Assembly: GCA_016934515.1 (NCBI GenBank)
Contig: JAFGSR010000077.1
Coordinates: 1,330-65,329 of the forward strand
Length of the DNA: 64,000 nucleotides
Direction of reading: 5' to 3'
DNA from: Sedimentisphaerales bacterium
Lineage (GTDB): Bacteria; Planctomycetota; Phycisphaerae; Sedimentisphaerales; SM23-30
The stretch's first letter is position 1; each line of letters begins with the position of its first letter. Below are positions 1 to 64,000 of this stretch, piece after piece. Made by a program: the position numbers and the translations under genes. The notes under the pieces were generated by a model that was not told the origin of the DNA, did not search any database, and worked only from the letters and a program-made list of their open reading frames with translations.

Positions 1-102
1 AATCATTTCTTCGCAACCCGGGCATCTGCACCACAGACCTTCTGGAACGTCGAGTTTTTTCTTGATGGAATAACCATCCCACGATTTGGAATTATCAGCC
101 AT
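1..102 (-). CDS. accD: acetyl-CoA carboxylase carboxyltransferase beta subunit, first 34 codons only (gene continues past the left edge)
   Basis: The reverse complement of 1-102 reads MADNSKSWDGYSIKKKLDVPEGLWCRCPGCEEMI. The PEGLW-x-C-x2-C zinc-ribbon opening is the typical AccD N-terminus. The fragment is too short for the ORF track. Confidence 0.55.
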   Translation of the reverse strand, partial: MADNSKSWDGYSIKKKLDVPEGLWCRCPGCEEMI

Positions 103-196
103 TTTGTGTTCCGAAATTCTAAATACCCAAAAAAATGCACCGCAGGCTGCGATTATTGGCCCTTAATTCAGCTAACACCCATTTGGTTAGTGCGAA

Positions 197-829
197 TTAA
201 TTCAAATCCTCACAGATTATTTTAACTTTTTCCGGAACCAGTAATTGGCTTTTACCCTGCAGATTGTAAACACAAAGGGGTTCCTGATGGTCGATAACCT
301 GCCATAATTGAACCAGAGGCGTTTCGTTGAGCAGGCATTCGATTATTGCCGAAACAAACATGGCCGCAATAATAACAATTGTTTTGTCAGGATTTTTTTC
401 ACCTATCACTGCCAGCGCCTGGGCAACTCGTTGAGTGGTTTCACGTAACGATTCACCCTGTGGCGGCCGAACGCTGGTGGGGTCTTCTCGCCACTGCCGA
501 AATGCCCGACCGTAACGCTTCTTAAGGTCCGAAATTTTCAGCCCCTGCCACAAACCACAATCCAACTCATGCAGGTCGGAATTCTTCTTCCCCTTAAGGT
601 TGCATGCCTCGGCCAAAAATTTTGCCGTAGGACCGGAAGATTCATTACCGCTGCTGTAGATACTGTCCGGCTTCTCACCGATTATCGCCTCTGCCATTTG
701 GCGCAGCGAGTCCTTGCCCAATTCCGAAAGCGGCAATGGCACTACCCCTTGTATTCGACTTTCATCCGCTGACGGATGACCTTCTTGCCAGGCCGTGTCC
801 GCGGCTCTTACCAGTATTAATTTCTTCAT
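197..829 (-). CDS. histidine-phosphatase (phosphoglycerate-mutase-like) fold protein with degenerate active site
   Basis: 210-aa ORF. Family blocks are present: LILVR..DT, RIQG..PLPLSELG, IYSS, ELDCGLWQG and PPQGES. However, RHG is RAA and the distal His block reads IIAAMF. Confidence 0.7.
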   Translation of the reverse strand: MKKLILVRAADTAWQEGHPSADESRIQGVVPLPLSELGKDSLRQMAEAIIGEKPDSIYSSGNESSGPTAKFLAEACNLKGKKNSDLHELDCGLWQGLKISDLKKRYGRAFRQWREDPTSVRPPQGESLRETTQRVAQALAVIGEKNPDKTIVIIAAMFVSAIIECLLNETPLVQLWQVIDHQEPLCVYNLQGKSQLLVPEKVKIICEDLN

Positions 830-984
830 GTTTTAGTGTGTTACCAATACATTACTCAAAACCGCTATTATACATTAATCATATACCAAAATGCAACAGC
901 ATGTAAACCAATCCACACCGCCATCTTTCGTAAATCATTATATAACAATGTATTACACTTATTGGCGGCCTCGCTTTTGCAAGA

Positions 985-1695
985 CTAAAGCAGTGAATCA
1001 AGATTCCCCAAACCCACCAGTTCATGGCTAAAGAACGGTTCGGCATATTTAACCCCCACTCGGGTACCGTAATAACGACACTGGGCTGTAATGTGCTCGA
1101 TGATCCAGCCTCGCTGGGCCGGATCCTGCTGATTAAGCCAGAATTGGCTCTGATAAGCTTCAATCGCAGCTATTTTACGCTCCCACTGGCTCGTAACATC
1201 CACCACAAAACGAGGATTCGCATGCTGACGCAGGTGGGATGCGTAAAAATAAATGATTTTTTCCGGATAGTGAGGCTCAAATGCCATATCAGTTTTCGTC
1301 AGTTTTGCCGTAAATCTAGCATCCACAACCAGTTCCGATGCGTGAATGTGGTCCGGATGGGCGTCCGGCAACGCCGTCGTAAAAAGCCACCGTGGCTTGA
1401 ATTCGCGAATGGCTTCAGCAACTATTTTGCGGTTTTCTAGAGTATTTTCCAGATAACGATTGGGTAGGTTCAGACAAATCCGCTTGGTCAGGTTCAGCAC
1501 CTGGGCAGCCTTTTCCGCTTCTGCAGCGCGAATTTCGATGCTTCCCGCCGGCGTCGGTTCCCCGTTGGTAAGGTCCGCCAGAATAACCTCCCACCCGTCA
1601 TCCAGCAATTTCCCGATGGTCCCGCCCATACCAATCTCAGCATCGTCCGGGTGCGGCGAAAGTATCAACGCCCGTTTTTTCATTTTTTTCTCCAT
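985..1695 (-). CDS. PIG-L/LmbE-family N-acetylglucosaminyl deacetylase (BshB1-like)
   Basis: 236-aa ORF with the signature LSPHPDDAEIGMGGT and HPDH. It is colinear with BshB1-type deacetylases through AIEAYQSQF. Confidence 0.85.
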   Translation of the reverse strand: MEKKMKKRALILSPHPDDAEIGMGGTIGKLLDDGWEVILADLTNGEPTPAGSIEIRAAEAEKAAQVLNLTKRICLNLPNRYLENTLENRKIVAEAIREFKPRWLFTTALPDAHPDHIHASELVVDARFTAKLTKTDMAFEPHYPEKIIYFYASHLRQHANPRFVVDVTSQWERKIAAIEAYQSQFWLNQQDPAQRGWIIEHITAQCRYYGTRVGVKYAEPFFSHELVGLGNLDSLL

Positions 1696-1739
1696 TTCAT
1701 CCGCTCCAATTACAGATTCACAGAATCAAAGATTCAAAC

Positions 1740-2984
1740 TCATCCCGACACTGGAACAAATGCCATTTGCTCCTTATACACCCGTTCAATTCTATCGGCC
1801 ATTTTCTCGTGGTCAAATTCTGCCCGGCAAAGCTCACGACCGCCGCTCCCCAGTTTTCTCCGAAGCTCGCTGTCGCTTATCAGTTTCTCCTGAGCCTCAA
1901 TCAGACCAGCCACGTCCCTCGGCTCAATCAAAAATCCGGTCTTACCATTGATAACAATTTCCCGGGCCCCATCCACGTCAAAACTGATCACCGCTTTGCC
2001 GCAGAGCATCGCCTGGCTCAGCGCCCGCGCCAACCCTTCCCGAAGCGAACAGTGCACCAGAACATCCGACGCATGCAGCAATTCCGCCACCCGCTCCGGA
2101 GCCACCAGTCCACTCAGCCGAAAACGCTTCGTCAGACCCGCTTGGGCAATCTGTCTCTCAATTCGACCCCGCCAGGAACCGTCACCGATAAACAACCAGA
2201 TAACGTTTTTGTGTCGGGCCGCAATTTCTTTCGCCGATTCAATAATGAATTCGTGCCCTTTCAGCTTAAACAACCGCGCCACCGTAGCAATCACCACCGC
2301 GTCAGACGGAATATCCAATTCACCCCGCAACTGGGCAATCCGCTCCGCACTCGGATCGCTGAGATAATTCGCAGTTTCCACCCCCGAAAAAATCCGCGTG
2401 AATTTCTCCGAACCACCCACTCCAGCCGCCATCGCCTGATCAGTCATAGCCTGGGCAACAGAAATAAAACAATCCGTCTTAGCCGCCGCACCCCGCTCCA
2501 CAGCTATATAAAATCGATTAACCAGCCACGATTGATAAGGGTGAAACGCCAACCCATGAATCGTATGAATAATCCGCGGCCGCCCGCAAAACGCCGCCTG
2601 CGCCTGACGCATCTTGGTAACCACCGGACAACAAGCTGCACTGTTGCTCGCGCGGATCGCCGCCGCCGCCCGTCGCCCCAGAATGCCCGCCTTTGCCGAA
2701 TGCGTGTGAACAATGTCCGCATCCAGCTCCACCAGCAACTTCTTAATTCGCCCGTAAGCCGCCAAATCATAAAAAGGATTAATCGCCCGCCGCAGACTAT
2801 CAATCTCAATCACCCGATAACCACCCGCCCGCGCCCGATCCATCAACTGCCCCTCCGGTCCCAGCGGCGGCCCCGTAATCAGCGTCACCTCATGCCCCCG
2901 CCGGTGCAAACCCTCACAGGTAAACAGAGTGTTCTCCTGCGCCCCTCCCAGAATCAACCGCGTTATTATGTGAACAATCTTCAT
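1740..2984 (-). CDS. glycosyltransferase family 4 (GT-B fold)
   Basis: 414-aa ORF with a GT4-type N-terminus (MKIVHIITRLILGGAQ) and a C-terminal sugar-nucleotide block (SLREGLARALSQAMLCGKAVISFDVDGAREIV). It lies 44 nt upstream of the deacetylase on the same strand. Confidence 0.85.
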   Translation of the reverse strand: MKIVHIITRLILGGAQENTLFTCEGLHRRGHEVTLITGPPLGPEGQLMDRARAGGYRVIEIDSLRRAINPFYDLAAYGRIKKLLVELDADIVHTHSAKAGILGRRAAAAIRASNSAACCPVVTKMRQAQAAFCGRPRIIHTIHGLAFHPYQSWLVNRFYIAVERGAAAKTDCFISVAQAMTDQAMAAGVGGSEKFTRIFSGVETANYLSDPSAERIAQLRGELDIPSDAVVIATVARLFKLKGHEFIIESAKEIAARHKNVIWLFIGDGSWRGRIERQIAQAGLTKRFRLSGLVAPERVAELLHASDVLVHCSLREGLARALSQAMLCGKAVISFDVDGAREIVINGKTGFLIEPRDVAGLIEAQEKLISDSELRRKLGSGGRELCRAEFDHEKMADRIERVYKEQMAFVPVSG

Positions 2985-3005
2985 GCTTTGTCGATCTCAA
3001 AGTAC

Positions 3006-5843
3006 TCATTTTTCCTTGTAAAGCTCATCCCACCACTGCGGCTGATCCTTCAGGTGCTTATCAAACCACGCCATAATGGTCTTCATCCACAGCTTACGCT
3101 TCTTATAATCGCTGATGCCGTGGTTCTGCCCTTCAACCTCTACCAGCTCAACTTCCCTGCCCAGCAGCTTCAGCGCCGTAAACAACTGAATACTCTCGCC
3201 CGGCGGCACATTAGTGTCCACCGTCCCATGCAGCAGCAACAGCGGCGTATGAATCTTATCCGCGTTAAACAGCGAACTCTGCTTAACAAATAGCTCCGGC
3301 CGACTCCACGGGTAACTCTCCGCCGCCGAAACCGCACAATACAAATAGCCCCAGTACCCCTCGCCCCAATAACTTGAAATCGAACTGATCCCGGCATGAC
3401 TTACCGCCGCCGCAAAAATATCCGTCCGCGTCTGCAGCAACTGCGTCATGAACCCCCCGTAAGAAGCACCCAGACATCCCACCCGCTCCGCATCGACAAA
3501 AGGATGCGCCGCCAAAAACTGCTTCACCCCGTCAATAATTTCATCCGCCACAATAATTCCCCAGTCATTCACATGCAAAGCCGAAAACTCCTGCCCGAAC
3601 CCCGTCGCCCCGCTCGGCTGCAGAACGTAAACCACATACCCCTGCGCCGCCCACAAATTGTAAGGATAACTCCCGTCAAACGACCGGCTGACCGGATTGG
3701 TACCACCGTAATAATAAACCATGCACGGATATTCCTGATCCGCATCAAATTCCGACGGATAATAAATCCGCCCCTCAATCTCCACGTCCCGCTCATTCCG
3801 AAAAGTCCAACGCTCCACCTCACTCAACGTAACATCCCTGTACTCTTTTTCCCCGGGGTCCAGCAGCAGCCGCGGTTCTCGCTTTTTCAACTCCAGCGCA
3901 AAAACCTTCAACGGCATCGCCGCACTGGAACCGGTATATACCGCCCGCGGATAGTTCTCCGCAATAGCCACGCTGCCCAAAACCTCAACACCCGTCTCGA
4001 TTGCTTCATAAGTTTTCGCCGCCAGATCGAATCGGAACAGACGCACATGGGATTTATCAGCCGCCTTGAAATAAATAGCATCTTCCGTTTTCGACCACCA
4101 CCCGCCTTTAATCTGCGGGTCAAATTCACGCGTGATCGGATCCACTTCTTTCGTTTGCAGATCGAATATAAAAGCCTGCGTGTCGTAATTGTTGGAAATC
4201 ATCCCCTCCGGAACATTCTCGCCAATGGTCCCAAAAATCGCCGGCCCGCCCGTAACCAGCAGCTTCTCCCCGTCCGGTGACCACTGTGCACTGGCCGACC
4301 ATTTGTTTTTCCAGAGCGCTTCCACTTGCATCGTCGCAAGCTCCAGCACAAACATTTCCGTTTCTTCGTAAGGCCACTCTTCATATTTCGGCCGCGATTG
4401 GCTGAACAACACCTTCTTACCGTCCGGATTGATACCGTTCAGGTTCGTCGATAGCCGCCCCGCCGTCAACCGCCGCCGCGTTCCCGTCGCCACGTTCAAC
4501 TGATAAAGAAAACTCCTCTCCCGCCAACCCGACTGCCGATCCTCCATCCCCCGCACCCGACGCAGACCGGTCTTTTCCGTCTCGTCCTTCTCCGGCTTCT
4601 CCGTCACACTGTAAATTATAAACGATCCCTCCGGCGACCACGAATATCCACCCATCTCCTTCACATCTTCGATAAGCGCCTTGCTCTGACCCGTCTCCAA
4701 ATCAACCAGCCACAAAGTCTTCCCGCCATTTTCGCTGCTGGTATATGAAAATTTCCTGCCCACCGGCGCCCACTTAATCGACGAAATCTTCATCCCGCCT
4801 CGATAAGTATTCAACAGCGAATTATCCACGCTCCGCCGCAACTCCAGCCACGATTCACTCTTACCTTCCAGTGATTTACAACCCCGCCTCACCAGACCAA
4901 TCAACTCACCGTCCGGCGAAATCGATACCTGCCCCACCCCCGGACTGTGCGCCAGCCGGTCAAGATTCATCTTACTCGCCGGATCAGTTCCCAAAATCAG
5001 GTTGGCACTTTGCCACTGCTGGTCCGGTTTCAGCGACGCCTGTATCTGCCAGTCCTCCCCATTGTTCGGATCTCGCAACGCCCTAATCAACAACAAATGC
5101 TTACCCGTCTCCAATACCATTTTAGCCGTCGCCTTGCCCGGCTTAACGGATTTCTTCTCCTTATCTTCCCCTTCCGCCGTTTTTCCAGCAGCCTCCTCGG
5201 AATCATTTACCGTATCATTTTCATTTTCCCCTTCAGCATCCTTTACGGAATCTTTTTCCGTCGGCTTCTGTGAATTTGCTTTCGTAGCAATCTCCTGGTT
5301 GTCCAGATACGCTTTCAGCAGATGACAACTCTTAACCTCCACCTCGATTTTCATCCACCTCTTGGCTTCCACATAAGCCGCCAGATACACCATCTCCGCA
5401 CTGCCGACCGATTCAATTTCACCCGCTTCCGCCGAATCCTCCACTCCGTTGCTCAACCGCACAAAATGATTCGGATCCTCACTCGCCGCCTGCTCCCGCC
5501 ACTGCAACTTCAAACCCCCGTCCCAGTCAATCTCGTCCCCCGCCTTAGGCCGCCACTCCTTAATTTCAATCGGCTCAAATGCCAACAGGTTCTTCAACTC
5601 ATAAGCCTTACCCTCCAGATTCTTAACCTCATCAAACACCGGCAAAGCCTGCGCCACCGAATCCGTAACCAACCACTCCACAATCGCAATCGGCTCATTG
5701 GGATCCCCAACTTGTTCCCCGCCTTGTTCCGCATTCGAATCAACAACCGCACCGGATACGCCTGCCCCGCACCACAAAACAGCCCAAGCCCCCAGAACTA
5801 CTAAAACCACCATATTCCGCCAACCTGAATAATTGCTTAACAT
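3006..5843 (-). CDS. secreted S9-family serine peptidase (prolyl oligopeptidase / acylaminoacyl-peptidase type) with PD40/TolB-like beta-propeller
   Basis: The nucleophile elbow is GASYGGFMT, with downstream LLLHGTVDTNV (Asp) and GQNHGI (His). PD40-like motifs ISPDGELI, WSPEGSFIIY and WSPDGEKLLV are present. I start the gene at ATG 5843 (MLSNYSGWRNMVVLVVLGAWAV, signal-like) because the ORF-track extension to 6008 is translated repeat DNA. Confidence 0.85.
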   Translation of the reverse strand: MLSNYSGWRNMVVLVVLGAWAVLWCGAGVSGAVVDSNAEQGGEQVGDPNEPIAIVEWLVTDSVAQALPVFDEVKNLEGKAYELKNLLAFEPIEIKEWRPKAGDEIDWDGGLKLQWREQAASEDPNHFVRLSNGVEDSAEAGEIESVGSAEMVYLAAYVEAKRWMKIEVEVKSCHLLKAYLDNQEIATKANSQKPTEKDSVKDAEGENENDTVNDSEEAAGKTAEGEDKEKKSVKPGKATAKMVLETGKHLLLIRALRDPNNGEDWQIQASLKPDQQWQSANLILGTDPASKMNLDRLAHSPGVGQVSISPDGELIGLVRRGCKSLEGKSESWLELRRSVDNSLLNTYRGGMKISSIKWAPVGRKFSYTSSENGGKTLWLVDLETGQSKALIEDVKEMGGYSWSPEGSFIIYSVTEKPEKDETEKTGLRRVRGMEDRQSGWRERSFLYQLNVATGTRRRLTAGRLSTNLNGINPDGKKVLFSQSRPKYEEWPYEETEMFVLELATMQVEALWKNKWSASAQWSPDGEKLLVTGGPAIFGTIGENVPEGMISNNYDTQAFIFDLQTKEVDPITREFDPQIKGGWWSKTEDAIYFKAADKSHVRLFRFDLAAKTYEAIETGVEVLGSVAIAENYPRAVYTGSSAAMPLKVFALELKKREPRLLLDPGEKEYRDVTLSEVERWTFRNERDVEIEGRIYYPSEFDADQEYPCMVYYYGGTNPVSRSFDGSYPYNLWAAQGYVVYVLQPSGATGFGQEFSALHVNDWGIIVADEIIDGVKQFLAAHPFVDAERVGCLGASYGGFMTQLLQTRTDIFAAAVSHAGISSISSYWGEGYWGYLYCAVSAAESYPWSRPELFVKQSSLFNADKIHTPLLLLHGTVDTNVPPGESIQLFTALKLLGREVELVEVEGQNHGISDYKKRKLWMKTIMAWFDKHLKDQPQWWDELYKEK

Positions 5844-5953
5844 GACAAAATCCTTATTTTTTCGAATCCTCAATTTAACTTCACTTTGCCAGGAAATGGC
5901 AATTCTACCCCGATAAAACGAAATTGCAATCAATACCTGATCAGTCATTAGCT

Positions 5954-6010
5954 GTAGGATGGGCTTCAGCCCATGCTGAATTCTGTATCGCCGGCGTCTC
6001 GCCGGCATCC
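5954..6010. repeat. composite hairpin repeat (module A gtaggatgggcttcagcccatgctgaat plus module B tgccggcgagacgccggcg-type palindrome)
   Basis: Module A recurs identically at 9101-9128. Module B, inverted here, recurs at 13746-13768. Both contain perfect short palindromes (tgggct..agccca and gccggcg..cgccggc). Confidence 0.8.
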
Positions 6011-6138
6011 TGAAACACTCAGATCATAAAAAAAACCACCGTAAAAACGAGAAAAACCACACTTAACAATTTTTCTCAAAATTTCTCAAAAAAATTGGTT
6101 AATCGGGAACTTTTCGCGTTTAAAATACGACATTAAAA

Positions 6139-6642
6139 GTGGAAAACAAAATGACCGACGAAAACGCGTTAACCATGGAAAACTGCTGGGCAGATTCGTC
6201 GAAACAGTTGCTGGGTTATCTGTACAGCATCTGCCCAGACCACTCCGAAGCCGAGGACCTGCTCCAGGAGTGCTACCTGCGGGCCTGGCGGAATTGGAAA
6301 CAATTTCGAGGCCACGGCTCCCGGCAGGGTTGGCTCTTTGCTATCGCCCGGCGCGTATTGGCCGATAAATTCCGCCGGAAAAAACTTTCGTTTGTCAATA
6401 ACACCCAGACTTGGGATATTCCGGTTGAAACTGATTCGCAAGCCGAAGACTCCGAATACCTTTGGCACATTATCAATCAACTGCCGCCGGAATTTCAAAA
6501 CATTATAAAATTGCGCTTCGCCGGACAACTTAGTTATGCCGAAATCGCTCAGGCTCTGGATGAACCCATCGGCACGGTTCGCTCACGACTACATCGCGCG
6601 TTAAAAAAAATACGTTCACAGATATTTCAGCCAGACAAATAA
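6139..6642 (+). CDS. ECF-type RNA polymerase sigma-70 factor
   Basis: 167-aa ORF with region 2 (DLLQECYLRAWRNWKQFRG..WLFAIARRVLADKFRR) and region 4 HTH (LSYAEIAQALDEPIGTVRSRLHRALKKIR). The start is GTG 6139 or ATG 6151. Confidence 0.85.
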   Translation: MENKMTDENALTMENCWADSSKQLLGYLYSICPDHSEAEDLLQECYLRAWRNWKQFRGHGSRQGWLFAIARRVLADKFRRKKLSFVNNTQTWDIPVETDSQAEDSEYLWHIINQLPPEFQNIIKLRFAGQLSYAEIAQALDEPIGTVRSRLHRALKKIRSQIFQPDK

Positions 6643-6733
6643 TATGATCCAGCTTATTTCAGAAATTTGTGTTTTTTGTAACTTTTGTGGCATTTTAAAT
6701 CCGTGTAATCCGTGAAATCCGTGGTTAAAACTC

Positions 6734-6757
6734 TTAATTCTCTGTGTCCTCTGTGGC
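6734..6757 (+). repeat. word-doubling module ttaattctctgtgtcctctgtggc
   Basis: Near copies occur at 7483-7516 (same orientation) and 22203-22226 (inverted). It is preceded by tccgtgtaatccgtgaaatccgtgg at 6700-6725. Confidence 0.75.
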
Positions 6758-6786
6758 TTCTTAAAAAATCCGGGAAAGGTTGGACC

Positions 6787-7344
6787 ATGAAGATTAACGA
6801 CGAAATCATCGAACGCCTCGCAATGGACCAGGCCTGCGGTGAACTTACCGCCGACGCCGCCGCCTTGCTCAATGTCTGGCTGGAGAACAACCCCGCCGCC
6901 CAGCAACGAGCTGAAAAAATCACCGCAACCTTTCAACTAACCGAATCGACCGTGCAGCAAAAAGTCAATTCCATCCTCATTAGCACCGCCGCTCCTTCAA
7001 GGCCGATGCCCAGGTTATCAAAGCTCTCCTTATTATTGCCCCGCATTACTCAAGCTGCCATAATCCTCATAGCCTTGACTCTGGGACTCTGCACCGGGCG
7101 TCTATCCAATTCAGTTAACCGGGCCGACCCCACTTCGTCGAAACCGACGGTAATATACCAGATAAATGATGGCCGGCATTCAAATAATTCTCTCATGAAA
7201 AAGAACGGCTTCTGGCACAACTATTTAATCGCGTCAGCCCAACCCAGAAGCTTTCCACCCCCACAAAAATTAATCCAAAACGATAACAACTTCTGGCCCG
7301 ACATCAACCAAATAAAAGAAAACCACAACCACTCAAAAAATTAA
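6787..7344 (+). CDS. putative anti-sigma factor (single-pass membrane protein)
   Basis: It lies downstream of the ECF sigma. The N-terminus MKINDEIIERLAMDQACGELTADAAALLNVWLENNP is typical of anti-sigma N-domains, and one TM segment is present (AAIILIALTLGLCTG). ATG 6787 was chosen because the upstream part of the ORF is repeat DNA. Confidence 0.55.
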   Translation: MKINDEIIERLAMDQACGELTADAAALLNVWLENNPAAQQRAEKITATFQLTESTVQQKVNSILISTAAPSRPMPRLSKLSLLLPRITQAAIILIALTLGLCTGRLSNSVNRADPTSSKPTVIYQINDGRHSNNSLMKKNGFWHNYLIASAQPRSFPPPQKLIQNDNNFWPDINQIKENHNHSKN

Positions 7345-7372
7345 ATATCTTACGCAAAAAGTCCACCTCAAT

Positions 7373-7406
7373 GGGTGGCACCGCCAAGCGCAGCTTGGGG
7401 GTGGTC
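7373..7406 (+). repeat. hairpin module gggtggcaccgccaag-n-cttgggggtggtc
   Basis: An inverted near copy lies at 22369-22401. Confidence 0.75.
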
Positions 7407-7482
7407 TTGCGGAATGGACAACAGCTCCGTAGGGTAGGGCTTGCCCCACCGTTTTATCTTTCGTGTTTTTTCTGACCAGAAA

Positions 7483-7516
7483 TTAAATTCTCTGTGTCCT
7501 CTGAGTCCTCTGTGGC
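7483..7516 (+). repeat. word-doubling module (copy 2, with internal duplication ctctgagtcctctg)
   Basis: It matches 6734-6757 and the reverse complement of 22203-22226. Confidence 0.75.
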
Positions 7517-7593
7517 AAAAATCTTAAATGAAAATCATGACTATCATGTTATCCTGTCTAAAATCTTAACTTCATTACTGAAAGGGAAAACAA

Positions 7594-9063
7594 ATGATTA
7601 AACTAAAACAAAAAATCCTGCTGGTTCTCTCGGCATTGCTCCTGACCACTCTTGCCGGATGTCTCCCCGAAGATAAAGCCGACTTCTCCGACGACGGCTC
7701 GGTGGGCGTTGCCAAAATATCCAACAATTTGTACCTGATCGACGGCCAAAACAATACCGCTAAAATTATCGACCAGGGGGAGCTGCAAATCGGTCCCTCC
7801 ATCACCGCCGATGGCAAAATGATCGCCTATGCCAAAAACGAATTCTTCAAAAATCCCGACCAACTCGACAAACTGCTCCCCGAAGATCAACTAAGCGTTA
7901 TAAAACAATATATCCGTGACATTAGCGCCTTAATCATCGCCGATGGAGGCGTCAACAAAGACAAAATCGAAAAGGGAACATTATTCCCCCGTATGCAAAG
8001 CGGACAATTCGCCGGCCTGGTGTTCAGCCTCATCGCCCTCCAGGCCGACCAGGCTTTGCTCGACCTGCTTAAACCGGACGAATTAAAACTCGCTCAGGCC
8101 GTAAAAGAACAGGGCTTCAAACTCTGCCATCTTTACGTAACCACCCTGGATGGCCTGAATATCCAAAATAAGCAGACCATTTACATTAGCTGCTTCTCCA
8201 TGATTTCACCAAAAATATCACCCGATGGAAAATCAATTGCATATCTAATTCAAGACGATTTTCGGGACGATGACAATATAACCTATAATCTGCATGTAGC
8301 GACTCTCGACGGCAAAATCAAAGCCGCTCAGGTCGCTCCCCACACCGCTTTTGGCGGATACGCCTGGAGCCCCGATAGCACAAAACTTGCATTTATCAAA
8401 AATGAATCTCCAGGACAAAAAGACGATTTTATGTTGGGAACATTATCCGAACGGCAAATATCCGATAAAAATGGGCAATTGGACGTTAAACTTGCTCAGG
8501 ACCGGCAAAATTACAATTCAATAGCAACTCATTATTGTCAGGGTAAAGATACCGAATTGGCCGGGATGGTTTTTTATCCCTGGTTAAGCGCCACTTATCA
8601 CCCCTCCGGACGGATATTCTTCTCCACTACACCCATCACACTACCAGCCGGTGAGTTACAACGCCCGGAAAATATGTCCGTTTTTTGTTATGATCCCCTG
8701 TTAAAAACCGTTACCGACGTGCTGCCCCAGGATATCTCGGCCCAGCTAAGCACCAGTGTTATAAATTTCGAAATCTCCCCGGACGGAAAAAAGTTATTGC
8801 TGCCCCTGCAAAAACAACGTTTCATGATTTACACTTTGGGACAAACCAAATCCATCGAACCGCTCACCGATGCCGACGCCTTCGGCGATGAGAATGCCCT
8901 TAAAATGGCCCCAGCCTTCAAAGGCAATAACCAGATTACCTGCCTCGTCGAAAAAGATTCCCACTTCTTTAAAGACTTCTCTCCCGATTCACTAAAAGAT
9001 CAGGAAATCGCCATCCTCGATACTCAGGGAAAATTCGTCAACCTGTTAACAACTCAACCGTAG
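7594..9063 (+). CDS. lipoprotein with PD40/TolB-like beta-propeller repeats
   Basis: 489-aa ORF with a signal peptide plus lipobox (LLLTTLAGC) and repeated motifs ISPDGKSIAY, WSPDSTKLAF and ISPDGKKLLL. Confidence 0.7.
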   Translation: MIKLKQKILLVLSALLLTTLAGCLPEDKADFSDDGSVGVAKISNNLYLIDGQNNTAKIIDQGELQIGPSITADGKMIAYAKNEFFKNPDQLDKLLPEDQLSVIKQYIRDISALIIADGGVNKDKIEKGTLFPRMQSGQFAGLVFSLIALQADQALLDLLKPDELKLAQAVKEQGFKLCHLYVTTLDGLNIQNKQTIYISCFSMISPKISPDGKSIAYLIQDDFRDDDNITYNLHVATLDGKIKAAQVAPHTAFGGYAWSPDSTKLAFIKNESPGQKDDFMLGTLSERQISDKNGQLDVKLAQDRQNYNSIATHYCQGKDTELAGMVFYPWLSATYHPSGRIFFSTTPITLPAGELQRPENMSVFCYDPLLKTVTDVLPQDISAQLSTSVINFEISPDGKKLLLPLQKQRFMIYTLGQTKSIEPLTDADAFGDENALKMAPAFKGNNQITCLVEKDSHFFKDFSPDSLKDQEIAILDTQGKFVNLLTTQP

Positions 9064-9128
9064 GATGGGTAACTTGTTGGGTCATCCTGAGCGAAATATC
9101 GTAGGATGGGCTTCAGCCCATGCTGAAT
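9059..9128. repeat. two tandem hairpin modules, the second an exact copy of module A
   Basis: 9101-9128 is identical to 5954-5981. 9059-9095 (gtaggatgggtaacttgttgggtcatcctgagcgaa) is a related gtaggatggg-type hairpin. Confidence 0.8.
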
Positions 9129-9163
9129 CTTCTAAAATCTGGCACCTAGCACCTAACACCTAA

Positions 9164-9907
9164 CTAATACCGGACCCACTGCAACGACAAACCGTGCGCC
9201 GGGGCCATCGGCCCCGCTGCGCTGCGGTCCCGCGCCGCCAGAATCTCCTCAACCGCCCTCGGCTGCCAGTAACCCCGACCCACCTCCAGCAGCGTCCCCA
9301 CCATGTTCCGCACCATGTGATACAAAAACCCGTTGGCTTCCAGATCAAAATAAATCCAGTGAAATTTCTTCCACACCGCACACCGCTTCAGCGTACGCAC
9401 CGTAGATTCCCGCCCGTGACCTGCCGAAGCAAAACTCGCAAAATCATGCTTCCCCACCAAATACTCCGCCGCCTCCTGCATCGGCTCCAACTCACAACTG
9501 TGGTAATAATGGTAACAATATTTTGCACTAACCGGAGGCAACTTGTCGTAATTAAAAATCGTGTAGCGGTAGAGCTTGCTCTTCGACGAACCAATCGCAT
9601 CAAAATCATCCCCAACATCAGTAGCTTTCCTAACCCGAATATCCCGCGGCAGCCGAGTGTTAATCGCATGGTGCAGCCGCTCCGAGGGAATCGGCGTGGA
9701 TGATCGAAATGTCGCCACCTGCCCCGCCGCGTGCACCGCGGTGTCCGTCCGACCCGACCCGCGCAACTCCACCGGATGGTTAACCACCCGCCCAATCGCA
9801 CCTTCCATAACCTGCTGAACCGTAACGATCTCCCGCTTCTGCCGCTGCCAGCCGTGATAGCCGCTTCCGTCGTAAGCAATGGTAAGTTTGATTTTACGCT
9901 CAGCCAT
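9164..9907 (-). CDS. truA: tRNA pseudouridine(38-40) synthase
   Basis: 247-aa ORF containing IAYDGSGYHGWQRQ and GSGRTDTAVHAAGQVA (catalytic Asp block). Length is typical for TruA. Confidence 0.9.
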   Translation of the reverse strand: MAERKIKLTIAYDGSGYHGWQRQKREIVTVQQVMEGAIGRVVNHPVELRGSGRTDTAVHAAGQVATFRSSTPIPSERLHHAINTRLPRDIRVRKATDVGDDFDAIGSSKSKLYRYTIFNYDKLPPVSAKYCYHYYHSCELEPMQEAAEYLVGKHDFASFASAGHGRESTVRTLKRCAVWKKFHWIYFDLEANGFLYHMVRNMVGTLLEVGRGYWQPRAVEEILAARDRSAAGPMAPAHGLSLQWVRY

Positions 9908-9914
9908 ATAATGC

Positions 9915-10919
9915 TTACTTCAACAACTCTTCGGCAATCTGCACCGCATTCAGTGCAGCACCTTTGAGCAACTGATCGCCCGCAACCCAGATATTAATAC
10001 CGCGATTGTCCGCAATCGATTCATCCTGACGAATCCGACCCACCAGAATATCACCCTGGCCGGTAGCGTCGATAGGCATCGGAAAATAATTGTTCTCAGC
10101 GTCATCAACAATCGTAACTCCCGGCGCCTGATGGAGTAAGTCCACCACCTGCTCCGGCTCCATCGGTTCGGTGAATTCCAGATTGATACTTTCGCAATGA
10201 GTCCGCAGCACCGGCACCCGCACACAAGTGCAGGTGATGGCGATGGAATAATCATTGAAAATCTTGTGAGTTTCGTGAACCATCTTCATTTCTTCGACGT
10301 TATAGCCGTTTTCGCCGATATTGCTGTCGTGGCTGAAAACGTTGAAGGCACAGGGGTGCTTAAAAACGCTGGGAGTGATTTCTTTGCCGTCGAGAACGTC
10401 GCGGGTTTGTTGTTTGAGCTCTTCCATCGCCTGCCAACCCGCGCCGCTGACGGCCTGGTAAGTGCTAACTACCATGCGCCGCAAGGGGTTAACGCGGTGC
10501 AGCGGCCAAACCGGAACGATGCCGATGATGGTGGAGCAGTTGGGATTGGCGATGATGCCTTTGTGCGTTTGAATAGCTTCGGGGTTGATTTCCGGGATAA
10601 CCAGCGGCACATCGTCCTCCATGCGGAATGCTGAGGAGTTATCCACGACGATGGTGCCTTTTTTAGCGGCGATGGGGGCGAAGTGCTTGCTGATGGAGCC
10701 GCCGGCGGAAAAAAGTGCAATATCAACGTCGTCAAAGCTGTTTTCGGTGAGTTCTTCGATCGTGTAATCGCGGCCGGCAAAGGTCATCGTTTTGCCGGCG
10801 GAGCGGGAAGAAGCGAGAAATTTATAGTTTTCAGCGGGGAAGTTCCGGGTTTCCAGAAGCGCCAAAAATTCCTGACCGACCGCACCGGTTACACCGGCAA
10901 TTGCAACGTTCCAAGACAT
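9915..10919 (-). CDS. asd: aspartate-semialdehyde dehydrogenase
   Basis: 334-aa ORF with NAD(P) fold VAIAGVTGAVGQEF, active-site block IANPNCSTI and a C-terminal LLKGAALNAVQIAE block. Confidence 0.93.
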   Translation of the reverse strand: MSWNVAIAGVTGAVGQEFLALLETRNFPAENYKFLASSRSAGKTMTFAGRDYTIEELTENSFDDVDIALFSAGGSISKHFAPIAAKKGTIVVDNSSAFRMEDDVPLVIPEINPEAIQTHKGIIANPNCSTIIGIVPVWPLHRVNPLRRMVVSTYQAVSGAGWQAMEELKQQTRDVLDGKEITPSVFKHPCAFNVFSHDSNIGENGYNVEEMKMVHETHKIFNDYSIAITCTCVRVPVLRTHCESINLEFTEPMEPEQVVDLLHQAPGVTIVDDAENNYFPMPIDATGQGDILVGRIRQDESIADNRGINIWVAGDQLLKGAALNAVQIAEELLK

Positions 10920-11102
10920 AATCTTTTACCTTTCCGACAGTTACATTAAAAACCGTAATTTTTCAATGGAGCCGATTCAGCGATCGGCATCCCGACTGGA
11001 TTGGTAGTATATCGGAATTTTAACGGAAAAACAAGTGGTTTGCTTGAGACTTCTATGATTGGTTAGGTTTAGAGGGTGAGTATGTTTTTGATGGATTAAC
11101 CA

Positions 11103-11159
11103 CCGCCTGGCAGCGGGGTCTGAATGGTCGGTTGGGGAGCGGAGCGACGCAGCCAGGCG
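11103..11159. repeat. GC-rich hairpin module (9-bp stem ccgcctggc / gccaggcgg)
   Basis: A perfect 9-bp inverted repeat separated by 39 nt, located inside the 827-nt non-coding stretch. Confidence 0.6.
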
Positions 11160-11287
11160 GAAACGTAAGTTCTTATTTTACGTGTTGCAGAATCGGACCC
11201 ATTATTCGATGCGGAGTATCCATTAATGGGACGAAAATGAACGCCGAAATGTGTCCATAAGCGCGACAAAAAGCGTGTCAAAAATGA

Positions 11288-11415
11288 GAAAAAGTTAAAT
11301 TCAGTCAAAAAACCGGGGCGAAAGTTGAGTGGTTTTGGGGTGATTTTTGAAGAAAGTTGGGGCAAACATAGCGGTTTTTTGCAGAAAGTTGCGATTTTTG
11401 AAAAGGGGCTGTCGC
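11288..11415 (+). repeat. four 32-nt phased units each opening with GAAAGTTG (first unit GAAAAAGTTA)
   Basis: Unit starts lie at 11288, 11320, 11352 and 11384. The array is bracketed by a perfect 10-bp inverted repeat, aagcgcgaca (11259-11268) and tgtcgcgctt (11410-11419). Confidence 0.65.
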
Positions 11416-11746
11416 GCTTTTGGCCCGGGGAATCAGCGACCGAAAAATGATGTAAATCCTTATTAGACACTGATTTGCACTGATTTTTATGATTTTAATT
11501 CCTAGTGAGGTGGTGGGGTATAAAATTTTGAATTTTTTCACGCAAAGACGCCAAGACGCCAAGATTTTTAGGCAGGATAATTCACCTGCAACAGAGACAG
11601 ACGCATGATTGACGGAGTGGGGAGCGGGTGGTTATAATGGAGGTAGAATGAAGAATAATTAAGAAAAGATCAAACATTTTCTACTTCCGGTCAGAGATTA
11701 AGCGATAAATGTACCTGACTCTTTTAGCTTGTTGACCCCTTTAGCT

Positions 11747-12559
11747 TCAGGCATTGTTTTTTAGCAGTATTATGAGATTTTGCGGGGTAAGCATCTGGAG
11801 ATCACTTTGTTTCTCGATGAAAGGCTTTATATCTGCGATAACTTTGTTCCAATCGAATTCTGATACCCTGGCGGCGATATGCTGTCTCCAGTTTTCTTCG
11901 GTCAGTTCCGGCCCTGACCAGCCTGTTTGTTTCAGGGCATTATTTAGCAAAAGGATATTGGGTTCCGGCCATTTTCTGTCCGAAAGGTACCACATAAGAT
12001 CATAAACATCTCTGCCCTTGGTATATTTGCGCGTTGCTAAAGCATGTAGTTTTCCCGCCAGCAAAGAGCTTTTGTCATAATGCTGAAGATTTAAAAAACC
12101 ATGTTTCCTGATGATGCTGGTTTCCAGTTTGGCTCCGGTGGGAGGATTACAGTCAATTTCTATTTTGATTGAGATAATTTCAGAACCAAGAGGCGACAGA
12201 TCCAGTTCATAAAGCAAACCGCTGAATTTGATAAATGCTGCTTTTACGGTTTTGGCGGCTTTGGCTTTAATGGTTATTTTATAATCTTCTGCAAGAAATC
12301 TGTCCTTAATTTTTAGCATAAGTTCTTCAAAGTTGTCCCGGATTTTCGGTTCTGTGGTTGAGAAATCCAGGTCTTCGGAAAAACGAGGCATCGAATACAG
12401 AAATCTTAAGGCGGTCCCGCCGACAAATGCCCAGTTCACAAAAGCTCCATTTTCCTGAAGACACTCGAGCATTCTGGCCTGTAGATATTCACGGACAAGG
12501 CATCGGGCAAAATTAGTGTCCCGGATTTTTTCGATTTGCTGTTTTAAATAATCTTTCAT
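11747..12559 (-). CDS. nucleotidyltransferase AbiEii/AbiGii-family toxin (type IV TA / abortive-infection module)
   Basis: 270-aa ORF with the block FVGGTALRFLYSMPRFSEDLDF characteristic of AbiEii. It has a 4-nt ATGA overlap with the upstream partner. Confidence 0.8.
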   Translation of the reverse strand: MKDYLKQQIEKIRDTNFARCLVREYLQARMLECLQENGAFVNWAFVGGTALRFLYSMPRFSEDLDFSTTEPKIRDNFEELMLKIKDRFLAEDYKITIKAKAAKTVKAAFIKFSGLLYELDLSPLGSEIISIKIEIDCNPPTGAKLETSIIRKHGFLNLQHYDKSSLLAGKLHALATRKYTKGRDVYDLMWYLSDRKWPEPNILLLNNALKQTGWSGPELTEENWRQHIAARVSEFDWNKVIADIKPFIEKQSDLQMLTPQNLIILLKNNA

Positions 12560-13188
12560 AGTTCAATACCTTCGCCTTGGTGAAGAACTTTTTCAATATT
12601 ATTCCGGGCCCGGCTGAGCTTGGGAAGTTTAAATCTTTGTACAAACTCGCTTAGTGTCTTTTGGTTAATCCGCTCAAAGTTCTGTAGCCTTAGTTCTTTG
12701 ATAAACTCGATTTCATCACCGCCCGGAGTCAGGTAAATCAGATCTAGAAGTGCTTTTTCGGGGCGGGCGATAAACACCGTTTGTCTGAATTTAAGCTCGA
12801 CTTGCTGATAGCCCCAGAAGTATTTTTTGCTTATATGCCGGAATTCAAAGCGGCCTAACGGAGTTTCAACATTTTGAGGCCTTGCTGTAGTAATGTTTGT
12901 AACAACCGGAACAAATTCCGGGATCATTCCATACCAGGACAGGGCGGAATGCAGGCTTACATACGAAGGCTGCTTTAGACGGTTGGCGATAGTGAATGGT
13001 TCACAGGAGACTTTTCGGTAAGGCTCGGCAAGGGTGTAAAGACCCTTGTGAAGTCTGATAATCTTTCCGCTCTTGACCCACCTGCTGATTTGCAGCCTGA
13101 TTTGGGGCAGATTTTGCCCGGCAGCCAGGAAACTGACAGTAAAAACCGGCAAATCGGAAACTTTTGCTAATAAGTCGGTGTATTTCAT
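12556..13188 (-). CDS. AbiEi-family antitoxin / transcriptional regulator
   Basis: 210-aa ORF with a winged-helix-like N-terminus (LQISRWVKSGKIIRLHKGLYTL). It is translationally coupled to the AbiEii gene. Confidence 0.75.
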   Translation of the reverse strand: MKYTDLLAKVSDLPVFTVSFLAAGQNLPQIRLQISRWVKSGKIIRLHKGLYTLAEPYRKVSCEPFTIANRLKQPSYVSLHSALSWYGMIPEFVPVVTNITTARPQNVETPLGRFEFRHISKKYFWGYQQVELKFRQTVFIARPEKALLDLIYLTPGGDEIEFIKELRLQNFERINQKTLSEFVQRFKLPKLSRARNNIEKVLHQGEGIEL

Positions 13189-13354
13189 GGCGACAATATA
13201 TCATATAAGATAAAATAACGCAATAGATATTTCGTCATAAAACAGCTAAAACTTTAGCAGGCCGGTATAAAAGCCGGTACCCTACCCGTCAATCCGATAA
13301 TCCTCTGAAACCAAATGCTTTCGACTTCACTTCTTAGGGGGAATATAAAAAGGC

Positions 13355-13409
13355 GGAAAAGGATTTGACAGGGTGGCTGGATTGGTGAGATAATATTTCT
13401 AAACCTAAA
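13355..13409 (+). repeat. promoter-like module copy with no obvious downstream gene
   Basis: The sequence ggaaaaggaTTTGACAgggtggctggattggtgaGATAATatttctaaacctaaa is about 85 percent identical to 15232-15285. It contains TTGACA (13365-13370), an 18-nt spacer and GATAAT (13389-13394). Confidence 0.6.
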
Positions 13410-13440
13410 TTCAACTTCGCTGCAATAATGCAAATTACTA

Positions 13441-13490
13441 CGGTTGAGATTGCCGCGTCGGTCTTGGGGACCTCCTCGCAATGACAGTTT
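13441..13490 (+). repeat. 50-nt direct repeat, copy 1 (cggttgagattgccgcgtcggtc..gacctcctcgcaatgacagttt)
   Basis: 47 of 50 positions are identical to 13688-13737. Confidence 0.85.
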
Positions 13491-13538
13491 GTGTGGTGCT
13501 CGGGTGGGGTATAAGAAAGTCCGAAATCCGAAACAAAT

Positions 13539-13578
13539 CTGGATGCCCGATCAAGTCGGGCATGACAAGTCAGGGCGG
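13539..13578 (+). repeat. hairpin module ctggatgcccga-n-tcgggcatgacaagtcag-gcgg, copy 1
   Basis: A near-identical copy lies at 22309-22348. It contains the palindrome atgcccga..tcgggcat. Confidence 0.8.
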
Positions 13579-13687
13579 AGGAGTTGGGGAAAAAATAAGA
13601 ATGCCGGCGATACGGGGGACTCATTGAATCATGGGAAAGATGCCGGTGGTACGGGAGAATGTGTGTAGATTGCACAATGGCATCGAG

Positions 13688-13737
13688 CGGTTAAGATTGC
13701 CGCGTCGGTCCTGCGGACCTCCTCGCAATGACAGTTT
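13688..13737 (+). repeat. 50-nt direct repeat, copy 2
   Basis: 47 of 50 positions are identical to 13441-13490. Confidence 0.85.
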
Positions 13738-13805
13738 TTTAAGAGTGCCGGCGAGACGCCGGCGGTACGGGGGACAGCGTGGGATGAAGGGCATCTGAGA
13801 CTCAA

Positions 13806-15179
13806 TTATGCGTCCATTCTAAAAGTCGGTAGGGGGCGGCCTTGTTTGTGGCGTTGGTAGTAGTAATAGAATCCCCAGTAGATGGCTAGGTTTGCGAGCC
13901 AGGAATTTTTCTTTAGGGGTAAGAGTTTTAGGCGGGCGAAGGCGGAGGCGGGGTGGTAGAAATCGCAGAAGGCGGCCATTTGGGCTTTGGCTAGTTGTTG
14001 GGTGGTTAATTGTTTCGGCTGGAAAACTACTGTTGCGCCGTTATATTTTTCCCAGTCTTCGGTTAAGAGGCGGCCTTGTTTGCGGTATTCTTCGAAAATG
14101 GCGGTTCCGGGATAAGGTGTCAGGATCGGATAGCAGCTCATCACCAGTCCGGCACGCTGAGCAAAACGCACCGTTGCTCGACAGGTGTCCCAGGTATCAT
14201 TATCGAATCCGAAAATAAACGAGCCCCACAAGCTAATATCGTGGGACTGAATTTTTTTGATGCGCTGGATATAACTTTCGGCTTTTACGTAGTTCTTATG
14301 CGCCTCGGTCAGGGTTTTGGGGTTGGGGCTTTCCAGGCCGATGATTAAGCCCTGGCAGCCGCTGGCCCGCATGGCGGCGAGCAGTTGGTCGTTATTGCTA
14401 ATCAGAATGTCGCACTGCGAGGCCCACTTGATGTTGAGCGGTTTTATTTTTTCGCAAAGTTCCAGAGCCCAGCGGTGGTTGCCGGCGAAGTTGTCGTCGC
14501 TGAAAATGAAAAAATTGCTTCCGGTTTCCTGGGCGGCTTTCATTTCGTCAACGATGCTTGGTATCGAACGCTGACGGTACTTTCGTCCGAACACGGCTGG
14601 TGTGGTGCAGAAGGTGCAGTTGTGCGGGCAGCCTCGCGAGGTCTGGATGGGATTATAAACCAGGTAATCTTTCGGGTTGAGCAGGTCTTTGCGCGGGGTG
14701 ACAATCGGGGCTTCGGGGTAATCACGCCAGTTATAAATCCTTTTCAACTCATTTCCCGCGGCGATGTCATTCAAAGCATTTGGAAATGTTCCTTCGGCAT
14801 CACCCAGGCAAACCGCGTCGCAATGTTCGAGTGCTTCTTCGGGCAAAGCTGAGGGATGTATCCCGCCCATTATCACTTTGACGCCCAGTTTGCGATAGGC
14901 GTCGGCCAGTTCGTAGGCTCGTTTGGCCTGGGTGGTCATGGCGCCTATTGCTACGACATCAACATCCGCACGGGGTGAGTGTCCCTGTTCCTGTATGCAC
15001 TCATCGACTATTTCTATTTCCCAGCCCGGCGGGGTCACGGCGGCACAGATTGCCAGGTTCACGGGCATAAACAAACCCCGCCGCCCCATGGTTATTTTGG
15101 TGATTACGTCCGGCAGGGTGATGGTTGTCAGAGGGCTGTTGGGATTTATTAAGCGTAATTTACTCATAATTTTTTGCAT
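13806..15179 (-). CDS. B12-binding-domain radical SAM protein (class B, DUF4070-type C-terminus)
   Basis: 457-aa ORF with an N-terminal Rossmann-like B12-binding region (VDVVAIGAMTTQAKRAYELADAYRKLGVKVIMGGIHPS). The CxxxCxxC motif SRGCPHNCTFC lies at nt 14604-14630 on the minus strand. Confidence 0.85.
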   Translation of the reverse strand: MQKIMSKLRLINPNSPLTTITLPDVITKITMGRRGLFMPVNLAICAAVTPPGWEIEIVDECIQEQGHSPRADVDVVAIGAMTTQAKRAYELADAYRKLGVKVIMGGIHPSALPEEALEHCDAVCLGDAEGTFPNALNDIAAGNELKRIYNWRDYPEAPIVTPRKDLLNPKDYLVYNPIQTSRGCPHNCTFCTTPAVFGRKYRQRSIPSIVDEMKAAQETGSNFFIFSDDNFAGNHRWALELCEKIKPLNIKWASQCDILISNNDQLLAAMRASGCQGLIIGLESPNPKTLTEAHKNYVKAESYIQRIKKIQSHDISLWGSFIFGFDNDTWDTCRATVRFAQRAGLVMSCYPILTPYPGTAIFEEYRKQGRLLTEDWEKYNGATVVFQPKQLTTQQLAKAQMAAFCDFYHPASAFARLKLLPLKKNSWLANLAIYWGFYYYYQRHKQGRPLPTFRMDA

Positions 15180-15231
15180 GACTGGGTATTCAAGCTAACA
15201 AAAAGAACGAAAGTAATCCATTAGAAAATCT

Positions 15232-15285
15232 GGAAAAGAAATTGACAGGGCGGCTGGATGGGAAGGATAATATTTAAGCCTAAAA
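15232..15285 (+). promoter_or_regulatory. sigma-70-type promoter module upstream of the MtaA-like gene
   Basis: TTGACA (15242-15247), an 18-nt spacer and GATAAT (15266-15271), 70 nt before ATG 15340. It has an A-rich upstream tract and is a duplicate of 13355-13409. Confidence 0.55.
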
Positions 15286-15339
15286 TGGTGAAGTGAGTCA
15301 GGGGGATAACAGGTAAGAACAGAAGAAGGGCGGAGGCAG

Positions 15340-16431
15340 ATGGATTCGATAGAGCGATTTCGGTTGGCGATGGAGCACCAGGAACCGGACCGGGTGCCGA
15401 TTGACTATTGGGCGACGTCGGAGATCAACGCCAAGTTGCGGGAGCATTACGGATTTTCCGAGCAGGAGGAGTTGCTGGAGCATTTGGAGGTGGATTTTCG
15501 TTACATTGATGGGCCGAAGTATGTCGGGCCGGAATTTACGATTCGCGAAGATGGGTCGAAGGAGGACCATTTTGGGGTGTCGCGTAAGATGGTCAGTTAC
15601 GGTGAAGGGGGCAAGCAGGGGGCGTACAGTGAGGTGGTGGAGTATCCGCTGGAAGGGGCGGGAAGTGTTGATGAAATCGAGAGCTATGCGAAATGGCCTC
15701 GGGCGGATTGGTTTGATTACGAATGTGTGCGGGAGCAGGCGCGGGCGGCAAAGGCTAAGGGTAAAGTTGTGGTGTTCATGGGGGATCGGTTGAATCGTTG
15801 TGCCCAGTTGAAGCCGGCGATGTATGTGCGCGGGGTGGAACAAATTCTAGTGGATATTATGATAAATCCGGAAATGGCACGTGCTATTTTCGGCCGGATT
15901 GCGGATTTTTATGCGGAATACGCGCGGCGGACGCTGGAGGCAGGGGAGGGAAATATTGATATTTTTTTTACCGGGGATGATTTTGGTACGCAGAACAATA
16001 CTTTTATGTCGGTGGAGAGGTGGCGGGATTTTCTGCGGGAGGGATTTAAGCGGTTTATAGACATCGGTCATGAATTTGATTGCCTGGTATGTCATCATAC
16101 CTGCGGGAGTATATTTAAGCTGTTGCCGGAATTTGTGGAATGCGGGCTGGATATTCTTAATCCGCTGCAGCCGGAAGTGGTGGGGATGGATTACGAGTTG
16201 ATTAACGAGCAGTTCGGGAAGAGTTTGTCGTTTCATGGCGGGATTTCTATACAGAAGACCTTGCCCTACGGCAGTTGCGACGATGTGCGGAATGAAGTGA
16301 AGAATCTGCGGAAAAGCATTGCCCCCGGGGGCGGATATATTTTCTGTACGGCTCATAACATCCAGACGGATACATCGTTGGAAAATGTGGAAGCTTTATT
16401 CAGTGCTTATAAGGAGTATGGCAGGTATTGA
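15340..16431 (+). CDS. URO-D superfamily protein, MtaA/CmuA-like (corrinoid-type methyltransferase fold)
   Basis: 363-aa ORF with N-terminus RFRLAMEHQEPDRVPIDYW. An H-x-C motif (VCHHTCGS) plus a later Cys (GGGYIFCTAHNI) match the MtaA-type Zn triad. Confidence 0.75.
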   Translation: MDSIERFRLAMEHQEPDRVPIDYWATSEINAKLREHYGFSEQEELLEHLEVDFRYIDGPKYVGPEFTIREDGSKEDHFGVSRKMVSYGEGGKQGAYSEVVEYPLEGAGSVDEIESYAKWPRADWFDYECVREQARAAKAKGKVVVFMGDRLNRCAQLKPAMYVRGVEQILVDIMINPEMARAIFGRIADFYAEYARRTLEAGEGNIDIFFTGDDFGTQNNTFMSVERWRDFLREGFKRFIDIGHEFDCLVCHHTCGSIFKLLPEFVECGLDILNPLQPEVVGMDYELINEQFGKSLSFHGGISIQKTLPYGSCDDVRNEVKNLRKSIAPGGGYIFCTAHNIQTDTSLENVEALFSAYKEYGRY

Positions 16432-16546
16432 CGAGGGGGGCAGCGAATTGGCGGGGGGAGGATTTTCCAGGAGCAGCTAAAAAACCCAGGGTAAGCCTTA
16501 CAGGTGTTCAAAATGCTCTTTGGAGGGGGAAAAAATGAAAAAGGAT

Positions 16547-16575
16547 TTGACCGGGGTGGGAAAGTGGGGTATAAT
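16547..16575 (+). promoter_or_regulatory. near-consensus sigma-70 promoter upstream of the TetR gene
   Basis: TTGACC (16547-16552), a 17-nt spacer and TATAAT (16570-16575). It is preceded by gaaaaaggat, as in the other two modules. Confidence 0.6.
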
Positions 16576-16676
16576 GAATGGTGTTCAGTAAGTGAATATT
16601 GGTTATTTGGAGTTTGGAGCGTGGTATCGGTTATCGGTTATCAGTTATTTGGTGATGGTGGTGGCAGGGTCTTTAA

Positions 16677-17309
16677 ATGGGAACGGTAGAGCGTCGGCAG
16701 CGGGAGGCGGGGCGTCGTCGGGAGAGTATTCTGGCGGCGGCGCGGAAGGTGTTTTGGCAGCAGGGATATGCGGGGACGACGATACCGCAAATAGCTGGGG
16801 TAGCTGAACTTGCGCCCGGGACGATCTATTTGTACTTTCCCAGTAAGGATGCGCTTTATGTTGAGCTGCTGATGGAAGGGTATGATATTCTGCTGGGGCG
16901 GCTGAAGGAACAGGTGGCGGCTGGGGGGTCGGCTTATGAGCAGGCGGAGCGGTTGATTGAGGTGTTTTTTGGCTTTGCGCGGGAGTATCCGCACTATTAT
17001 GACATTATTTTCTTTTTGCTGCAGCGGGATAATACGGCCCGGTGGCAGATTAAACTGCCGGGGGATCAGATAGCAAAGCTTATGGAAAAGGAGGAGCAAT
17101 GTAAGCAGGTTGCGGCGCAAATCCTTGATAGGGTTGAGTTTGGGGATGGTGCGGAGCGGGCGGCGGCGGTGGAGGCGGCCTGGAGCATGTTGGCGGGGGT
17201 GGTGCTTTATAAGCGAAAAGAGGCAGATTTCAGGCAGGTGTGTGAGCAGGCGAAGAAACTGCTGCTGGCGGCGGTGTTTATGGAAGAAAGGATGAAGGCT
17301 GAAGGTTGA
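16677..17309 (+). CDS. TetR/AcrR-family transcriptional regulator
   Basis: 210-aa ORF with the HTH block ILAAARKVFWQQGYAGTTIPQIAGVAELAPGTIYLYFPSKDALY. Confidence 0.85.
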   Translation: MGTVERRQREAGRRRESILAAARKVFWQQGYAGTTIPQIAGVAELAPGTIYLYFPSKDALYVELLMEGYDILLGRLKEQVAAGGSAYEQAERLIEVFFGFAREYPHYYDIIFFLLQRDNTARWQIKLPGDQIAKLMEKEEQCKQVAAQILDRVEFGDGAERAAAVEAAWSMLAGVVLYKRKEADFRQVCEQAKKLLLAAVFMEERMKAEG

Positions 17310-17360
17310 GCGTGAGGAATGTAAATGACGGTTTATCAGTATTGTAAATGATAAAGCTGA

Positions 17361-17389
17361 TTGAAATATAGGTGTCAATGTACTAGAAT
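17361..17389 (+). promoter_or_regulatory. candidate promoter for the PlsA/Ger-like fusion gene
   Basis: TTGAAA (17361-17366), a 17-nt spacer and TAGAAT (17384-17389), in the 263-nt gap between the TetR gene and ATG 17573. Confidence 0.45.
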
Positions 17390-17572
17390 AGTTCAGCCTG
17401 ATCCGGTTGGATTTTGGATTGAGGTTCAAAAAGTCTATTTGGCAGGATTAGGCAGTGGCTGAATCTATAAGCTAATCAAGGCTGATTATTATTGCGCTGG
17501 GATTTTATCAGTTAATGGCTAAGCTTTTGATAGTCAGTCGTCTTTTTGAATAAAGCGAAAGGTGAAATCAAC

Positions 17573-20500
17573 ATGACCAGACTGAATGGTAAGCGTTCTA
17601 TTGACGAGAGCAGGTCGTTTGAGCCGGTTTTAAGTAAGATACCGGGAGATGGGCCGTTGCATTTGGGGATTGATATTGGGTCGGTAAGTTGCAAGGTGGC
17701 GGTTTTAACTCATGTTCGTTCAGTGTGTTATCTGAATTATCAGCGGACGCACGGGCGGGGGATTGAGACGGCGCGGGCGATGTTGTCGGATTTGTTTGGT
17801 CAGATTGCCCCGGACCGGATTGCGACAATGGTGGGGACGGGTAGCGGTGGTCGGGCGTTTTGTGAGTTGCTGAAGCTGGATTTTGTGAATGAGCTGATTT
17901 GTCAGTCGGCGGCGATACGTCATTTGCGGCCTGAGGTGCGGACGCTGGTGGAGATGGGAGGGCAGGACAGCAAGGTGATTTTCCTGAGTGATCCGGCAGA
18001 GCAGCAGGCGAGCGGTGATCAGCGGGAGATGGTGGATTTTGCGATGAATACGAACTGTGCGGCGGGGACGGGGAGTTTTCTGGATCAGCAGGCGACGCGG
18101 CTGGGGGTTCATATTGAGGAGGAATTCGGGCAGTTGGCATTGCAGAGCGAGACGCCGCCGCGGGTGGCGGGGCGTTGTTCGGTGTTTGCCAAGAGCGATA
18201 TGATTCATCTGCAGCAGCAGGCGACGCCGGTGCATGATATTGTGGCGGGATTGTGTTTGGGTTTGGCGCGGAATCTGAAGGCGTCTCTGTGTCAGGGTAA
18301 GAAGGTGGTTAAGCCGATGGCGTTTTGCGGCGGGGTGGCAGCGAACGCGGGGGTGGTACGGGCGTTGGAAGATGTGTTTGAGTTGGGTCGGGGCGGATTG
18401 ATTGTGCCGGACGAGCATGCGTTGACGGGTGCGATTGGAGCGGTGCTGATGCAGATGCGGCAGGGAGCCGGGGCCGAGAGTACGCAGGAGCCGCGGGTGA
18501 TATTGAGTAAGCTGGACGAGTATATTAAGCAGAACCGGACGGTGGGTCATCGGCTAGAGAGGTTGAAGCAGCCAAGCAATGGGACGCCGGAGAGCCGGGT
18601 GCATAAGGAGATTCTGGAGGAGGTGCGGGTTTCGGGAGAGAAGATTGTTGCGTATCTGGGGATCGATGTTGGTTCGATCAGTACGAATGTGGTGGTGATG
18701 GATGAGCTGCAGCGGGTGCTGAGCAAGGCTTATTTGATGACGGCGGGTCGGCCGCTGGAGGCGGTGAAGCAGGGTTTGGAGATTGTGGAGCCGGATGTGA
18801 AGGGGCTGGTGGAGATTCGGGGGGCGGCGACGACGGGGTCGGGGCGGTATTTGACGGGTGATTTTGTGGGGGCGGACCTGGTGATTAACGAGATTACGGC
18901 ACAGGCGACGGGTGCGGCGCTGGTGGATCATGAGGTCGATACGATATTTGAGATTGGAGGTCAGGATTCGAAATATATTTCGCTGGAAGACGGGGTGGTG
19001 GTTGATTTTGAGATGAATCATGCCTGTGCGGCGGGGACGGGGAGCTTTCTGGAGGAGCAGGCGGAGCGTTTGGGGATGAGTATCAAGGGAGAGTTTGCCG
19101 AGGAAGCGTTTTCGTCGTCGTCGCCGATTAAGCTGGGTGAGCGGTGCACGGTGTTTATGGAATCGGATTTGTTGAGTTATCAGCAGCAGGGAGCGGAGCG
19201 GCCGGATTTGGTGGCGGGGTTGGCGTATTCGATTGTTACGAATTATCTGAACCGGGTGGTGAGTCATCGCAAGATAGGTCAGAAGATTTTTTTCCAGGGT
19301 GGGACGGCGTTTAACCGGGCGGTGGTGTCGGCGTTCGAAGCGGTGACGGGTAAGTCGATTATTGTGCCGGACCATCATGAAGTGACGGGGGCGTTGGGAG
19401 CGGCGGAGTTGGCGCGGCGGCACATGAGCCAGGTTGAAATGGAAGCTGGGGGCGAAAAGGTGGAGAGCAGTTTTCGGGGGTTTGATCTGACGCAGTTGGA
19501 GTATAAGATCAGGACCTTCGAGTGTACCCATTGTCCGAACAACTGCGAGATCAAGGAAGTGACGATGGCGGGAGCGGAGCCGTTGTTTTACGGGAGTCGA
19601 TGTGATCGTTACAACGTTAAGAAGGATAAGGTGAGTGTGGGGGACATTGCGGATTTGTTTGCGGAACGGCAGAAGATGCTGGAGAGTTTTGCGGGGCTGA
19701 AAGGTAAGCGAGGGGCGGCGGGTGAATTGGCGAAGGAGAAGGAGCAGCTCTCTGGGAGTACACAGAAAGGTGGCACCCAGCGTCGGACGGTGGGGATTCC
19801 GATGTGTTTGAGTAATTATCAGTATTTGCCGTTGTGGGGTAGGTTTTTGGGTGAGTTGGGATTTGAGGTGGTGCTTTCGGGGCGTTCGTCGAAGTCGGTG
19901 ATTCATCAGGGAGTGGAGGCGGTGGTGTCTCAGCCTTGTTTCCCGGTGAAGGTGGCGCACGGGCATGTGTTGGAGTTGGTGAAGAAGGAGTTGGATTTTA
20001 TCTGGCTGCCGAGCATTGTTTCGATGGAGGCGAATTACAAGGAGAATGTTCACAATCAGTTGTGTCCTTATGTGCAGACAATTCCTTACCAGGTGCGCAC
20101 GGCGCTGAAGGCCAAGGGGATCGATCTGGATGGGGCGAAGAATCATCTGATAGATTTGCATGTGCGGTTTATGGATGGTTTGAAGCAGTTGCGTCGGACG
20201 CTGAAGCCTTTGGCGGAGAAGTTTGGGGTGAGTCAGAGGCAGATTAATCGGGCGTTAGATGAGGGGCTGAAGGTTCAGAGGGCGTTTGAGGAAGCTTGCC
20301 GGGAGCGGGGGCGTGAGATTCTGGATGGATTGGCGCCTGGTGAGAAGGCGTGCGTGATAGTTTCGCGGCCTTACAATGGTTGCGATCCGGGAGTGAGTCT
20401 GGATTTGCCACGGAAGCTGCGGAAGATGAATGTGTTGTCGGTGCCGATTGATTTTCTGGATCTGGACGCGGCGAACGTGATTGAGCCGGAGCTGCAAAGT

Positions 20501-22075
20501 GAGATGTACTGGAAGTACGGTCAGCGGATTTACCGGGCGGCGCACATTATTCGAGAGGATCCGCGTTTGAACGCGATCTATATCAGTAATTTCAGTTGCG
20601 GGCCGGACAGTTTTATTATTACGTTTTTCAAGGAATTGTTGACATCGACGCTGGAGGACGGCAGTGAGGTGAAGAAGCCGGCGCTGGTGCTGGAGATTGA
20701 CGAGCACAGTGCGGACGCAGGAGTGATAACGCGGCTGGAGGCGTTTCATGAATCGCTCAAGGCGGTGGAATCGCGACGTCGGGGCAAGGAGCAGGCGTTT
20801 CAGACGGTTCAGCACGCGGATAGTCCGTGGCGGCAGGAATGGGGCGATTGTTCGGGCCGGACGATATATATTCCGTTGATGGGCGATTCGGCGCATGCAT
20901 TGGCGGCGGCGTTTCGGCATTGCGGTCAGGATGCCAAGGTGATGCCGATGGGAGATGATGAGACGCTGCGGTGGGGTCGGATGTACACCTCGGGTAAGGA
21001 ATGTTTGCCGTGTACGATTACGACGGGTGATATGTTGAAGGTGGTTAACGAGAAGGACTGTGATCCGGATAAGGTGGCGTTTTTCATGCCGGGTAGCAGC
21101 GGGCCGTGTCGATTTGGTCAGTATAATTGTTTGCAGAACCTGGTGTTGAAGCAGGCGGGTCTGCCGAATGATATTCCGATAGTGGCGCCGAATCAGGACG
21201 GGAATTTTTATGAGCATTTTCAGAGGTTCCGGATTGATCCGACGCGGCTGGCGTACAACGGGATAGCGGCGGTTGATTTGTTGGGTAAGGTTTTGTTGAA
21301 GACGCGGCCTTACGAAGTGGTGGCGGGCAGCGCGGACGAGGCTTATGATGGGAGTTTGCAGTTAATTGTCGAGGCGATGGAGAAGGGGCTCCGGGAAGCG
21401 GAGTTGGTGCCGGTGATGCGTCGTTGTGCGGAGAAGTTTGCGGCGTTGGAGTTGGAAGGTGTGGGTACGAAGCCGTTAATAACGGTGGTGGGCGAGATAT
21501 ATGTTCGGAGTCATCCGTTTGCCAACGATAATATTGTGCGTAAGCTGGAGGCGTTGGGCGGGGAGGTGAGTTTGGCAAGTTTTGCGGAATGGCTTTACTA
21601 TACGAATCATACGCGGGAGTTGATGGCCAAGCGATGGAGGAATGCGAAGCTGTGGCTTCAGAATTATTTGAAGGATAAAGTTCAGCACCGGATAGAAAAG
21701 CAGTTGGCGGGGCCGTTGGAGGAGAATTTTGGTCCGTTGGCGGATCCGGAGATTACCGATACGATCGAGCCGGCAAAGAGTTATATGCATGAATCGTTTG
21801 AAGGAGAGGCGATTTTGAGTATCGGCAAGATGGTGGAGATGTTCCATCTGGGAGCGTCGGGAGCGGTGAATGTGATGCCGTTTACGTGTATGCCGTCAAC
21901 GATTGTATCGGCGATATCGCGGGAGATCAGTCTGGATTGCAATAACATGCCGATTTTGAATATCAGTTATGACGGTCAGCAGGATCCGACGTTGCAGACG
22001 CGGCTGGAGGCGTTTATGCATCAGGCACGGACGTTTAGCAAGAGTGTTTTGCGGGCGAAGGTTCAGGTTGGTTAG
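17573..22075 (+). CDS. fused BCR/HAD-family enzyme: two activase-type ATPase modules plus two 2-hydroxyacyl-CoA-dehydratase-like (HgdB/DUF2229) halves; PlsA-PlsR / Ger-like architecture
   Basis: ORF 17546-22075, with ATG 17573 preceded by AAAGGTGA. Two BcrAD/BadFG modules are present (LHLGIDIGSVSCK..NTNCAAGTGSFLDQQ and YLGIDVGSISTN..NHACAAGTGSFLEEQ). A CxxCxxxC knuckle FECTHCPNNCEIKEV lies at nt 19523-19546. Dehydratase-like blocks are VGIPMCLSNYQYLPLW and IYIPLMGDS..TSGKECLPC. Confidence 0.85.
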   Translation: MTRLNGKRSIDESRSFEPVLSKIPGDGPLHLGIDIGSVSCKVAVLTHVRSVCYLNYQRTHGRGIETARAMLSDLFGQIAPDRIATMVGTGSGGRAFCELLKLDFVNELICQSAAIRHLRPEVRTLVEMGGQDSKVIFLSDPAEQQASGDQREMVDFAMNTNCAAGTGSFLDQQATRLGVHIEEEFGQLALQSETPPRVAGRCSVFAKSDMIHLQQQATPVHDIVAGLCLGLARNLKASLCQGKKVVKPMAFCGGVAANAGVVRALEDVFELGRGGLIVPDEHALTGAIGAVLMQMRQGAGAESTQEPRVILSKLDEYIKQNRTVGHRLERLKQPSNGTPESRVHKEILEEVRVSGEKIVAYLGIDVGSISTNVVVMDELQRVLSKAYLMTAGRPLEAVKQGLEIVEPDVKGLVEIRGAATTGSGRYLTGDFVGADLVINEITAQATGAALVDHEVDTIFEIGGQDSKYISLEDGVVVDFEMNHACAAGTGSFLEEQAERLGMSIKGEFAEEAFSSSSPIKLGERCTVFMESDLLSYQQQGAERPDLVAGLAYSIVTNYLNRVVSHRKIGQKIFFQGGTAFNRAVVSAFEAVTGKSIIVPDHHEVTGALGAAELARRHMSQVEMEAGGEKVESSFRGFDLTQLEYKIRTFECTHCPNNCEIKEVTMAGAEPLFYGSRCDRYNVKKDKVSVGDIADLFAERQKMLESFAGLKGKRGAAGELAKEKEQLSGSTQKGGTQRRTVGIPMCLSNYQYLPLWGRFLGELGFEVVLSGRSSKSVIHQGVEAVVSQPCFPVKVAHGHVLELVKKELDFIWLPSIVSMEANYKENVHNQLCPYVQTIPYQVRTALKAKGIDLDGAKNHLIDLHVRFMDGLKQLRRTLKPLAEKFGVSQRQINRALDEGLKVQRAFEEACRERGREILDGLAPGEKACVIVSRPYNGCDPGVSLDLPRKLRKMNVLSVPIDFLDLDAANVIEPELQSEMYWKYGQRIYRAAHIIREDPRLNAIYISNFSCGPDSFIITFFKELLTSTLEDGSEVKKPALVLEIDEHSADAGVITRLEAFHESLKAVESRRRGKEQAFQTVQHADSPWRQEWGDCSGRTIYIPLMGDSAHALAAAFRHCGQDAKVMPMGDDETLRWGRMYTSGKECLPCTITTGDMLKVVNEKDCDPDKVAFFMPGSSGPCRFGQYNCLQNLVLKQAGLPNDIPIVAPNQDGNFYEHFQRFRIDPTRLAYNGIAAVDLLGKVLLKTRPYEVVAGSADEAYDGSLQLIVEAMEKGLREAELVPVMRRCAEKFAALELEGVGTKPLITVVGEIYVRSHPFANDNIVRKLEALGGEVSLASFAEWLYYTNHTRELMAKRWRNAKLWLQNYLKDKVQHRIEKQLAGPLEENFGPLADPEITDTIEPAKSYMHESFEGEAILSIGKMVEMFHLGASGAVNVMPFTCMPSTIVSAISREISLDCNNMPILNISYDGQQDPTLQTRLEAFMHQARTFSKSVLRAKVQVG

Positions 22076-22202
22076 CGGGAGACGTGGTATGTTTTTTGGC
22101 AAAATAGAATTATAATGACGAATTAAGAAACCAGACCCGGCTTCGCCAGAGCGCTTCGCCGCGGCGAGACAATGACGAATGACGAAGTTCGAAATTAATT
22201 TT

Positions 22203-22226
22203 GCCGCAGAGGACGCAGAGGAATTT
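22203..22226 (-). repeat. word-doubling module, inverted copy
   Basis: The reverse complement aaattcctctgcgtcctctgcggc matches 6734-6757 and 7483-7516. Confidence 0.7.
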
Positions 22227-22308
22227 ATTTTTGATAGCCACAAAAAACGCAAAAAACACAGAAAAGATTTTACCATGAAGAGCATGAAGGATATGAAGTT
22301 TTTTAAGA

Positions 22309-22348
22309 CTGGATGCCCGAGCGAGTCGGGCATGACAAGTCAGAGCGG
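22309..22348 (+). repeat. hairpin module, copy 2
   Basis: It matches 13539-13578 with 4 substitutions. Confidence 0.8.
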
Positions 22349-22368
22349 TGGTTGTTCGGGATAACAGC

Positions 22369-22401
22369 GACCACCCCCAAGGGTACTTGGCGGTGCCACC
22401 C
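22369..22401 (-). repeat. hairpin module gggtggcaccgccaag..cttgggggtggtc, inverted copy
   Basis: Its reverse complement matches 7373-7406. Confidence 0.75.
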
Positions 22402-22504
22402 GGCGTTAAGCCAATTATTCAAATTTAGATAACTAAGAAACGTTGGTTAAGATCAGTTAACATAAGGCGCCAGTTTAGGGTAGTTAACGGAACAGGAGAA
22501 TCGA

Positions 22505-24451
22505 TTGACACCAAGTGAAAAGTTAACCGGTCGGGAGGGAGCCGGGATGTTTGAAGAAGTTTTACCAGAGGTATCGGGAGCGGCGGTTGGGGAAGCTTCC
22601 AATTTGACGGCGGAGCAGCATCTGGCGTGCTATCGGCGGGAGATGCGTCGATTTGAGGGTGAATTCAGCAGTTTGCCCTGTGAGACGCGGGCGACGTGTC
22701 CGGGTTGTGGTGAGCAGGTGCCGGCGTGGTTCGAGCGGGTGGAGTCGGGCGGACCAGGCCAGGGTGAAAGGTCAGAGGCGAGTGATGGGCCTGACCAGAT
22801 TGACGGTTCAGGTGGAGATCAGGTGGTGCTGCGGTTTGAATGCGAGGGGTGTGGTGAGCATTCGGAAGTGCATCATGATACGATCTGGAGTGAGCCGGTT
22901 GCGGATCGGGAGTATTCGGCGAAGCAGACTTACAGCGGGCGGGTGATCAAGCCTAATGCTCGCGAGTTGCCCCGGACGGTGCAGACGCTATGTCCGGAAT
23001 GCTCGGCGGTGATTGTGGGGCGTTATTTTATTGAGAATCATGCGGTGATGATTGAGAAGTGTTGTCCGGAGCATGGTTATTTTCGGGATATTATTAATCG
23101 GGACGTGCCGTTGTATAACAAGGCGGCGCAGTGGAGCTTTGAGGAATTGGCGGGTCTGAGCAATCCGGCGAATCCGGGGGAGAATTTGTGCCCGACGGAC
23201 TGCGGACTTTGTGGGAAGCATCAGTCGTGTTCGTGTTTGGCGAATATTGATTTGACGAATCGTTGCAATTTGAAGTGTCCGGTGTGTTTTGCCAATTCGA
23301 ACGCGGCGGGATATGTATATGAGCCGACTTTTGAGCAGTTGGTGGAGATGCTTCAGGCGTTGCGCGATATGCGGCCGACGCCGGCGACGGCGGTGCAGTT
23401 CAGCGGGGGCGAGCCGACGATCCATCCGCAGTTTATGGAGGTGGTTTCGGAGGCGGCGCGGATGGGATTTTCGAATATTCAGATTGCGACGAACGGGATT
23501 CGGATGGCGGATTATGAATTTGCGCGGAGAGCGGCGGAGGCGGGATTGCATACGCTGTATCTGCAGTTTGACGGGATAGGCGGGGAGATTTATTGTAAGC
23601 TGCGGGGTCGGGACATTTGGGAAGAGAAGCTGGCGGCGATAGAGAATTGTCGGCGGACGGGGATGAAGGTTTGTCTGGTGCCGACGGTGATTCGGACGGT
23701 GAATGATGATCAGGTGGGGCCGATTTTTAATTTTGCGGTGGATAATGTTGATGTGATCAGCGGGATAAGTTATCAGCCGGTGTGTTTTACGGGTCGGATC
23801 GATCAGGAGCGTCGTCTGGAGCAGCGTTATACGCTGGGAGATTTGGCCAAGGATATTGCGGCGGCTAGTGGGGCGGTGGTGGAGCGGGATTTTTATCCGT
23901 TGTCGATAGTGACGCCGTTGGCGCAGTTTTTGGAAGCGATTACGGGAGATCCGAAGATTAAGCCCAGTTGCCACACGGATTGCGCGTTGGGGAGTTATTT
24001 TTTCGTATCGCCGGATAAGCAGGTTTATCCGTTTCCGCAGGTGCTGGATGTGGAGGCGATGTTCAGCGGGATGAACCGCTGGGCGCACAAGCTGGCGGGC
24101 AAGGGTGGGAAGATTTCGTTTTTTGACAAGCTGCGTTTGAGTAAGTTTTTTAAGTCGGTGTTTCGCAAGGATCAGGCGCCGCCGGATTTGAATGTGAAGA
24201 AGTTTGTGGGTGCATTGCAGGGGATGGTGGACAAGAGCAAGGGTCGCGGTGCGGCGGGCGGGAGTAATTATCGCACGCTGATGGCGGCGGGGATGCATTT
24301 TCAGGACCGGTATAATTATGATGTGGAGCGGACGAAGCGGTGTGTGATTCAGTATTCGACGCCGGCGGGGGTGTTTCCGTTTTGCAGTTACAACGGTGGG
24401 CCGGCTTATCGCGAGTTGGTGGAGAAGATGTACACCCGGGGAGAGGAGTGA
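22505..24451 (+). CDS. radical SAM protein of the COG1964 / MJ0619 (Tes, GDGT-MAS) type with an extra N-terminal zinc-ribbon extension
   Basis: 648-aa ORF with a TTG start 5 nt after AGGAGA (alternative ATG at 22547). A rubredoxin-like knuckle LCPEC..CCPEHG lies at nt 22991-23065, followed by a second Cys cluster CPTDCGLCGKHQSC. The AdoMet cluster NRCNLKCPVCF lies at nt 23264-23287. The blocks GGEPT, VPTVIRTVND and ISYQPVCFTGR are also present. Confidence 0.8.
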   Translation: MTPSEKLTGREGAGMFEEVLPEVSGAAVGEASNLTAEQHLACYRREMRRFEGEFSSLPCETRATCPGCGEQVPAWFERVESGGPGQGERSEASDGPDQIDGSGGDQVVLRFECEGCGEHSEVHHDTIWSEPVADREYSAKQTYSGRVIKPNARELPRTVQTLCPECSAVIVGRYFIENHAVMIEKCCPEHGYFRDIINRDVPLYNKAAQWSFEELAGLSNPANPGENLCPTDCGLCGKHQSCSCLANIDLTNRCNLKCPVCFANSNAAGYVYEPTFEQLVEMLQALRDMRPTPATAVQFSGGEPTIHPQFMEVVSEAARMGFSNIQIATNGIRMADYEFARRAAEAGLHTLYLQFDGIGGEIYCKLRGRDIWEEKLAAIENCRRTGMKVCLVPTVIRTVNDDQVGPIFNFAVDNVDVISGISYQPVCFTGRIDQERRLEQRYTLGDLAKDIAAASGAVVERDFYPLSIVTPLAQFLEAITGDPKIKPSCHTDCALGSYFFVSPDKQVYPFPQVLDVEAMFSGMNRWAHKLAGKGGKISFFDKLRLSKFFKSVFRKDQAPPDLNVKKFVGALQGMVDKSKGRGAAGGSNYRTLMAAGMHFQDRYNYDVERTKRCVIQYSTPAGVFPFCSYNGGPAYRELVEKMYTRGEE

Positions 24452-24519
24452 TTTGTTCGGGGCGATTTTGAAAAACAATACGATCTTGCTATTGTGCGAA
24501 TTGTGATTATCCTGTCATT

Positions 24520-25116
24520 ATGGGAATTGTGACTGATTATCCATTGATACTGGCGTCGGGTTCGCCGCGGCGGGGGGAGTTGTTGCGTGCCGGGGGTTAT
24601 GAATTTGAGGTGGTTGAGCCGCGACATGAAGAGCCGGAGTTGCCGAGTGGTTTGGTTTTGCCGACGGAGTGGGCGGAGGCGCTGGCGTATTACAAGGCGC
24701 GTGGGGTGGCTTTTGAGCGTTCGGATGCGGTGGTTTTGGGGGCGGATACGATTGTGGTTAACGGTGGGCAGATAATCGGTAAACCTCGGGATGAGGATCA
24801 CGCGCGGGAGATTTTGACGAATCAGTTTGCCGGTCGGAATGAAGTGATTACCGGGTTGGCGGTGATTTGGCCGGGGCAGTTGGGCAGGATAATTACGCAT
24901 GTTCGGACGGTGCTGATGATGCGGGCGATGCCGGAGAAGGAGTTGGAGGATTATCTGGCGGCGGGGACCTGGCGGGGTAAGGCGGGTGCTTATGCGTATC
25001 AGGAGGGTGGGGATAAATATGTGGAATCGATTGAGGGCAGTGAGTCGAATGTGGTGGGTCTGCCGATGGAGAAGCTGGGCGAGATATTTGGGCTAATAAG
25101 AAGATGGCAAAATTAA
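24520..25116 (+). CDS. maf: Maf-family nucleoside-triphosphate pyrophosphatase
   Basis: 198-aa ORF containing LILASGSPRRGELL, GADTIV and GKAGAYAYQE..ESIEGSESNVVGLP. Confidence 0.9.
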   Translation: MGIVTDYPLILASGSPRRGELLRAGGYEFEVVEPRHEEPELPSGLVLPTEWAEALAYYKARGVAFERSDAVVLGADTIVVNGGQIIGKPRDEDHAREILTNQFAGRNEVITGLAVIWPGQLGRIITHVRTVLMMRAMPEKELEDYLAAGTWRGKAGAYAYQEGGDKYVESIEGSESNVVGLPMEKLGEIFGLIRRWQN

Positions 25117-25664
25117 AGCGACTAAAAAGGAAACTGCTGTTGCAATTGGTGGTGCCGGTGCCGGTGTTATTGCTGCTGATGTTGGGGGTGGAGGTCGGTT
25201 GTGAGGACGATGGGGCCGAGAGGCAGAGGCGAGAGGTGGTTTCGCAGGCGGGAGCGGTGCAGCAGTTGCCGAGGGCGGAGGTTGAATTGGGAGGAGAGGT
25301 TTTTTGGGTGGAGTTGGCGTTTACGCGGGAAAGTCGAGAGCGGGGTTTGATGTTTCGCCGGGAACTGGGGGCTAATGCGGGGATGTTGTTTATATATCCG
25401 GAGGAGCAGTATTGCAGTTTCTGGATGAAAAACACACTGATCGATTTGGATATTTTGTTTATTCGTGCGGACGGGGTGGTGGTGAATAGTGCAACGATGA
25501 AGGCGCCGGGGCCGGGGCAGGAGCCGGGGAGTTATCCGAGTAAGGGGGCGGTGAAATATTGTCTGGAGCTGAATGCCGGGACGATAAAGCGTTTGGGGAT
25601 TAAGGTTGGGGACCGGGTGGAGTTGGGTGAGCGGATCGGGCAGATAATGGCTGAGCCGGAATGA
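25104..25664 (+). CDS. DUF192-domain protein with N-terminal membrane/signal segment
   Basis: 186-aa ORF containing RERGLMFRRELGANAGMLFIYPEEQYCSFWMKNTLIDLDILFI, which is typical of DUF192. It overlaps maf by 13 nt. Confidence 0.75.
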   Translation: MAKLKRLKRKLLLQLVVPVPVLLLLMLGVEVGCEDDGAERQRREVVSQAGAVQQLPRAEVELGGEVFWVELAFTRESRERGLMFRRELGANAGMLFIYPEEQYCSFWMKNTLIDLDILFIRADGVVVNSATMKAPGPGQEPGSYPSKGAVKYCLELNAGTIKRLGIKVGDRVELGERIGQIMAEPE

Positions 25665-25827
25665 TTCGAAATATTTTTTGGCAGGATTACAGGATTGCTA
25701 TGATTTTTATGTAAGAGTTTTGGACCAACAGTCAGCGACGCACTAATTTCAGTCAGGACAATTCAAGTAGATCGAGACGTTTATAATGGATAGGCATGAT
25801 AGATTATTATGCTGATTTGTCGGGAAA

Positions 25828-27090
25828 TTAGTTTTCGGATTCGGGTTCGTCTTCGATTTGGAGGCCGACGATGGTTACGTCGTCGCGGGGGTGGAGGGAG
25901 CCTTCTTCGCGGTTGATGATGTGGAGTAGTTTGTCGCACATATCCTTGATGTCGAGGTAGCCGAGGTCGTCGAATTCCTGTCGGAAGCGTAACGGCTGGT
26001 CGGGTCCGGGGTTGACGAAAGCAACTTCGACGCCGTCGCTGTAGAGCAGCAGTTTGTCGCCGAGGTGGAGTTGGACGATTTCGGTGGTGTAGGTTTGATC
26101 GGGGAAGACGCCCAGGAGGGAGCCGCCGACGTTGATTTCGGAATTTTGGCCGGTTTTGTTGATGAGCATGGGGGCGGGGTGTCCGGCACTAGCGAGGCGG
26201 AGTCGGAGGGTTTTGGTGTTGAGCAGTCCGTAGCAGCAGGTGGCGAACTGGAAGTTGCTGAGGTCCTGTCCTACCATGTCGGCGTTAAGCTGTTTTAGGG
26301 TTTCGCCGGGTTCGATGAGTGTGTAGGAGTGGCCTTCGATGCGTTTGGTTACGATGGCGCGTTTGATGAACATGGTGAGCAGTGCGGCAGGCATGCCGTG
26401 TCCGACGGCGTCGGCGATGTAGAAGCCGATGTGGTTTTCATCGAGGCGCATGACGTCGTAGATATCACCGCTGACCCAGGTGGCGGGCCGGAAGATATTG
26501 GCGAATTTTATGCCGGGGATTTTGGGCATTTCGCGGGGGAGGAAGTCGCGTTGGAGTCTGGAGGCGAGTTGCATTTCTTCGTTGACCTGGGAGAAGTAGT
26601 TGTTAAGGGGCTGGCTGACCATGCGGAGTCGGTCAACTTCCTCGGAGAGTTTTTTAATGGTGGGTTGGATTTGCATCAGGGTAGCAAGTCGAGCGGCGGT
26701 GACCTGGGGAGATTCGGGTTGGGTTACGACGGCGAAGCGTTCGGGGTTGAGATGTTGAAGGATATTCTGGATTTCAATATTCTCATTTGACTCATCAGCG
26801 ATTACCAGGGTGCAGAGCGGTTGACTTTCCAAGATATGGGTAAGGTCAAGTACGCGTGGGCAGTCTGATAAGTCCAGGTTGTTGAGGATGAGGACCGCGG
26901 CGGCGATTTTTTGGGCTTTTTGGGCGGTATCGAGTGCCTGATCCATTTGGCAGGTGATTTTTTCGATATTGAGCAGATGAGCAGCCTGTTGGATGGTTTC
27001 GGGGACCATTTCGGGTCCGATAATCAGGATGCGTGGTTTTTTACCGGTAGAAGTTATTTTTTTGTTTGTCTGTGTACTGATAGCTTGCAT
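25828..27090 (-). CDS. PP2C/SpoIIE-family serine phosphatase (RsbU-like) with receiver-like N-domain
   Basis: 420-aa ORF with the SpoIIE block WVSGDIYDV..FYIADAVGHGMPAALLTMF and LLLYSDGV. The N-terminal alpha/beta region begins KPRILIIGPEM. Confidence 0.8.
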   Translation of the reverse strand: MQAISTQTNKKITSTGKKPRILIIGPEMVPETIQQAAHLLNIEKITCQMDQALDTAQKAQKIAAAVLILNNLDLSDCPRVLDLTHILESQPLCTLVIADESNENIEIQNILQHLNPERFAVVTQPESPQVTAARLATLMQIQPTIKKLSEEVDRLRMVSQPLNNYFSQVNEEMQLASRLQRDFLPREMPKIPGIKFANIFRPATWVSGDIYDVMRLDENHIGFYIADAVGHGMPAALLTMFIKRAIVTKRIEGHSYTLIEPGETLKQLNADMVGQDLSNFQFATCCYGLLNTKTLRLRLASAGHPAPMLINKTGQNSEINVGGSLLGVFPDQTYTTEIVQLHLGDKLLLYSDGVEVAFVNPGPDQPLRFRQEFDDLGYLDIKDMCDKLLHIINREEGSLHPRDDVTIVGLQIEDEPESEN

Positions 27091-27422
27091 GTAATCAATT
27101 TCGACTTAAGAGAAGGTGAGCTTTAGAAGCATATCCGCTTATAATTAAGGGAATTGCGAAAAGATGAAATTTTGTTTGGATTAAAGTGGGGGGTAGGTTT
27201 TTTGGTGATTTCGCCGATTTTTAGAAAAATTTCTTAAATTCTTTGCCATTAGTAGTTTAGGAACGTTATGTATTTGCAGGTTTTTGTGTCAGACAAGGAA
27301 GTTAAGGTGACAATTTACAGTTCACAGAGATTGGTAGGCTGTGAGTTATAAAAAAAAAATAGCGTAGATCCTTATTTTACAAGCATTAAGAAAATATTGT
27401 GGAAAATAAGAAAAAAACCCGA

Positions 27423-27451
27423 TTGACACTACTAGATGTAGTGGTAGGATA
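27423..27451 (+). promoter_or_regulatory. candidate nrdJ promoter overlapped by a 17-bp perfect palindrome (NrdR-box-like)
   Basis: TTGACA (27423-27428), a 16/17-nt spacer and TAGGAT/AGGATA. The palindrome CACTAC-TAGAT-GTAGTG at 27427-27443 fills the spacer. Confidence 0.4.
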
Positions 27452-27863
27452 GGACCACGTTAATTGAAAATGTTGAGAAGAAGAGGCAGCTATAAGTAAG
27501 CTTGGGTAAGAGTAACTGGATTGTTTTATTAGCCGGGGGGAGTCTTGGGTATTATGAGTAGTTGCTTTGAGCTTATCGGATTTTTTTTTGGTTTATTAAC
27601 CAACCCATCGGTCGGGTAGAATCGTGTTGAGGTTCTCCCTCCGACGAAAGATTTCAAAAGTTTGATAAATTGTCTTAAATTTGTGCGCTCATTCCGCGCG
27701 CATTATCAAAATAAATACAATTAAATATTTTTTCGCTCTAACAAAAAGAATGTTCGGCTGGGCAAAAGGCCCATTATCACTATTTTTAATGCATCTCCGA
27801 TCAGGTCGAGGACAAGTTTTGTTAGGGGCTCTTAGTAATATTCATACCGGAAGGAGACCGACT

Positions 27864-30800
27864 ATGCCGTCCAGCGCCACGGATTCGGCCGACAGAAACA
27901 TGCTTAACAGCACTGAAAAAGCGGTTAAGCAAGATTCAGGGAAGAAAGATAAGACCATCAGTCGAGCGATTGAGATTGAGAGACATTTCAGCAGTGCGGG
28001 TGTTCATCCGTTTGATCAGCTCAAGTGGGAGAACAGAACTGCCACGATAACCGACGAGAACGGGGAGGTTGTTTTTGAACAGAACGACGTTGAAGTTCCG
28101 AAGAATTTTTCGCAGTTGGCGACCAAGGTGGTGGTGAGTAAGTATTTTTACGGAGAAATTGATACTGATGAGCGGGAAAATTCGTTCAAGGACCTGGTTC
28201 ACCGGGTTACGCGGACGATATCGGATTGGGGACGGCAAGATGGTTTGTTTGCCAGTGAAGAGCAAGCGGAAATGTATTATGACGAGTTAACGTGGTTATG
28301 TGTGAACCAGTATGCCGCGTTTAATTCGCCGGTATGGTTCAATGTGGGGCTTTTTCATCAGAAAGGGGTAGTGGGTAGTGGGCACAACTACCATTGGGAC
28401 CAGAAGCAGGAGGTGGTGAAGCCTTGTCCGAATACTTATGAATATCCACAGGCGTCGGCCTGTTTTATACAGAGTGTCGGTGACACGATGGAAGATATCA
28501 TGGGTCTGGCGAGCAGTGAGGCGATGCTTTTTAAGCACGGCAGCGGGACGGGTACGGATTTATCGACGTTGCGTTCGAGTCGTGAGAAGCTATCCGGTGG
28601 CGGTCGGCCATCGGGTCCGTTGAGTTTTATGCGGGTATTCGATCAGATTGCGGCGGTGGTGAAATCGGGCGGCAAGACACGGCGGGCGGCGAAGATGCAG
28701 TCGCTGAAGATCCATCATCCTGATATTAAAGACTTTATCACCTGCAAGGCCAACGAGGAGCGAAAGGCCTGGGCGTTGATTGAGCAGGGCTACGACGGGA
28801 ATTTCAATGGTGAAGCATACGGTTCAATCATGTTCCAGAATTCGAACCTATCAGTTCGGGTAATCGATGAGTTCATGAATGCGGTAGAAAAGAACGGCAC
28901 TTTTGATACCCGCGCGGTAACCACAGGCGAGAAGGTTGAGACGCATAAAGCTGCGGAGTTAATGGACTTAATTGCCGAAGGGACCGAGATTTGCGGCGAT
29001 CCGGGGATGCAATACCACAGCACGATCAATAGGTGGCACACGTGTATCAATGACGGGGAGATCAACGCTTCGAATCCGTGCAGCGAATACATGTTCCTGG
29101 ACGATTCGGCGTGCAATCTGGCGAGTTTGAATCTGATGAAGTTTCGTCGGGAGGATGGTTCGTTCGATGTGGAATCGTTTCGGCGGGCGGTGCGGATTTT
29201 GATTATTGCCCAGGAATTGCTGGTGGACCACGGCAGCTATCCAACGGCTCAGATTGCCCAGAACTCGCACGATTATCGGGCGTTGGGGCTGGGATTTGCT
29301 AATCTGGGCTCGCTGGTGATGTCTTTGGGCCTGCCTTATGACAGTGAGCAAGGACGGTCTTGGGCGGGAGCTATCACGGCGATAATGACCGGTACGGCTT
29401 ACGCGGTGAGTGCGGAGTTGGCCCAGATACTGGAGCCGTTCGACAAATTTGAGCAGAACCGGGAACCGATGCTGCGGGTGATTAACATGCACCGCAACGC
29501 GGTACGGGATATCGACAGCGAAAGTTGTCCGGATTATCTGCTGGAGGCGGCGCAGCGGGCGTGGGATCAGGCGTTGGCCCAGGGGAGCAGCAACGGATTT
29601 CGCAATGCGCAGGTTTCGGTACTGGCGCCGACGGGTACGATTGGTTTCATGATGGACTGCGATACGACGGGGATCGAGCCGGATATTGCCCTGGTGAAGT
29701 ATAAATTGCTGGCTGGGGGCGGGATGTTGAAGATTGTCAATCGGACGGTTGCGATGGCGTTGGATCGACTGGGCTACAGTGCGGAGGAGATTGCGCAAAT
29801 AGCAGCGACCATCGAGGAAGACGACACCGTCGAGACGTCGGACGTGCTCAAGGCGGAGCATTTGCCGGTGTTCGATTGTGCATTCAAGCCGGTTAAGGGA
29901 ATGCGATCGATACATTACCTGGCGCACATACGGATGATGGCGGCGGTGCAGCCGTTTATATCCGGGGCGATCAGCAAGACGGTGAATATGCCTAACGAAT
30001 CGACGAAGGAAGAGATAGCCAAGGCTTACATGACGGGCTGGAAGCTGGGATTGAAGGCGTTGGCGATTTATCGGGACGGATCGAAGCGATCACAACCGGT
30101 TTCGACGAAGAAGGATCAGGGCAAGGCGACAGAGAAGCCGACGGAAGCGGCAGCTGTTGTTAACGGATTGGAGCGCCGTCCGCAGCGTATTCGTCTGGAA
30201 GATACGCGGCATAGCATAACACACAAGTTTGATGTGGCAGGACATGAAGGTTACCTGACGGTGGGGTTATATAAGGATGGCCAACCTGGTGAATTATTTA
30301 TCACCATGGCCAAGGAAGGCAGCACCGTTGGGGGCCTCATGGGCGCATATGGGACGTGTATATCGATGGCACTGCAGTATGGTGTGCCGCTGGATACGCT
30401 GGTGGCCAAGTTCAGCCACGCACGGTTCGAGCCGGCAGGGATGACCTCGAACCGGGATATTCCGTTTGCCAAGAGCATTGTCGATTATATTGCCCGCTGG
30501 CTGGGAGTGACGTTTTTACCGGGTTTCCGGGAGGCGAACGTTCCGCAGCGGATGCAAAGTAAGCCGTCTGTTGAGGACGGCAACGGTGACGGGCAGAAGG
30601 AGGGTGAGACGGGTGGATTAAGGGATGAATCGCCGATTCCGTCGCTGGAAAAGCGGGCCAACCTGGGTAAGATTTCCAATCGAATTGAGGAGTTGATCGG
30701 GATGGTGAATAAGCCGGAGCCGGCGGGAGGTTCGGCTATGGCTCAGCAGATGAGCGCTTTTAACAGCCAATTCAGCCATTTCCAGTCGGACGCTCCGGCA

Positions 30801-30884
30801 TGCGATGTATGCGGATCGATAACCGTACGCAACGGCAACTGTTACAAGTGCTTCAATTGCGGATCGAGCATGGGCTGCAGTTGA
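27864..30884 (+). CDS. nrdJ: adenosylcobalamin-dependent ribonucleotide reductase (class II)
   Basis: ATG 27864 lies 6 nt after GGAAGGAGA. The sequence IEIERHFSSAGVHPFDQLKWENRTA..VVSKYFYG is typical of NrdJ. Catalytic-region blocks are NPCSEY and SACNLASLNL, and there is a C-terminal zinc ribbon CDVCGS..CYKCFNCGSSMGCS. The upstream 61 codons in the ORF track have no support. Confidence 0.9.
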   Translation: MPSSATDSADRNMLNSTEKAVKQDSGKKDKTISRAIEIERHFSSAGVHPFDQLKWENRTATITDENGEVVFEQNDVEVPKNFSQLATKVVVSKYFYGEIDTDERENSFKDLVHRVTRTISDWGRQDGLFASEEQAEMYYDELTWLCVNQYAAFNSPVWFNVGLFHQKGVVGSGHNYHWDQKQEVVKPCPNTYEYPQASACFIQSVGDTMEDIMGLASSEAMLFKHGSGTGTDLSTLRSSREKLSGGGRPSGPLSFMRVFDQIAAVVKSGGKTRRAAKMQSLKIHHPDIKDFITCKANEERKAWALIEQGYDGNFNGEAYGSIMFQNSNLSVRVIDEFMNAVEKNGTFDTRAVTTGEKVETHKAAELMDLIAEGTEICGDPGMQYHSTINRWHTCINDGEINASNPCSEYMFLDDSACNLASLNLMKFRREDGSFDVESFRRAVRILIIAQELLVDHGSYPTAQIAQNSHDYRALGLGFANLGSLVMSLGLPYDSEQGRSWAGAITAIMTGTAYAVSAELAQILEPFDKFEQNREPMLRVINMHRNAVRDIDSESCPDYLLEAAQRAWDQALAQGSSNGFRNAQVSVLAPTGTIGFMMDCDTTGIEPDIALVKYKLLAGGGMLKIVNRTVAMALDRLGYSAEEIAQIAATIEEDDTVETSDVLKAEHLPVFDCAFKPVKGMRSIHYLAHIRMMAAVQPFISGAISKTVNMPNESTKEEIAKAYMTGWKLGLKALAIYRDGSKRSQPVSTKKDQGKATEKPTEAAAVVNGLERRPQRIRLEDTRHSITHKFDVAGHEGYLTVGLYKDGQPGELFITMAKEGSTVGGLMGAYGTCISMALQYGVPLDTLVAKFSHARFEPAGMTSNRDIPFAKSIVDYIARWLGVTFLPGFREANVPQRMQSKPSVEDGNGDGQKEGETGGLRDESPIPSLEKRANLGKISNRIEELIGMVNKPEPAGGSAMAQQMSAFNSQFSHFQSDAPACDVCGSITVRNGNCYKCFNCGSSMGCS

Positions 30885-30915
30885 TGTTAGGAAACAGTTT
30901 TATGGGAGATTTATT

Positions 30916-31230
30916 ATGAGCCAGTTTCATCATTTTGGAGTTCCAACCAAGACCAAACAGGAAAACGAGTCTTATCTCGAAGATGTTAAGCTTTATCTGA
31001 CCGACGCAGAAACGCATCCATATCGCGTGGAATTTCTCCGTTTTGAAGATGGCAGTCCGATGCATGCGGACGTTAGAAATAATCCGCATGTAGCTTTTAT
31101 GGTTGAAGATCTTGCTGCGGCGTTGGAAGGTAAAAATGTGATCATCGAGCCATTTGAGGCTACTGAAGCTCTGCGGGTTGCATTTATCAAGGACAATGAG
31201 GCAGTTATCGAGCTGATGGAAAAAATTTAG
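30916..31230 (+). CDS. small VOC (glyoxalase/bleomycin-resistance fold) family protein
   Basis: 104-aa ORF with HHFGVP at the N-terminus and HVAFMVEDL in the middle, a VOC-type metal-ligand spacing. It lies 31 nt after nrdJ. Confidence 0.55.
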   Translation: MSQFHHFGVPTKTKQENESYLEDVKLYLTDAETHPYRVEFLRFEDGSPMHADVRNNPHVAFMVEDLAAALEGKNVIIEPFEATEALRVAFIKDNEAVIELMEKI

Positions 31231-31427
31231 CTGCTCTTAGTGCGATTTTGCCGGAGTGGTTCTACGTGTTGCTTATGCGGTTCTATGTGTCGCGTTTTTT
31301 TAGGCCGGATGGTTGGGTGCATCAGTAAATCCCCCTTTACTATTGACTTATCCGTCATTTCTCATTCAAAACAAGTCTGAGCCTTGACAGAGGCCAAGAA
31401 GGCCTATGCAATATTACATATAGCTAT

Positions 31428-31565
31428 CTATAGATCTTTATTTATACCCATATTTTTTAGCATATCGCGGATATCCTTGGCGCCGTAGTAGGCTACGTAG
31501 CCAAGAACTACCAGATACCAGCCTATACAACCGAGAGACAATAATAACCAGAAATATTTAATCAT
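31428..31565 (-). CDS. small membrane protein, possible accessory subunit of the adjacent symporter
   Basis: The ATG at 31565 overlaps the symporter stop by 8 nt. The product MIKYFWLLLSLGCIGWYLVVLGYVAYYG is a single TM helix. Support comes from coupling only. Confidence 0.4.
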   Translation of the reverse strand: MIKYFWLLLSLGCIGWYLVVLGYVAYYGAKDIRDMLKNMGINKDL

Positions 31566-33042
31566 TATTATCGCTCCTTTCTTGAAGAGTCTTTGGTTTG
31601 AGAAGAGAACCAATTACCATTGCGACAGCTACTCCAATGTAAGTCATCATTCCCGAGACATAAGGACCGACGTATTCGGTAAACGGTTTGGTTGCCGGTA
31701 TTTTCTGGCACAACAGAAAACCGAGTGGCAAGGTGGCACCGAGGATTATGGCAGCAGTGGCACCCCAGTTGTTTGCTTTTTTCCAGTAACAGCAGGCTAT
31801 CAAAAGTACGGACATACTTGACAGATAGATGCTGCCGGTAACTGCCAGATAGGTCCAGGCGTCGCCCTCGATTTTATACCACAAGCCATAGATCAGCAGA
31901 AAAACTCCTATCATGGCAATGATAAATCTGTTACACATCAACCCTTTTCGCTGGGACCATTTGCCTTTATGGAGGGGAGCCATGATGTCATTGTAAATGA
32001 CGGTGCCCCAGGTGAGCATGTAAGAGGCGTCGGTGGACATATCCGCGGCCAGCATTGCGGCGACGACAACCCCCATCATGATCGGCGGAACAAAAGTGCT
32101 CAAAAACCTAGGCATAGCAATTATTGTATTTTCGCCGACCTGGTCCGGAGTCAGCACCACCAAGGCTGCTATACCCCACAAACCGGGCAGAAGGAAACGG
32201 CAGACGAAGAATGGGCTGGTGCCTTTGTAAATTTTTCGTCCGGTTGCACTATCTTTGGCGGAAAGCACCCGCTGGATGGTTGTTTGCCAGGTGAGGACCA
32301 CTGCAATTGCCACAAAGGCATTGAATATCACATAGGCCGGTCCCATTTCGGGATGCACAAAGGGATTGAATCCGCCGGGGCCATGATTGGTTTCAACGGC
32401 CAGGACCAAATCAGCCCAGCCGATTTTAATGAAGATCATTATAGTAACGACGAGTAGACCGATGCTCATCATGATGAACTGGAGGTAGTCGGTGATAAGA
32501 ACCGAAACCATCCCGCCCAAGACGGTATAGAGGCCTATTCCAAACAGCAGAAGCGTCATTGTGATCTCAAGATACTGTGGATTGAGACCGCAGACTTCAA
32601 CGAGGAAGTCTCCACCCATCCTGAGGAAGACCCCCATATTGAGCAGGCCGCCGAGAACAATAACGACGCCGCTCATCCAACGGACCCGGGAGCCGAACTT
32701 CTTTTCAAAAAGTTCGGGTATCGTCATCACGCCGGCCTTTCGAAGGGGATTGATGCAAAAACCGGTAATGCCGACCATCAGCATAGCTAATGCAATCAGT
32801 ATTCCGGGCGTAGCGCCGGCAAAGCCGAACTTGTAGCCGTTCTGGGCGGTGTACATGCAGGTTACGATGCCAAATTCACAGGCGGTCAGGGAGGCTATAC
32901 CAAGGTATAAGTTAAGCTCTCGGCCTGCGACCAGAAATTGATCGACCTTGGATACATACTTTCGGACAAAAACCCCGATCACTATCACCACCAGAATATA
33001 AAATCCAACGATGCCGCCGTCCAGAAACGTAAAGTTACTCAT
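31558..33042 (-). CDS. sodium:solute symporter (SSS) family transporter
   Basis: 494-aa polytopic ORF with an SSS-type opening FYILVVIVIGVFVRKYVSKVDQFLVAGRELN and about 13 hydrophobic segments. Confidence 0.85.
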   Translation of the reverse strand: MSNFTFLDGGIVGFYILVVIVIGVFVRKYVSKVDQFLVAGRELNLYLGIASLTACEFGIVTCMYTAQNGYKFGFAGATPGILIALAMLMVGITGFCINPLRKAGVMTIPELFEKKFGSRVRWMSGVVIVLGGLLNMGVFLRMGGDFLVEVCGLNPQYLEITMTLLLFGIGLYTVLGGMVSVLITDYLQFIMMSIGLLVVTIMIFIKIGWADLVLAVETNHGPGGFNPFVHPEMGPAYVIFNAFVAIAVVLTWQTTIQRVLSAKDSATGRKIYKGTSPFFVCRFLLPGLWGIAALVVLTPDQVGENTIIAMPRFLSTFVPPIMMGVVVAAMLAADMSTDASYMLTWGTVIYNDIMAPLHKGKWSQRKGLMCNRFIIAMIGVFLLIYGLWYKIEGDAWTYLAVTGSIYLSSMSVLLIACCYWKKANNWGATAAIILGATLPLGFLLCQKIPATKPFTEYVGPYVSGMMTYIGVAVAMVIGSLLKPKTLQERSDNND

Positions 33043-35887
33043 TTGAGGTCCTTAATTTTGAAGAAATATTGGTTGTTCTGATTTTACTTGGCTGTCCTAC
33101 CAGTTGGGCGGACAGCGTCCTGCCCATAAACAACTCCCGCCCGTTCGCCGTTGATGAGATCGTATCATCAACCGCTATTTCCAGTTTCGCTCCCCTCGTT
33201 CCTGCTACCTGTCCCTGCTGCCTTACCTGTTTTTCCAGTTCTCCCGCTGCCCAGGTATGTGCCTGCTCGAGCTTGTCGAAATTCTTTGCTCCTGCCAATC
33301 CTTCAATCACAAAACCCCCTTCATCGTTCGGTTTGATACGCACCTGTCGTTGCACCACGATATTACTGCTTATCGCCCCCACCGCATTTGCAACGTCCGC
33401 GTCCTGCGGCACGATAAACTCCGATCCCAAAAGTTTCGCCGCCCGCGGCAGGAAATAATGCACCGGCGCCCCGATCCCAATTACGGGACGCAGTAATTCC
33501 ATCTTTACGCGATAATCGGCTTTACCGCCGCCCAGCATGTTTTTGAACAAAACCTGGCATACTGCGCAATCGTCCAGCTTATCCGCTTCGGTCTCTTCAT
33601 CGAGTTGTTTTTTCATCAGTTCCACCGCCAGCTTCCGTGTTACTTCCTCCAGCAAATGCTCGACCAATTCATCTGGTTCCAAAACCGCAATCGAACTTAC
33701 CATTTCACACATCCGCCGTGCTGCTGATGAGTCCCATCTCTGGAAATCTCCTTTTACATGCAGCAGATCCGTCGGTGTCAAACCACAATACTGCACAACA
33801 CTATGCTCTTGCAATCTGCTCAGCCGCGGCATGTTCCAGTAACCGATCTGCGTTTTTTCCGCCAGTTCATCCAGTGAATAAGGTCTTTCCCGCAACAATT
33901 CTATTATCGCCTGTTCCTCCGCCGTAAATATCATTTCCTCCGTATGTCCGGTTAAGATCACAATTTGCATCGCGGCTGTTGAACTGCGGTAATCGTCCAG
34001 CCGCCGTTGCAGGTAATCCAGCGTTGCCGTAATGTCGCTGGTTTTCGAGCCCAGCCATGCTATCGGCGCCACGCGTCGCGGCCCCACCGAAAACATTCCT
34101 TCTTTCCACACTATCAAACTATCCCCGCCCAGCCCTACCGTTCGCATCTCCAACGCTTTCACATGCGTCTTATATCCACCTACTCGTGTTCCACTCTGGC
34201 ATACGCGAACCGCTGAGTCTTTTAACGCTGCGGTATCCGTAGTCGTGCCGCCCATATCTACCACCAGCGCCGCCGATATACCGGTTAAATGTTTGGCCCC
34301 GGCCACACTCGCTGCCGGACCCGATAAAATCGTTTCCACCGGTTTGTCCCGCGCCACTTGCGCCGCAATCAATGAACCGTCACCCTTGACCACCATTATC
34401 GGTACTGAGATACCCCGCGCCTGCAGCACCTGCTCCAATTCGCTCAATAACTTTTCCAGCCGGGGAATTATCCTCGCATTCAACACCGCCGTCCGGGCCC
34501 GCGTCCGGAAATTCAGCAACTGTGATAATTCATGCCTGCACGTAACCGAACAATCCGTTTCCTTTCTGATTATCTTCTTTACTGTAAGTTCATGCGCCGG
34601 ATTTATCGTACTGGCAAAACCCGAAACCGCAAATGCCTTTACCTGTTCCTCTCTCACCATCCGTCCCACCACATCACGCACCTGCTCTTCGTCCACCGGC
34701 TCCAGTTCTTTGCCATCAATCTCTAACATACCCCTGATCACTGCCTTTGGTTTATATCCCACATCTGCCGGATCAAACAAACCATACGGCGGCATCAGCA
34801 GCAAACCCACCTTTTGTCCGTACCCTTCCACTATGGCGTTCGTCGCCAGCGTTGTCGATACCGAAACCAGTTCCACCTGGGCTAATAAATTTTCCTTCAG
34901 CGATGACAGCGCCTCACCTATCCCCTCTGTAAAATCCCATTTCGTTGTCAGTGCCTTGCTCTTGGCGATTACCTTATCCACCGCGAAATCATAAATCACC
35001 GCGTCGGTGTATGTTCCCCCCGCATCGATACCAAGGCCGATTTTCACCCGCTCACTTTCGGCGTCCTTTCCGGGCACATTACCATTAGTAATGGTTATCT
35101 TATCATGTTTTTCCGTCCACTTCTTCCCTTCCTGGTAAACCGGTACTCCCGTCAGCCCGCCTGCCACCGGATCGAACTGGGTTACATAACCGAGCGGAAC
35201 CACCAGTATCTCGTCCGTGTTTTCTGTTACCCACAGCATTTTCTCCAACAGCCCCAAATTCCCCTCCAACTGCTCATATTTCCATCCGAACTCCTTTGCC
35301 ATCACTTGCGCATACTCCGCGTACTTTTTCTTCTGACCTGCCCCCGTATCGATAAATACCGCCCGCTGATAATTCTGCTGCCAATGGTTCAAAAACTCGA
35401 TAATCTCTTTAGCGTGCTCCGCGCCGTACTTCTCTGTAAGGTGTTCCAAGGTGAGGAACTTATCACCCATAAACGCTCCGCACTGTTTCTGCGACATCGG
35501 CTGTGCCTTTTCCTCGTACCACCCTGCCGAAATGTAATAGGTCCCTGGATAGCGCCCAAATTCTTCCTTGTAGGCTTTATCGCTGCCCAGAAACAGCGCG
35601 ATACAATCATGCACTTTAGGAAACACCAGCGGTATCTGCCTCGCCTCTATCCCCACTGTGCCCCGCCCGCAAATCCCGTAACCTACCACTATTCTTTCAA
35701 ACTTTTCCTCCTGTGAAGCTTCGTCTATAGCTTCCTGCAGTTTCAGCCGCAACTGTGCCGGTTCATTGTGCAATTCCGACTCCAGAAACCTACAGCTTAT
35801 CTCTGTCCCCAGACGCTGGGCTACTTGCAGTATATCTATCCCCAAAACCGCACAACCAATAACGCACACCCGCGCCTGTTCAGCCAA
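33035..35887 (-). CDS. DUF1638 domain fused to a hydantoinase/oxoprolinase-type (ASKHA) ATPase
   Basis: 950-aa ORF. The N-terminal 215 aa match DUF1638 (RIVVGYGICGRG..PLVFPKVHDCIALFLGS). These are followed by Hydant_A_N (IGLGIDAGGTYTDAVIYDF) and Hydantoinase_A (VVDMGGTTTDTAAL..GLGGDS). Confidence 0.75.
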   Translation of the reverse strand: MAEQARVCVIGCAVLGIDILQVAQRLGTEISCRFLESELHNEPAQLRLKLQEAIDEASQEEKFERIVVGYGICGRGTVGIEARQIPLVFPKVHDCIALFLGSDKAYKEEFGRYPGTYYISAGWYEEKAQPMSQKQCGAFMGDKFLTLEHLTEKYGAEHAKEIIEFLNHWQQNYQRAVFIDTGAGQKKKYAEYAQVMAKEFGWKYEQLEGNLGLLEKMLWVTENTDEILVVPLGYVTQFDPVAGGLTGVPVYQEGKKWTEKHDKITITNGNVPGKDAESERVKIGLGIDAGGTYTDAVIYDFAVDKVIAKSKALTTKWDFTEGIGEALSSLKENLLAQVELVSVSTTLATNAIVEGYGQKVGLLLMPPYGLFDPADVGYKPKAVIRGMLEIDGKELEPVDEEQVRDVVGRMVREEQVKAFAVSGFASTINPAHELTVKKIIRKETDCSVTCRHELSQLLNFRTRARTAVLNARIIPRLEKLLSELEQVLQARGISVPIMVVKGDGSLIAAQVARDKPVETILSGPAASVAGAKHLTGISAALVVDMGGTTTDTAALKDSAVRVCQSGTRVGGYKTHVKALEMRTVGLGGDSLIVWKEGMFSVGPRRVAPIAWLGSKTSDITATLDYLQRRLDDYRSSTAAMQIVILTGHTEEMIFTAEEQAIIELLRERPYSLDELAEKTQIGYWNMPRLSRLQEHSVVQYCGLTPTDLLHVKGDFQRWDSSAARRMCEMVSSIAVLEPDELVEHLLEEVTRKLAVELMKKQLDEETEADKLDDCAVCQVLFKNMLGGGKADYRVKMELLRPVIGIGAPVHYFLPRAAKLLGSEFIVPQDADVANAVGAISSNIVVQRQVRIKPNDEGGFVIEGLAGAKNFDKLEQAHTWAAGELEKQVRQQGQVAGTRGAKLEIAVDDTISSTANGRELFMGRTLSAQLVGQPSKIRTTNISSKLRTSNE

Positions 35888-35920
35888 TATTTGCCTCTCC
35901 TTGTATTTGCTCTATCTTTG

Positions 35921-36976
35921 TTAGAGCGAAATAATATGGTCATTCAACGCCCTGATATTTTCAAGTACATAATCTGGCTCAAGGTGATATAAAATTCTCA
36001 AAGGACCATTGTTGTTTTCTTCGATTACCTGCCGGGCCCAATTAAGTATCGGTTCTGTGGAATCAGCCGAAAAATCGGCAGGCAGGGGAGCGATATCCAC
36101 TGGAATAGCTTTGCCGAAAATCTCGCGTGTTTTGGCTACGGAAGTATAGCCGCCGAGGTCCAGCGCGTCAAGATGAGAAATGTTTTTCATAGGTTCGAGC
36201 AGGTGAGTACTGGGTCCGCACGAATGAAATCGCAAAGGGCCCAGGGCGTCAGCTATTCTGGAAGCCTGGGGTACAACAAATTCCTCAAACATTTGCCGGT
36301 TAACCATACAGCCGGAACATTCGCCGATATGGACGGCGGTGATGGGCAACTCTGCCATTTCGGCAAAATGCCTGACTAGCGCAATAAACGACTCCGTAAT
36401 CCAATCTAATACCTTGATGACTTTTTCCGGCTCAGTGATTAAATCTATGAATACATCCTCGCCGAGGAGTTTTTGTGCCGTTGTCAGTGTGCCGTGAATG
36501 GTTGCCCTGCCGGAGATATCCCAAAAAAACGGCGGTATCGGTGTCAGTTTGCCATCCGAGCGAACCTGGCGAATTTGTTCATCAAAGAGTTTTACCAGTT
36601 CATGCTCGATGAGAGTTTGCGGAGCAGGGAGTTCGTCAGGGTGGCGTCCCTTCAGCGGGGTCATTGATATGTCCGCGTCCATCGAATCGTTTGGGATGAA
36701 TTTAGCACCGATGAGCAATCCCAGGATCATGTTGGGCTGAATGCCGCCCACGAGAATCTGATCGTCGGAAAAAAACGCGTATTCACCGAGATTGGATTCG
36801 GTGTAGAAGATGTTAAGGTCTGCCAGTTTGTCCCGGGCGTATTCGTTGCAGCGACGATCAATCTCCAGACGTTTATGCAGGTCGAAGTAGTAATCCCTGT
36901 CGAACGCCACACCCAGCGTCCGGGCCATCCAACTTTTGGATAACGAGCCAACCAGAGAAATATTCGAAGTGCTCAT
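35921..36976 (-). CDS. URO-D superfamily protein, MtaA-like paralog 2
   Basis: ATG 36976 lies 6 nt after AGGAG. URO-D-like blocks and the H-x-C motif (LRFHSCGPS) are present. It lies directly upstream of the DUF1638 fusion on the same strand. Confidence 0.7.
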   Translation of the reverse strand: MSTSNISLVGSLSKSWMARTLGVAFDRDYYFDLHKRLEIDRRCNEYARDKLADLNIFYTESNLGEYAFFSDDQILVGGIQPNMILGLLIGAKFIPNDSMDADISMTPLKGRHPDELPAPQTLIEHELVKLFDEQIRQVRSDGKLTPIPPFFWDISGRATIHGTLTTAQKLLGEDVFIDLITEPEKVIKVLDWITESFIALVRHFAEMAELPITAVHIGECSGCMVNRQMFEEFVVPQASRIADALGPLRFHSCGPSTHLLEPMKNISHLDALDLGGYTSVAKTREIFGKAIPVDIAPLPADFSADSTEPILNWARQVIEENNNGPLRILYHLEPDYVLENIRALNDHIISL

Positions 36977-37013
36977 CCACTGCTCCTGTTGATATAGCAA
37001 GATGTTCGTTTTC

Positions 37014-39290
37014 CTACTGAATTAATGCTTTGCTCAAGTCAAGAATAGAGGCCTTGACAGCATTGACCGGTTCAGCTACAGGAGCCGTCTGAGCTTTTTT
37101 GAAATCGATTTCGGCTAGCGAGTCGTCCAAATTCAGCAGTGCTTTTGCGACTTTCGGATTGTCCATTTGTTTTTTGGCCATTTGACGAAGAGTTCGGATT
37201 TTTTCGTAATCGGCAATCCCCTCACGCAAGCGTTCGAAGTGAATAGAACTTCGCGGCCCGGGATAGATCAAAAAGCAGTCACCGGCGGTCCAGCCTTTAG
37301 CCCAGTACTTCGTATCGTAGAACGGATTTTCATTCCAGGAATTGTATGCCCAGCGTAGGAAACCGCTGCGGTTGTTAGCAGCGGCGTAAAAACCTATCCA
37401 GGCCGATTCTGCCGGGGGAGAATGTGTAAACGTGTTAGGTTGATTAGGACTGCAACAGACATAAAACGTTGTGGCAAATTTGGAATTTTCATTTCGTTTA
37501 TTAACAACCTCATTATCCACTGGATTTGCAATGAAAGGACTCCAGTCGTCGAGTTCGAATTTTTTTGGAGGATGGTTCGTTGCCGAAGCCAGCCTGATCG
37601 AAGGCGCATATTTTTGCAGAATGCTTTGGGCCGCCAAAACATCTTTTTCCGCCCGTTCGTCCATAGCAATGGTCAAGCGTCCGATCCAGCCTTTTTCCCG
37701 GGCATGGCGTTCAAACGCCTTGAGAAATGGTGCCCAGTGTGCTTCATAGGCCGGTTCACCTGGTTTGGCGGTAAGTTCCTTCCAGTCGCCACTGGTTTGA
37801 TCTATGTAGCGGAATCGATTTGTCCAGGGGAGCATCGAATAGCAATTAATGTAATCATCCAGGCCCGCCTGCTCGGCAAATGCCACGTACTTATCCAACA
37901 GGTCAAAGTCGTATTCCCATGAGCCGTCAGCCTTTTTTGTCCAGGTGATCATTGCTTCATAGCCGTCGTAAACCTGCGCTCCCCAGGGATAACGAAACAG
38001 AGAAACCGTAAGACATTTCTGTCCCGCTTCCGCGAGTATCCGCCAGTAAGGCTCCATCAGGCGGAAGTGTTCGTCGCTCCACAGGCCGACACCATGCCAA
38101 CGAGCAATGGCAAACGGATTTTGCCACAGGTCCAGGTGAAACGCCCAATCGTTCGCCTCCGGCAGGATCAGCGGCAAAACTTCCAGCTCGAAAACGAAGT
38201 CAAGCTGCTTTTGACCAGCCGCAAGTATGTTGATCTTACCTGTATAATGCCCCGCCTTGGCGTCGGCGGGAACATTCATCGTTACCCATACAGGACGCAC
38301 CGTTTTGGCGGGCAAATCAAGACTTTTGACCGGATCGAGGATGTCCGGACACAGTTTTTTCTCCGCCAAAACGTAACGGACAAATCGAGGTTGCAGCGAG
38401 TCCTTCGGCAAAGCCGCCCCGGAATCCGATACCATGGGAGTGGTGTCGAATCTTATTTGCTGAACATCTTCTTTCGAAAAGAGAACAAGTTGTGCATGAA
38501 CGCGTTCACCTTGCCAGGCAACTCCCGAGAAGCGCTTGGTTTCGGATTGCAGTTCCGGTAGTGACTTTTTGGGGTAGAGCTTATCCACCGAACCTATTGA
38601 GCCCTGCAGACCGTCCGACAAATTGTCCCAGCTTCCTTTGGATTTCTGGATATAACTGTCGTCCAGATTATACCCTTCGATTTCCACGATGTGACCGCCT
38701 GATTCGTTACCTGCTGAACTTGCAGTCATCGTTACCCGCACGTAACGCAGATTGCACCTTTCAAATTGCATGAGCGTGCCCGACGAGGTTGATGGTGGCG
38801 CCGTTTTGCGACGATCGACCAGCATTTTCCAGGTTTTCCAGTCGCTCGAACCTTCAATGTAATAGTTGTAGGTGCGACCACCGGGCCAGAACGTCCACAA
38901 GGCTATCGTGTTGACCGGCTTGACCGCACCCATGTCGATTATCAACGTATTCGGTAATTCCAGACCGGCCCAGTGATTTTCCGCGGCATTTGTTTTGTTG
39001 CCGTCCACAGCCATAGCCGGCGTCTGGTTGGCCCAATGCTTTCTGGTCTCGCTAACTTTTGCTTTGAGAAAAAGATTACTTGACGGGAAATCTCCGGCGG
39101 CATATTCGTCCGCCACCTCAAAGTCCGGTCCTTCCGGTTCGAAAACGGGGTGTTGTGCATCGTAGAGCGCTTGTGCTGCGAGATTTGTTACGGTAACAGA
39201 GATCAACAACACCATGATCGCCGGGTACAACAAAAAACGTGCAGATTTTAAAGATCGTCCTGTAAGAAATAATGATTTTGACAAAGACAT
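37014..39290 (-). CDS. secreted F5/8-type-C (discoidin) domain protein with DUF4091 / GH123-like glycoside-hydrolase region
   Basis: 758-aa ORF with a discoidin block AVDGNKTNAAENHWAG..IIDMGAVKPVNTIALW and a C-terminal DUF4091-type block GDCFLIYPGPRSSIHFERLREGIADYEKI. Confidence 0.65.
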   Translation of the reverse strand: MSLSKSLFLTGRSLKSARFLLYPAIMVLLISVTVTNLAAQALYDAQHPVFEPEGPDFEVADEYAAGDFPSSNLFLKAKVSETRKHWANQTPAMAVDGNKTNAAENHWAGLELPNTLIIDMGAVKPVNTIALWTFWPGGRTYNYYIEGSSDWKTWKMLVDRRKTAPPSTSSGTLMQFERCNLRYVRVTMTASSAGNESGGHIVEIEGYNLDDSYIQKSKGSWDNLSDGLQGSIGSVDKLYPKKSLPELQSETKRFSGVAWQGERVHAQLVLFSKEDVQQIRFDTTPMVSDSGAALPKDSLQPRFVRYVLAEKKLCPDILDPVKSLDLPAKTVRPVWVTMNVPADAKAGHYTGKINILAAGQKQLDFVFELEVLPLILPEANDWAFHLDLWQNPFAIARWHGVGLWSDEHFRLMEPYWRILAEAGQKCLTVSLFRYPWGAQVYDGYEAMITWTKKADGSWEYDFDLLDKYVAFAEQAGLDDYINCYSMLPWTNRFRYIDQTSGDWKELTAKPGEPAYEAHWAPFLKAFERHAREKGWIGRLTIAMDERAEKDVLAAQSILQKYAPSIRLASATNHPPKKFELDDWSPFIANPVDNEVVNKRNENSKFATTFYVCCSPNQPNTFTHSPPAESAWIGFYAAANNRSGFLRWAYNSWNENPFYDTKYWAKGWTAGDCFLIYPGPRSSIHFERLREGIADYEKIRTLRQMAKKQMDNPKVAKALLNLDDSLAEIDFKKAQTAPVAEPVNAVKASILDLSKALIQ

Positions 39291-39296
39291 ATTTTT

Positions 39297-40607
39297 TTAT
39301 ACCTCCAATGCAAACTTCGGTTTATTTGTTTCCCATTTACCACGTGTAAAATCCGGCACTTTTAACGGCGCACTGCCGGCTTCAATTGATTGTCCTGACA
39401 ACGGAACAATGCAGCTCATTAAAACAGCATCATAGACATCCAGAGGTGTTTGTGTTTTGTTGCGGACGGTTTCTACAAAGAGTTTTAATTCAAGAAAATC
39501 GGTGCCACCGTGACCACCCTGAAATTCCTGTTTCCACCAGTTATGTTCATACTTTTCCTGATAAGGTTCAAAAGGTTCCCATTGATGATAGGCCGGGCTT
39601 TTACCGGTGATATAAACCGAACTTCTGGCTTCATCATAAATCCCGCGCGTACCCTGGATCATCCATCGGTTGTCGTATGGCCGAGGCAGCTGCATGTCAT
39701 AATTAATGACCAGAGATTTGCCTTTTTTCGTTTTGACTACGGTGGTCACAATATCTCCCTGAGCATATTTCCTTTTAGCGCCGGGGTGGTCCGGGCCGAA
39801 ACGCCGAATGAACATATCGTTAATACCAAAAGAATCCGTAGCTGTCGAGGTGAGAGTGTCGAGGTAATCCCCACACCCGATATCCATCCAGCTATAAACC
39901 GGGCCCACGCTATGGGTGGGATACTGATCACGATTATATTTTAACAAATATTCCGCCGGCCAGCGGTCTTTGCCGGTTTTATTATCAAAAAACCAATGAT
40001 CGATACAGTCATGGGAATGGGCACAATGGCAATGAACGATTTTGCCCAAAAGGCCTTGTCGAATCATTTTGAGGACTGCCAGATTGTCTCGGCGAAAACT
40101 CCAATTTTCCATCATCATGCAGGGGACCTTGGTTGTTTCAGAGGTATTGACGAGTTCCCAACAATCTTCAATGCTCAGCGCCGCGGGAACTTCCACGCCC
40201 GCATATTTACCGGCCTTCATACAATATACCGCCATCGGAGTATGCCACTGCCATGGAGTCGCAATGATTACCGCGTCGATATCATCCCGATCCATCAGCT
40301 TTCGGAAAGAATGCTCGTTTTCGGAATATTCATCGGGCTTTTCCCCGCCGGCTTTGGTTACAATCGACGAAGCTGCTTGCAGTGCCAGTTCATCAATATC
40401 GCACAACGCCTTCACTTCTACATTGGTCATGTTCAACAGGGTACCCAGTAAACTTCGCCCTCTGTTGCCGGTTCCCACGATACCGAAACGAACTGACTTT
40501 GCTTTGTTGGAAGAATCCGCAAAAATCTTTTCGGTTTCAGACAACATCATACCTGCGGTTAAATAACCTGTAGATTGAAAAAACTTCCTGCGTGATATCC
40601 CAGCCAT
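39297..40607 (-). CDS. TAT-exported Gfo/Idh/MocA-type NAD-dependent enzyme, GH109-like
   Basis: 436-aa ORF with a twin-arginine signal (SRRKFFQSTGYLTAGMM) and Rossmann motif VRFGIVGTGNRGRS. Size and signal fit GH109-like enzymes. Confidence 0.7.
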   Translation of the reverse strand: MAGISRRKFFQSTGYLTAGMMLSETEKIFADSSNKAKSVRFGIVGTGNRGRSLLGTLLNMTNVEVKALCDIDELALQAASSIVTKAGGEKPDEYSENEHSFRKLMDRDDIDAVIIATPWQWHTPMAVYCMKAGKYAGVEVPAALSIEDCWELVNTSETTKVPCMMMENWSFRRDNLAVLKMIRQGLLGKIVHCHCAHSHDCIDHWFFDNKTGKDRWPAEYLLKYNRDQYPTHSVGPVYSWMDIGCGDYLDTLTSTATDSFGINDMFIRRFGPDHPGAKRKYAQGDIVTTVVKTKKGKSLVINYDMQLPRPYDNRWMIQGTRGIYDEARSSVYITGKSPAYHQWEPFEPYQEKYEHNWWKQEFQGGHGGTDFLELKLFVETVRNKTQTPLDVYDAVLMSCIVPLSGQSIEAGSAPLKVPDFTRGKWETNKPKFALEV

Positions 40608-40767
40608 GATTCACCTCCGGAATTTTTGTAATAATATGATTAACGCACTTGCCCTTGTATGTGATATAAAAGCAGTATTAAAAGTTCCTTTATTTACATG
40701 TAAATTATAGGGTTGCGGAATAATACGGTCATTTCTGTATAATGTCTCTTGCCGGTCTGAATAAGAC

Positions 40768-41982
40768 CTATCGTTTTAAAAAAGCTGAAACTCCCGGGTT
40801 ATCGGCCCAGTTGCCGCTGGTCTTAACCGGCTTTTTTTCAGAAACAGCTTTGGCAGGAAAAGGCAGTCCCCGATAGGCCCGGGCCAACATGGCGATATTT
40901 GCCTCATCCCCGGTCAATTCGTTAAGGTCTTTGGCCAGGTAATAATCATCTATGCTCGGTAACAAGGAGCCATTGACGGGTCTGGTGAAGCCATAGAGGC
41001 CGAAGCCGGCATTGAGTGAAGCAGGCACCACCGTTCTGGGGTCGGCTTTGTTCCAGGCGGCAAGGCAGTTGATCAGGTTGCCGCGGCCAAGTTCTTTTCG
41101 AATTTGTTTGAGTTCTTCGACTGTACCTCCTTCGTTCATCAGCCAATCGGCTTCTTTAACCAGATTTGAATGAATGATCTGAGGATGATTCAGGTCGAAT
41201 ACGGTCAACCAGATGATACAGTCGGGTTTGGTGGATTTGGCGGCATTTCTGATTTGCTGCCAGCAGCGGACAACCGAACGTTGGGCAAAGTCCAATTCCT
41301 GCTCCTTGCTGACCAGGTCTTTGCCTGGGAAAGGAGAACCCATTAGTTCCGTCCACATTTCAATCTCGCAATCGAGCCATTTTATCTTAGTTTTATGGAT
41401 TGGGCCGTGGAAGAACCAGTCGAGCATGAAGCCATCCATGTCGGTTTTCTCCAACGCATCGGTAATTGCAGAACAAAGGAAATCGATATATTTTTTTGTA
41501 AAGGGAAGATGGCCGTCGCTGGGAACGCCATAGCTTTCGTTCGGGTGCAACTGTCCCCACCGTGTATTGCTGCCCACGCAAAAGTAACCGAACACTTTCA
41601 TGTTTTCCTTATGGCCGAGCCGCACCATATCTTTGAGGAAATCGTGCTTAAGGCCGGGCTGTTCCGGTACAACACCATTTTTGTACCAGGCATAACCATT
41701 GCAGGAGACCGCAAAGGTCTGAATAACATTAGCACCTAAACTCTTATACCATTTCACATGTTCTTTTGGGTCGGCATCGGCCCATAATCCGGGTGCGGCA
41801 AATCCGTTGGGGCCTCCCGGTCCCCAGTTGAAATCGATGCAATAGGCTTTGATCGGCTGATTGTCCTGGAAGGATTCCAGGTGAATTTGTTTGTTTGTGT
41901 CTGTAGAGGGATTCAGTGAGCAGTCTGAGAAGGCAGCAAGGACGACTACGATAATGGACATTACGTTCACGTTAGTAACCAT
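40768..41982 (-). CDS. secreted hypothetical glycoside-hydrolase-like (TIM-barrel, GHL-type) protein
   Basis: 404-aa ORF with a signal-like N-terminus. The blocks LGANVIQTFAVSCNGYAWYK and MDGFMLDWFFH resemble hypothetical glycosyl-hydrolase families. Function is not established. Confidence 0.45.
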   Translation of the reverse strand: MVTNVNVMSIIVVVLAAFSDCSLNPSTDTNKQIHLESFQDNQPIKAYCIDFNWGPGGPNGFAAPGLWADADPKEHVKWYKSLGANVIQTFAVSCNGYAWYKNGVVPEQPGLKHDFLKDMVRLGHKENMKVFGYFCVGSNTRWGQLHPNESYGVPSDGHLPFTKKYIDFLCSAITDALEKTDMDGFMLDWFFHGPIHKTKIKWLDCEIEMWTELMGSPFPGKDLVSKEQELDFAQRSVVRCWQQIRNAAKSTKPDCIIWLTVFDLNHPQIIHSNLVKEADWLMNEGGTVEELKQIRKELGRGNLINCLAAWNKADPRTVVPASLNAGFGLYGFTRPVNGSLLPSIDDYYLAKDLNELTGDEANIAMLARAYRGLPFPAKAVSEKKPVKTSGNWADNPGVSAFLKR

Positions 41983-42026
41983 TGTGTAACTCCTAACTTA
42001 ACATGTAAGTTAAACATTGGATAACT

Positions 42027-43451
42027 TCAGATTCGCCAGGGTGATCGCATCGGCCGGGCCAGCATACGATTCGCTTCCTCGTCCCCGACCACTACTTCCC
42101 GGGTCGGATCCCATTGCAGTTTCCGTTTCAACAGCATGGCGATATTTACCAAATGACAGATCGTTGCCGTCCGATGTCCGACTTCCGGCGGTGCCATCGT
42201 CGTTCCGCGTGACCTTACCGCCTCGATAAAATTCTGATGATGTCCCGGGCTGCGTCCCAAATGCAACTCTTGGGGTCCGAACTTTTCGTTCAACAACGAC
42301 GGCTGTGACGCCTCTAGTCGTCCTCCGTGAATATGAATAAATACCCAACCGTCGCTACCTTCGAATTTTATCCCCCGCGGTGCGACGCTTTCCCCGATCA
42401 ATTGCACCCCGTTGGCATACTTACACTCGAAATTATATTCCAAAAAGGTATCGTAAAGTCCCGTTGCCGGTGCCGAACCTGTTGCCGAGATTTCTACCGG
42501 TCCGGTTGAGTCACTGCTGTTGCCCAGTTGGCCCAGATCAATAATGTGCGCTCCCCGGTCCGTCATTTCACCGCCGCCGTAACTGAGTATAAATCGCCAC
42601 CACAAATGGCACCGCTGCTCGGTGTATTCAGCCCAGGGAGTCGGTCCCAACCACCTGTCATAATCAAATCCATCCGGCACTTCCATGATCGCCGGGGGTG
42701 TGTTATTATTCCGTATAACCTCATGGTGCGAATCATTGTTAGGCATATTTACCCGGATCGTATGCAGTTTGCCGATCCGTCCGTTTCGCACTAACTCACA
42801 GGCGAAGCGAGCATTATCCCGTGAACGTTCATGGCTTCCCGTTTGTAATACCCGATTATACCGGGCCACCTCTGTGCAAACCGCTCGCCCTTCCGCTATT
42901 GTGTTGGTTAAGGGTTTTTCGCAATAAATATCCTTTCCCGCCCGCGCTGCCGCGATGGTAATCAGTCCATGCCAATGATCCGGTGTACACACCGTAACCG
43001 CGTCAATGTCACTTCGCCCCAACAATTCCCGAAAATCCCCATACTCGGCGCAACCCTGGTATTGTCCGCTGCTTTTCTGTTGGCTGTAATAATTTTCCAC
43101 CGCTTGCCGGGCCGGCTCACGACCTGCGGTGTGTCCTTTAAAGCCCGGCGACGCACCCCGCCAGTAGGCATCGCTCCTACGATTCACATCACAGACAGCT
43201 ACCACTTCCACTCCGTCTGTCCGTAAAAACTCATTTAGATTGTGCGTTCCCTGAAGTCCCACCCCGATCATTCCCATTGTTACGCGCTCGCTCGGGGCTA
43301 CTGTTCCGGCCTTACCCAATGCCGACGAACTGACCACATACGGGAATCCCATTGCCGCGATAGCCATTTTTCCCGTTCCCCGCAAAAAACTTCGCCGGGT
43401 AATCTTACTACTACCCATTTTTGTTGGATGTTTACTGTTGCGTCTGACCAT
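42027..43451 (-). CDS. TAT-exported Gfo/Idh/MocA-family oxidoreductase
   Basis: 474-aa ORF with a twin-arginine signal (TRRSFLRGTGKMAIAAMG), Rossmann motif VTMGMIGVGLQG and the EKPL block (DIYCEKPLT). Confidence 0.8.
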   Translation of the reverse strand: MVRRNSKHPTKMGSSKITRRSFLRGTGKMAIAAMGFPYVVSSSALGKAGTVAPSERVTMGMIGVGLQGTHNLNEFLRTDGVEVVAVCDVNRRSDAYWRGASPGFKGHTAGREPARQAVENYYSQQKSSGQYQGCAEYGDFRELLGRSDIDAVTVCTPDHWHGLITIAAARAGKDIYCEKPLTNTIAEGRAVCTEVARYNRVLQTGSHERSRDNARFACELVRNGRIGKLHTIRVNMPNNDSHHEVIRNNNTPPAIMEVPDGFDYDRWLGPTPWAEYTEQRCHLWWRFILSYGGGEMTDRGAHIIDLGQLGNSSDSTGPVEISATGSAPATGLYDTFLEYNFECKYANGVQLIGESVAPRGIKFEGSDGWVFIHIHGGRLEASQPSLLNEKFGPQELHLGRSPGHHQNFIEAVRSRGTTMAPPEVGHRTATICHLVNIAMLLKRKLQWDPTREVVVGDEEANRMLARPMRSPWRI

Positions 43452-43611
43452 TTTTATCTTTCCTTAACTAAGATTTAACTTTAGTTTTGTAATATAATAT
43501 TGTATATGTTTGTTTATCGACGTTGTCAAGCCATCTTTTCCTTCTCCCCCTTTAACGATTACTCTCAAGTAATTTTTGGTTTTTTGCAGTCAAACACTAT
43601 TTTTTTGCTAA

Positions 43612-43950
43612 TTAGCCGTAATGGAAAACTTCTTCCGTGTCCGCCCACCATTGATCTTCGTCCAGGCCTGGAAGAGGCTTTTGGAGAGGTTTGCAGATGT
43701 CCCACCATTTTTGGGTTGATTCATCGGCGGCCATTTTAGCCATGTCCGCTTCGAAATCATTACCCAAATACTCAAAATAACTGAACAAATAGTGTTTACC
43801 ATCAGGCATTTGGCGCAAGAAGATCGAATAATTACTTATATTACATTGTTTTATTGTGTTCAACACGCCGGGCCAGACAGCGGTGTGCAACTTTTTATAC
43901 TCCTCTAGTTTTTCTGATTTAAGTTCAATTATCATGCAATAGCGTTTCAT
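43612..43950 (-). CDS. rhaM: L-rhamnose mutarotase
   Basis: 112-aa ORF MKRYCMIIELKSEKLEEYKKLHTAVWPGVL..NYSIF..YFEY, which is the RhaM/DUF718 pattern. Confidence 0.85.
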   Translation of the reverse strand: MKRYCMIIELKSEKLEEYKKLHTAVWPGVLNTIKQCNISNYSIFLRQMPDGKHYLFSYFEYLGNDFEADMAKMAADESTQKWWDICKPLQKPLPGLDEDQWWADTEEVFHYG

Positions 43951-44069
43951 AATATTCCTCCAAAATCAAGGGCAAATAAGTTGTTGTTTCTCCATCATTG
44001 CCATGTTGGGTAGAATCAGGTCATATACTAATGAGAACAATATATCGTTCTAACATTAAGCGTAACTTG

Positions 44070-45134
44070 CTAAGAGCCGATGAAGTTGCCATAGGTAATA
44101 ACCACTGTTGAGATAACAATCACGAGCATGCCGAGATAGACGGCTATTCGGGGCAGGGCGCTGACACCTTCCCATTCACGGAAAAGTTTACCGTAGATAT
44201 TACTGAAAAGGATCAGTAATGACATATGAATTGCCCAACTGGTGAAATCGAATTCTCCACCGAGGTTCAGATGAGCCATGCCATAGAAGAAAAACTGGAA
44301 GTACCAGAACGCCCCGCTCAACAGTGCCATGAGGTAATAGATTGACAATTTGTCGCGCGTACCTTCCGGCAGTCGGAGAAATTGGCCGACTGTATGGTTT
44401 TTGCGAATCAGCCACACGCACCAGATTAAGTTGGTGACCCAGGCCCCGCCGTGAGAGAACGGATAGATTGCGTTCCAGGACAGCAGTTCGGTGGCGCCCT
44501 GAGCCGTCGCGGCCTTGGCCAGAGGTTTGCCGGCCAGAAGCGCAAAGTTGAACACCGCCGATAGGATGCCAGAAATGATAGCCAACGGTATGCCGAGCTT
44601 GAACGAAAAGGTCTGGGCCGAGGTGTTGCCAGAGCGTTCGCGTAAAAACCCGGCGTAGCCACAAATGATTATACCCGCCACCGCCAGCACGATACCGGCG
44701 AACACAATCAATCCGGGAGTACTGTTGAACAGGGTGTCAATTTTGTTGGCGAATCCGTCGGTAGGCGTCCAGAACAACGGCATGATCGTACCCAGAATCG
44801 CTGAGATGCCGATGGCGAGTGTATAAGTCAGGGAAAAGCCGACGTAGCGGATGGCCAGGCCGAACGCCAGCCCGCCGGTGCCGTACACCACGCCCAATCC
44901 GAACGACTTGAGCATCACCTCCTTGGGGCAGTTGGCCAGAAGTCCTAAATAATCCGGTACAGTCAGAAACGCGCCGAGGATCGGCAGAATCAGCCAGGCG
45001 AAAGTGGCTTGGCTGATCCAGTAGATTTCCCATGCCCAAAGTTTGGTCTTTTTCTGTGGGGTGTAACAACTGGCGGCGGACAAAGCGCCCACACTATGTA
45101 ATCCTACGCCTAAGATCGGATTTGCTGTAATCAT
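44070..45134 (-). CDS. rhaT: L-rhamnose/H+ symporter
   Basis: 354-aa, 10-TM ORF. The opening NPILGVGLHSVGALSAASCYTPQKK..WAWEIYW matches the RhaT family. Confidence 0.85.
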   Translation of the reverse strand: MITANPILGVGLHSVGALSAASCYTPQKKTKLWAWEIYWISQATFAWLILPILGAFLTVPDYLGLLANCPKEVMLKSFGLGVVYGTGGLAFGLAIRYVGFSLTYTLAIGISAILGTIMPLFWTPTDGFANKIDTLFNSTPGLIVFAGIVLAVAGIIICGYAGFLRERSGNTSAQTFSFKLGIPLAIISGILSAVFNFALLAGKPLAKAATAQGATELLSWNAIYPFSHGGAWVTNLIWCVWLIRKNHTVGQFLRLPEGTRDKLSIYYLMALLSGAFWYFQFFFYGMAHLNLGGEFDFTSWAIHMSLLILFSNIYGKLFREWEGVSALPRIAVYLGMLVIVISTVVITYGNFIGS

Positions 45135-45178
45135 GTTATGCTTAATCCTTTATTATAAGTATGTCTTTCCCGAATCAT

Positions 45179-47311
45179 CTATATAGCCCGTTTAATGGAA
45201 ATATCCATTTTAGAGTCGGTACTCTTTTTTGTTTTGAGATTTATTTTCAGCACGATCTTAGAATCTTTGACAATCTGGGCGTGGCGGTTGAGGAGATACA
45301 TTTGGTCTTTTTTAATCACCGAAAGCACTTCCTGGTGAACGGGATGGCCGTCATAAAAGACCTGAATGTCTTCGATGGTCGTCTCGGCCTTTCCGAGATT
45401 GTCGCAGCGCAGCAAGAACTGTCCGGGCTGTTTGATAAACTTCGAGATATCAACTTCGAGAAGGGCATGGTCATTTTTAAACGCTACCGGTTCAACGGTG
45501 ACACACTTTTGCCACCGGTCAGTCTGCTTCGAGCTAAACAGTTGCCATTCTTTAATAGCCGGATCATGATTGGACCGGAGCAGATTCAGCCGCCAGTACC
45601 GGCCGGTTTTGGGGGTGAATTTCTTTTTGTAGCCTGCGCCCATTTTGGTGCCGGTCAAGGCGATTTTCCAATCTTCGGTATCGGTGCTGCGGTACTCAAG
45701 CTGAAACATTTCGGTTCTGTTCCAGGGTTCATTGATGGCGGTGGCATTGATGGTATAGTCCCGGCCCAGATCGAATTCTACCCAGCAAGGATATGGGGCT
45801 TTGACCCTTTCGCTAACACCCCACCAGGTGCCGTCATTGCCGTCGCAGGTTTTGTCGGCAGTATAGGACGGGCTGTGGGTATCGCTGGCGGTGGCTTTGA
45901 AAATTTTTACACTGTCTCTGGGTAATGTTCCTTCGTAAAGGAACTCATTGTCGCCATCGACGAAATACAGTTTGAAATCACGAATCAGCGGAGTGCCGAC
46001 ATTTTTGGTTATGCGAAGCGTCACAGCTGTTGCCTCGACAGGCTCGAACATCACAATACGTTTGCGTCCGACAGCGGAGCCATTGTTTATCTCGATCCAT
46101 TGGCCATCTGCAGTGCGAGCTTCGACGGTGAACTCACGGATACGATGGCCAAAGCGGTAGTCCTCCATGATCATAAACTGATTGATTTTTGTGGGCTGGT
46201 CCAATCTGATCGTATGAACAAGTCCGGGTCCTTTTGTCTGGCCAATTGGATTACTGAAACGTCTGTCCAGTTCTTCACCGAATTGTTTGTATAGCACCAG
46301 GTCCGCTTGCGGGATGAGCCCGTCGGTGTTGGGTGTGCTGTTCAACAGGAAAGTTGCCCCACGACCTACCGAGAAATAATATAATCGGATCAGGTGCTCA
46401 AGTGATTTTTGTTTCTTTTCTTTTTCCTTTGCCCAGAACCAGTAATGGTTATAGAGGGTTGTGTCACATTCCAAAGGCGCCCAGGCATCACCGTCGGGAT
46501 CGCCGTGCAGAGCGGTAGAGACGCCGGTATCCAGGTCTTTCTTTTTGAGGGTATTCCAGCCGGGATAGGGTGCGATCCCGCTTTCGGTGCCGACCCAGCG
46601 TAGATTTGCATAAGGCCCCTGCAAATATACGACCCGGTTGTTGACATATTTTTCAAATACCTCGCCAAGCGGTACGATGCAACTTCCGTCAAACCAAAGC
46701 TCGATGATATTGTCACGGTGGCGGCTGAGTACTTCGGTCCATTGCATCTGCAAAACATTATTGTAATCTTGCTGCCGGGCGGGATCACTGGTTCTGCCGC
46801 CGGAGCCGATATGTGCGCCCCAGTTGTCATCACCAGGATAGATATACATTCCGAGTTTTAGTCCGTGTTGTTTGCAAGCGTCGGCGATTTCTTTGACCAG
46901 GTCCCCCTTGCCGTTTTTCCAGGCGATATTTTTGACGCTGTAATCGGAGGTTTCGGTCTGCCACCAGCAGAAACCGCCGGTGTGCTTGGCAACGAAAAGG
47001 ATTTCCTTGGCACCCCATGCTTTTGCTGCCCGGCACCACTGATTGACATCAAGTTTGGGGAGTTTCATATCCTTCAAATCTGTAGTATGGTTGTCATATT
47101 CACGTCCCTGCCAGGTACACGGATCGAGACAGACAAACATAATTCGTTCCTGCTCATGATAGCGGTACTGGGCCTCGGAGGGTCGAGCCAGATGTACCGC
47201 AGCCGGGTCGTTAATAGCTTGCTGATAAGCCGGGCTTTGCTCTGTCGCAAGGGCCGCGTTGTTAGCAAAGACGGCACTTGCCAAAAACATTATTCCAATT
47301 ATCTTTTTCAT
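45179..47311 (-). CDS. secreted GH29 alpha-L-fucosidase with C-terminal F5/8-type-C-like domains
   Basis: 710-aa ORF with the GH29 core AKAWGAKEILFVAKHTGGFCWWQTETSDYSV..GDLVKEIADACKQHGLKLGMYIYP. Discoidin-like C-terminal repeats are present (DGNDGTWWG). Confidence 0.85.
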   Translation of the reverse strand: MKKIIGIMFLASAVFANNAALATEQSPAYQQAINDPAAVHLARPSEAQYRYHEQERIMFVCLDPCTWQGREYDNHTTDLKDMKLPKLDVNQWCRAAKAWGAKEILFVAKHTGGFCWWQTETSDYSVKNIAWKNGKGDLVKEIADACKQHGLKLGMYIYPGDDNWGAHIGSGGRTSDPARQQDYNNVLQMQWTEVLSRHRDNIIELWFDGSCIVPLGEVFEKYVNNRVVYLQGPYANLRWVGTESGIAPYPGWNTLKKKDLDTGVSTALHGDPDGDAWAPLECDTTLYNHYWFWAKEKEKKQKSLEHLIRLYYFSVGRGATFLLNSTPNTDGLIPQADLVLYKQFGEELDRRFSNPIGQTKGPGLVHTIRLDQPTKINQFMIMEDYRFGHRIREFTVEARTADGQWIEINNGSAVGRKRIVMFEPVEATAVTLRITKNVGTPLIRDFKLYFVDGDNEFLYEGTLPRDSVKIFKATASDTHSPSYTADKTCDGNDGTWWGVSERVKAPYPCWVEFDLGRDYTINATAINEPWNRTEMFQLEYRSTDTEDWKIALTGTKMGAGYKKKFTPKTGRYWRLNLLRSNHDPAIKEWQLFSSKQTDRWQKCVTVEPVAFKNDHALLEVDISKFIKQPGQFLLRCDNLGKAETTIEDIQVFYDGHPVHQEVLSVIKKDQMYLLNRHAQIVKDSKIVLKINLKTKKSTDSKMDISIKRAI

Positions 47312-47382
47312 AAGATATTTTCTTGGTTTGCAGTCTGTAGCAAATGCAATCCGTAATAAGTAAGGCTGGTTATGCCCGTTAT

Positions 47383-50175
47383 TTATTCAGTCATGATTAT
47401 AATGTCACTTTTTCGTGACGGGGGCGTTACTTTGAGGTCAATGAGTTTACCATTTATAAATTTTCCTTCAATGACTGTTTTATAGGGTGCGTGGAGTTTG
47501 AAATCCACGTCCCATTCTTTGGGCCAGGCGGGCAGCAGGTAAATTATTTTGCCGTCGGTCTGCATGAGCATCGATTGAAAAGCTTTGAGCAGGACGCCGC
47601 CATGATCCTGGTCGGGAACCCAATCGTAATTGGGGCCCCAGAAAGCGGGGAAGCGGGAACCGGCATGTTTTTTTTTGGCTCTTCCGACGAGATTGTCGCG
47701 GGCCTGGTCGGAGAGGCCCAGATAGGCCATGAAAATTTCTTCCTGCCTCCAGCCGAAATTACCTTTGTCCCCGCGGTGGTTGAAAGCTTCCATTGCCAGT
47801 TCGATATTTGGTTTGCCGAGGGCGAACTGGCGGAACGGATAGACGGCGTAAAGTTCCGGGTTCTCGACATTTCGCTTCTCGGCGTATTTCTCTGCCGGGA
47901 TCAACATGCGAATGCCGTCTCTTTCGCCGATGGGAATTTCGGGGATTTTTTTGCGGGCGGTTTGCCAATAGGTGCGGGCGTTTTCGGGTAAGAGTGAACT
48001 GGGCAATTCGAGGATGCGGCGGGATATTGCACGCAAGCCGGCCACCTCGGGCATGGGATTGGTGCAGTCCCACCAGGTTTCTAAGGCCTGGGAGGGATGC
48101 ATGAGGAGTTTGCCGTTATTGTCTAATTGGTAGTAGTTCTCAAAGAAAAGCATGACTTCCTTTGCTAGAGGTAAAATATTTTCCTGCAGGAAAGATTCAT
48201 TTTCTGTGTGTTCGTAATAGTCGAGCATCAAGCAGACCAGCTCCGGTCCGCAGACCCATTCCCATTTATGCCAGCCGCTGGTTTGGAGTTTATCCTGACG
48301 ATCTTCAAAAGGAGTCCAGCCGTAGGTTTCGGTGAAACATGTCCCCCAGAAATTGATGCATTCGGGATAATAGGCGCCCGGGTGGCCGAAGTAATGGCGT
48401 GTGCGATATTTGGAAATTTCGAAGACGTCCCCAGCGTACATTTTAAAAAGCGGCTGGAGAAGATCGAAATCGCCGGAAGTGCACATACTAAGATAGGGCA
48501 AGCGAGTATTTTGCCACCAGTAGCCCGGACCCCATCGTCGATAATCGGCATCACCGGGGCTGCCGGGATTGGGGACGGTGAAAATGGTACCGTTGAATTT
48601 AATGGGATAAGCACCGCGGCCAGCACAGGCATTGATGAACCGCTGTAAGATGTAACCCCGGGTTACTATATTTGCTCCGCTTTGGGCTTCTGCCATTTGT
48701 TGGGCCACAATTTTGCCATTGTGAAAGAGTTTCAGGATTCCAGCCGTTGCATCAATTACTGCTGCGACATGATGCCACTTGCTTGCTGTAAGGATATCCT
48801 TTTGGGTCAGGGTTCCGGCTTTGGTAATCAGACGCAGGCTGTTGCCGGGGTAGGTATCCAGAAGAAAGCCATCAGAACCACCCGGAGTGGTCTTGTCCAG
48901 AATACGGGCTCCGCTGGGGGGCAGGGATTCCGGCTGAATCCAGGCTTCCAGGGTAAGAGTTTGGGACTGATCGATGTTCGTCAAGTTGTCGAGAGTTTTA
49001 CCCGGAGCGACATTTGTCCAGCAACCGACCATACCAGGTTGCGGGGGGATCAGGTCCTTGTCATCTGCAGCTAAGGCTTCGACTTGTTTGTCAGTTAAAG
49101 CTTTATTGAAGATGGAGGCGCGAACGATTTTCCCTTTAAATAACTCGCTGCCATGTTGACTTTGACCTATGCGAACCGGGTGACTAGACTTGGCCATTAA
49201 GGCAGTTTGGGAAGGATGGTCTTCACTAGCGAAAATCCAACTGCGATTCCAGAATTGATTCCACCATTTTACATGGGCGGCTCGACGATTTTGAAAGGAA
49301 ATCTGTTCGGTGGTTTTTATCAGGTGATCCATGGCGGCGAGCCACTGGTTCGGTTGAGATGGATGTTTGGTTAAAACGTAGATGCTTATCTGCTGGATGG
49401 CGGCTGGAGAGGTAGATAGGGTCAGATCATCCCGGCGTTGGGCATTCTTGGCAGTAACGACAGCACCAAAAGTACGATGCAGAATCGGATCGACCATGGG
49501 GTAATCACTTAATCCCTGAATCTGCATGGTGAGTTCCGGCCCGACGGATTTTTTATTGTGATGGAACCAGCCGATACGGTTATTCTGGCTGGTAAGAACC
49601 GTATCGGGTTCCACAAAGGTTGGCGCATGCTTATTTTCCGGATTGCCGCGGTGTAAGTGGATATCGCTTACTTCTAAACTAGGCAGTTCGTAACGTTCCG
49701 TTCGCCACAGCTCGATCCGGGCAGTAGCGGTAAGTGAGTCCTGCCCCTGGGCGGTAATATGAATGACCGGATGATTCGCATCTACCCATAATTTAAGCAT
49801 GACAGGATTATCTTTGCCATATTGAACCAGCATAGTTCCCTCGTTAAGGTGCAAGGTTTGCCTGAAATCCTTACTGCTGTTAAAAGGATTGGGTTCCAGG
49901 ATCACCCGTATCTTCCCGACTTTCAGTAACCTGGAGTTGTCACCCCAGCTATCAGTTTTGCCGATATAAAAGACCAGATCGCCCGAAGGTTCAACCCAGG
50001 CATTCAAGCTGATATCGCCGTTTCCCAGGGGCATTGAGCCGTTGTAGTCTTTACTGGGAGAGTCCCAGACTACATTGTAATCATCCAACTGGCTGATCCC
50101 GTGCGCACATGACGGAAATAAGATTAAAAGCAACAAACAAATAAAACTTTTGCGAATCAGACTGAAAATAAACAT
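47383..50175 (-). CDS. secreted DUF5703 / GH95-like glycoside hydrolase carrying a LamG-like insertion
   Basis: 930-aa ORF. The N-terminal SMPLGNGDISLNAWVEPSGDLVFYIGKTDSW is the DUF5703/GH95-like opening. A ConA/LamG-like segment spans about aa 325-495 (TLEAWIQPE..WHHVAAVID..LKLFHNGKIV). Confidence 0.6.
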   Translation of the reverse strand: MFIFSLIRKSFICLLLLILFPSCAHGISQLDDYNVVWDSPSKDYNGSMPLGNGDISLNAWVEPSGDLVFYIGKTDSWGDNSRLLKVGKIRVILEPNPFNSSKDFRQTLHLNEGTMLVQYGKDNPVMLKLWVDANHPVIHITAQGQDSLTATARIELWRTERYELPSLEVSDIHLHRGNPENKHAPTFVEPDTVLTSQNNRIGWFHHNKKSVGPELTMQIQGLSDYPMVDPILHRTFGAVVTAKNAQRRDDLTLSTSPAAIQQISIYVLTKHPSQPNQWLAAMDHLIKTTEQISFQNRRAAHVKWWNQFWNRSWIFASEDHPSQTALMAKSSHPVRIGQSQHGSELFKGKIVRASIFNKALTDKQVEALAADDKDLIPPQPGMVGCWTNVAPGKTLDNLTNIDQSQTLTLEAWIQPESLPPSGARILDKTTPGGSDGFLLDTYPGNSLRLITKAGTLTQKDILTASKWHHVAAVIDATAGILKLFHNGKIVAQQMAEAQSGANIVTRGYILQRFINACAGRGAYPIKFNGTIFTVPNPGSPGDADYRRWGPGYWWQNTRLPYLSMCTSGDFDLLQPLFKMYAGDVFEISKYRTRHYFGHPGAYYPECINFWGTCFTETYGWTPFEDRQDKLQTSGWHKWEWVCGPELVCLMLDYYEHTENESFLQENILPLAKEVMLFFENYYQLDNNGKLLMHPSQALETWWDCTNPMPEVAGLRAISRRILELPSSLLPENARTYWQTARKKIPEIPIGERDGIRMLIPAEKYAEKRNVENPELYAVYPFRQFALGKPNIELAMEAFNHRGDKGNFGWRQEEIFMAYLGLSDQARDNLVGRAKKKHAGSRFPAFWGPNYDWVPDQDHGGVLLKAFQSMLMQTDGKIIYLLPAWPKEWDVDFKLHAPYKTVIEGKFINGKLIDLKVTPPSRKSDIIIMTE

Positions 50176-50201
50176 ACTTTAATTCTCCCTTCTGTTTAGT
50201 T

Positions 50202-51404
50202 TTACATTTGCTGGTCAAATTCCCCCAGTTCCAGAGGGTACCTACCATACTCACGCACCAATTTGACAATATAGTCATAGGTATGGCCGGAAACGCTGCT
50301 GGAGACGGAATGATCGGACTGGAATATATAGCCGCCGCCTTTAGCAGCGTTGAGCTTGCGGAGAACTTCCCGGCGAATCTGCTCTTTGTCAGCCGTTTCC
50401 CAAATCTGTATGTTACTGTTGCCGCACATGCCCAATTTATGGTCGTACGCGCGCCGCAACTCCACCGCGTCCAGACTTGCCTTGGCTTCGAGGGGATTGT
50501 ATGCGTCAACACCGATTTCGATAAAGTCGCTGAAAATGTTTTTTACATTGCCGCAACCATGGTAGATAACCGGTAGATCATTCTTATGACACACATTCAC
50601 CATCTCTTTCACCCACGGCTTGAAATACCTACGCCAGTAATCCGGTGAAAAGAACATGTTATTCTTATAAGCCACATCCCCCCAAATCACAAAACCGTCC
50701 AGCAATCCATCCGCTGCCTCAATTTCTGCCTGGGCACAATCCAGGTAGAACTGCCCGATACGATTGATAACTTTGCCCATACGCTCAGGATACAGGCCAA
50801 TCCAAAGCATATTGTTCTCCGGACCAATCAAACGCGTCAGACATTCGTTACATTCGATTATACTCCCAAATACTGGAAAATCAGGCCTTAGGGATTTGAC
50901 CGTTTCCAGCCAGGCCGGTGAATTCCGTTCGAAACCATCCCCCACACCGGCAATCTGGTTGTCCCCCGGTTCAAAATACCGGCGTCTGTCACCAGGATCA
51001 TCAAATTCCAAAGCTTCAAGCTTGTCCATTGAATCCGTCTCAAAATCGATAAACTCCGGCATCGGGGCGTCGAACTTCTTACGCAATATTGCCCCAAAAC
51101 CGGTTTTGACAACGACTTCCTCGTGGTTTTCTTTCAATATCTCGAAGGAACGAATGAAAGGATCCATATTCGATACTGTGACGATCCAGTCGAGGTCGTA
51201 GTAATAATAAGGGTTGGCATCGTCGGGCAAGCCCAAATCATTCCGCCATCGTTGAATAAAACTGCCCCAGAAAAAATCGCTGATAGGCACTCTGTCCGGC
51301 TGCTCGTGCCTTAGCGCCTTATTCATACGTTCCAGTTTCTTTAGCGTATTCTTTTTTCGCTTTTGCCCTGAAGAGTCCTTGCCGATGGTATCAAACATTC
51401 CCAT
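50202..51404 (-). CDS. URO-D superfamily protein, MtaA-like paralog 3
   Basis: 400-aa ORF containing ALRHEQPDRVPISDFFW, an H-x-C motif (VIYHGCGNV) and GGGYIFQSDH near the C-terminus. Confidence 0.75.
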   Translation of the reverse strand: MGMFDTIGKDSSGQKRKKNTLKKLERMNKALRHEQPDRVPISDFFWGSFIQRWRNDLGLPDDANPYYYYDLDWIVTVSNMDPFIRSFEILKENHEEVVVKTGFGAILRKKFDAPMPEFIDFETDSMDKLEALEFDDPGDRRRYFEPGDNQIAGVGDGFERNSPAWLETVKSLRPDFPVFGSIIECNECLTRLIGPENNMLWIGLYPERMGKVINRIGQFYLDCAQAEIEAADGLLDGFVIWGDVAYKNNMFFSPDYWRRYFKPWVKEMVNVCHKNDLPVIYHGCGNVKNIFSDFIEIGVDAYNPLEAKASLDAVELRRAYDHKLGMCGNSNIQIWETADKEQIRREVLRKLNAAKGGGYIFQSDHSVSSSVSGHTYDYIVKLVREYGRYPLELGEFDQQM

Positions 51405-51599
51405 GATCTGTTTCCTTGGAAATTGATATATCCGTCACGAGCACTATGAAATTAGCCCAAAATCACATCCGGTCCGTAAAAACCTATATTCTAATAGATT
51501 ACCTTTTTCCAGCAATGCACATACCAGAGTTTTTTTTGCACATTTCCGACTTTTTCCTGTATAATACCCACCAAATGATGACACTAAAGGGAAAAACCT

Positions 51600-52514
51600 A
51601 TGTTGGATTTACATCTTCTGCAAACGCTTAAACTATCGGTCATCAACATCGATTTTTGTCAGCTAGATCGTTCCTGGCACTATTCCAATGTACGAGGGCC
51701 TTTTTCTCGGCTATATCTGATAACCGGCGGAGAGGGTTACGTGTATCACCATAATCAAAAGTATCATCTTAAGCCAGGAAAAATGCATTTGATTCCAGGT
51801 TTCACCCTGGGCAGTTATCATTGTGACGACTACCTGGAGCAGTATTACATCCATTTTTCCAATGAGATGGACGGTTGGCTGGAGATTTTTGTTGAGCAGC
51901 AATGCGATTATCATATTGATGCCATCGACCTGGATTACATGCTTTTTAAAAGACTGTTGGAGTTAAATCCGGCAAAAGCATTACTGGAAACTGATCCGGA
52001 AAAGTACGACCGAAAAAAACATCTTATTCGATCGCAGCAACCTGAGGGTTATTCCAGCGCGGCGGATTACCTGGAAAGTATTGGAATACTCAAGCAGTTA
52101 CTTGCCCGTTTTTTTCGGGGAAAAATCAAGCCTTCGGATGATGAAAAGACCCAACAATTGCGACGATTTCGCAATGTCATTCGCTATATTAATGATAATT
52201 TGCATGAGATTATCAGCGTGGAATATCTGTCCCACATAGCCTGTTTGAATTCGGATTATTTTTCGAAATTATTCAAAAAAGTAATGGGAGTCGCACCGAT
52301 AGAGTATGTCAATCGCAAACGAATTGAAAAGGTGCAGTTACTACTGGTAACCACCAATTATAATCTTGATAAAATCGCCTTGGAAGCCGGCTATCGCAAC
52401 CTTTCCTATTTTTCTCGCCAATTCAAAAAATACTCCGGCATGACTCCCGGCAAGTATCGACGAGTCAACTTTGGACCATTAGCTCCTCTTGCCCAAAAAT
52501 CTTCACCCTCTTAA
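51600..52514 (+). CDS. AraC-family transcriptional regulator
   Basis: 304-aa ORF with a cupin-like N-domain and a double HTH (YFSKLFKKVMGVAPIEYVNRKRIEKVQLLL..LDKIALEAGYRNLSYFSRQFKKYSGMTPGKYRR). It is divergent from the glycan island. Confidence 0.85.
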   Translation: MLDLHLLQTLKLSVINIDFCQLDRSWHYSNVRGPFSRLYLITGGEGYVYHHNQKYHLKPGKMHLIPGFTLGSYHCDDYLEQYYIHFSNEMDGWLEIFVEQQCDYHIDAIDLDYMLFKRLLELNPAKALLETDPEKYDRKKHLIRSQQPEGYSSAADYLESIGILKQLLARFFRGKIKPSDDEKTQQLRRFRNVIRYINDNLHEIISVEYLSHIACLNSDYFSKLFKKVMGVAPIEYVNRKRIEKVQLLLVTTNYNLDKIALEAGYRNLSYFSRQFKKYSGMTPGKYRRVNFGPLAPLAQKSSPS

Positions 52515-53167
52515 CCTGTTTGTTTTTCCCTCCAGGGCTGATGAAAACGGCATGATAATGCAAAACCTCGAAATTAGCCTATTGCATAAGTAAAAAGGTT
52601 GTTAAGGAAGTTCTTTCGGTGCGTCAACAAAACCCGTAAGTTCCGATAATAACTTCATTTACAATTATATTGATGGAAATTTTGCGAGAATTCTTGCATT
52701 GCTCCGTCGCATAGTGTAAAATGAGCGGGAATTGGCTCGGCAACCTATGCTAAGCAGTCTCATCTTGAGAATATCGGCTAACTATACACTAAGAAGATCA
52801 GATAACAATATTCGGGAATATTGGTTAATATTGGCTGGTAGAACTAAAACGAGCTTTACTGAGGAGAAACTCGCCAGGGACAAACAGTCGGGATGACGGA
52901 ATACCGTTATGGTGGGACTTGGTGCCCGTCCACTTCATTAAAAGGTGTTTTTGATTCCCTCATGTCTGGGAAAATCTTGATTTACTTTCAGCAAGTCGCC
53001 CAGGAACAGGCATAACCGATTAAAACGTTTGTCCAATTCGTACTGAACCAACACAGTTTTAACGACTACATGAAGGAGGTATCTCTATGTAAAAACCGTG
53101 CCAAGGCAGATAGTATTAATTTTTAGGGCATTTTAATCAAAAACAAAGAAATGGAGGTGTGTTAACC

Positions 53168-53683
53168 ATGAAAAAAAAAGGTAGATACATTCTTGTGAGT
53201 TTGTGTTTTATATTAATTGCCACAATGACCGGTTTGGGGCAAAAATACATTCTCGAAATCGTGATGGTTGAGGATAGTGGATTGGTGCAGCCATCTGATG
53301 CTCCAGAAACTGCAACAGTATCCGGTCAGAATCCGGAGACAGAACAAGCACAAAATCCTTTCGACGAAGAGGTACAAAACCTGTGGGAACAGATTAAAGA
53401 TGAGCCGGACCCCGCAGAGTGCGAGCGGCTCCAGAAAGAAATCATCCAAGTCAAGGGAAATTGTGAGATAGCTCGACTGGAACAATCTCTGGTTATGGCT
53501 GTTGAGCGTGGCGATGACGACCTGACGGCGGAGATTGAAGAGGAATTAGTCCGTTTACAGTTACCAGAGGTTTCCAAAGCCTGTGACAGCGAAACGAGAC
53601 AACCGCCGGAAGAAGTTACTGCAGCTAGTCGAGTCCGAAAAATCAACCCGGACGACCAGCAAGGAGAGGAGGTTGAACCATGA
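53168..53683 (+). CDS. hypothetical secreted acidic coiled-coil protein
   Basis: ATG 53168 lies 10 nt after GGAGG. The product has a signal/TM segment (YILVSLCFILIATMTGLG) followed by an E/Q-rich region. It has a 4-nt ATGA overlap with the peptidase gene. Confidence 0.5.
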   Translation: MKKKGRYILVSLCFILIATMTGLGQKYILEIVMVEDSGLVQPSDAPETATVSGQNPETEQAQNPFDEEVQNLWEQIKDEPDPAECERLQKEIIQVKGNCEIARLEQSLVMAVERGDDDLTAEIEEELVRLQLPEVSKACDSETRQPPEEVTAASRVRKINPDDQQGEEVEP

Positions 53684-56600
53684 AAAATCAACAAAAACAA
53701 ACGTTTCTTATTGGTATTATGTTAATTGCATCAGTATTGTTCTGCCTCACTCCCAGAATGTGCTGGTCAGATGAGGGGCTGGCCACCGAAGCGCAGGTTC
53801 AACAGGCGGTCCAGGAAATTCGCCAGGCCATTGCTGAAAAAGGCGCTAACTGGGTGGCCGGTGAGACGGAAATGATGTATATGCCGACGGAACAGTTGTG
53901 CGGGTCGGAGTTGCATCCGGAGGCAAGAATGGCTGTAACTTCTTCTTCAGATGATGGACCTCTGCCAACAGGATCGCCGGCAGCGTTGGATTGGCGGAAT
54001 TACGGCGGGCATGACTGGACCACTGGGATACGGAACCAGAATCCGTGCGGCAGTTGTTACATATTTGGCACTTGCGGTGCTTCAGAAGCGGCGATGAAGG
54101 TGCAGGCCGGCACCTACGGGTATCTGGCCCAGCCCGATTTTTCGGAACAGTTGATTCTTTCCTGTGCCGGCATCGGCGATTGTAGCGGTGGATATTCCGG
54201 CAACTCCCTGGATTATTTACGAGACAGCGGGTCAACCGACGAGGACTGTTTTCCTTATACCGCCCTGGATACTACCCCGTGCAGCGACCGCTGTGCCAAC
54301 TGGAGTGACCGGATTCAGAAGATCACTTCATGGGACCATCCCGGCGGCTATCCTAACTGGACACCGAGTGTGGCCCAGATTAAGACGGCCATCGAGACCT
54401 ACGGTCCTGTTTCCACCTACATGGAGGTTTACTGGGACTTCAATTCGTACCGAGGCGGTGTTTACGAATACACCTGGGGTACCCTCAGAGGCGGCCACAC
54501 GGTAACGCTGGTCGGCTGGATCGATTCCCAGAGTTGCTGGATCGCCAAGAACAGTTGGGGGCCCGACTGGGGCGAGACAATCGATTTCCAGCCAACCTCA
54601 GCAGGTGCGACCGACGGTGGTTGGTTTCGCATCAAATGGGGTGAAGTCGAGATTGAAAGGCAGACTGAATTCGTCCAGGCCGGCATGGCCAACCTGACCG
54701 ATAATCCCCATACAGGTTGGACCTATTCACTGGTACCACGTAACACGACAGGCACTACCTGGGCTTCCTGTCCGCTTCCCGCGACTCTCAATGGCAATCA
54801 GAACACCACCTACCTGAATTTTGCCGGCACCAACAATGGATCCCAGACGGCACCACCGTTTACCAGCCATTTTTTCATTGATGGAGTGTACGTTAGGTGG
54901 GCGAGCTGGGGTAAAATCCTAGCCGGGCAAAATTTTGTTGCTTATGATCTGGGGGCTCACACAGTCAAAGGCGGACGCCATACCATAGGAATTGAACTGG
55001 ACATCAACGATCAGGTCTGGGAGTCCAACGAAACCTATAGCGACAACGCTGAGTACCGGCAGTTTATCTGGAGCCCCTACTACTTGTCTGACAATACTCC
55101 CACAACTCGCGGTACGCCGCCCGATAAGGATGCCTGGGGCAATGCGCCGACCACCTGGTATAACAACGATGGATTCGAGTTTGCAGTGCTGCAGGAACAT
55201 CCCGATAAGTGGTGGTCCGCGGTGGGAATTCTGCCCAGCAGCAGTGGCGCCGACTATGACTTGAGGCTTTGGGATATTGGTGACTATACCGGCAGCGAAG
55301 AAGGCTTCGGCAGCGGTTATCTGAAGCAGTCTTCCTACGGCGGCTCTGCCAGCGATTTCGTCATTGTCAACGATAATATGGCAGCAGCAGGGACATATTA
55401 CGCCGGCGCGATCAACTATAACGCCGGCAGCGGTGATTTTCGTATTGAAGAGGACACCAGCGAAAAGATTTTCCCGCGACCGGGAACCGAATGGAACGGC
55501 CCCTACTCCAAGACTACGACAAATGTGCTCGATATCTACGAAGTTTACCTTTATGCCGGGGTGTATTATTTCTATCTCGACCAGACCAGCGGCACCTGTG
55601 ACCTGGCAATGAGCTTATACGACGATGAAACCACTCAGTGCCAAAAAAGCGAATACATGAGCGGCGGTTACGCCAATAGCTACGGTGACGGCGGCGACGA
55701 ATCCTTCCAGATCACCATACCCGACAGCGGTTTTCACTGTTTGGTCGTTTGGAAGTACGATTCGAGCGATTATGATAAGTCTGCAACCTACAAACTGGCG
55801 GTGGGGACACCAACCCTCGAAGTAGCAACGCCCAATGGCGGTGAAACCTGGTATATCGGTAGCACCTACTTGATTAGTTGGGATAGATTCTGCTCGGACA
55901 ATTATGTGAATATCGACCTGAGTCTGGACGCCGGGGCTACCTGGTCCAGGATTGCCAGTAATGTTTATAATGATGGCAGCCATTGGTGGAAAGTTGATTC
56001 CTGTCCTTCCACTCAATCTCGTATCCGGGTGACTTCTACCACAAACTCGGCTTTTACCGACACCAGCGATGCTAACTTCACTATAGCCATTCCTACGCCG
56101 AATTATCCCTATCCGCCGCAAAACTGGACACTTCGTTCGCCGCATACCAATCTGCAGTGGAACAGCTACTCCGGTAATTGCGTCGTTGTGCCCACTGAAA
56201 ACACCAACGTCGAGGGCAGCTCAGATAACGGCTATCCGTTCCATATTGGAAGCTGGAGTTTGAGCAGTATGCGTTATCAGCAGATATATGATGCGGTAGC
56301 CTTTACGGGCGAATACGGCACAATTTCCGAAATTCGGTTCCGGCCTGACGGTACCTCAGGTATAGCATTTTCCGATACTCCCATGCAGGTGGAAATCTAC
56401 CTGGGTTATTCGGCCAATCCGGTGGCTTCTCCTTCAGCTACCTTTGCCAACAATATTGGTTCCGAATACGTCAAGGTGTACGATGGTACTCTGACTTTAT
56501 CAAGCGATTGTACCGGCGGTCCACCTCGGGATTTCGATATTGTGGTCGATGTGGCGGATACCTTTACCTATGATCCACAACTCGGCCCCCTGCTGCTGGA

Positions 56601-58035
56601 TGTCAAGATGTATGATGGTCCCACTACTACCTTTTTTGACGCAGCCGGAGGTGGTGCGCAGAATTCTACAAATCGGATTTATGCTACTAATGTTAGTGCT
56701 GCCACAGGCTCCACCGGTAGCCCGCCATACGGCTTGGTTACCATGTTCTGCTTCGATGGAGGCATGCCGGCCAGTACCGCTGTAGCCGGTGGAGAAAATG
56801 TGACGTTAGTTCCACTTCGAACTACTGGCTCGATTGACACCATGGCATTTGATCCCGTACCCGGTGAATCTGCGAGAGTCAAATCATCTGTGAGCACCTT
56901 GAGCGATCCGGGGCAAATTGAAAGTGTCGCGATCGAATCCGGCCAGATGGATTTGACAACCAGCATGGAATTTCAGCCGGTCGAACATCAGGATATCGGC
57001 CCCATTGTGACACAAGCCAGCGGCTGCGGAAATATCCTCTGGGATCTTACTCACGGGATGTACTCCAGCACCTATAGCCCTTTTACTGGATACAGCACTT
57101 TAACATCTTTACTGCAAAGTAAAGGTTTTGCTGTTTATACCACTGATGTCGGCATAGAGAATGTTAATCTTAATGACTACGACATTCTTGTTGTCTGTCT
57201 CGGATCGGCATGGGATAGTGCCTATACCACATCTGAAGTTGCTGCCATCGAAACCTTTGTTGCCAATGGTGGTGGATTGCTCATAATGGGCGACAATGCA
57301 GGATGTCCCAACGCCAACATCAATCCTGTTGCCACCAGCTTTGGTGTTACTTGTGGAGTTTCCACTATCAGTGATCTTGACTTATACATTACAAACTTAG
57401 CTGATCATGCAATTTTCTCCGGCTGTTCCCAATTGTACTATCGGGCCGCGGGAGAGATTAGCGCTTCCACTCCGGCAGTACCTGCCGCGTGGGCACCAAC
57501 GGGCGAACAAACCGTTGCCTATTGCTCATCTACTTCAGGCGCAGTTGTGGTAACCGGAGAAATAAGCTTCTGCCACAATGATTACATTACCACCAGCGAC
57601 AATCAGCAGTTTATTGAGAACATCTTCCATTGGCTGTTGACAAATAAGAAAATTCGCTACGACGTGTACTTCGGCAAGACCTATCCGCCCACCACCAAGA
57701 TTGCTTCCGATCTGAAAGTACCGGTTTGTGATCCGACCCCGATTCCTTTAGATACGCTGGATTCATGCCAGTGGTACTATTGGCAGGTTGTTGCTGAGGT
57801 TTGCGGTCAACCCAAAGCCGGACCGTTCTGGGCCTTCAAAACTCGACACCTGGGTGACATAAATGCAAACGGCCCTGTAAATCTAAAAGACTACGCCGTA
57901 CTGGCCATGTATTGGCAGGATGATCTCTGTCATCTCTACAACTGGTGCGACGAGGCTGATGTAAATCACGATATGAACGTGGATTTGGTTGACCTATACC
58001 TGATCGTGCAGGATTGGCTGGAAACGTGTCCATAA
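53680..58035 (+). CDS. giant secreted papain-family (C1) cysteine peptidase with CARDB/PPC-like beta domains, an alpha/beta module and a C-terminal dockerin-like tail
   Basis: 1451-aa ORF with a catalytic triad context of NPCGSCYIFG (Cys), GGHTVTLVGW (His) and IAKNSWGPDWGE (Asn). PPC-like blocks are present (DYDLRLWD, CDLAMSLYDDE). The C-terminus carries a duplicated Ca-binding-like motif GDINANGPVNLKDY / DVNHDMNVDLVDLY. Confidence 0.8.
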   Translation: MKNQQKQTFLIGIMLIASVLFCLTPRMCWSDEGLATEAQVQQAVQEIRQAIAEKGANWVAGETEMMYMPTEQLCGSELHPEARMAVTSSSDDGPLPTGSPAALDWRNYGGHDWTTGIRNQNPCGSCYIFGTCGASEAAMKVQAGTYGYLAQPDFSEQLILSCAGIGDCSGGYSGNSLDYLRDSGSTDEDCFPYTALDTTPCSDRCANWSDRIQKITSWDHPGGYPNWTPSVAQIKTAIETYGPVSTYMEVYWDFNSYRGGVYEYTWGTLRGGHTVTLVGWIDSQSCWIAKNSWGPDWGETIDFQPTSAGATDGGWFRIKWGEVEIERQTEFVQAGMANLTDNPHTGWTYSLVPRNTTGTTWASCPLPATLNGNQNTTYLNFAGTNNGSQTAPPFTSHFFIDGVYVRWASWGKILAGQNFVAYDLGAHTVKGGRHTIGIELDINDQVWESNETYSDNAEYRQFIWSPYYLSDNTPTTRGTPPDKDAWGNAPTTWYNNDGFEFAVLQEHPDKWWSAVGILPSSSGADYDLRLWDIGDYTGSEEGFGSGYLKQSSYGGSASDFVIVNDNMAAAGTYYAGAINYNAGSGDFRIEEDTSEKIFPRPGTEWNGPYSKTTTNVLDIYEVYLYAGVYYFYLDQTSGTCDLAMSLYDDETTQCQKSEYMSGGYANSYGDGGDESFQITIPDSGFHCLVVWKYDSSDYDKSATYKLAVGTPTLEVATPNGGETWYIGSTYLISWDRFCSDNYVNIDLSLDAGATWSRIASNVYNDGSHWWKVDSCPSTQSRIRVTSTTNSAFTDTSDANFTIAIPTPNYPYPPQNWTLRSPHTNLQWNSYSGNCVVVPTENTNVEGSSDNGYPFHIGSWSLSSMRYQQIYDAVAFTGEYGTISEIRFRPDGTSGIAFSDTPMQVEIYLGYSANPVASPSATFANNIGSEYVKVYDGTLTLSSDCTGGPPRDFDIVVDVADTFTYDPQLGPLLLDVKMYDGPTTTFFDAAGGGAQNSTNRIYATNVSAATGSTGSPPYGLVTMFCFDGGMPASTAVAGGENVTLVPLRTTGSIDTMAFDPVPGESARVKSSVSTLSDPGQIESVAIESGQMDLTTSMEFQPVEHQDIGPIVTQASGCGNILWDLTHGMYSSTYSPFTGYSTLTSLLQSKGFAVYTTDVGIENVNLNDYDILVVCLGSAWDSAYTTSEVAAIETFVANGGGLLIMGDNAGCPNANINPVATSFGVTCGVSTISDLDLYITNLADHAIFSGCSQLYYRAAGEISASTPAVPAAWAPTGEQTVAYCSSTSGAVVVTGEISFCHNDYITTSDNQQFIENIFHWLLTNKKIRYDVYFGKTYPPTTKIASDLKVPVCDPTPIPLDTLDSCQWYYWQVVAEVCGQPKAGPFWAFKTRHLGDINANGPVNLKDYAVLAMYWQDDLCHLYNWCDEADVNHDMNVDLVDLYLIVQDWLETCP

Positions 58036-58084
58036 TCGAGATCACGCTTTCATCCAGGGTCAAGATAATTTATAATTAACCAAT

Positions 58085-58140
58085 AGGGCGGGCGGGTTTG
58101 ATCGCCGTGTGCGACCGGGCCGCCTGCCCTTTAGTGTTTT
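58085..58140 (+). terminator. possible intrinsic terminator after the C1 peptidase gene
   Basis: The stem agggcgggcgg (58085-58095) pairs with ccgcctgccct (58120-58130) with one mismatch. It has a long loop and is followed by ttagtgtttt. Confidence 0.35.
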
Positions 58141-58263
58141 ACAGGACTTGCCTTGAAAACAAAAATTCTTGACGGTTTTGAGTTTTATTGATAGGGTCAT
58201 TAAAATCGAAAAAGACTGAATTACTCTGCTGATACGATAAATTTCAGGCAAAGGACATCCATC

Positions 58264-60402
58264 ATGAATACTGCTTTAATGTTTGTTTTTTATGCTATTA
58301 TCTCGAATCCCACAATGCCGGTTAACAATGAACCCCAAAAAGCCTTGGATTTATATCATGCTGCCTTGGATGTAAATCACATTGGGACAAATATCCAGCT
58401 TGACAAACCGAACACCCTGAATAGTCGTACTCAGACGGGTAATTTGCAGCACCCACAGAATCTTAACCGGAACATTCCTGTACCGTTACCCGATCATGCC
58501 GGAAATATTTTTCTGGAAAACGAAACCGTAGTTATCCCCTTGCCGCCTGAATTATCAGAATCCGCAGTTTGCTGGCAGGTTAGGGACGATGCCAACAACC
58601 TCATCACAGCAGGCAACATAAATAAAGATAGAACCAGTTCATCAATCATCGAAATTGGTAAGCCAGGCATTGGTTGGTACAAAATTGAATTTCTGGACGG
58701 TAATCAAAAAAAGCTTAACTACATAACCGCTGCTGTAATTGCTAAGTTAGCCCAGCCGGTACCGCAGGATTCTCCGGTATGTCTTGATGCCGCTATTTCG
58801 TGGTCGGCGAAAAACGATCCGTTGCTCCAGGAACAGCAAGCGAATATTGCCGCTCTTGCCGGTGTAAACTGGATTCGTGACCGGATACGTTGGCGTGAAA
58901 TACAGCCTGATAAGGATACTTTTTCTGAAAATACTCAATATCATACTGCTGCCAATATTCAGAATAAATTCGGCTTGAAAATCCTGCAGGTTTTTCACAG
59001 CACACCGAAATGGGCAGTTGCAGATGATAAAGAACGAGGTAGATTCCCCCAAGACCTGCGAATCGTCTATGACTCATGCAGGCAGTTTGGCGATAAATTT
59101 CGGAATTGGGTCCAGGCTTGGGAGCCATGGAACGAAGCAAACGCCGCAAACTTCGGCGGCCATACCATGGCCGAGATGTGTTCATATCAAAAGGCTGCAT
59201 ACCTCGGGTTCAAAACGGGTAATCCAGATGTCAAAGTATGCTGGAATCCATACGGAGGCCTAAGTACAGAACATCATACCAACGGAATACTGGAAAACGA
59301 AACCTGGCCTTACTTCGATACTTATACTATACATTCCTATAATTGGCCGGAAAGCTATTTACGCCTTCACGCTCCGGCGCGCAAAGCTGCCTGCGGAAAA
59401 CCAATCTGGCTTACAGAAAGCGATCGCGGCATGAAGAGCATCGGCAATGAGCCATTTTATGATTTATCTTCCGAAAACAACCTGCTAAAAGCCCAGTTCA
59501 TGGCCCAGTCATATGCCACGAGCATATATTCAGGAGTAGAGCGACATTTTCACTTCATTCTTGGGCATTACATTGAAGGAACCGACAGGAAAAATAAAAT
59601 TCAGTTTGGATTATTAAGAAAAGATCTGACTCCGCGTCCCACTTACGTTGCCCTGGCAGCAATAGGTCGCTTCCTGGCTGGAGCAAAATCCCTGGGTAGA
59701 TACACCATACCCGATCAGCCCCACTGCCATGTTTATGCGTTTCAGGCGCAGCCCGACGGAAAAAATCACGACGTTCTCGTAGCCTGGGCAGAAATACCGG
59801 GTGATTGGCCTTCACGAGGAAAATACAGTACACCCTGGCCGTTGCCAAATTTACCAATTGAAAAAATATTCGATTATCTGGGACGCTCCTTAGGAAATAC
59901 CGCCCCTCCTAAGCTCACTTCTTCACCGCTCTTCATAATCCTTCCGGCCGGGGAGAGAGCAAAATTATCTCTTGACAAACTACCGCAATATGATTGTCCT
60001 ACCGGAAAAGCCTCTCCAATTGTGTTGCAGATTGCAATGCCACATTCAGTAAAAATTATCCAGGACCAGAAAACACCCTGGATAATTGAACCTCAATATA
60101 TAATCAAACCGGGCAAAGAAACTAAGTTTAAGTTTTTCGCCTATAACTTTAGCCAAAAACCAGCCGAAGGCGTAATTACTCTGGAAAAACTCCCGAAAGG
60201 CTGGAAAATTACACCAACTCACTGGGAGATGCATCTCGAACCTATGGCAAGAAAAAGCTTCACCGCAACACTGAACGCGCCTATTGAAAATGATAATTCA
60301 AATAACTCAAACTGGATAAAATTTCAGGGAGATTTTTCTAACACAACCAAAACTACCCTTGCCTTTTATACAATCACAAATACAGATGATGTTACACCTT
60401 AA
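58264..60402 (+). CDS. clan GH-A (GH5/GH39-like) TIM-barrel glycoside hydrolase, family unassigned
   Basis: 712-aa ORF with an acid/base-type block AWEPWNEAN and a nucleophile-type block PIWLTESD about 95 aa later. Confidence 0.55.
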   Translation: MNTALMFVFYAIISNPTMPVNNEPQKALDLYHAALDVNHIGTNIQLDKPNTLNSRTQTGNLQHPQNLNRNIPVPLPDHAGNIFLENETVVIPLPPELSESAVCWQVRDDANNLITAGNINKDRTSSSIIEIGKPGIGWYKIEFLDGNQKKLNYITAAVIAKLAQPVPQDSPVCLDAAISWSAKNDPLLQEQQANIAALAGVNWIRDRIRWREIQPDKDTFSENTQYHTAANIQNKFGLKILQVFHSTPKWAVADDKERGRFPQDLRIVYDSCRQFGDKFRNWVQAWEPWNEANAANFGGHTMAEMCSYQKAAYLGFKTGNPDVKVCWNPYGGLSTEHHTNGILENETWPYFDTYTIHSYNWPESYLRLHAPARKAACGKPIWLTESDRGMKSIGNEPFYDLSSENNLLKAQFMAQSYATSIYSGVERHFHFILGHYIEGTDRKNKIQFGLLRKDLTPRPTYVALAAIGRFLAGAKSLGRYTIPDQPHCHVYAFQAQPDGKNHDVLVAWAEIPGDWPSRGKYSTPWPLPNLPIEKIFDYLGRSLGNTAPPKLTSSPLFIILPAGERAKLSLDKLPQYDCPTGKASPIVLQIAMPHSVKIIQDQKTPWIIEPQYIIKPGKETKFKFFAYNFSQKPAEGVITLEKLPKGWKITPTHWEMHLEPMARKSFTATLNAPIENDNSNNSNWIKFQGDFSNTTKTTLAFYTITNTDDVTP

Positions 60403-60842
60403 AAGCCTGCAACAATATGGACGAGGGGAGCCTGTGACGATCAACTCTTAGCTAACATTCGGAGCGAGAGTTGCTTGTCTATAAAGTTTGCTCTTTACTG
60501 ATTTTACTCGCCGGCCTCCGCAGGTGTCGATGCTTTCGTGTTTTACTTTTTCATAGACTTATACACTTCTTTGCTTTTTTTCCAGATTTCACGCTGAGAA
60601 TCATTTTTAGGCAAGCCGTTATTGACTATTGAATTTCGTGCCCACAGGGCGGCATTCCACTATCGCGGAGTGGTAGGACCCTACATAATTGTCCGGAAGA
60701 ATCTGATTGAAAAGGCGAAAATCACTAAATTCAAAGCGATGAAGGATTTTTGTTGCGCGCTGGTTACCCACTCCACTCCTTTGTAGCCATAAATAAAATA
60801 GGCCACCAATCTTAAGTACTTGACAACCAATATCTTAACAAC

Positions 60843-60916
60843 CGCGCCCGGCAGGACTCGAACCTGCAACCTTCGGATTCGAAGTCCGCGACTCTATCCA
60901 ATTGAGCTACGGGCGC
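60843..60916 (-). tRNA. tRNA-Arg (anticodon TCG); CCA not encoded
   Basis: The minus-strand read is GCGCCCG TA GCTC AATTGGATA GAGT C GCGGA CTTCGAA TCCGA AGGTT GCAGG TTCGAGT CCTGC CGGGCGC G. It folds with a 7-bp acceptor, 4-bp D stem, 5-bp T stem and TTCGAGT T-loop. The anticodon stem has one G-A mismatch at 27:43. Confidence 0.85.
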
Positions 60917-61053
60917 ATGTGCTTATTTTATAAGCAGTTATAAAATTATGTAAAAACCGGTTATGATGCAAAATACAACCTTGACTACAACTATAATCTG
61001 ATGGATAGTTATTATAGTGAAGATTAATTGAATTCAAGTTGTAATTAGGGCTT

Positions 61054-61317
61054 TTGCTCATGGTAAAATCAAGCTCCAAACGAAAAACACGCTCTGATAA
61101 ATTCCCACTTACCCTACATCCAACAGGCCAATTTTGCAAGAAAATTAAGGGTAAACTCTATTACTTTGGAGTAGATAAGAAAAAAGCCCTCCAGAGATAT
61201 TTGGAACAAGCATATTTTTTGCATTCCGGTAATTCCAGAAAGTCTGTTACCACTGGAGATGATATAAGTGGCGGATTCAACTCCCAAGTGCAATTGAGTC
61301 AAATTCTGTTTTGTTAG
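61054..61317 (+). pseudogene. N-terminal remnant of a tyrosine-recombinase (phage-type integrase) gene
   Basis: The sequence KRKTRSDKFPLTLHPTGQFCKKIKGKLYYFGVDKKKALQRYLEQ resembles the conserved N-terminal opening of integrases common in PVC genomes. The reading frame ends after 87 codons with no catalytic domain. It lies 140 nt from tRNA-Arg. Confidence 0.4.
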
Positions 61318-61379
61318 CTGTGTTCCGCTTTTCTTTGTTAAGGAAGTTGATGCCGGGAATTGCTGCGGGGTTATCATGT

Positions 61380-64000
61380 TCAATGTCCTTTTTCGAAGAA
61401 GAGCCACCCGAGATCCTCTGGATTTACGTTTCCGAGCAAGAGCATGTTTGGCCACGGGCGTCGTGTAATCCAGGCATGTTCGTCGTGGCCTGATACTGTA
61501 CGTTGGACGTTGATCCGCAATGGACCCGGGTTGATCGGGTCGAGGCCTAGCGTCACAAACGGGATACGCATCCAACCTTGCCAGCAGTTCTTTTCCGTGT
61601 GCGTTTCAGAATCGCACGTCAGAAGCAGGTGGGCGAGGTGAGACGGAAATGCTATCCCAGCGCCGGATGCCGAGACGCTAAAATTGAGACATGGCCACAA
61701 CCGTTGCGGTTCAACGGTCAGCAAGAGGCTGGACGCTTTCGCCGACGCCGGATCCTGATCCGTGGAATTGAACAGTAAATAGAACGCCTCGCGGTCATGG
61801 CAACACGCCCATCGGGTTTCGCGACCGTCCGGCATCTTGCCGGTCGGCGGGGAGCACTTTTGCCAGAGAAGCGTGTCGGGCAATTCCTCGGGTGTTTTTT
61901 TCACTTGTTGAGCGATATTGGCGCAGTAAAGAGAACGGGCCGTCGGTCCCGTTGGTACGCGGCCGGTATACTCGGCGAAAACATCTTCGCCACGTTCGAT
62001 CATGCGTTCGAGCGAGGGAATCTCCGTATCGAGAAGCCCCTGCAACTGGTTCATACGCCAACGGATTTTTTCGGGGAAGTACTTGTAGCCCTCGGCTTCG
62101 GAGTGGAAGCCCAGTCGTGAGTCGCGTCGGCACAACTCGATCAATTTTTTGCCGCTCTTCAACTCCGCCTCCACGATGGGACGTAATTCTTTGAGCGTTG
62201 TGAGCTGTTCCGCCGGTTTTTCATGAGTCATGCGTTCGCGCAGGTCGTAGAATCGCAAGATGTTCAAACCGCTGTGGAATTGGATACCAAGGGCCCTTGC
62301 TATACCGATGTCCAGACGCCGTTGTGGGGACAGTGCAGGTTCCGCATCGATGTGCTGAAGGATTTCGACGCCTCGGTCCCAGCGGTCGCTCATCATCCGG
62401 CACGACTCGACGGCCTCGGCCAAGGTATATGACTGTCCCAAGCAATCGCCGATCCGGTCGCCGCTGGGCGGATATGGCTGGTTCGTCCACACCGATATCT
62501 GCCAGGTGGGCGTTAGCGGAGCGTTCTGCGGACGCAGCAGCAACGGCCAAACCACCCCGTCGTGCATTGGTCCATAGTATTGGAAATGATTGGTCAAGGG
62601 GAAGTTTCCGTAACCTTCGGCAAACAGACGCCAAGCCTGGACCACCTTGTCGGTATGTTTTCCCCATTCCGTGCTCGCCAGTTCGTGCAGGAACTCGTCC
62701 TCGGTCTTCGGAAACGGTTCGAAGGAGAGCTCGCCGACGGCTTTGTTCATCACACCGGGATAGTTTCCGAAGTACCAGCAAAGCATTACGTGTGTGACGC
62801 CCAACTCGTGCATGGCGCGGAATTTCCGATAGAGGTTCCCCGGAACCGGTACAAACGGCACGGTAGCCAACTCGTGCGAGCAGCCGGTCTGAATCTTGGC
62901 CGACATCGGCGAGCCGGCTTTTTGTATCGCATAGGCCATGCGTTCAAACCGTGGGCTGGGACCCGGCGTGGAAAGCCAATAGTCGCCGCCTTTGCGTCCT
63001 CGGCCGAAAACCTCTTTCACCACGCCTGATTCAAAGTTAAACTGAAGTACGACGTTGTCCGGCAGATACTTCGGAATTTCATAGACCCAGTCGGCTAGAT
63101 CCGTGTCGCTCCATATGCCGGGCATGTAGAGCCACGCAATCAACTCGGCGTCCGGGTTGGCGTCGTGAATACCCCGGGCCATGGGCGAGAGTGATTGGCG
63201 AAGAATTTCCCCCGGCTCTTTCTTTGCACAAACGGGGCAGGCGGTCCTCGCGTTGATGTTAGCAGCAAGCGAACTCAGGCAGGTAGTCTGACGCTCGCCG
63301 AAGCTGATATTAATCATTCCGCCCAAATGCGGAACCGCCGCAAAAATGCTGTTTGTTGCCTCATAGAGATACTTCTGTGCCGCCTCGGACCCCGGGCAGA
63401 ACAAGCCATTCGCGGCGATCAGTTCCGGATACTTTTCGGAAGCGGGGAAGGTCCAGCTCGCAGGTTCAATCGCGAAAATATAAACACGGATCCCGTAGCG
63501 TCTGCACTTTTCCACGGTTTTTCGCAGCTTGTCCAGCTGGCGTTCCGCGTTTTTGCCGAACTCCGGAACAATGCTCGTTTTGCACAAATTTTTGAACTGA
63601 ACGCTCAGCCACAGACCGTTGATTCCCTCGTGTGCTATGCGGTTGAGGTACTGATCGGGGTAATAGTCCACGTCGTCCATCAGTTCGTCGCGGTTCCTGG
63701 GCGGTCGATTGATTGGGCCGAAGAAGCAACGGGAGATTCGGGACTTGATGAACGGTTTCCGCTCGATCGTTCCCAGCGGGAGGAACGGCCCCCCGGCACG
63801 GAGCATCATGTCTTCGATGTAAAATATCCCGCGACGAATGCCTTCCGTATCGGCGGCTAGAATCCGGCAGCGGTCTGAAGTCACCTCGATCCGGTAGGCT
63901 TCGAAGGTGGTGGTTTCCGCCTTGGCGATTTCAATCACGAAGGGACCGTTTTGTGGAACCTTGCCAGCCGCCAGGAAGTCGGAAAAATCGGCATAGGCTG
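61380..64000 (-). CDS. large glycoside-hydrolase-like protein (GH20b/GH67-type N-domain, TIM-barrel-like core, CBM9/DOMON-like C-terminus); 5'-partial
   Basis: The ORF track starts at GTG 63938, but the frame stays open to the window edge (..AYADFSDFLAAGKVPQNGPF-VIEIAK..). Recognisable blocks are YRIEVTSDRCRILAADTEGIRRGIFYIEDMM and GINGLWLS..RYGIRVYIFAIEP. Function is uncertain. Confidence 0.5.
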   Translation of the reverse strand, partial: AYADFSDFLAAGKVPQNGPFVIEIAKAETTTFEAYRIEVTSDRCRILAADTEGIRRGIFYIEDMMLRAGGPFLPLGTIERKPFIKSRISRCFFGPINRPPRNRDELMDDVDYYPDQYLNRIAHEGINGLWLSVQFKNLCKTSIVPEFGKNAERQLDKLRKTVEKCRRYGIRVYIFAIEPASWTFPASEKYPELIAANGLFCPGSEAAQKYLYEATNSIFAAVPHLGGMINISFGERQTTCLSSLAANINARTACPVCAKKEPGEILRQSLSPMARGIHDANPDAELIAWLYMPGIWSDTDLADWVYEIPKYLPDNVVLQFNFESGVVKEVFGRGRKGGDYWLSTPGPSPRFERMAYAIQKAGSPMSAKIQTGCSHELATVPFVPVPGNLYRKFRAMHELGVTHVMLCWYFGNYPGVMNKAVGELSFEPFPKTEDEFLHELASTEWGKHTDKVVQAWRLFAEGYGNFPLTNHFQYYGPMHDGVVWPLLLRPQNAPLTPTWQISVWTNQPYPPSGDRIGDCLGQSYTLAEAVESCRMMSDRWDRGVEILQHIDAEPALSPQRRLDIGIARALGIQFHSGLNILRFYDLRERMTHEKPAEQLTTLKELRPIVEAELKSGKKLIELCRRDSRLGFHSEAEGYKYFPEKIRWRMNQLQGLLDTEIPSLERMIERGEDVFAEYTGRVPTGPTARSLYCANIAQQVKKTPEELPDTLLWQKCSPPTGKMPDGRETRWACCHDREAFYLLFNSTDQDPASAKASSLLLTVEPQRLWPCLNFSVSASGAGIAFPSHLAHLLLTCDSETHTEKNCWQGWMRIPFVTLGLDPINPGPLRINVQRTVSGHDEHAWITRRPWPNMLLLGNVNPEDLGWLFFEKGH

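Follow-up and report, generated by a model that had tools for sequence, protein, structure and literature searches.

A strand-skew reversal inside the asd gene of a Sedimentisphaerales bacterium, shared with related lineages

The 64,000-nt stretch of DNA analysed here (referred to as the window throughout) derives from a Sedimentisphaerales bacterium, a sediment planctomycete in which GC3 skews reach 0.8, and the source contig is about 66 kb long. The window contains asd, the gene for aspartate-semialdehyde dehydrogenase (Asd), as an uninterrupted reading frame with Pfam domains PF01118 (E 3e-38) and PF02774 (E 7e-47). The nearest named entries among 8,000 Asd homologues are Sedimentisphaerales and Phycisphaerae MAGs from sediments, and an exact look-up of this Asd in public assemblies gave no record. 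The pairing of asd with truA is conserved far beyond the phylum, and the order asd-truA-GT4-PIG-L-HisPhos, which is common to the window and the relatives L167/L086, L007 and L009, is ancestral. A segment extending from the S9 peptidase to the PD40 protein gene (3006-9063) separates truA from GT4 only in the window, and of this segment only PD40 adjoins truA in the relative L002. On the other side of asd, the core of block B (PlsA-like, Tes-like, Maf, DUF192, SpoIIE and RNR genes) keeps its order in the relative L172, where its polarity is opposite. The nearest relatives of block B are distant, with 74% identity for the PlsA-like protein (1,509 aa) and 81% for a radical-SAM protein.

Between asd and the remainder of block B lies an 827-nt gap of lower GC content with phased repeats, situated 0.7-1.5 kb from the skew switch described below. 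Rfam and tRNA scans gave no match in this gap (10,920-11,746), which includes a repeat at about 11,180-11,580 that is multicopy in the source metagenome. Gene order breaks at the gap in every relative, and the contigs of relatives stop in the repeat; the closest of them, L001, shares the gap as far as the repeat, where its contig ends. The AbiEii/AbiEi toxin-antitoxin pair that follows probably entered recently as a mobile insertion and now separates asd from the remainder of block B. The coordinates of these features and of the compositional blocks are given in Table 1.

Table 1. Genes, gene parts and compositional blocks of the 64-kb window
Feature	Coordinates	Strand	Description
Block A	1..10225		Plus strand C-rich, skew -0.25; gene order HisPhos, PIG-L, GT4, S9 peptidase, ECF sigma, unnamed ORF, PD40 protein, truA, asd 3' part
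truA	9164..9907	-	Directly downstream of asd; sense strand G-type, four-fold skew +0.71
asd (aspartate-semialdehyde dehydrogenase)	9915..10919	-	Intact ORF of 334 codons; spans the skew switch
asd codons 232-334	9915..10225	-	Silent sites G-rich on the sense strand
Junction (asd codons 228-234)	10218..10238		Whole-sequence change point at nt 10,225
asd codons 1-231	10226..10919	-	Silent sites C-rich on the sense strand
Block B	10226..31319		Plus strand G-rich
Gene-free stretch	10920..11746		827 nt upstream of asd; plus strand G-rich (+0.24), like asd codons 1-231
AbiEii/AbiEi toxin-antitoxin pair	11747..13188	-	Low GC3, almost no skew
G-to-C step	31320..35916		Step at 31,319 in the gap after RNR; near-neutral symporter gene, then C-rich 33,119-35,916
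Block D	35917..64000		Virtually free of strand skew over 28 kb; GC3 skew of genes in either orientation no more than about +/-0.3

Strand composition makes the window a patchwork of at least four skew blocks. Measured in 1-kb windows, the GC skew is -0.2 to -0.4 at 1-10 kb, +0.2 to +0.46 at 11-31 kb, -0.26 to -0.33 at 33-36 kb and about 0 at 36-64 kb. A first-pass annotation made from the sequence alone had counted G and C by hand in seven 60-nt segments, all of which proved exact, and had placed an abrupt flip of the asymmetry inside asd at about nt 10,230. Formal binary segmentation puts this flip at nt 10,225, which is the second-strongest change point and the minimum of the cumulative GC skew of the whole window, the skew being -0.25 over 1-10,225 and +0.31 over 10,226-31,319. 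Other steps were found at 15,231, 26,761, 31,319, 33,118 and 35,916, and block B begins with a weakly skewed part (+0.14) as far as 15,231, which gives way to very strong skew (+0.39; GC3 +0.7 to +0.8) at 15,232-26,761. The proposal that the bias is set by the DNA strand and not by gene orientation was confirmed, as the sign of the GC3 skew is the same in both gene orientations on each side of the switch. Plus-strand GC3 skew is -0.3 to -0.6 in genes of both orientations to the left of the switch and +0.5 to +0.8, again in both orientations, at 15-27 kb, where a minus-strand SpoIIE-like gene has a value of +0.68. Intergenic DNA falls into the same blocks as the genes, and about 72% of the coding DNA on both sides of the switch is held by the G-rich strand. 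Gene order departs from that of L172 at the 31.3-kb step, and the other steps of the window are located at gene edges or synteny breaks, so that most of them look like scars of rearrangement or acquisition. Dispersed hairpin repeats were considered as inversion end points and rejected, their inverted pair (5,958-6,015 and 13,738-13,795) lying off the skew steps.

Within asd, the third-position G/(G+C) of the sense strand rises from 0.26 to 0.70 at codon 232 (LLR 17.8; 2-lnL support over codons 228-234, nt 10,218-10,238), and in a permutation test an LLR of 11.4 was exceeded in none of 20,000 permutations (p<=5e-5). Four-fold degenerate codons behave in the same way, with G:C counts of 18:57 in codons 1-231 and 25:8 in codons 232-334 (Fisher p=1e-6), and amino-acid content is therefore not the cause of the switch. 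The change of synonymous codon choice in mid-gene that had been noted earlier is present at third positions generally and at four-fold sites. The junction is at the 5' edge of an invariant block, CVRVPVLRxHCESINLEF, and codon 233 opens a run of seven consecutive G-ending codons; the relative L004 has C at conserved four-fold codons where the window has G. None of the other genes with 250 codons or more in the window and 12 related loci (137 in all, asd included) has an internal change point as strong as that of asd, and quartile profiles of 36 genes identified asd as the only gene of the window with an internal change of sign. Separately, the PlsA-like gene of the relative L173 was observed to have a comparable internal step, from strong skew to none.

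The same change point at codon 232 is found in L001 (98% amino-acid identity in Asd) and in L002/L003 (92%), with Fisher p values of 1e-6 for the window, 3e-8 for L001 and 1e-8 for L002/L003. Four-fold GC skew in codons 1-231 is -0.52 in the window, -0.71 in L001 and -0.75 in L002, and in codons 232-334 it is +0.52, +0.33 and +0.35, respectively, among sequences that differ from one another at 12-31% of their four-fold sites. These comparisons show a switch that is sharp, within about 20 nt, and shared by descent, and the reversal must be considered real because it is common to three related lineages. L001 (ENA ERZ24794648) and L002 (ERZ23498442) are independent assemblies from other samples with 5-11% nucleotide difference from the window; a third record, L003/L006 (GenBank MAG record GCA_030634605.1), is identical to L002 across asd and only duplicates it, so that the switch is reproduced in two independent assemblies.

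This result bears directly on the suggestion in the first-pass annotation that the junction might be a strain-level assembly chimera, in which two co-occurring strains were joined at a shared k-mer. Although the contig behind the window was assembled from a metagenome and carries the junction in a conserved motif, the same junction is present in both L001 and L002, each 5-11% from the window. A 3,181-nt Logan contig of the probable source run, covering 8,500-10,556, crosses it unchanged, with no difference, no branch and a uniform depth of 9.4 that equals the depth of the genome, and no uniformly typed close allele was found among the 8,000 homologues. A chimera can hardly be the explanation. 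An inversion had been dismissed earlier on the grounds that it would break the gene, and this reasoning holds: asd is intact, and downstream gene order and orientation are the same in relatives with uniform skew and no switch, so that an inversion breakpoint was rejected. Similarly rejected was an inverted asd paralogue as the cause of an inversion, as no second copy or remnant of asd occurs within the 64-kb window.

The nearest relatives that lack the switch (L166, L004, L167/L086 and L007; 81-85% amino-acid identity) are C-type throughout asd, truA, GT4 and PIG-L, with the same gene order and orientation and four-fold skews of -0.35 to -0.84. Codons 1-231 of the window match their type, and codons 232-334 are of the type opposite to the same codons in L004, L166 and L167, the window clade being G-type from codon 232 onward (+0.33 to +0.79). 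Because these relatives are uniformly C-type in the same gene order, polarity downstream of codon 232 has flipped without local rearrangement. The flip extends to truA, which is C-type in L167 and L004 (-0.63 to -0.84). In truA and GT4 the skew at codon position 1 has shifted together with that at position 3, which shows that both genes have been under the present polarity for a long time; as a slow clock, the composition of positions 1 and 2 worked only for these two genes and was of no use for Asd, a protein that is too conserved. Both uniform types are represented in Sedimentisphaerales, with uniformly C-type asd-truA clusters in L004, L166, L167, L007, L009 and L092 and uniformly G-type clusters in L008 and L087.

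For a comparison of how the two parts flanking the junction have evolved since the three lineages split, each third-position difference between the window, L001 and L002 was polarised by a three-taxon majority rule, there being no usable outgroup, and equilibrium GC3 skew was calculated from per-site substitution rates for asd codons 1-231 and for codons 232-334 together with truA. From substitution counts that are small (63 and 108 third-position changes), the implied equilibrium GC3 skew is -0.39 (95% -0.70 to +0.10) for codons 1-231 and +0.49 (+0.23 to +0.71) for codons 232-334 plus truA. The step in equilibrium skew is +0.84 within asd alone (P=0.025) and +0.94 against truA (P<0.001). By lineage, it is +1.1 for L001 (P=0.02) and +0.85 for the window lineage (P=0.013); on the L002 branch, where polarity is ambiguous if the root lies on that branch, the step is +0.29 and not significant (P=0.27). 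Simulation of each side under the process of the other side led to rejection in both directions (pooled P<0.001), with the exception of the N-terminal part in the window lineage, which is compatible with the regime of the other side (P=0.27). The regime of the N-terminal part is roughly strand-symmetric and not mirrored (C loss 0.089 and G loss 0.078 per site). In the window lineage this part has undergone 18 C losses and 3 gains, spread over codons 29-222; in L002 it stays at its maximal C-type value of -0.75. The skew of PD40 is alike in L002 and the window (-0.46 vs -0.50) at 32% four-fold divergence. The whole asd-truA unit of the window lineage has drifted towards G on the sense strand and the oppositely oriented PD40 has not, which suggests that the operon as a whole is offset, perhaps in connection with transcription, or that the boundary has recently shifted rightward. 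Taken together, the regime results fit a maintained boundary and not a uniformly relaxing scar.

Several explanations were weighed against these observations. An effect specific to the gene or operon, such as domain-specific codon-usage selection in Asd or transcription-linked deamination from an internal promoter, would draw on the drift of asd-truA in the window lineage that is not seen in PD40, from which it follows that some transcription-unit effect exists, and on the baseline preference for C-ending codons in weak-skew relatives. However, on each side of the switch the polarity persists over kilobases, in genes whichever way they are oriented and in intergenic DNA alike. The N-terminal part is fully G-type in L008 and the C-terminal part fully C-type in L004, so neither half of asd is constrained to its present codon set, and a general 5'-to-3' gradient from C to G was not found in a gene-by-gene comparison of the window (pooled quartile skews 0.18, 0.14, 0.14 and 0.10). 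An effect of this kind is largely refuted by the neighbouring genes and spacers, and we consider it highly improbable. The first-pass annotation had also raised a replication landmark close by, which in its general form is still tenable, but not as an ordinary oriC. That the switch is the replication origin of the chromosome, or its terminus if the class has reversed skew polarity, agrees with the sharp cumulative-skew minimum of the window, its origin-type sign and its independence of gene orientation, with the gene-free, lower-GC stretch of phased repeats nearby, and with the approximately 72% of coding DNA on each side that points away from the switch; a terminus, moreover, can shift in place and end up within a gene. 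Against an origin, the DnaA box TTATCCACA with at most one mismatch has 14 matches in the window vs 13.7 expected and none in 10,920-11,746, the genes dnaA, dnaN, parAB and rnpA are all absent from the window, and there is no AT-rich unwinding element with a DnaA cluster at the switch, which is in coding DNA at a distance of 0.7 kb from the gap. The gap itself contains a repeat that is multicopy in the metagenome, unlike a unique origin, and a 64-kb window of a several-Mb genome has a prior chance of only a few percent of including its origin or terminus. At a terminus the usual rule is a change from G-rich to C-rich (a cumulative maximum), the reverse of the sign at asd, and the share of coding DNA on the G-rich strand does not suggest a reversed polarity; we know of no dif consensus for Planctomycetota. 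Three large circular metagenome contigs of relatives have arbitrary starts and weak skew and carry no information on the leading strand. An origin would be expected to have a single opposite switch roughly half a replicon distant. An opposite step occurs here only 21 kb away, followed by steps at 33.1 and 35.9 kb, and this patchwork, including its 28-kb skew-free block, makes a plain oriC or terminus improbable.

A more serious alternative is an old homologous (homeologous) recombination scar that joined a C-type 5' part of asd to a G-type 3' part and downstream genes, the contrast having decayed since. Such a scar would require two related lineages with opposite replication direction at the locus and a crossover in the most conserved part of asd, a possibility raised in the first pass as a tract from a donor replicated in the opposite direction. 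Known processes suffice for it, and both parental types exist for the same syntenic cluster. The junction abuts the invariant CVRVPVLRxHCES block, a plausible homology anchor; the break in gene order just upstream of asd in all relatives fits the arrival of new upstream DNA anchored in asd, and the clade has an extra gene downstream of truA (PD40, and in the window the whole S9-to-PD40 set). The window is in any case a patchwork of skew blocks, and the N-terminal part in its lineage is visibly losing C. On the other hand, alleles of opposite type are only about 72% identical in nucleotides near the junction and match there over no more than about 11 consecutive nt, so homologous exchange between them would be very inefficient. 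One shared regime is expected on both sides after such an event, but the regimes differ, and the N-terminal part of L001 and L002 is at a maximal C-type value, and the PD40 gene of L002 is unrelaxed, after about 0.3 changes per four-fold site. Separate phylogenies of the two parts of asd, which had been proposed as a check on recombination, revealed no discordance: the trees are poorly resolved, with low power for the 103-codon part, and give the same nearest relatives for both. Identity to 119 homologues, shared derived residues, four-fold identity and partition trees yielded no sampled donor for either half of Asd, and sliding identity detected no recombination break among the three clade members. 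The donor tract retains the support of the two uniform allele types and is opposed by the absence of discordance and by the differing regimes; we regard a scar as possible but doubtful.

As adjacent pieces of one gene share every inversion, a difference in polarity between them can arise only through a change of pressure in place or through homologous exchange. Our tentative interpretation is that asd straddles a boundary at which mutation pressure specific to each strand changes polarity, and that this boundary is maintained in place; in its simplest form it would be a reversal of replication direction, with the sign of an origin. This maintained boundary is slightly favoured over a decaying recombination scar on account of the different substitution regimes on the two sides of the junction. 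The window, L001 and L002 form a small Sedimentisphaerales clade, in whose ancestor the boundary would have arisen in place, to be kept since then instead of simply decaying. The simplest physical reading would be a fixed point at which the direction of replication changes, with the sign expected for diverging forks (plus strand C-rich to the left and G-rich to the right); that replication direction and not some other strand-specific process is the source of the polarity is something we infer. In amino-acid trees and identities both parts of Asd appear to share their nearest relatives, which would accord with a maintained boundary. Protection of the N-terminal part may have lapsed in the window lineage, whether through movement of the boundary or through an operon-wide, transcription-linked shift.

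Other observations count against the maintained boundary. The step in L002 is not significant, the N-terminal regime is symmetric and the N-terminal part of the window is losing C. No DnaA-box cluster, unwinding element or origin-linked gene is located nearby, and the other steps of the window are at gene edges or synteny breaks, as rearrangement scars would be. To our knowledge no mechanism has been described that fixes a fork-direction boundary within a gene. Given the opposite step 21 kb away and the 28 kb of skew-free DNA, a purely replicative reading needs many boundaries per chromosome. It is conceivable, although unlikely, that Sedimentisphaerales and perhaps all Phycisphaerae have many fixed sites per chromosome at which a strong polarity of mutation pressure flips in place and ignores gene boundaries. 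If so, DNA synthesis or some other strand-specific process would regularly start or end at many sites and not at one origin and one terminus; within the asd transcription unit, for instance, a transcript or R-loop might prime initiation just where the RNA turns G-rich. The junction in asd would then be one such site, observed in three lineages. The probability that remains beyond the explanations considered here is left as unexplained.

Strand skew is a standard means of locating bacterial origins and termini and of dating inversions, and Lobry and Grigoriev reportedly applied cumulative-skew analysis to the polarity switch at origins and termini. The asd switch resembles those switches in that the G+T-rich strand swaps abruptly, regardless of gene orientation and most strongly at silent sites, and its sign is that of the minimum found at origins. 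Unlike them, it lies inside an intact conserved gene with no DnaA boxes or origin-linked genes, and at least three more steps and a skew-free block occur within the same 64 kb. In Borrelia burgdorferi and similar genomes codon usage is strand-specific and protein composition shifts as well, with one codon set per gene. Strand likewise sets the synonymous codons in the window, and position-1 skew follows position-3 skew, but asd, a single gene, carries both codon sets, joined at codon 232. Mosaic genes produced by recombination of diverged alleles, such as pbp of Streptococcus pneumoniae and penA of Neisseria, are comparable to asd as intact genes composed of two parts joined in frame at homologous positions. 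The parts of asd differ from such mosaics in being inseparable at the protein level, with no visible donor and a difference only in silent-site composition, and they keep evolving under different regimes.

Local skew reversals serve as marks of past inversions of genes or segments, for example in PMC6220195 ('Gene inversion potentiates bacterial evolvability and virulence'): where the skew of a block conflicts with that of its surroundings, the block is taken to have changed its orientation relative to replication. Most other steps of the window, at gene edges and at the 31.3-kb synteny break, fit such inversion marks. At asd, in contrast, the genes have the same order and orientation as in uniformly skewed relatives, and the boundary runs through an intact ORF, so inversion cannot be the cause there. 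A tool for surveying GC and TA skew at origins and termini is described in PMC7717575.

If the asd boundary is maintained, replication direction, or another strand-specific process, changes here at a site without origin features; several such places would then exist within 64 kb, and the notion of a single origin and a single terminus would be called into question for this group. If it is a scar, alleles about 28% apart have exchanged DNA, and base composition becomes a new means of detecting ancient recombination to which protein trees are blind. Under both readings, care is needed when origins are called or inversions dated from skew in genomes of this kind. The GC3 skew of 0.7-0.8 in the window is far above usual bacterial values, and the strength of the skew approaches that of animal mitochondria, so that each stretch of this DNA records mutational polarity at single-gene resolution.

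The asd gene, in which the strand G/C polarity switches at codon 232, is not the only gene of the order Sedimentisphaerales in which a skew boundary disregards gene edges, since a comparable in-gene step is located at ~5,100-5,300 of the related locus L173, near the 3' end of a PlsA-like gene. This gene is a relative, at 74% on the amino acid level, of the PlsA-like gene found in the window block to the right of asd and sits within a conserved gene cluster; its third-position G fraction falls from 0.71 to 0.49 at the step, with a log support (LLR) of 43 for the change point. Weaker third-position G/C change points were observed in the window at codon ~142 of a papain-like/dockerin protein (53,680-58,035; LLR 14.1) and in the last ~43 codons of a class II ribonucleotide reductase (27,681-30,884; LLR 10.8).

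The strength of the skew varies across the order. Three large circular metagenome contigs from more distant Sedimentisphaerales (L169-L171) have a lower GC content (0.41-0.44) and weak strand skew, and extreme strand skew is therefore a trait limited to some lineages of the order. At four-fold sites of the sense strand, L169 and part of L170 favour C over G as a baseline, whichever way the genes are oriented. Within the window, blocks with GC3 skew of 0.5-0.8 adjoin a region of 28 kb (35,917-64,000) with practically zero strand skew and mostly polysaccharide-related gene content. This region may be a recent acquisition, may be mid-way in its adjustment after a change of polarity, or may be replicated equally in both directions.

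Between truA and GT4 (3,006-9,063), the window encodes an S9 peptidase, an ECF sigma factor, an unnamed ORF and a PD40-repeat protein. This gene set is absent from the corresponding interval in the related loci L167, L086, L007 and L010, and no homologues of the four genes were detected in L009, where truA and GT4 are ~2.4 kb apart. In L002, which shares the asd switch, the PD40 gene adjoins truA at the contig end.

The gene-free gap upstream of asd contains a repeat (11,180-11,580) for which summed contig depth in the source run reaches at most 727, versus ~9.4 for the flanking genome, and which is matched by many source-run contigs of 110-150 nt with ~10% divergence. Both observations mark the repeat as a dispersed element with multiple copies in the source sample. 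The contigs of L001 and L002 stop at, or short of, its position. Spacers of the window also hold families of short hairpin-forming repeats resembling REP elements, among them a direct repeat of 28 nt with identical copies. As annotated, the S9 peptidase ORF probably starts too far upstream and extends across one of the repeat copies.

Short intergenic repeats of the window
Feature	First copy	Second copy	Orientation
Repeat pair	5,954-5,981	9,101-9,128	
Repeat pair	13,441-13,490	13,688-13,737	
Repeat pair	13,539-13,581	22,309-22,351	
Repeat pair	5,958-6,015	13,738-13,795	inverted

Follow-up and report, generated by a model that had tools for sequence, protein, structure and literature searches.

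A PlsA/PlsR(Ger)-like reductase fusion beside a Tes-type radical SAM gene in Sedimentisphaerales-type Planctomycetota: a candidate locus for ether-linked membrane-spanning lipids

The 64,000-nucleotide stretch of DNA analyzed here (the window; contig JAFGSR010000077.1 of the Sedimentisphaerales bacterium assembly GCA_016934515.1) carries a gene for a PlsA/PlsR(Ger)-like reductase fusion and, downstream on the same strand, a gene for a Tes/GDGT-MAS-type radical SAM protein (Table 1). The question raised by this locus is whether the two genes work jointly in lipid remodelling, as an earlier note on this DNA had proposed, or are neighbors with separate roles. All of the features listed in that note were found where it had placed them, and its description of the host as a "PVC-type anaerobe" agreed with the nearest relatives, which were Sedimentisphaerales and Phycisphaerae MAGs. 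Its view that the genetic basis of such bacterial lipids is largely unresolved was partly outdated, as the use of Tes with PlsAR/Ger for brGDGT synthesis is an already published hypothesis, proposed for Solibacter (Halamka 2022; PMC10087280), and a correlation between brGDGT production and the joint presence of Tes and Ger has been reported (Chen 2025, cited by PMC13023045). Tes and Ger homologues in Phycisphaerae have also been reported previously. Coupling of fatty-acyl tails by bacterial Tes homologues is still termed unconfirmed in papers from 2025-2026, and we found no paper in the accessible literature that demonstrates it, nor any describing physical linkage of the Tes and PlsAR/Ger genes.

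Table 1. Features of the Tes-reductase locus, in window coordinates.
Feature	Coordinates	Strand	Details
Sigma-70-like promoter TTGACC-17-TATAAT	16547..16575	+	5' of TetR gene; 11/12 consensus positions
TetR-family regulator	16677..17309	+	210 aa; TetR_N 59.7 bits
Promoter-like site TTGAAA-17-TAGAAT	17361..17389	+	5' of fusion gene; 10/12; consensus match only
PlsA/PlsR(Ger)-like fusion	17573..22075	+	1500 aa; order Act1-Act2-knuckle-Red1-Red2
Act1, BcrAD/BadFG activase ATPase	17663..18466	+	aa 31-298; cluster-ligand motifs NCAAGTG, RCSVF
Act2, second activase ATPase	18656..19414	+	aa 362-614, best PF01869 stretch; motifs ACAAGTG, RCTVF
CxxCxxxC knuckle CTHCPNNC	19523..19546	+	aa 651-658; almost invariant among homologues
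Red1, DUF2229 domain	19787..20455	+	aa 739-961; PF09989 199.8 bits; 4 invariant Cys (alignment A3)
Red2, PlsR-like C-terminal reductase domain	20693..22072	+	aa 1041-1500; 4 invariant Cys
Spacer/leader, fusion to Tes	22076..22504	+	429-471 nt depending on Tes start
Two GTTAA-N6-TTAAC sites in spacer	22446-22461 and 22473-22488	+	
Tes/GDGT-MAS-type radical SAM protein	22505..24451	+	648 aa (start TTG 22505) or 634 aa (start ATG 22547)
Extra N-terminal zinc ribbon of Tes	22697..22879	+	C65, C68 ... C113, C116, H123
Rubredoxin-like site of Tes	22991..23074	+	C163-x2-C166-x20-C187-x2-H190; = MJ0619 C9, C12, C33, H36
[4Fe-4S]N auxiliary cluster ligands	23189..23221	+	C229, C233, C236, H239; = MJ0619 C73, C77, C80 and conserved His
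Radical SAM CX3CX2C	23264..23287	+	C254, C258, C261; motif search and alignment
M597, Y617 of Tes	24293..24355	+	= GDGT-MAS labile cluster ligand Met439, conserved Tyr459; chain numbering offset 20

The fusion gene begins with an ATG that has AGGTGA 5' of it, and its product is identical to a 1500-aa database entry (P0121), with orthologues of 1480-1500 aa at 65-75% identity in Sedimentisphaerales MAGs. The two activase modules and the knuckle that had been read from the letters were confirmed by Pfam (two BcrAD_BadFG domains, PF01869, 229.8 bits), NCBIfam (two TIGR00241 activase matches) and motif searches, and Act1 matched the HadI activator (PDB 4eht, E = 8.6e-33). The two HgdB/DUF2229 halves claimed for the same polypeptide fared differently: the first is a clear DUF2229 domain (PF09989), whereas Red2 matched DUF2229 weakly (E = 5.6e-4). 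Its assignment as a second, PlsR-type reduction/dehydration domain draws on that match together with its four cysteines, its fold and its homology to stand-alone genes of 410-430 aa located 5' of Tes in other Phycisphaerae. The predicted structure of Red1 and Red2 was confident (pLDDT 85.8), and all of its matches at E ≤ 1e-3 were catalytic subunits from the superfamily that includes double-cubane proteins, HAD dehydratases and benzoyl-CoA reductases, the fold resembling DCCP, HadBC and BzdNO.

The order Act1-Act2-Red1-Red2 is that of the published PlsA/PlsR scheme (PMC12838417), and the succession of two BcrAD_BadFG domains and a DUF2229 domain is the "BBD" architecture described for Ger (PMC13159169). 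The PlsA/PlsR-Ger architecture that the earlier note had recognized is thus supported for the predicted protein. The published threshold for PlsA-PlsR/Ger homology is e ≤ 1e-50 with at least 30% identity to Tmari_0479, SHJ90043, Q8XL47 or Q8XL48; our likening of the fusion to these proteins is by architecture, motifs and fold. Alkyl (Ger) and alkenyl (PlsA) products are indistinguishable from sequence (PMC13274423, PMC11868695). We also considered a 2-hydroxyacyl-CoA dehydratase of amino-acid fermentation, a grouping that would have spoken against the note's proposal, and a benzoyl-CoA reductase of aromatic degradation, and the fusion grouped with neither. It had no HGD-D (PF06050) match at E ≤ 1e-3 and its structural matches to catalytic subunits were 10-14% identical; the benzoyl-CoA reductase subunit models A, D and BzdQ scored far under their cut-offs and covered the ATPase domains only.

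The radical SAM protein exceeded the equivalog cut-off of the NCBIfam model "tetraether lipid synthase Tes" (NF045702; 499.3 bits over aa 160-644, cut-off 450), matched GDGT-MAS in the PDB (7TOL, E = 1e-119) and is 39.5% identical to GDGT-MAS MJ0619 over 491 aa. The CPEC, CCPEHG, CPTDCGLCGKH and CNLKCPVCF motifs were each found, in keeping with the family assignment made earlier from sequence blocks. The N-terminal auxiliary cluster's ligands and those of CX3CX2C, as well as M597 and Y617, were invariant in alignment A1; the roles of these residues and of the rubredoxin site are taken from work on MJ0619 (PMC9433317). The extra zinc ribbon is a second HMPTM-type ribbon, here interrupted by a Gly/Ser/Asp/Glu insertion of ~25 aa, and is invariant across 21 Planctomycetota homologues; the N-terminus of one entry (P0039) matched PF23545 with 27.4 bits, which bears on this ribbon. 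The predicted structure (pTM 0.77) aligned with GDGT-MAS (7TOM; E = 6e-39, target-normalized TM 0.78-0.79, 491 columns), which was the sole full-length match in the PDB, the next, MoaA, spanning the radical SAM core only. In a neighbor-joining tree the protein fell inside a bacterial Tes clade (89% bootstrap), with Bryobacterales and Acidobacteriaceae. Together, these results support membership of the Tes family at the equivalog level, with all catalytic ligands conserved. TrsS (NF045646) came second among the NCBIfam matches and was rejected, scoring 320 bits where 490 are needed.

The distance of about 430 nt previously given between the two genes is correct if Tes starts at TTG 22505 (429 nt) and becomes 471 nt with ATG 22547, which may be the start and is that of a 91%-identical protein (P0001). 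The ~220 nt at the 3' end of this spacer are near-identical in the closest relative; the spacer had a fold z-score of -2.9 and no match in Rfam. A TetR gene with a near-consensus promoter does lie upstream, as had been noticed, and the further suggestion that the pair stands "under one regulator" was not supported. The TetR gene had no tblastn match in any related locus, its place being taken by a MarR gene in one relative (L081) and by no regulator in two others (L082 and L083). By sequence comparison it is a lineage-specific gene and not one conserved beside the pair. In addition, the fusion gene has its own promoter-like site, and the spacer separates it from Tes.

The prediction on which the proposal most depended, conserved synteny, was borne out. 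In L081-L083 the gap between fusion and Tes is 8-20 nt. A PlsA/PlsR-like gene was present in the Tes locus in 13 of the 15 informative Planctomycetota loci, in 3/22 from Acidobacteriota, where most Tes genes had no adjoining PlsA-like gene, in one of two from Anaerolineales, and in none of 19 archaeal loci. The Red2 domains formed two deep clades, and members of each adjoined Tes, the layouts being co-directional, divergent or downstream; linkage was to the W type in the window and in one Anaerolineaceae locus, and to the P type in other Planctomycetota and in Acidobacteriota. The genes flanking the Tes-reductase pair were otherwise unconserved, and the P-type Red2 tree mirrored that of Tes. 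Many Phycisphaerae have a lone PlsR-like gene (410-430 aa) directly 5' of Tes, without activase or Red1. In locus L006 a PlsA gene is retained 5' of the PlsR-like gene, with only an inserted restriction-modification pair between them. The association of Tes with two deeply separated reductase subfamilies in several orientations argues for functional coupling. This recurrent physical linkage was established here alongside the gene families, the ligand conservation and the folds.

Based on these data, we consider it reasonably probable that the two genes act as a lipid-remodelling pair making ether-linked membrane-spanning lipids in anaerobic Sedimentisphaerales-type Planctomycetota. The fusion would act as a PlsA-PlsR/Ger-type iron-sulfur reductase, driven by ATP and sensitive to oxygen. 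Its two activase ATPase domains would pass low-potential electrons to the HAD/BCR-like, cluster-bearing Red1 and Red2, which in turn would reduce a glycerophospholipid's sn-1 acyl ester, forming an alkyl or alk-1-enyl ether. The bacterial Tes would connect two lipid tails at their terminal carbons, using 5'-deoxyadenosyl radicals and its C-terminal auxiliary cluster, to give membrane-spanning lipids of the iso-diabolic or brGDGT-like type, so that the two enzymes together could yield ether-linked forms. We infer the substrates, the choice of alkyl or alkenyl product, the order of steps, any co-regulation and the lipid product from the enzyme families and their linkage. A counterpoint to a single module is the 429-471 nt between the genes here, with no conserved common regulator. 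We tentatively extend this, with rather less confidence, to the suggestion that anaerobic Phycisphaerae, the present Sedimentisphaerales-type organism among them, are real producers of brGDGT-like ether-linked membrane-spanning lipids in anoxic sediments and waters, for which the Tes and PlsAR/Ger pair would be sufficient. On that bolder reading, the linkage of Tes to both W and P types would mean a mechanistic tie between reducing the ester and coupling the tails, possibly within a complex, and Tes with PlsAR/Ger would serve as a portable two-gene marker for non-acidobacterial sources of brGDGT.

The most serious alternative, which we regard as unlikely but deserving of weight, is that the enzymes work independently, the fusion as a general plasmalogen or alkyl-ether synthase for bulk phospholipids and Tes as a maker of ester-linked membrane-spanning or macrocyclic lipids, with adjacency reflecting a shared lipid-remodelling regulon instead of a single route to tetraethers. 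The fusion may be such a general synthase because its nearest non-orthologous relatives, W-type fusions at 53-60% identity, were unlinked to Tes in all three loci examined. The spacer and separate promoter-like sites of the window point the same way, as do Koribacter, which has Tes only and is a reported tetraester maker, and the reported acceptance of ester and ether substrates alike by Mss and Tes. However, the short intergenic distances in three relatives, the agreement of the P-type Red2 and Tes trees, and the pairing of two reductase subfamilies with Tes in differing orientations, which implies selection for co-inheritance, favor the lipid-remodelling pair.

It seems improbable that the reductase module, whether whole or only in its PlsR-like half, serves Tes as an accessory subunit or a dedicated source of low-potential electrons instead of reducing esters. 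The many Phycisphaerae with only a PlsR-like gene directly 5' of Tes could be read in this way, and the fold is common to double-cubane cluster reductases with no known physiological substrate. Against this, archaeal Tes neither needs nor has such a neighbor (none in 19 loci), the characterized plasmalogen synthase cannot do without PlsR, L006 has kept its PlsA gene despite the restriction-modification insertion, and radical SAM enzymes usually draw on flavodoxin or ferredoxin. Least probable, and already disfavored, is inherited gene order without function around a Tes homologue acting on a non-lipid substrate (HMPTM/TrsS-like). Some homologues are still named "7,8-dihydro-6-hydroxymethylpterin dimethyltransferase" at JGI, and TrsS ranks second among the NCBIfam matches; yet the TrsS score lies under its cut-off while that of Tes is passed, the HMPTM assignment of MJ0619 has been replaced through the GDGT-MAS work (PMC9433317), and the linkage recurs in three phyla amid unrelated flanks.

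Among known systems, the archaeal Tes/GDGT-MAS enzymes (MJ0619, 7TOL/7TOM; MA_1486) share with the window protein 39.5% identity across the entire catalytic region, the same four metallocofactor sites, the Met and Tyr, and the fold. The window differs in its bacterial host, with no archaeal ether-lipid genes seen in it, in the extra zinc ribbon copy, which is Planctomycetota-specific, in the linkage of Tes to a predicted ester reductase, never found in the archaeal loci examined, and presumably in substrate, with fatty-acyl and not phytanyl chains. Mss (T. maritima Tmari_0825; T. ethanolicus) is likewise a radical SAM enzyme with a proposed analogous tail-to-tail coupling and a genome-level pairing with Ger; the window protein is instead of the Tes type, to which Mss has been described as only remotely related.

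The fusion has, in one polypeptide, the Act1-Act2-Red1-Red2 ("BBD...") architecture known from PlsA-PlsR (C. perfringens Q8XL47/Q8XL48; fused in Enterococcus) and from Ger (T. maritima Tmari_0479; D. alkenivorans SHJ90043). It shares with both the activase cluster motifs, a Cys quartet per reductase half and an anaerobic host, and differs from them in its physical coupling to Tes. The description of tes-gms clusters in Planctomycetes and Acidobacteria (Garcia et al. 2024, PMC11214058) fits other Phycisphaerae loci (L086, L002, L003 and L006), in which Tes is followed first by a small gene and then by one for a radical SAM/SPASM protein, whereas the window and its closest relatives have no SPASM gene adjoining Tes. 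The PlsR-like gene 5' of Tes has no Pfam match, and we found no mention of it in the text of that paper. The proposal for brGDGT synthesis in Solibacter usitatus (a PlsAR/Ger homologue, Tes and Grs homologues) invokes the same two enzyme families jointly. Its basis is the presence of the genes in the same genome of an aerobic member of the Acidobacteriota, a phylum in which we found linkage in only 3/22 loci, whereas in the window the genes are adjacent, become operon-like in relatives, and belong to a strictly anaerobic lineage.

The radical SAM protein encoded next to the reductase fusion scored 499 bits on the NCBIfam model NF045702 ('tetraether lipid synthase Tes', cut-off 450), and it matched GDGT-MAS MJ0619 across aa 149-642 with an E-value of 1e-119 and 39.5% identity. 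A TrsS identity was rejected, as the score fell below the NCBIfam TrsS cut-off. Comparison with the metal ligands listed by Lloyd et al. 2022 (PMC9433317) showed that the protein has kept the rubredoxin site (C163/C166/C187/H190), the N-terminal auxiliary cluster's ligands (C229/C233/C236/H239) and the radical SAM triad (C254/C258/C261), as well as Met597 and Tyr617, the equivalents of Met439 and Tyr459. All of these residues were invariant across 21 Planctomycetota homologues. GDGT-MAS was also the only full-length match to the AlphaFold model of the window protein (pTM 0.77; target-normalised TM 0.78-0.79).

Homologues of Tes were numerous, with more than 5000 database proteins at E<=1e-30, and the best matches were MAG proteins of Sedimentisphaerales, Phycisphaerae and Planctomycetota, several of them named Tes by PGAP. 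In a neighbor-joining tree of 86 sequences the bacterial Tes clade had a bootstrap of 89%, and both Planctomycetota and the subclade of the window had 100%. The Tes of one locus (L065), from a MAG labelled Woesearchaeota, was nested in the bacterial clade beside a Desulfonatronospira sequence, a placement that could reflect horizontal transfer or a binning error. Planctomycetota Tes proteins have an N-terminal extension of ~150 aa with a conserved CxxC...CxxC...H ribbon. In one homologous database protein (P0039) the extension scored 27.4 bits as a second zinc ribbon of the HMPTM type, which is enough to reach Pfam's threshold. This duplicated ribbon was missing from acidobacterial and archaeal matches, and in the window Tes and its 91% identical relative it is split by a ~25-aa insertion rich in Gly/Ser/Asp/Glu.

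The fusion contained two BcrAD_BadFG domains and one DUF2229 domain by Pfam and two acyl-CoA dehydratase activase domains by NCBIfam. Both ATPase domains (Act1 and Act2) carry the cluster motifs CAAGTG and RCxVF and are followed by a CTHCPNNC knuckle (aa 651-658). By sequence, its PDB matches were activator ATPases only (HadI, HgdC, DCCP reductase and the ATPase subunits of benzoyl-CoA reductase), and its C-terminal 460 aa (Red2) matched DUF2229 weakly (E=5.6e-4). The model of Red1 (DUF2229, aa 739-961) and Red2 was confident (pLDDT 85.8, pTM 0.86), and its PDB matches at E<=1e-3 were exclusively catalytic subunits, those of the double-cubane cluster protein, 2-hydroxyisocaproyl-CoA dehydratase and the Bzd/Mbd benzoyl-CoA reductases, at identities of 10-14%. 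Alignment of 27 homologues identified four invariant cysteines in each reductase half. The features that an earlier note had described in the two genes are confirmed. That note had also considered a grouping of the fusion with amino-acid-fermentation dehydratases; these are rejected as close relatives, and the orthologues found by database search, at 65-75% identity, came from Sedimentisphaerales, Phycisphaerae and Planctomycetota MAGs.

Features of the window, with positions, strands and remarks
Feature	Position	Strand	Remark
AbiEii toxin and AbiEi antitoxin genes	11747-13188	-	overlapping pair
B12-binding radical SAM gene	13806-15179	-	457 aa
Promoter-like site	15242		before URO-D
URO-D/MtaA-like gene	15340-16431	+	before TetR
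Promoter-like site	16547		before TetR; TTGACC-17-TATAAT
TetR gene	16677-17309	+	
Promoter-like site	17361		before fusion gene
Fusion gene	17573-22075	+	1500 aa
Spacer	22076-22546		
Hairpin in spacer	22313-22333		
Radical SAM gene (Tes)	22505 or 22547 to 24451	+	
Extra zinc ribbon of Tes	22697-22879		Tes aa 65-125
Maf gene	24520-25116	+	
DUF192 gene	25104-25664	+	
PP2C/SpoIIE phosphatase gene	25828-27090	-	
Class II ribonucleotide reductase (RNR) gene	27681-30884		after PP2C/SpoIIE
DUF1638-hydantoinase fusion gene	33035-35887		
URO-D/MtaA-like gene	35921-37000	-	adjoins DUF1638-hydantoinase fusion
Glycan-degradation gene run	37014-50175	-	
URO-D/MtaA-like gene	50202-51404	-	
tRNA	60843-60916		

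The synteny of the pair was found to be conserved, both in close relatives and across three bacterial phyla. In three loci whose Tes is 64-68% identical to that of the window (L081, L082 and L083), a fusion gene of 1479-1496 aa stops 8-20 nt ahead of Tes; the spacer is 326 nt in L084, the locus of the 91% identical Tes, and 429-471 nt in the window. Among informative loci, a PlsA/PlsR-like gene stood beside Tes in 13 of 15 from Planctomycetota, 3 of 22 from Acidobacteriota and 1 of 2 from Anaerolineales, and in none of the 2 Desulfobacterota-like or 19 archaeal loci. The arrangements varied: a full fusion upstream of Tes and co-directional with it in some loci, a stand-alone PlsR-like gene (410-430 aa) upstream in others (L086, L002, L001, L009 and the locus of database protein P0110), a divergent pair in L015 and L074 (both Bryobacteraceae) and in L039 (Anaerolineaceae), and a reductase downstream of Tes in L034.

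A tree of Red2 resolved two deep clades. One (W) held the window, L081-L084 and L039, plus fusions of 53-60% identity that had no Tes linkage in the three of three loci examined; the other (P) held every other Tes-linked reductase and branched in a manner resembling the Tes tree. Since two reductase subfamilies are linked to Tes, in several orientations and with unrelated flanks, inherited gene order can hardly account for the linkage by itself. The earlier proposal of an ether or membrane-spanning lipid locus is supported as that of a candidate module, which is operon-like in relatives; the biochemical product of the pair is what we infer.

The proposal had also placed both genes under a single TetR regulator, and this part did not hold. 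TetR had no tblastn match in the GTDB loci screened, a MarR gene stands at its place in L081, and L082 and L083 have no regulator, so TetR is not in the conserved unit. Other neighbors fared similarly as candidate partners. Maf and DUF192 gave no match in the GTDB loci, and because Maf, DUF192, SpoIIE and RNR were kept within the close clade only, we consider them to be neighborhood genes and not module genes. Another candidate, the gene for a B12-binding radical SAM protein ~1.5 kb upstream of TetR, had one weak archaeal match in the synteny test of 86 Tes loci and is not counted in the module. Its product was below the cut-off of every NCBIfam model (best HpnJ, 129 bits vs 578). B12-binding radical SAM enzymes also include the ring synthases GrsA/B and the methylase Gmm, and a lipid-modifying role for this protein is possible but unsupported.

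URO-D/MtaA-like (methylcobamide methyltransferase-like) paralogues occur three times in the 64 kb, one directly upstream of the TetR and fusion genes. Genes related to them stand close to Tes in L006, a lake MAG locus, and weakly so in L002 and L034. The reductase of L006 (3003-9660) is encoded in two pieces, PlsA (1122 aa) and a PlsR-like gene (434 aa), between which are inserted a DNA methylase and a 313-aa gene of unknown function, probably a restriction-modification pair; directly upstream is a URO-D-like gene 37% identical to the copy preceding TetR in the window.

The spacer before Tes may serve Tes-Maf-DUF192 as a lineage-specific promoter, operator or leader. Its 3' ~220 nt differed very little between the window and L084, whose spacer is at 1585-1910, a conservation above that of the coding sequence. 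The window spacer has two GTTAA-N6-TTAAC sites 27 nt apart; window-wide, GTTWA-N6-TTAAC was not enriched (11 observed vs 6.4 expected). The two segments of the spacer that L084 lacks have no repeat elsewhere in the window, and so give no evidence of a MITE. The gene region around the pair had 16 promoter-like sites (8.3 expected), of which only the three in the table reached 10-11 of 12 positions. No inverted repeats that might be TetR operators were identified in 16500-16690 or 17300-17580. The tRNA was the sole Rfam match in the whole window at the gathering threshold; the spacer and leaders had none, nor did 16400-22600 at E<=1.

Third-codon-position GC skew was extreme in window 1-36000 (0.5-0.8) and tracked the DNA strand, not gene orientation. 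Every gene between 1.7 and 9.9 kb was C-rich on the + strand and every gene between 9915 and 30884 was G-rich on it, with a sharp switch between truA and asd, which lie on the same strand 8 bp apart. The skew reverted near 31-33 kb and was near neutral over 36-64 kb. This pattern suggests an inverted segment of ~21 kb or a mosaic origin, and the many long stop-free antisense ORFs result from the extreme skew. The AbiE pair has a GC of 0.42-0.45, lower than its surroundings. The glycan-degradation run (GH123, GH109-like, GHL6, GFO/IDH/MocA oxidoreductases, RhaT, alpha-L-fucosidase and GH95-like) is of a kind that Phycisphaerae that degrade polysaccharides typically have, and its codon skew differs from that of the lipid-gene block.

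Both genes belong to families already known, and the idea of the pathway has been published before. Zeng et al. 2022 suggested bacterial Tes homologues as the makers of brGDGTs, Halamka et al. 2022 proposed PlsAR with Tes and Grs homologues for Solibacter, and Sahonero-Canavesi et al. 2022 validated Mss and Ger. A 2025 Black Sea study reported that Phycisphaerae and other Planctomycetota have homologues of Tes, GrsA, Mss and Ger, and Chen et al. 2025, as far as it is cited in PMC13023045, linked brGDGT production to the joint presence of Tes and Ger. Papers of 2025-2026 regard bacterial Tes function as still unconfirmed and PlsA and Ger as not separable by sequence. We found no published account of tes-plsA/ger adjacency in a search that excluded Chen et al. 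2025 (GCA) and supplementary figures. Our analysis adds the physical linkage, which recurs, and a compact candidate module in anaerobic Planctomycetota that can be tested, in which a Tes homologue is paired with a PlsA/PlsR-Ger-type reductase. Linkage in three bacterial phyla, never in archaea, and with two reductase subfamilies is genomic evidence in favor of a hypothesis based until now on co-occurrence. These findings are important as brGDGTs are the base of widely used palaeotemperature and pH proxies, and both the genes for their biosynthesis and their non-acidobacterial producers are only partly established. If validated, the pair could serve as a linked gene marker to assign brGDGTs to their sources in anoxic lake and marine environments.

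Other Phycisphaerae have a four-gene cluster (L086, 8758-14089; also L002, L003, L004, L006, L008 and the P0110 locus) of a PlsR-like gene (410-430 aa, with no Pfam match), Tes, a 158-175-aa protein, also with no Pfam match, and a radical SAM/SPASM protein of 560-578 aa. The latter probably represents the Gms homologue of the tes-gms clusters that Garcia et al. 2024 reported from Planctomycetes and Acidobacteria. By contrast, the window and its close relatives have neither the 158-175-aa gene nor the SPASM gene adjoining Tes. In its architecture, the fusion shares with PlsA/PlsR the Act1-Act2-Red1-Red2 layout (PMC12838417) and with Ger the 'BBD' layout conserved in alkyl-ether producers (PMC13159169).
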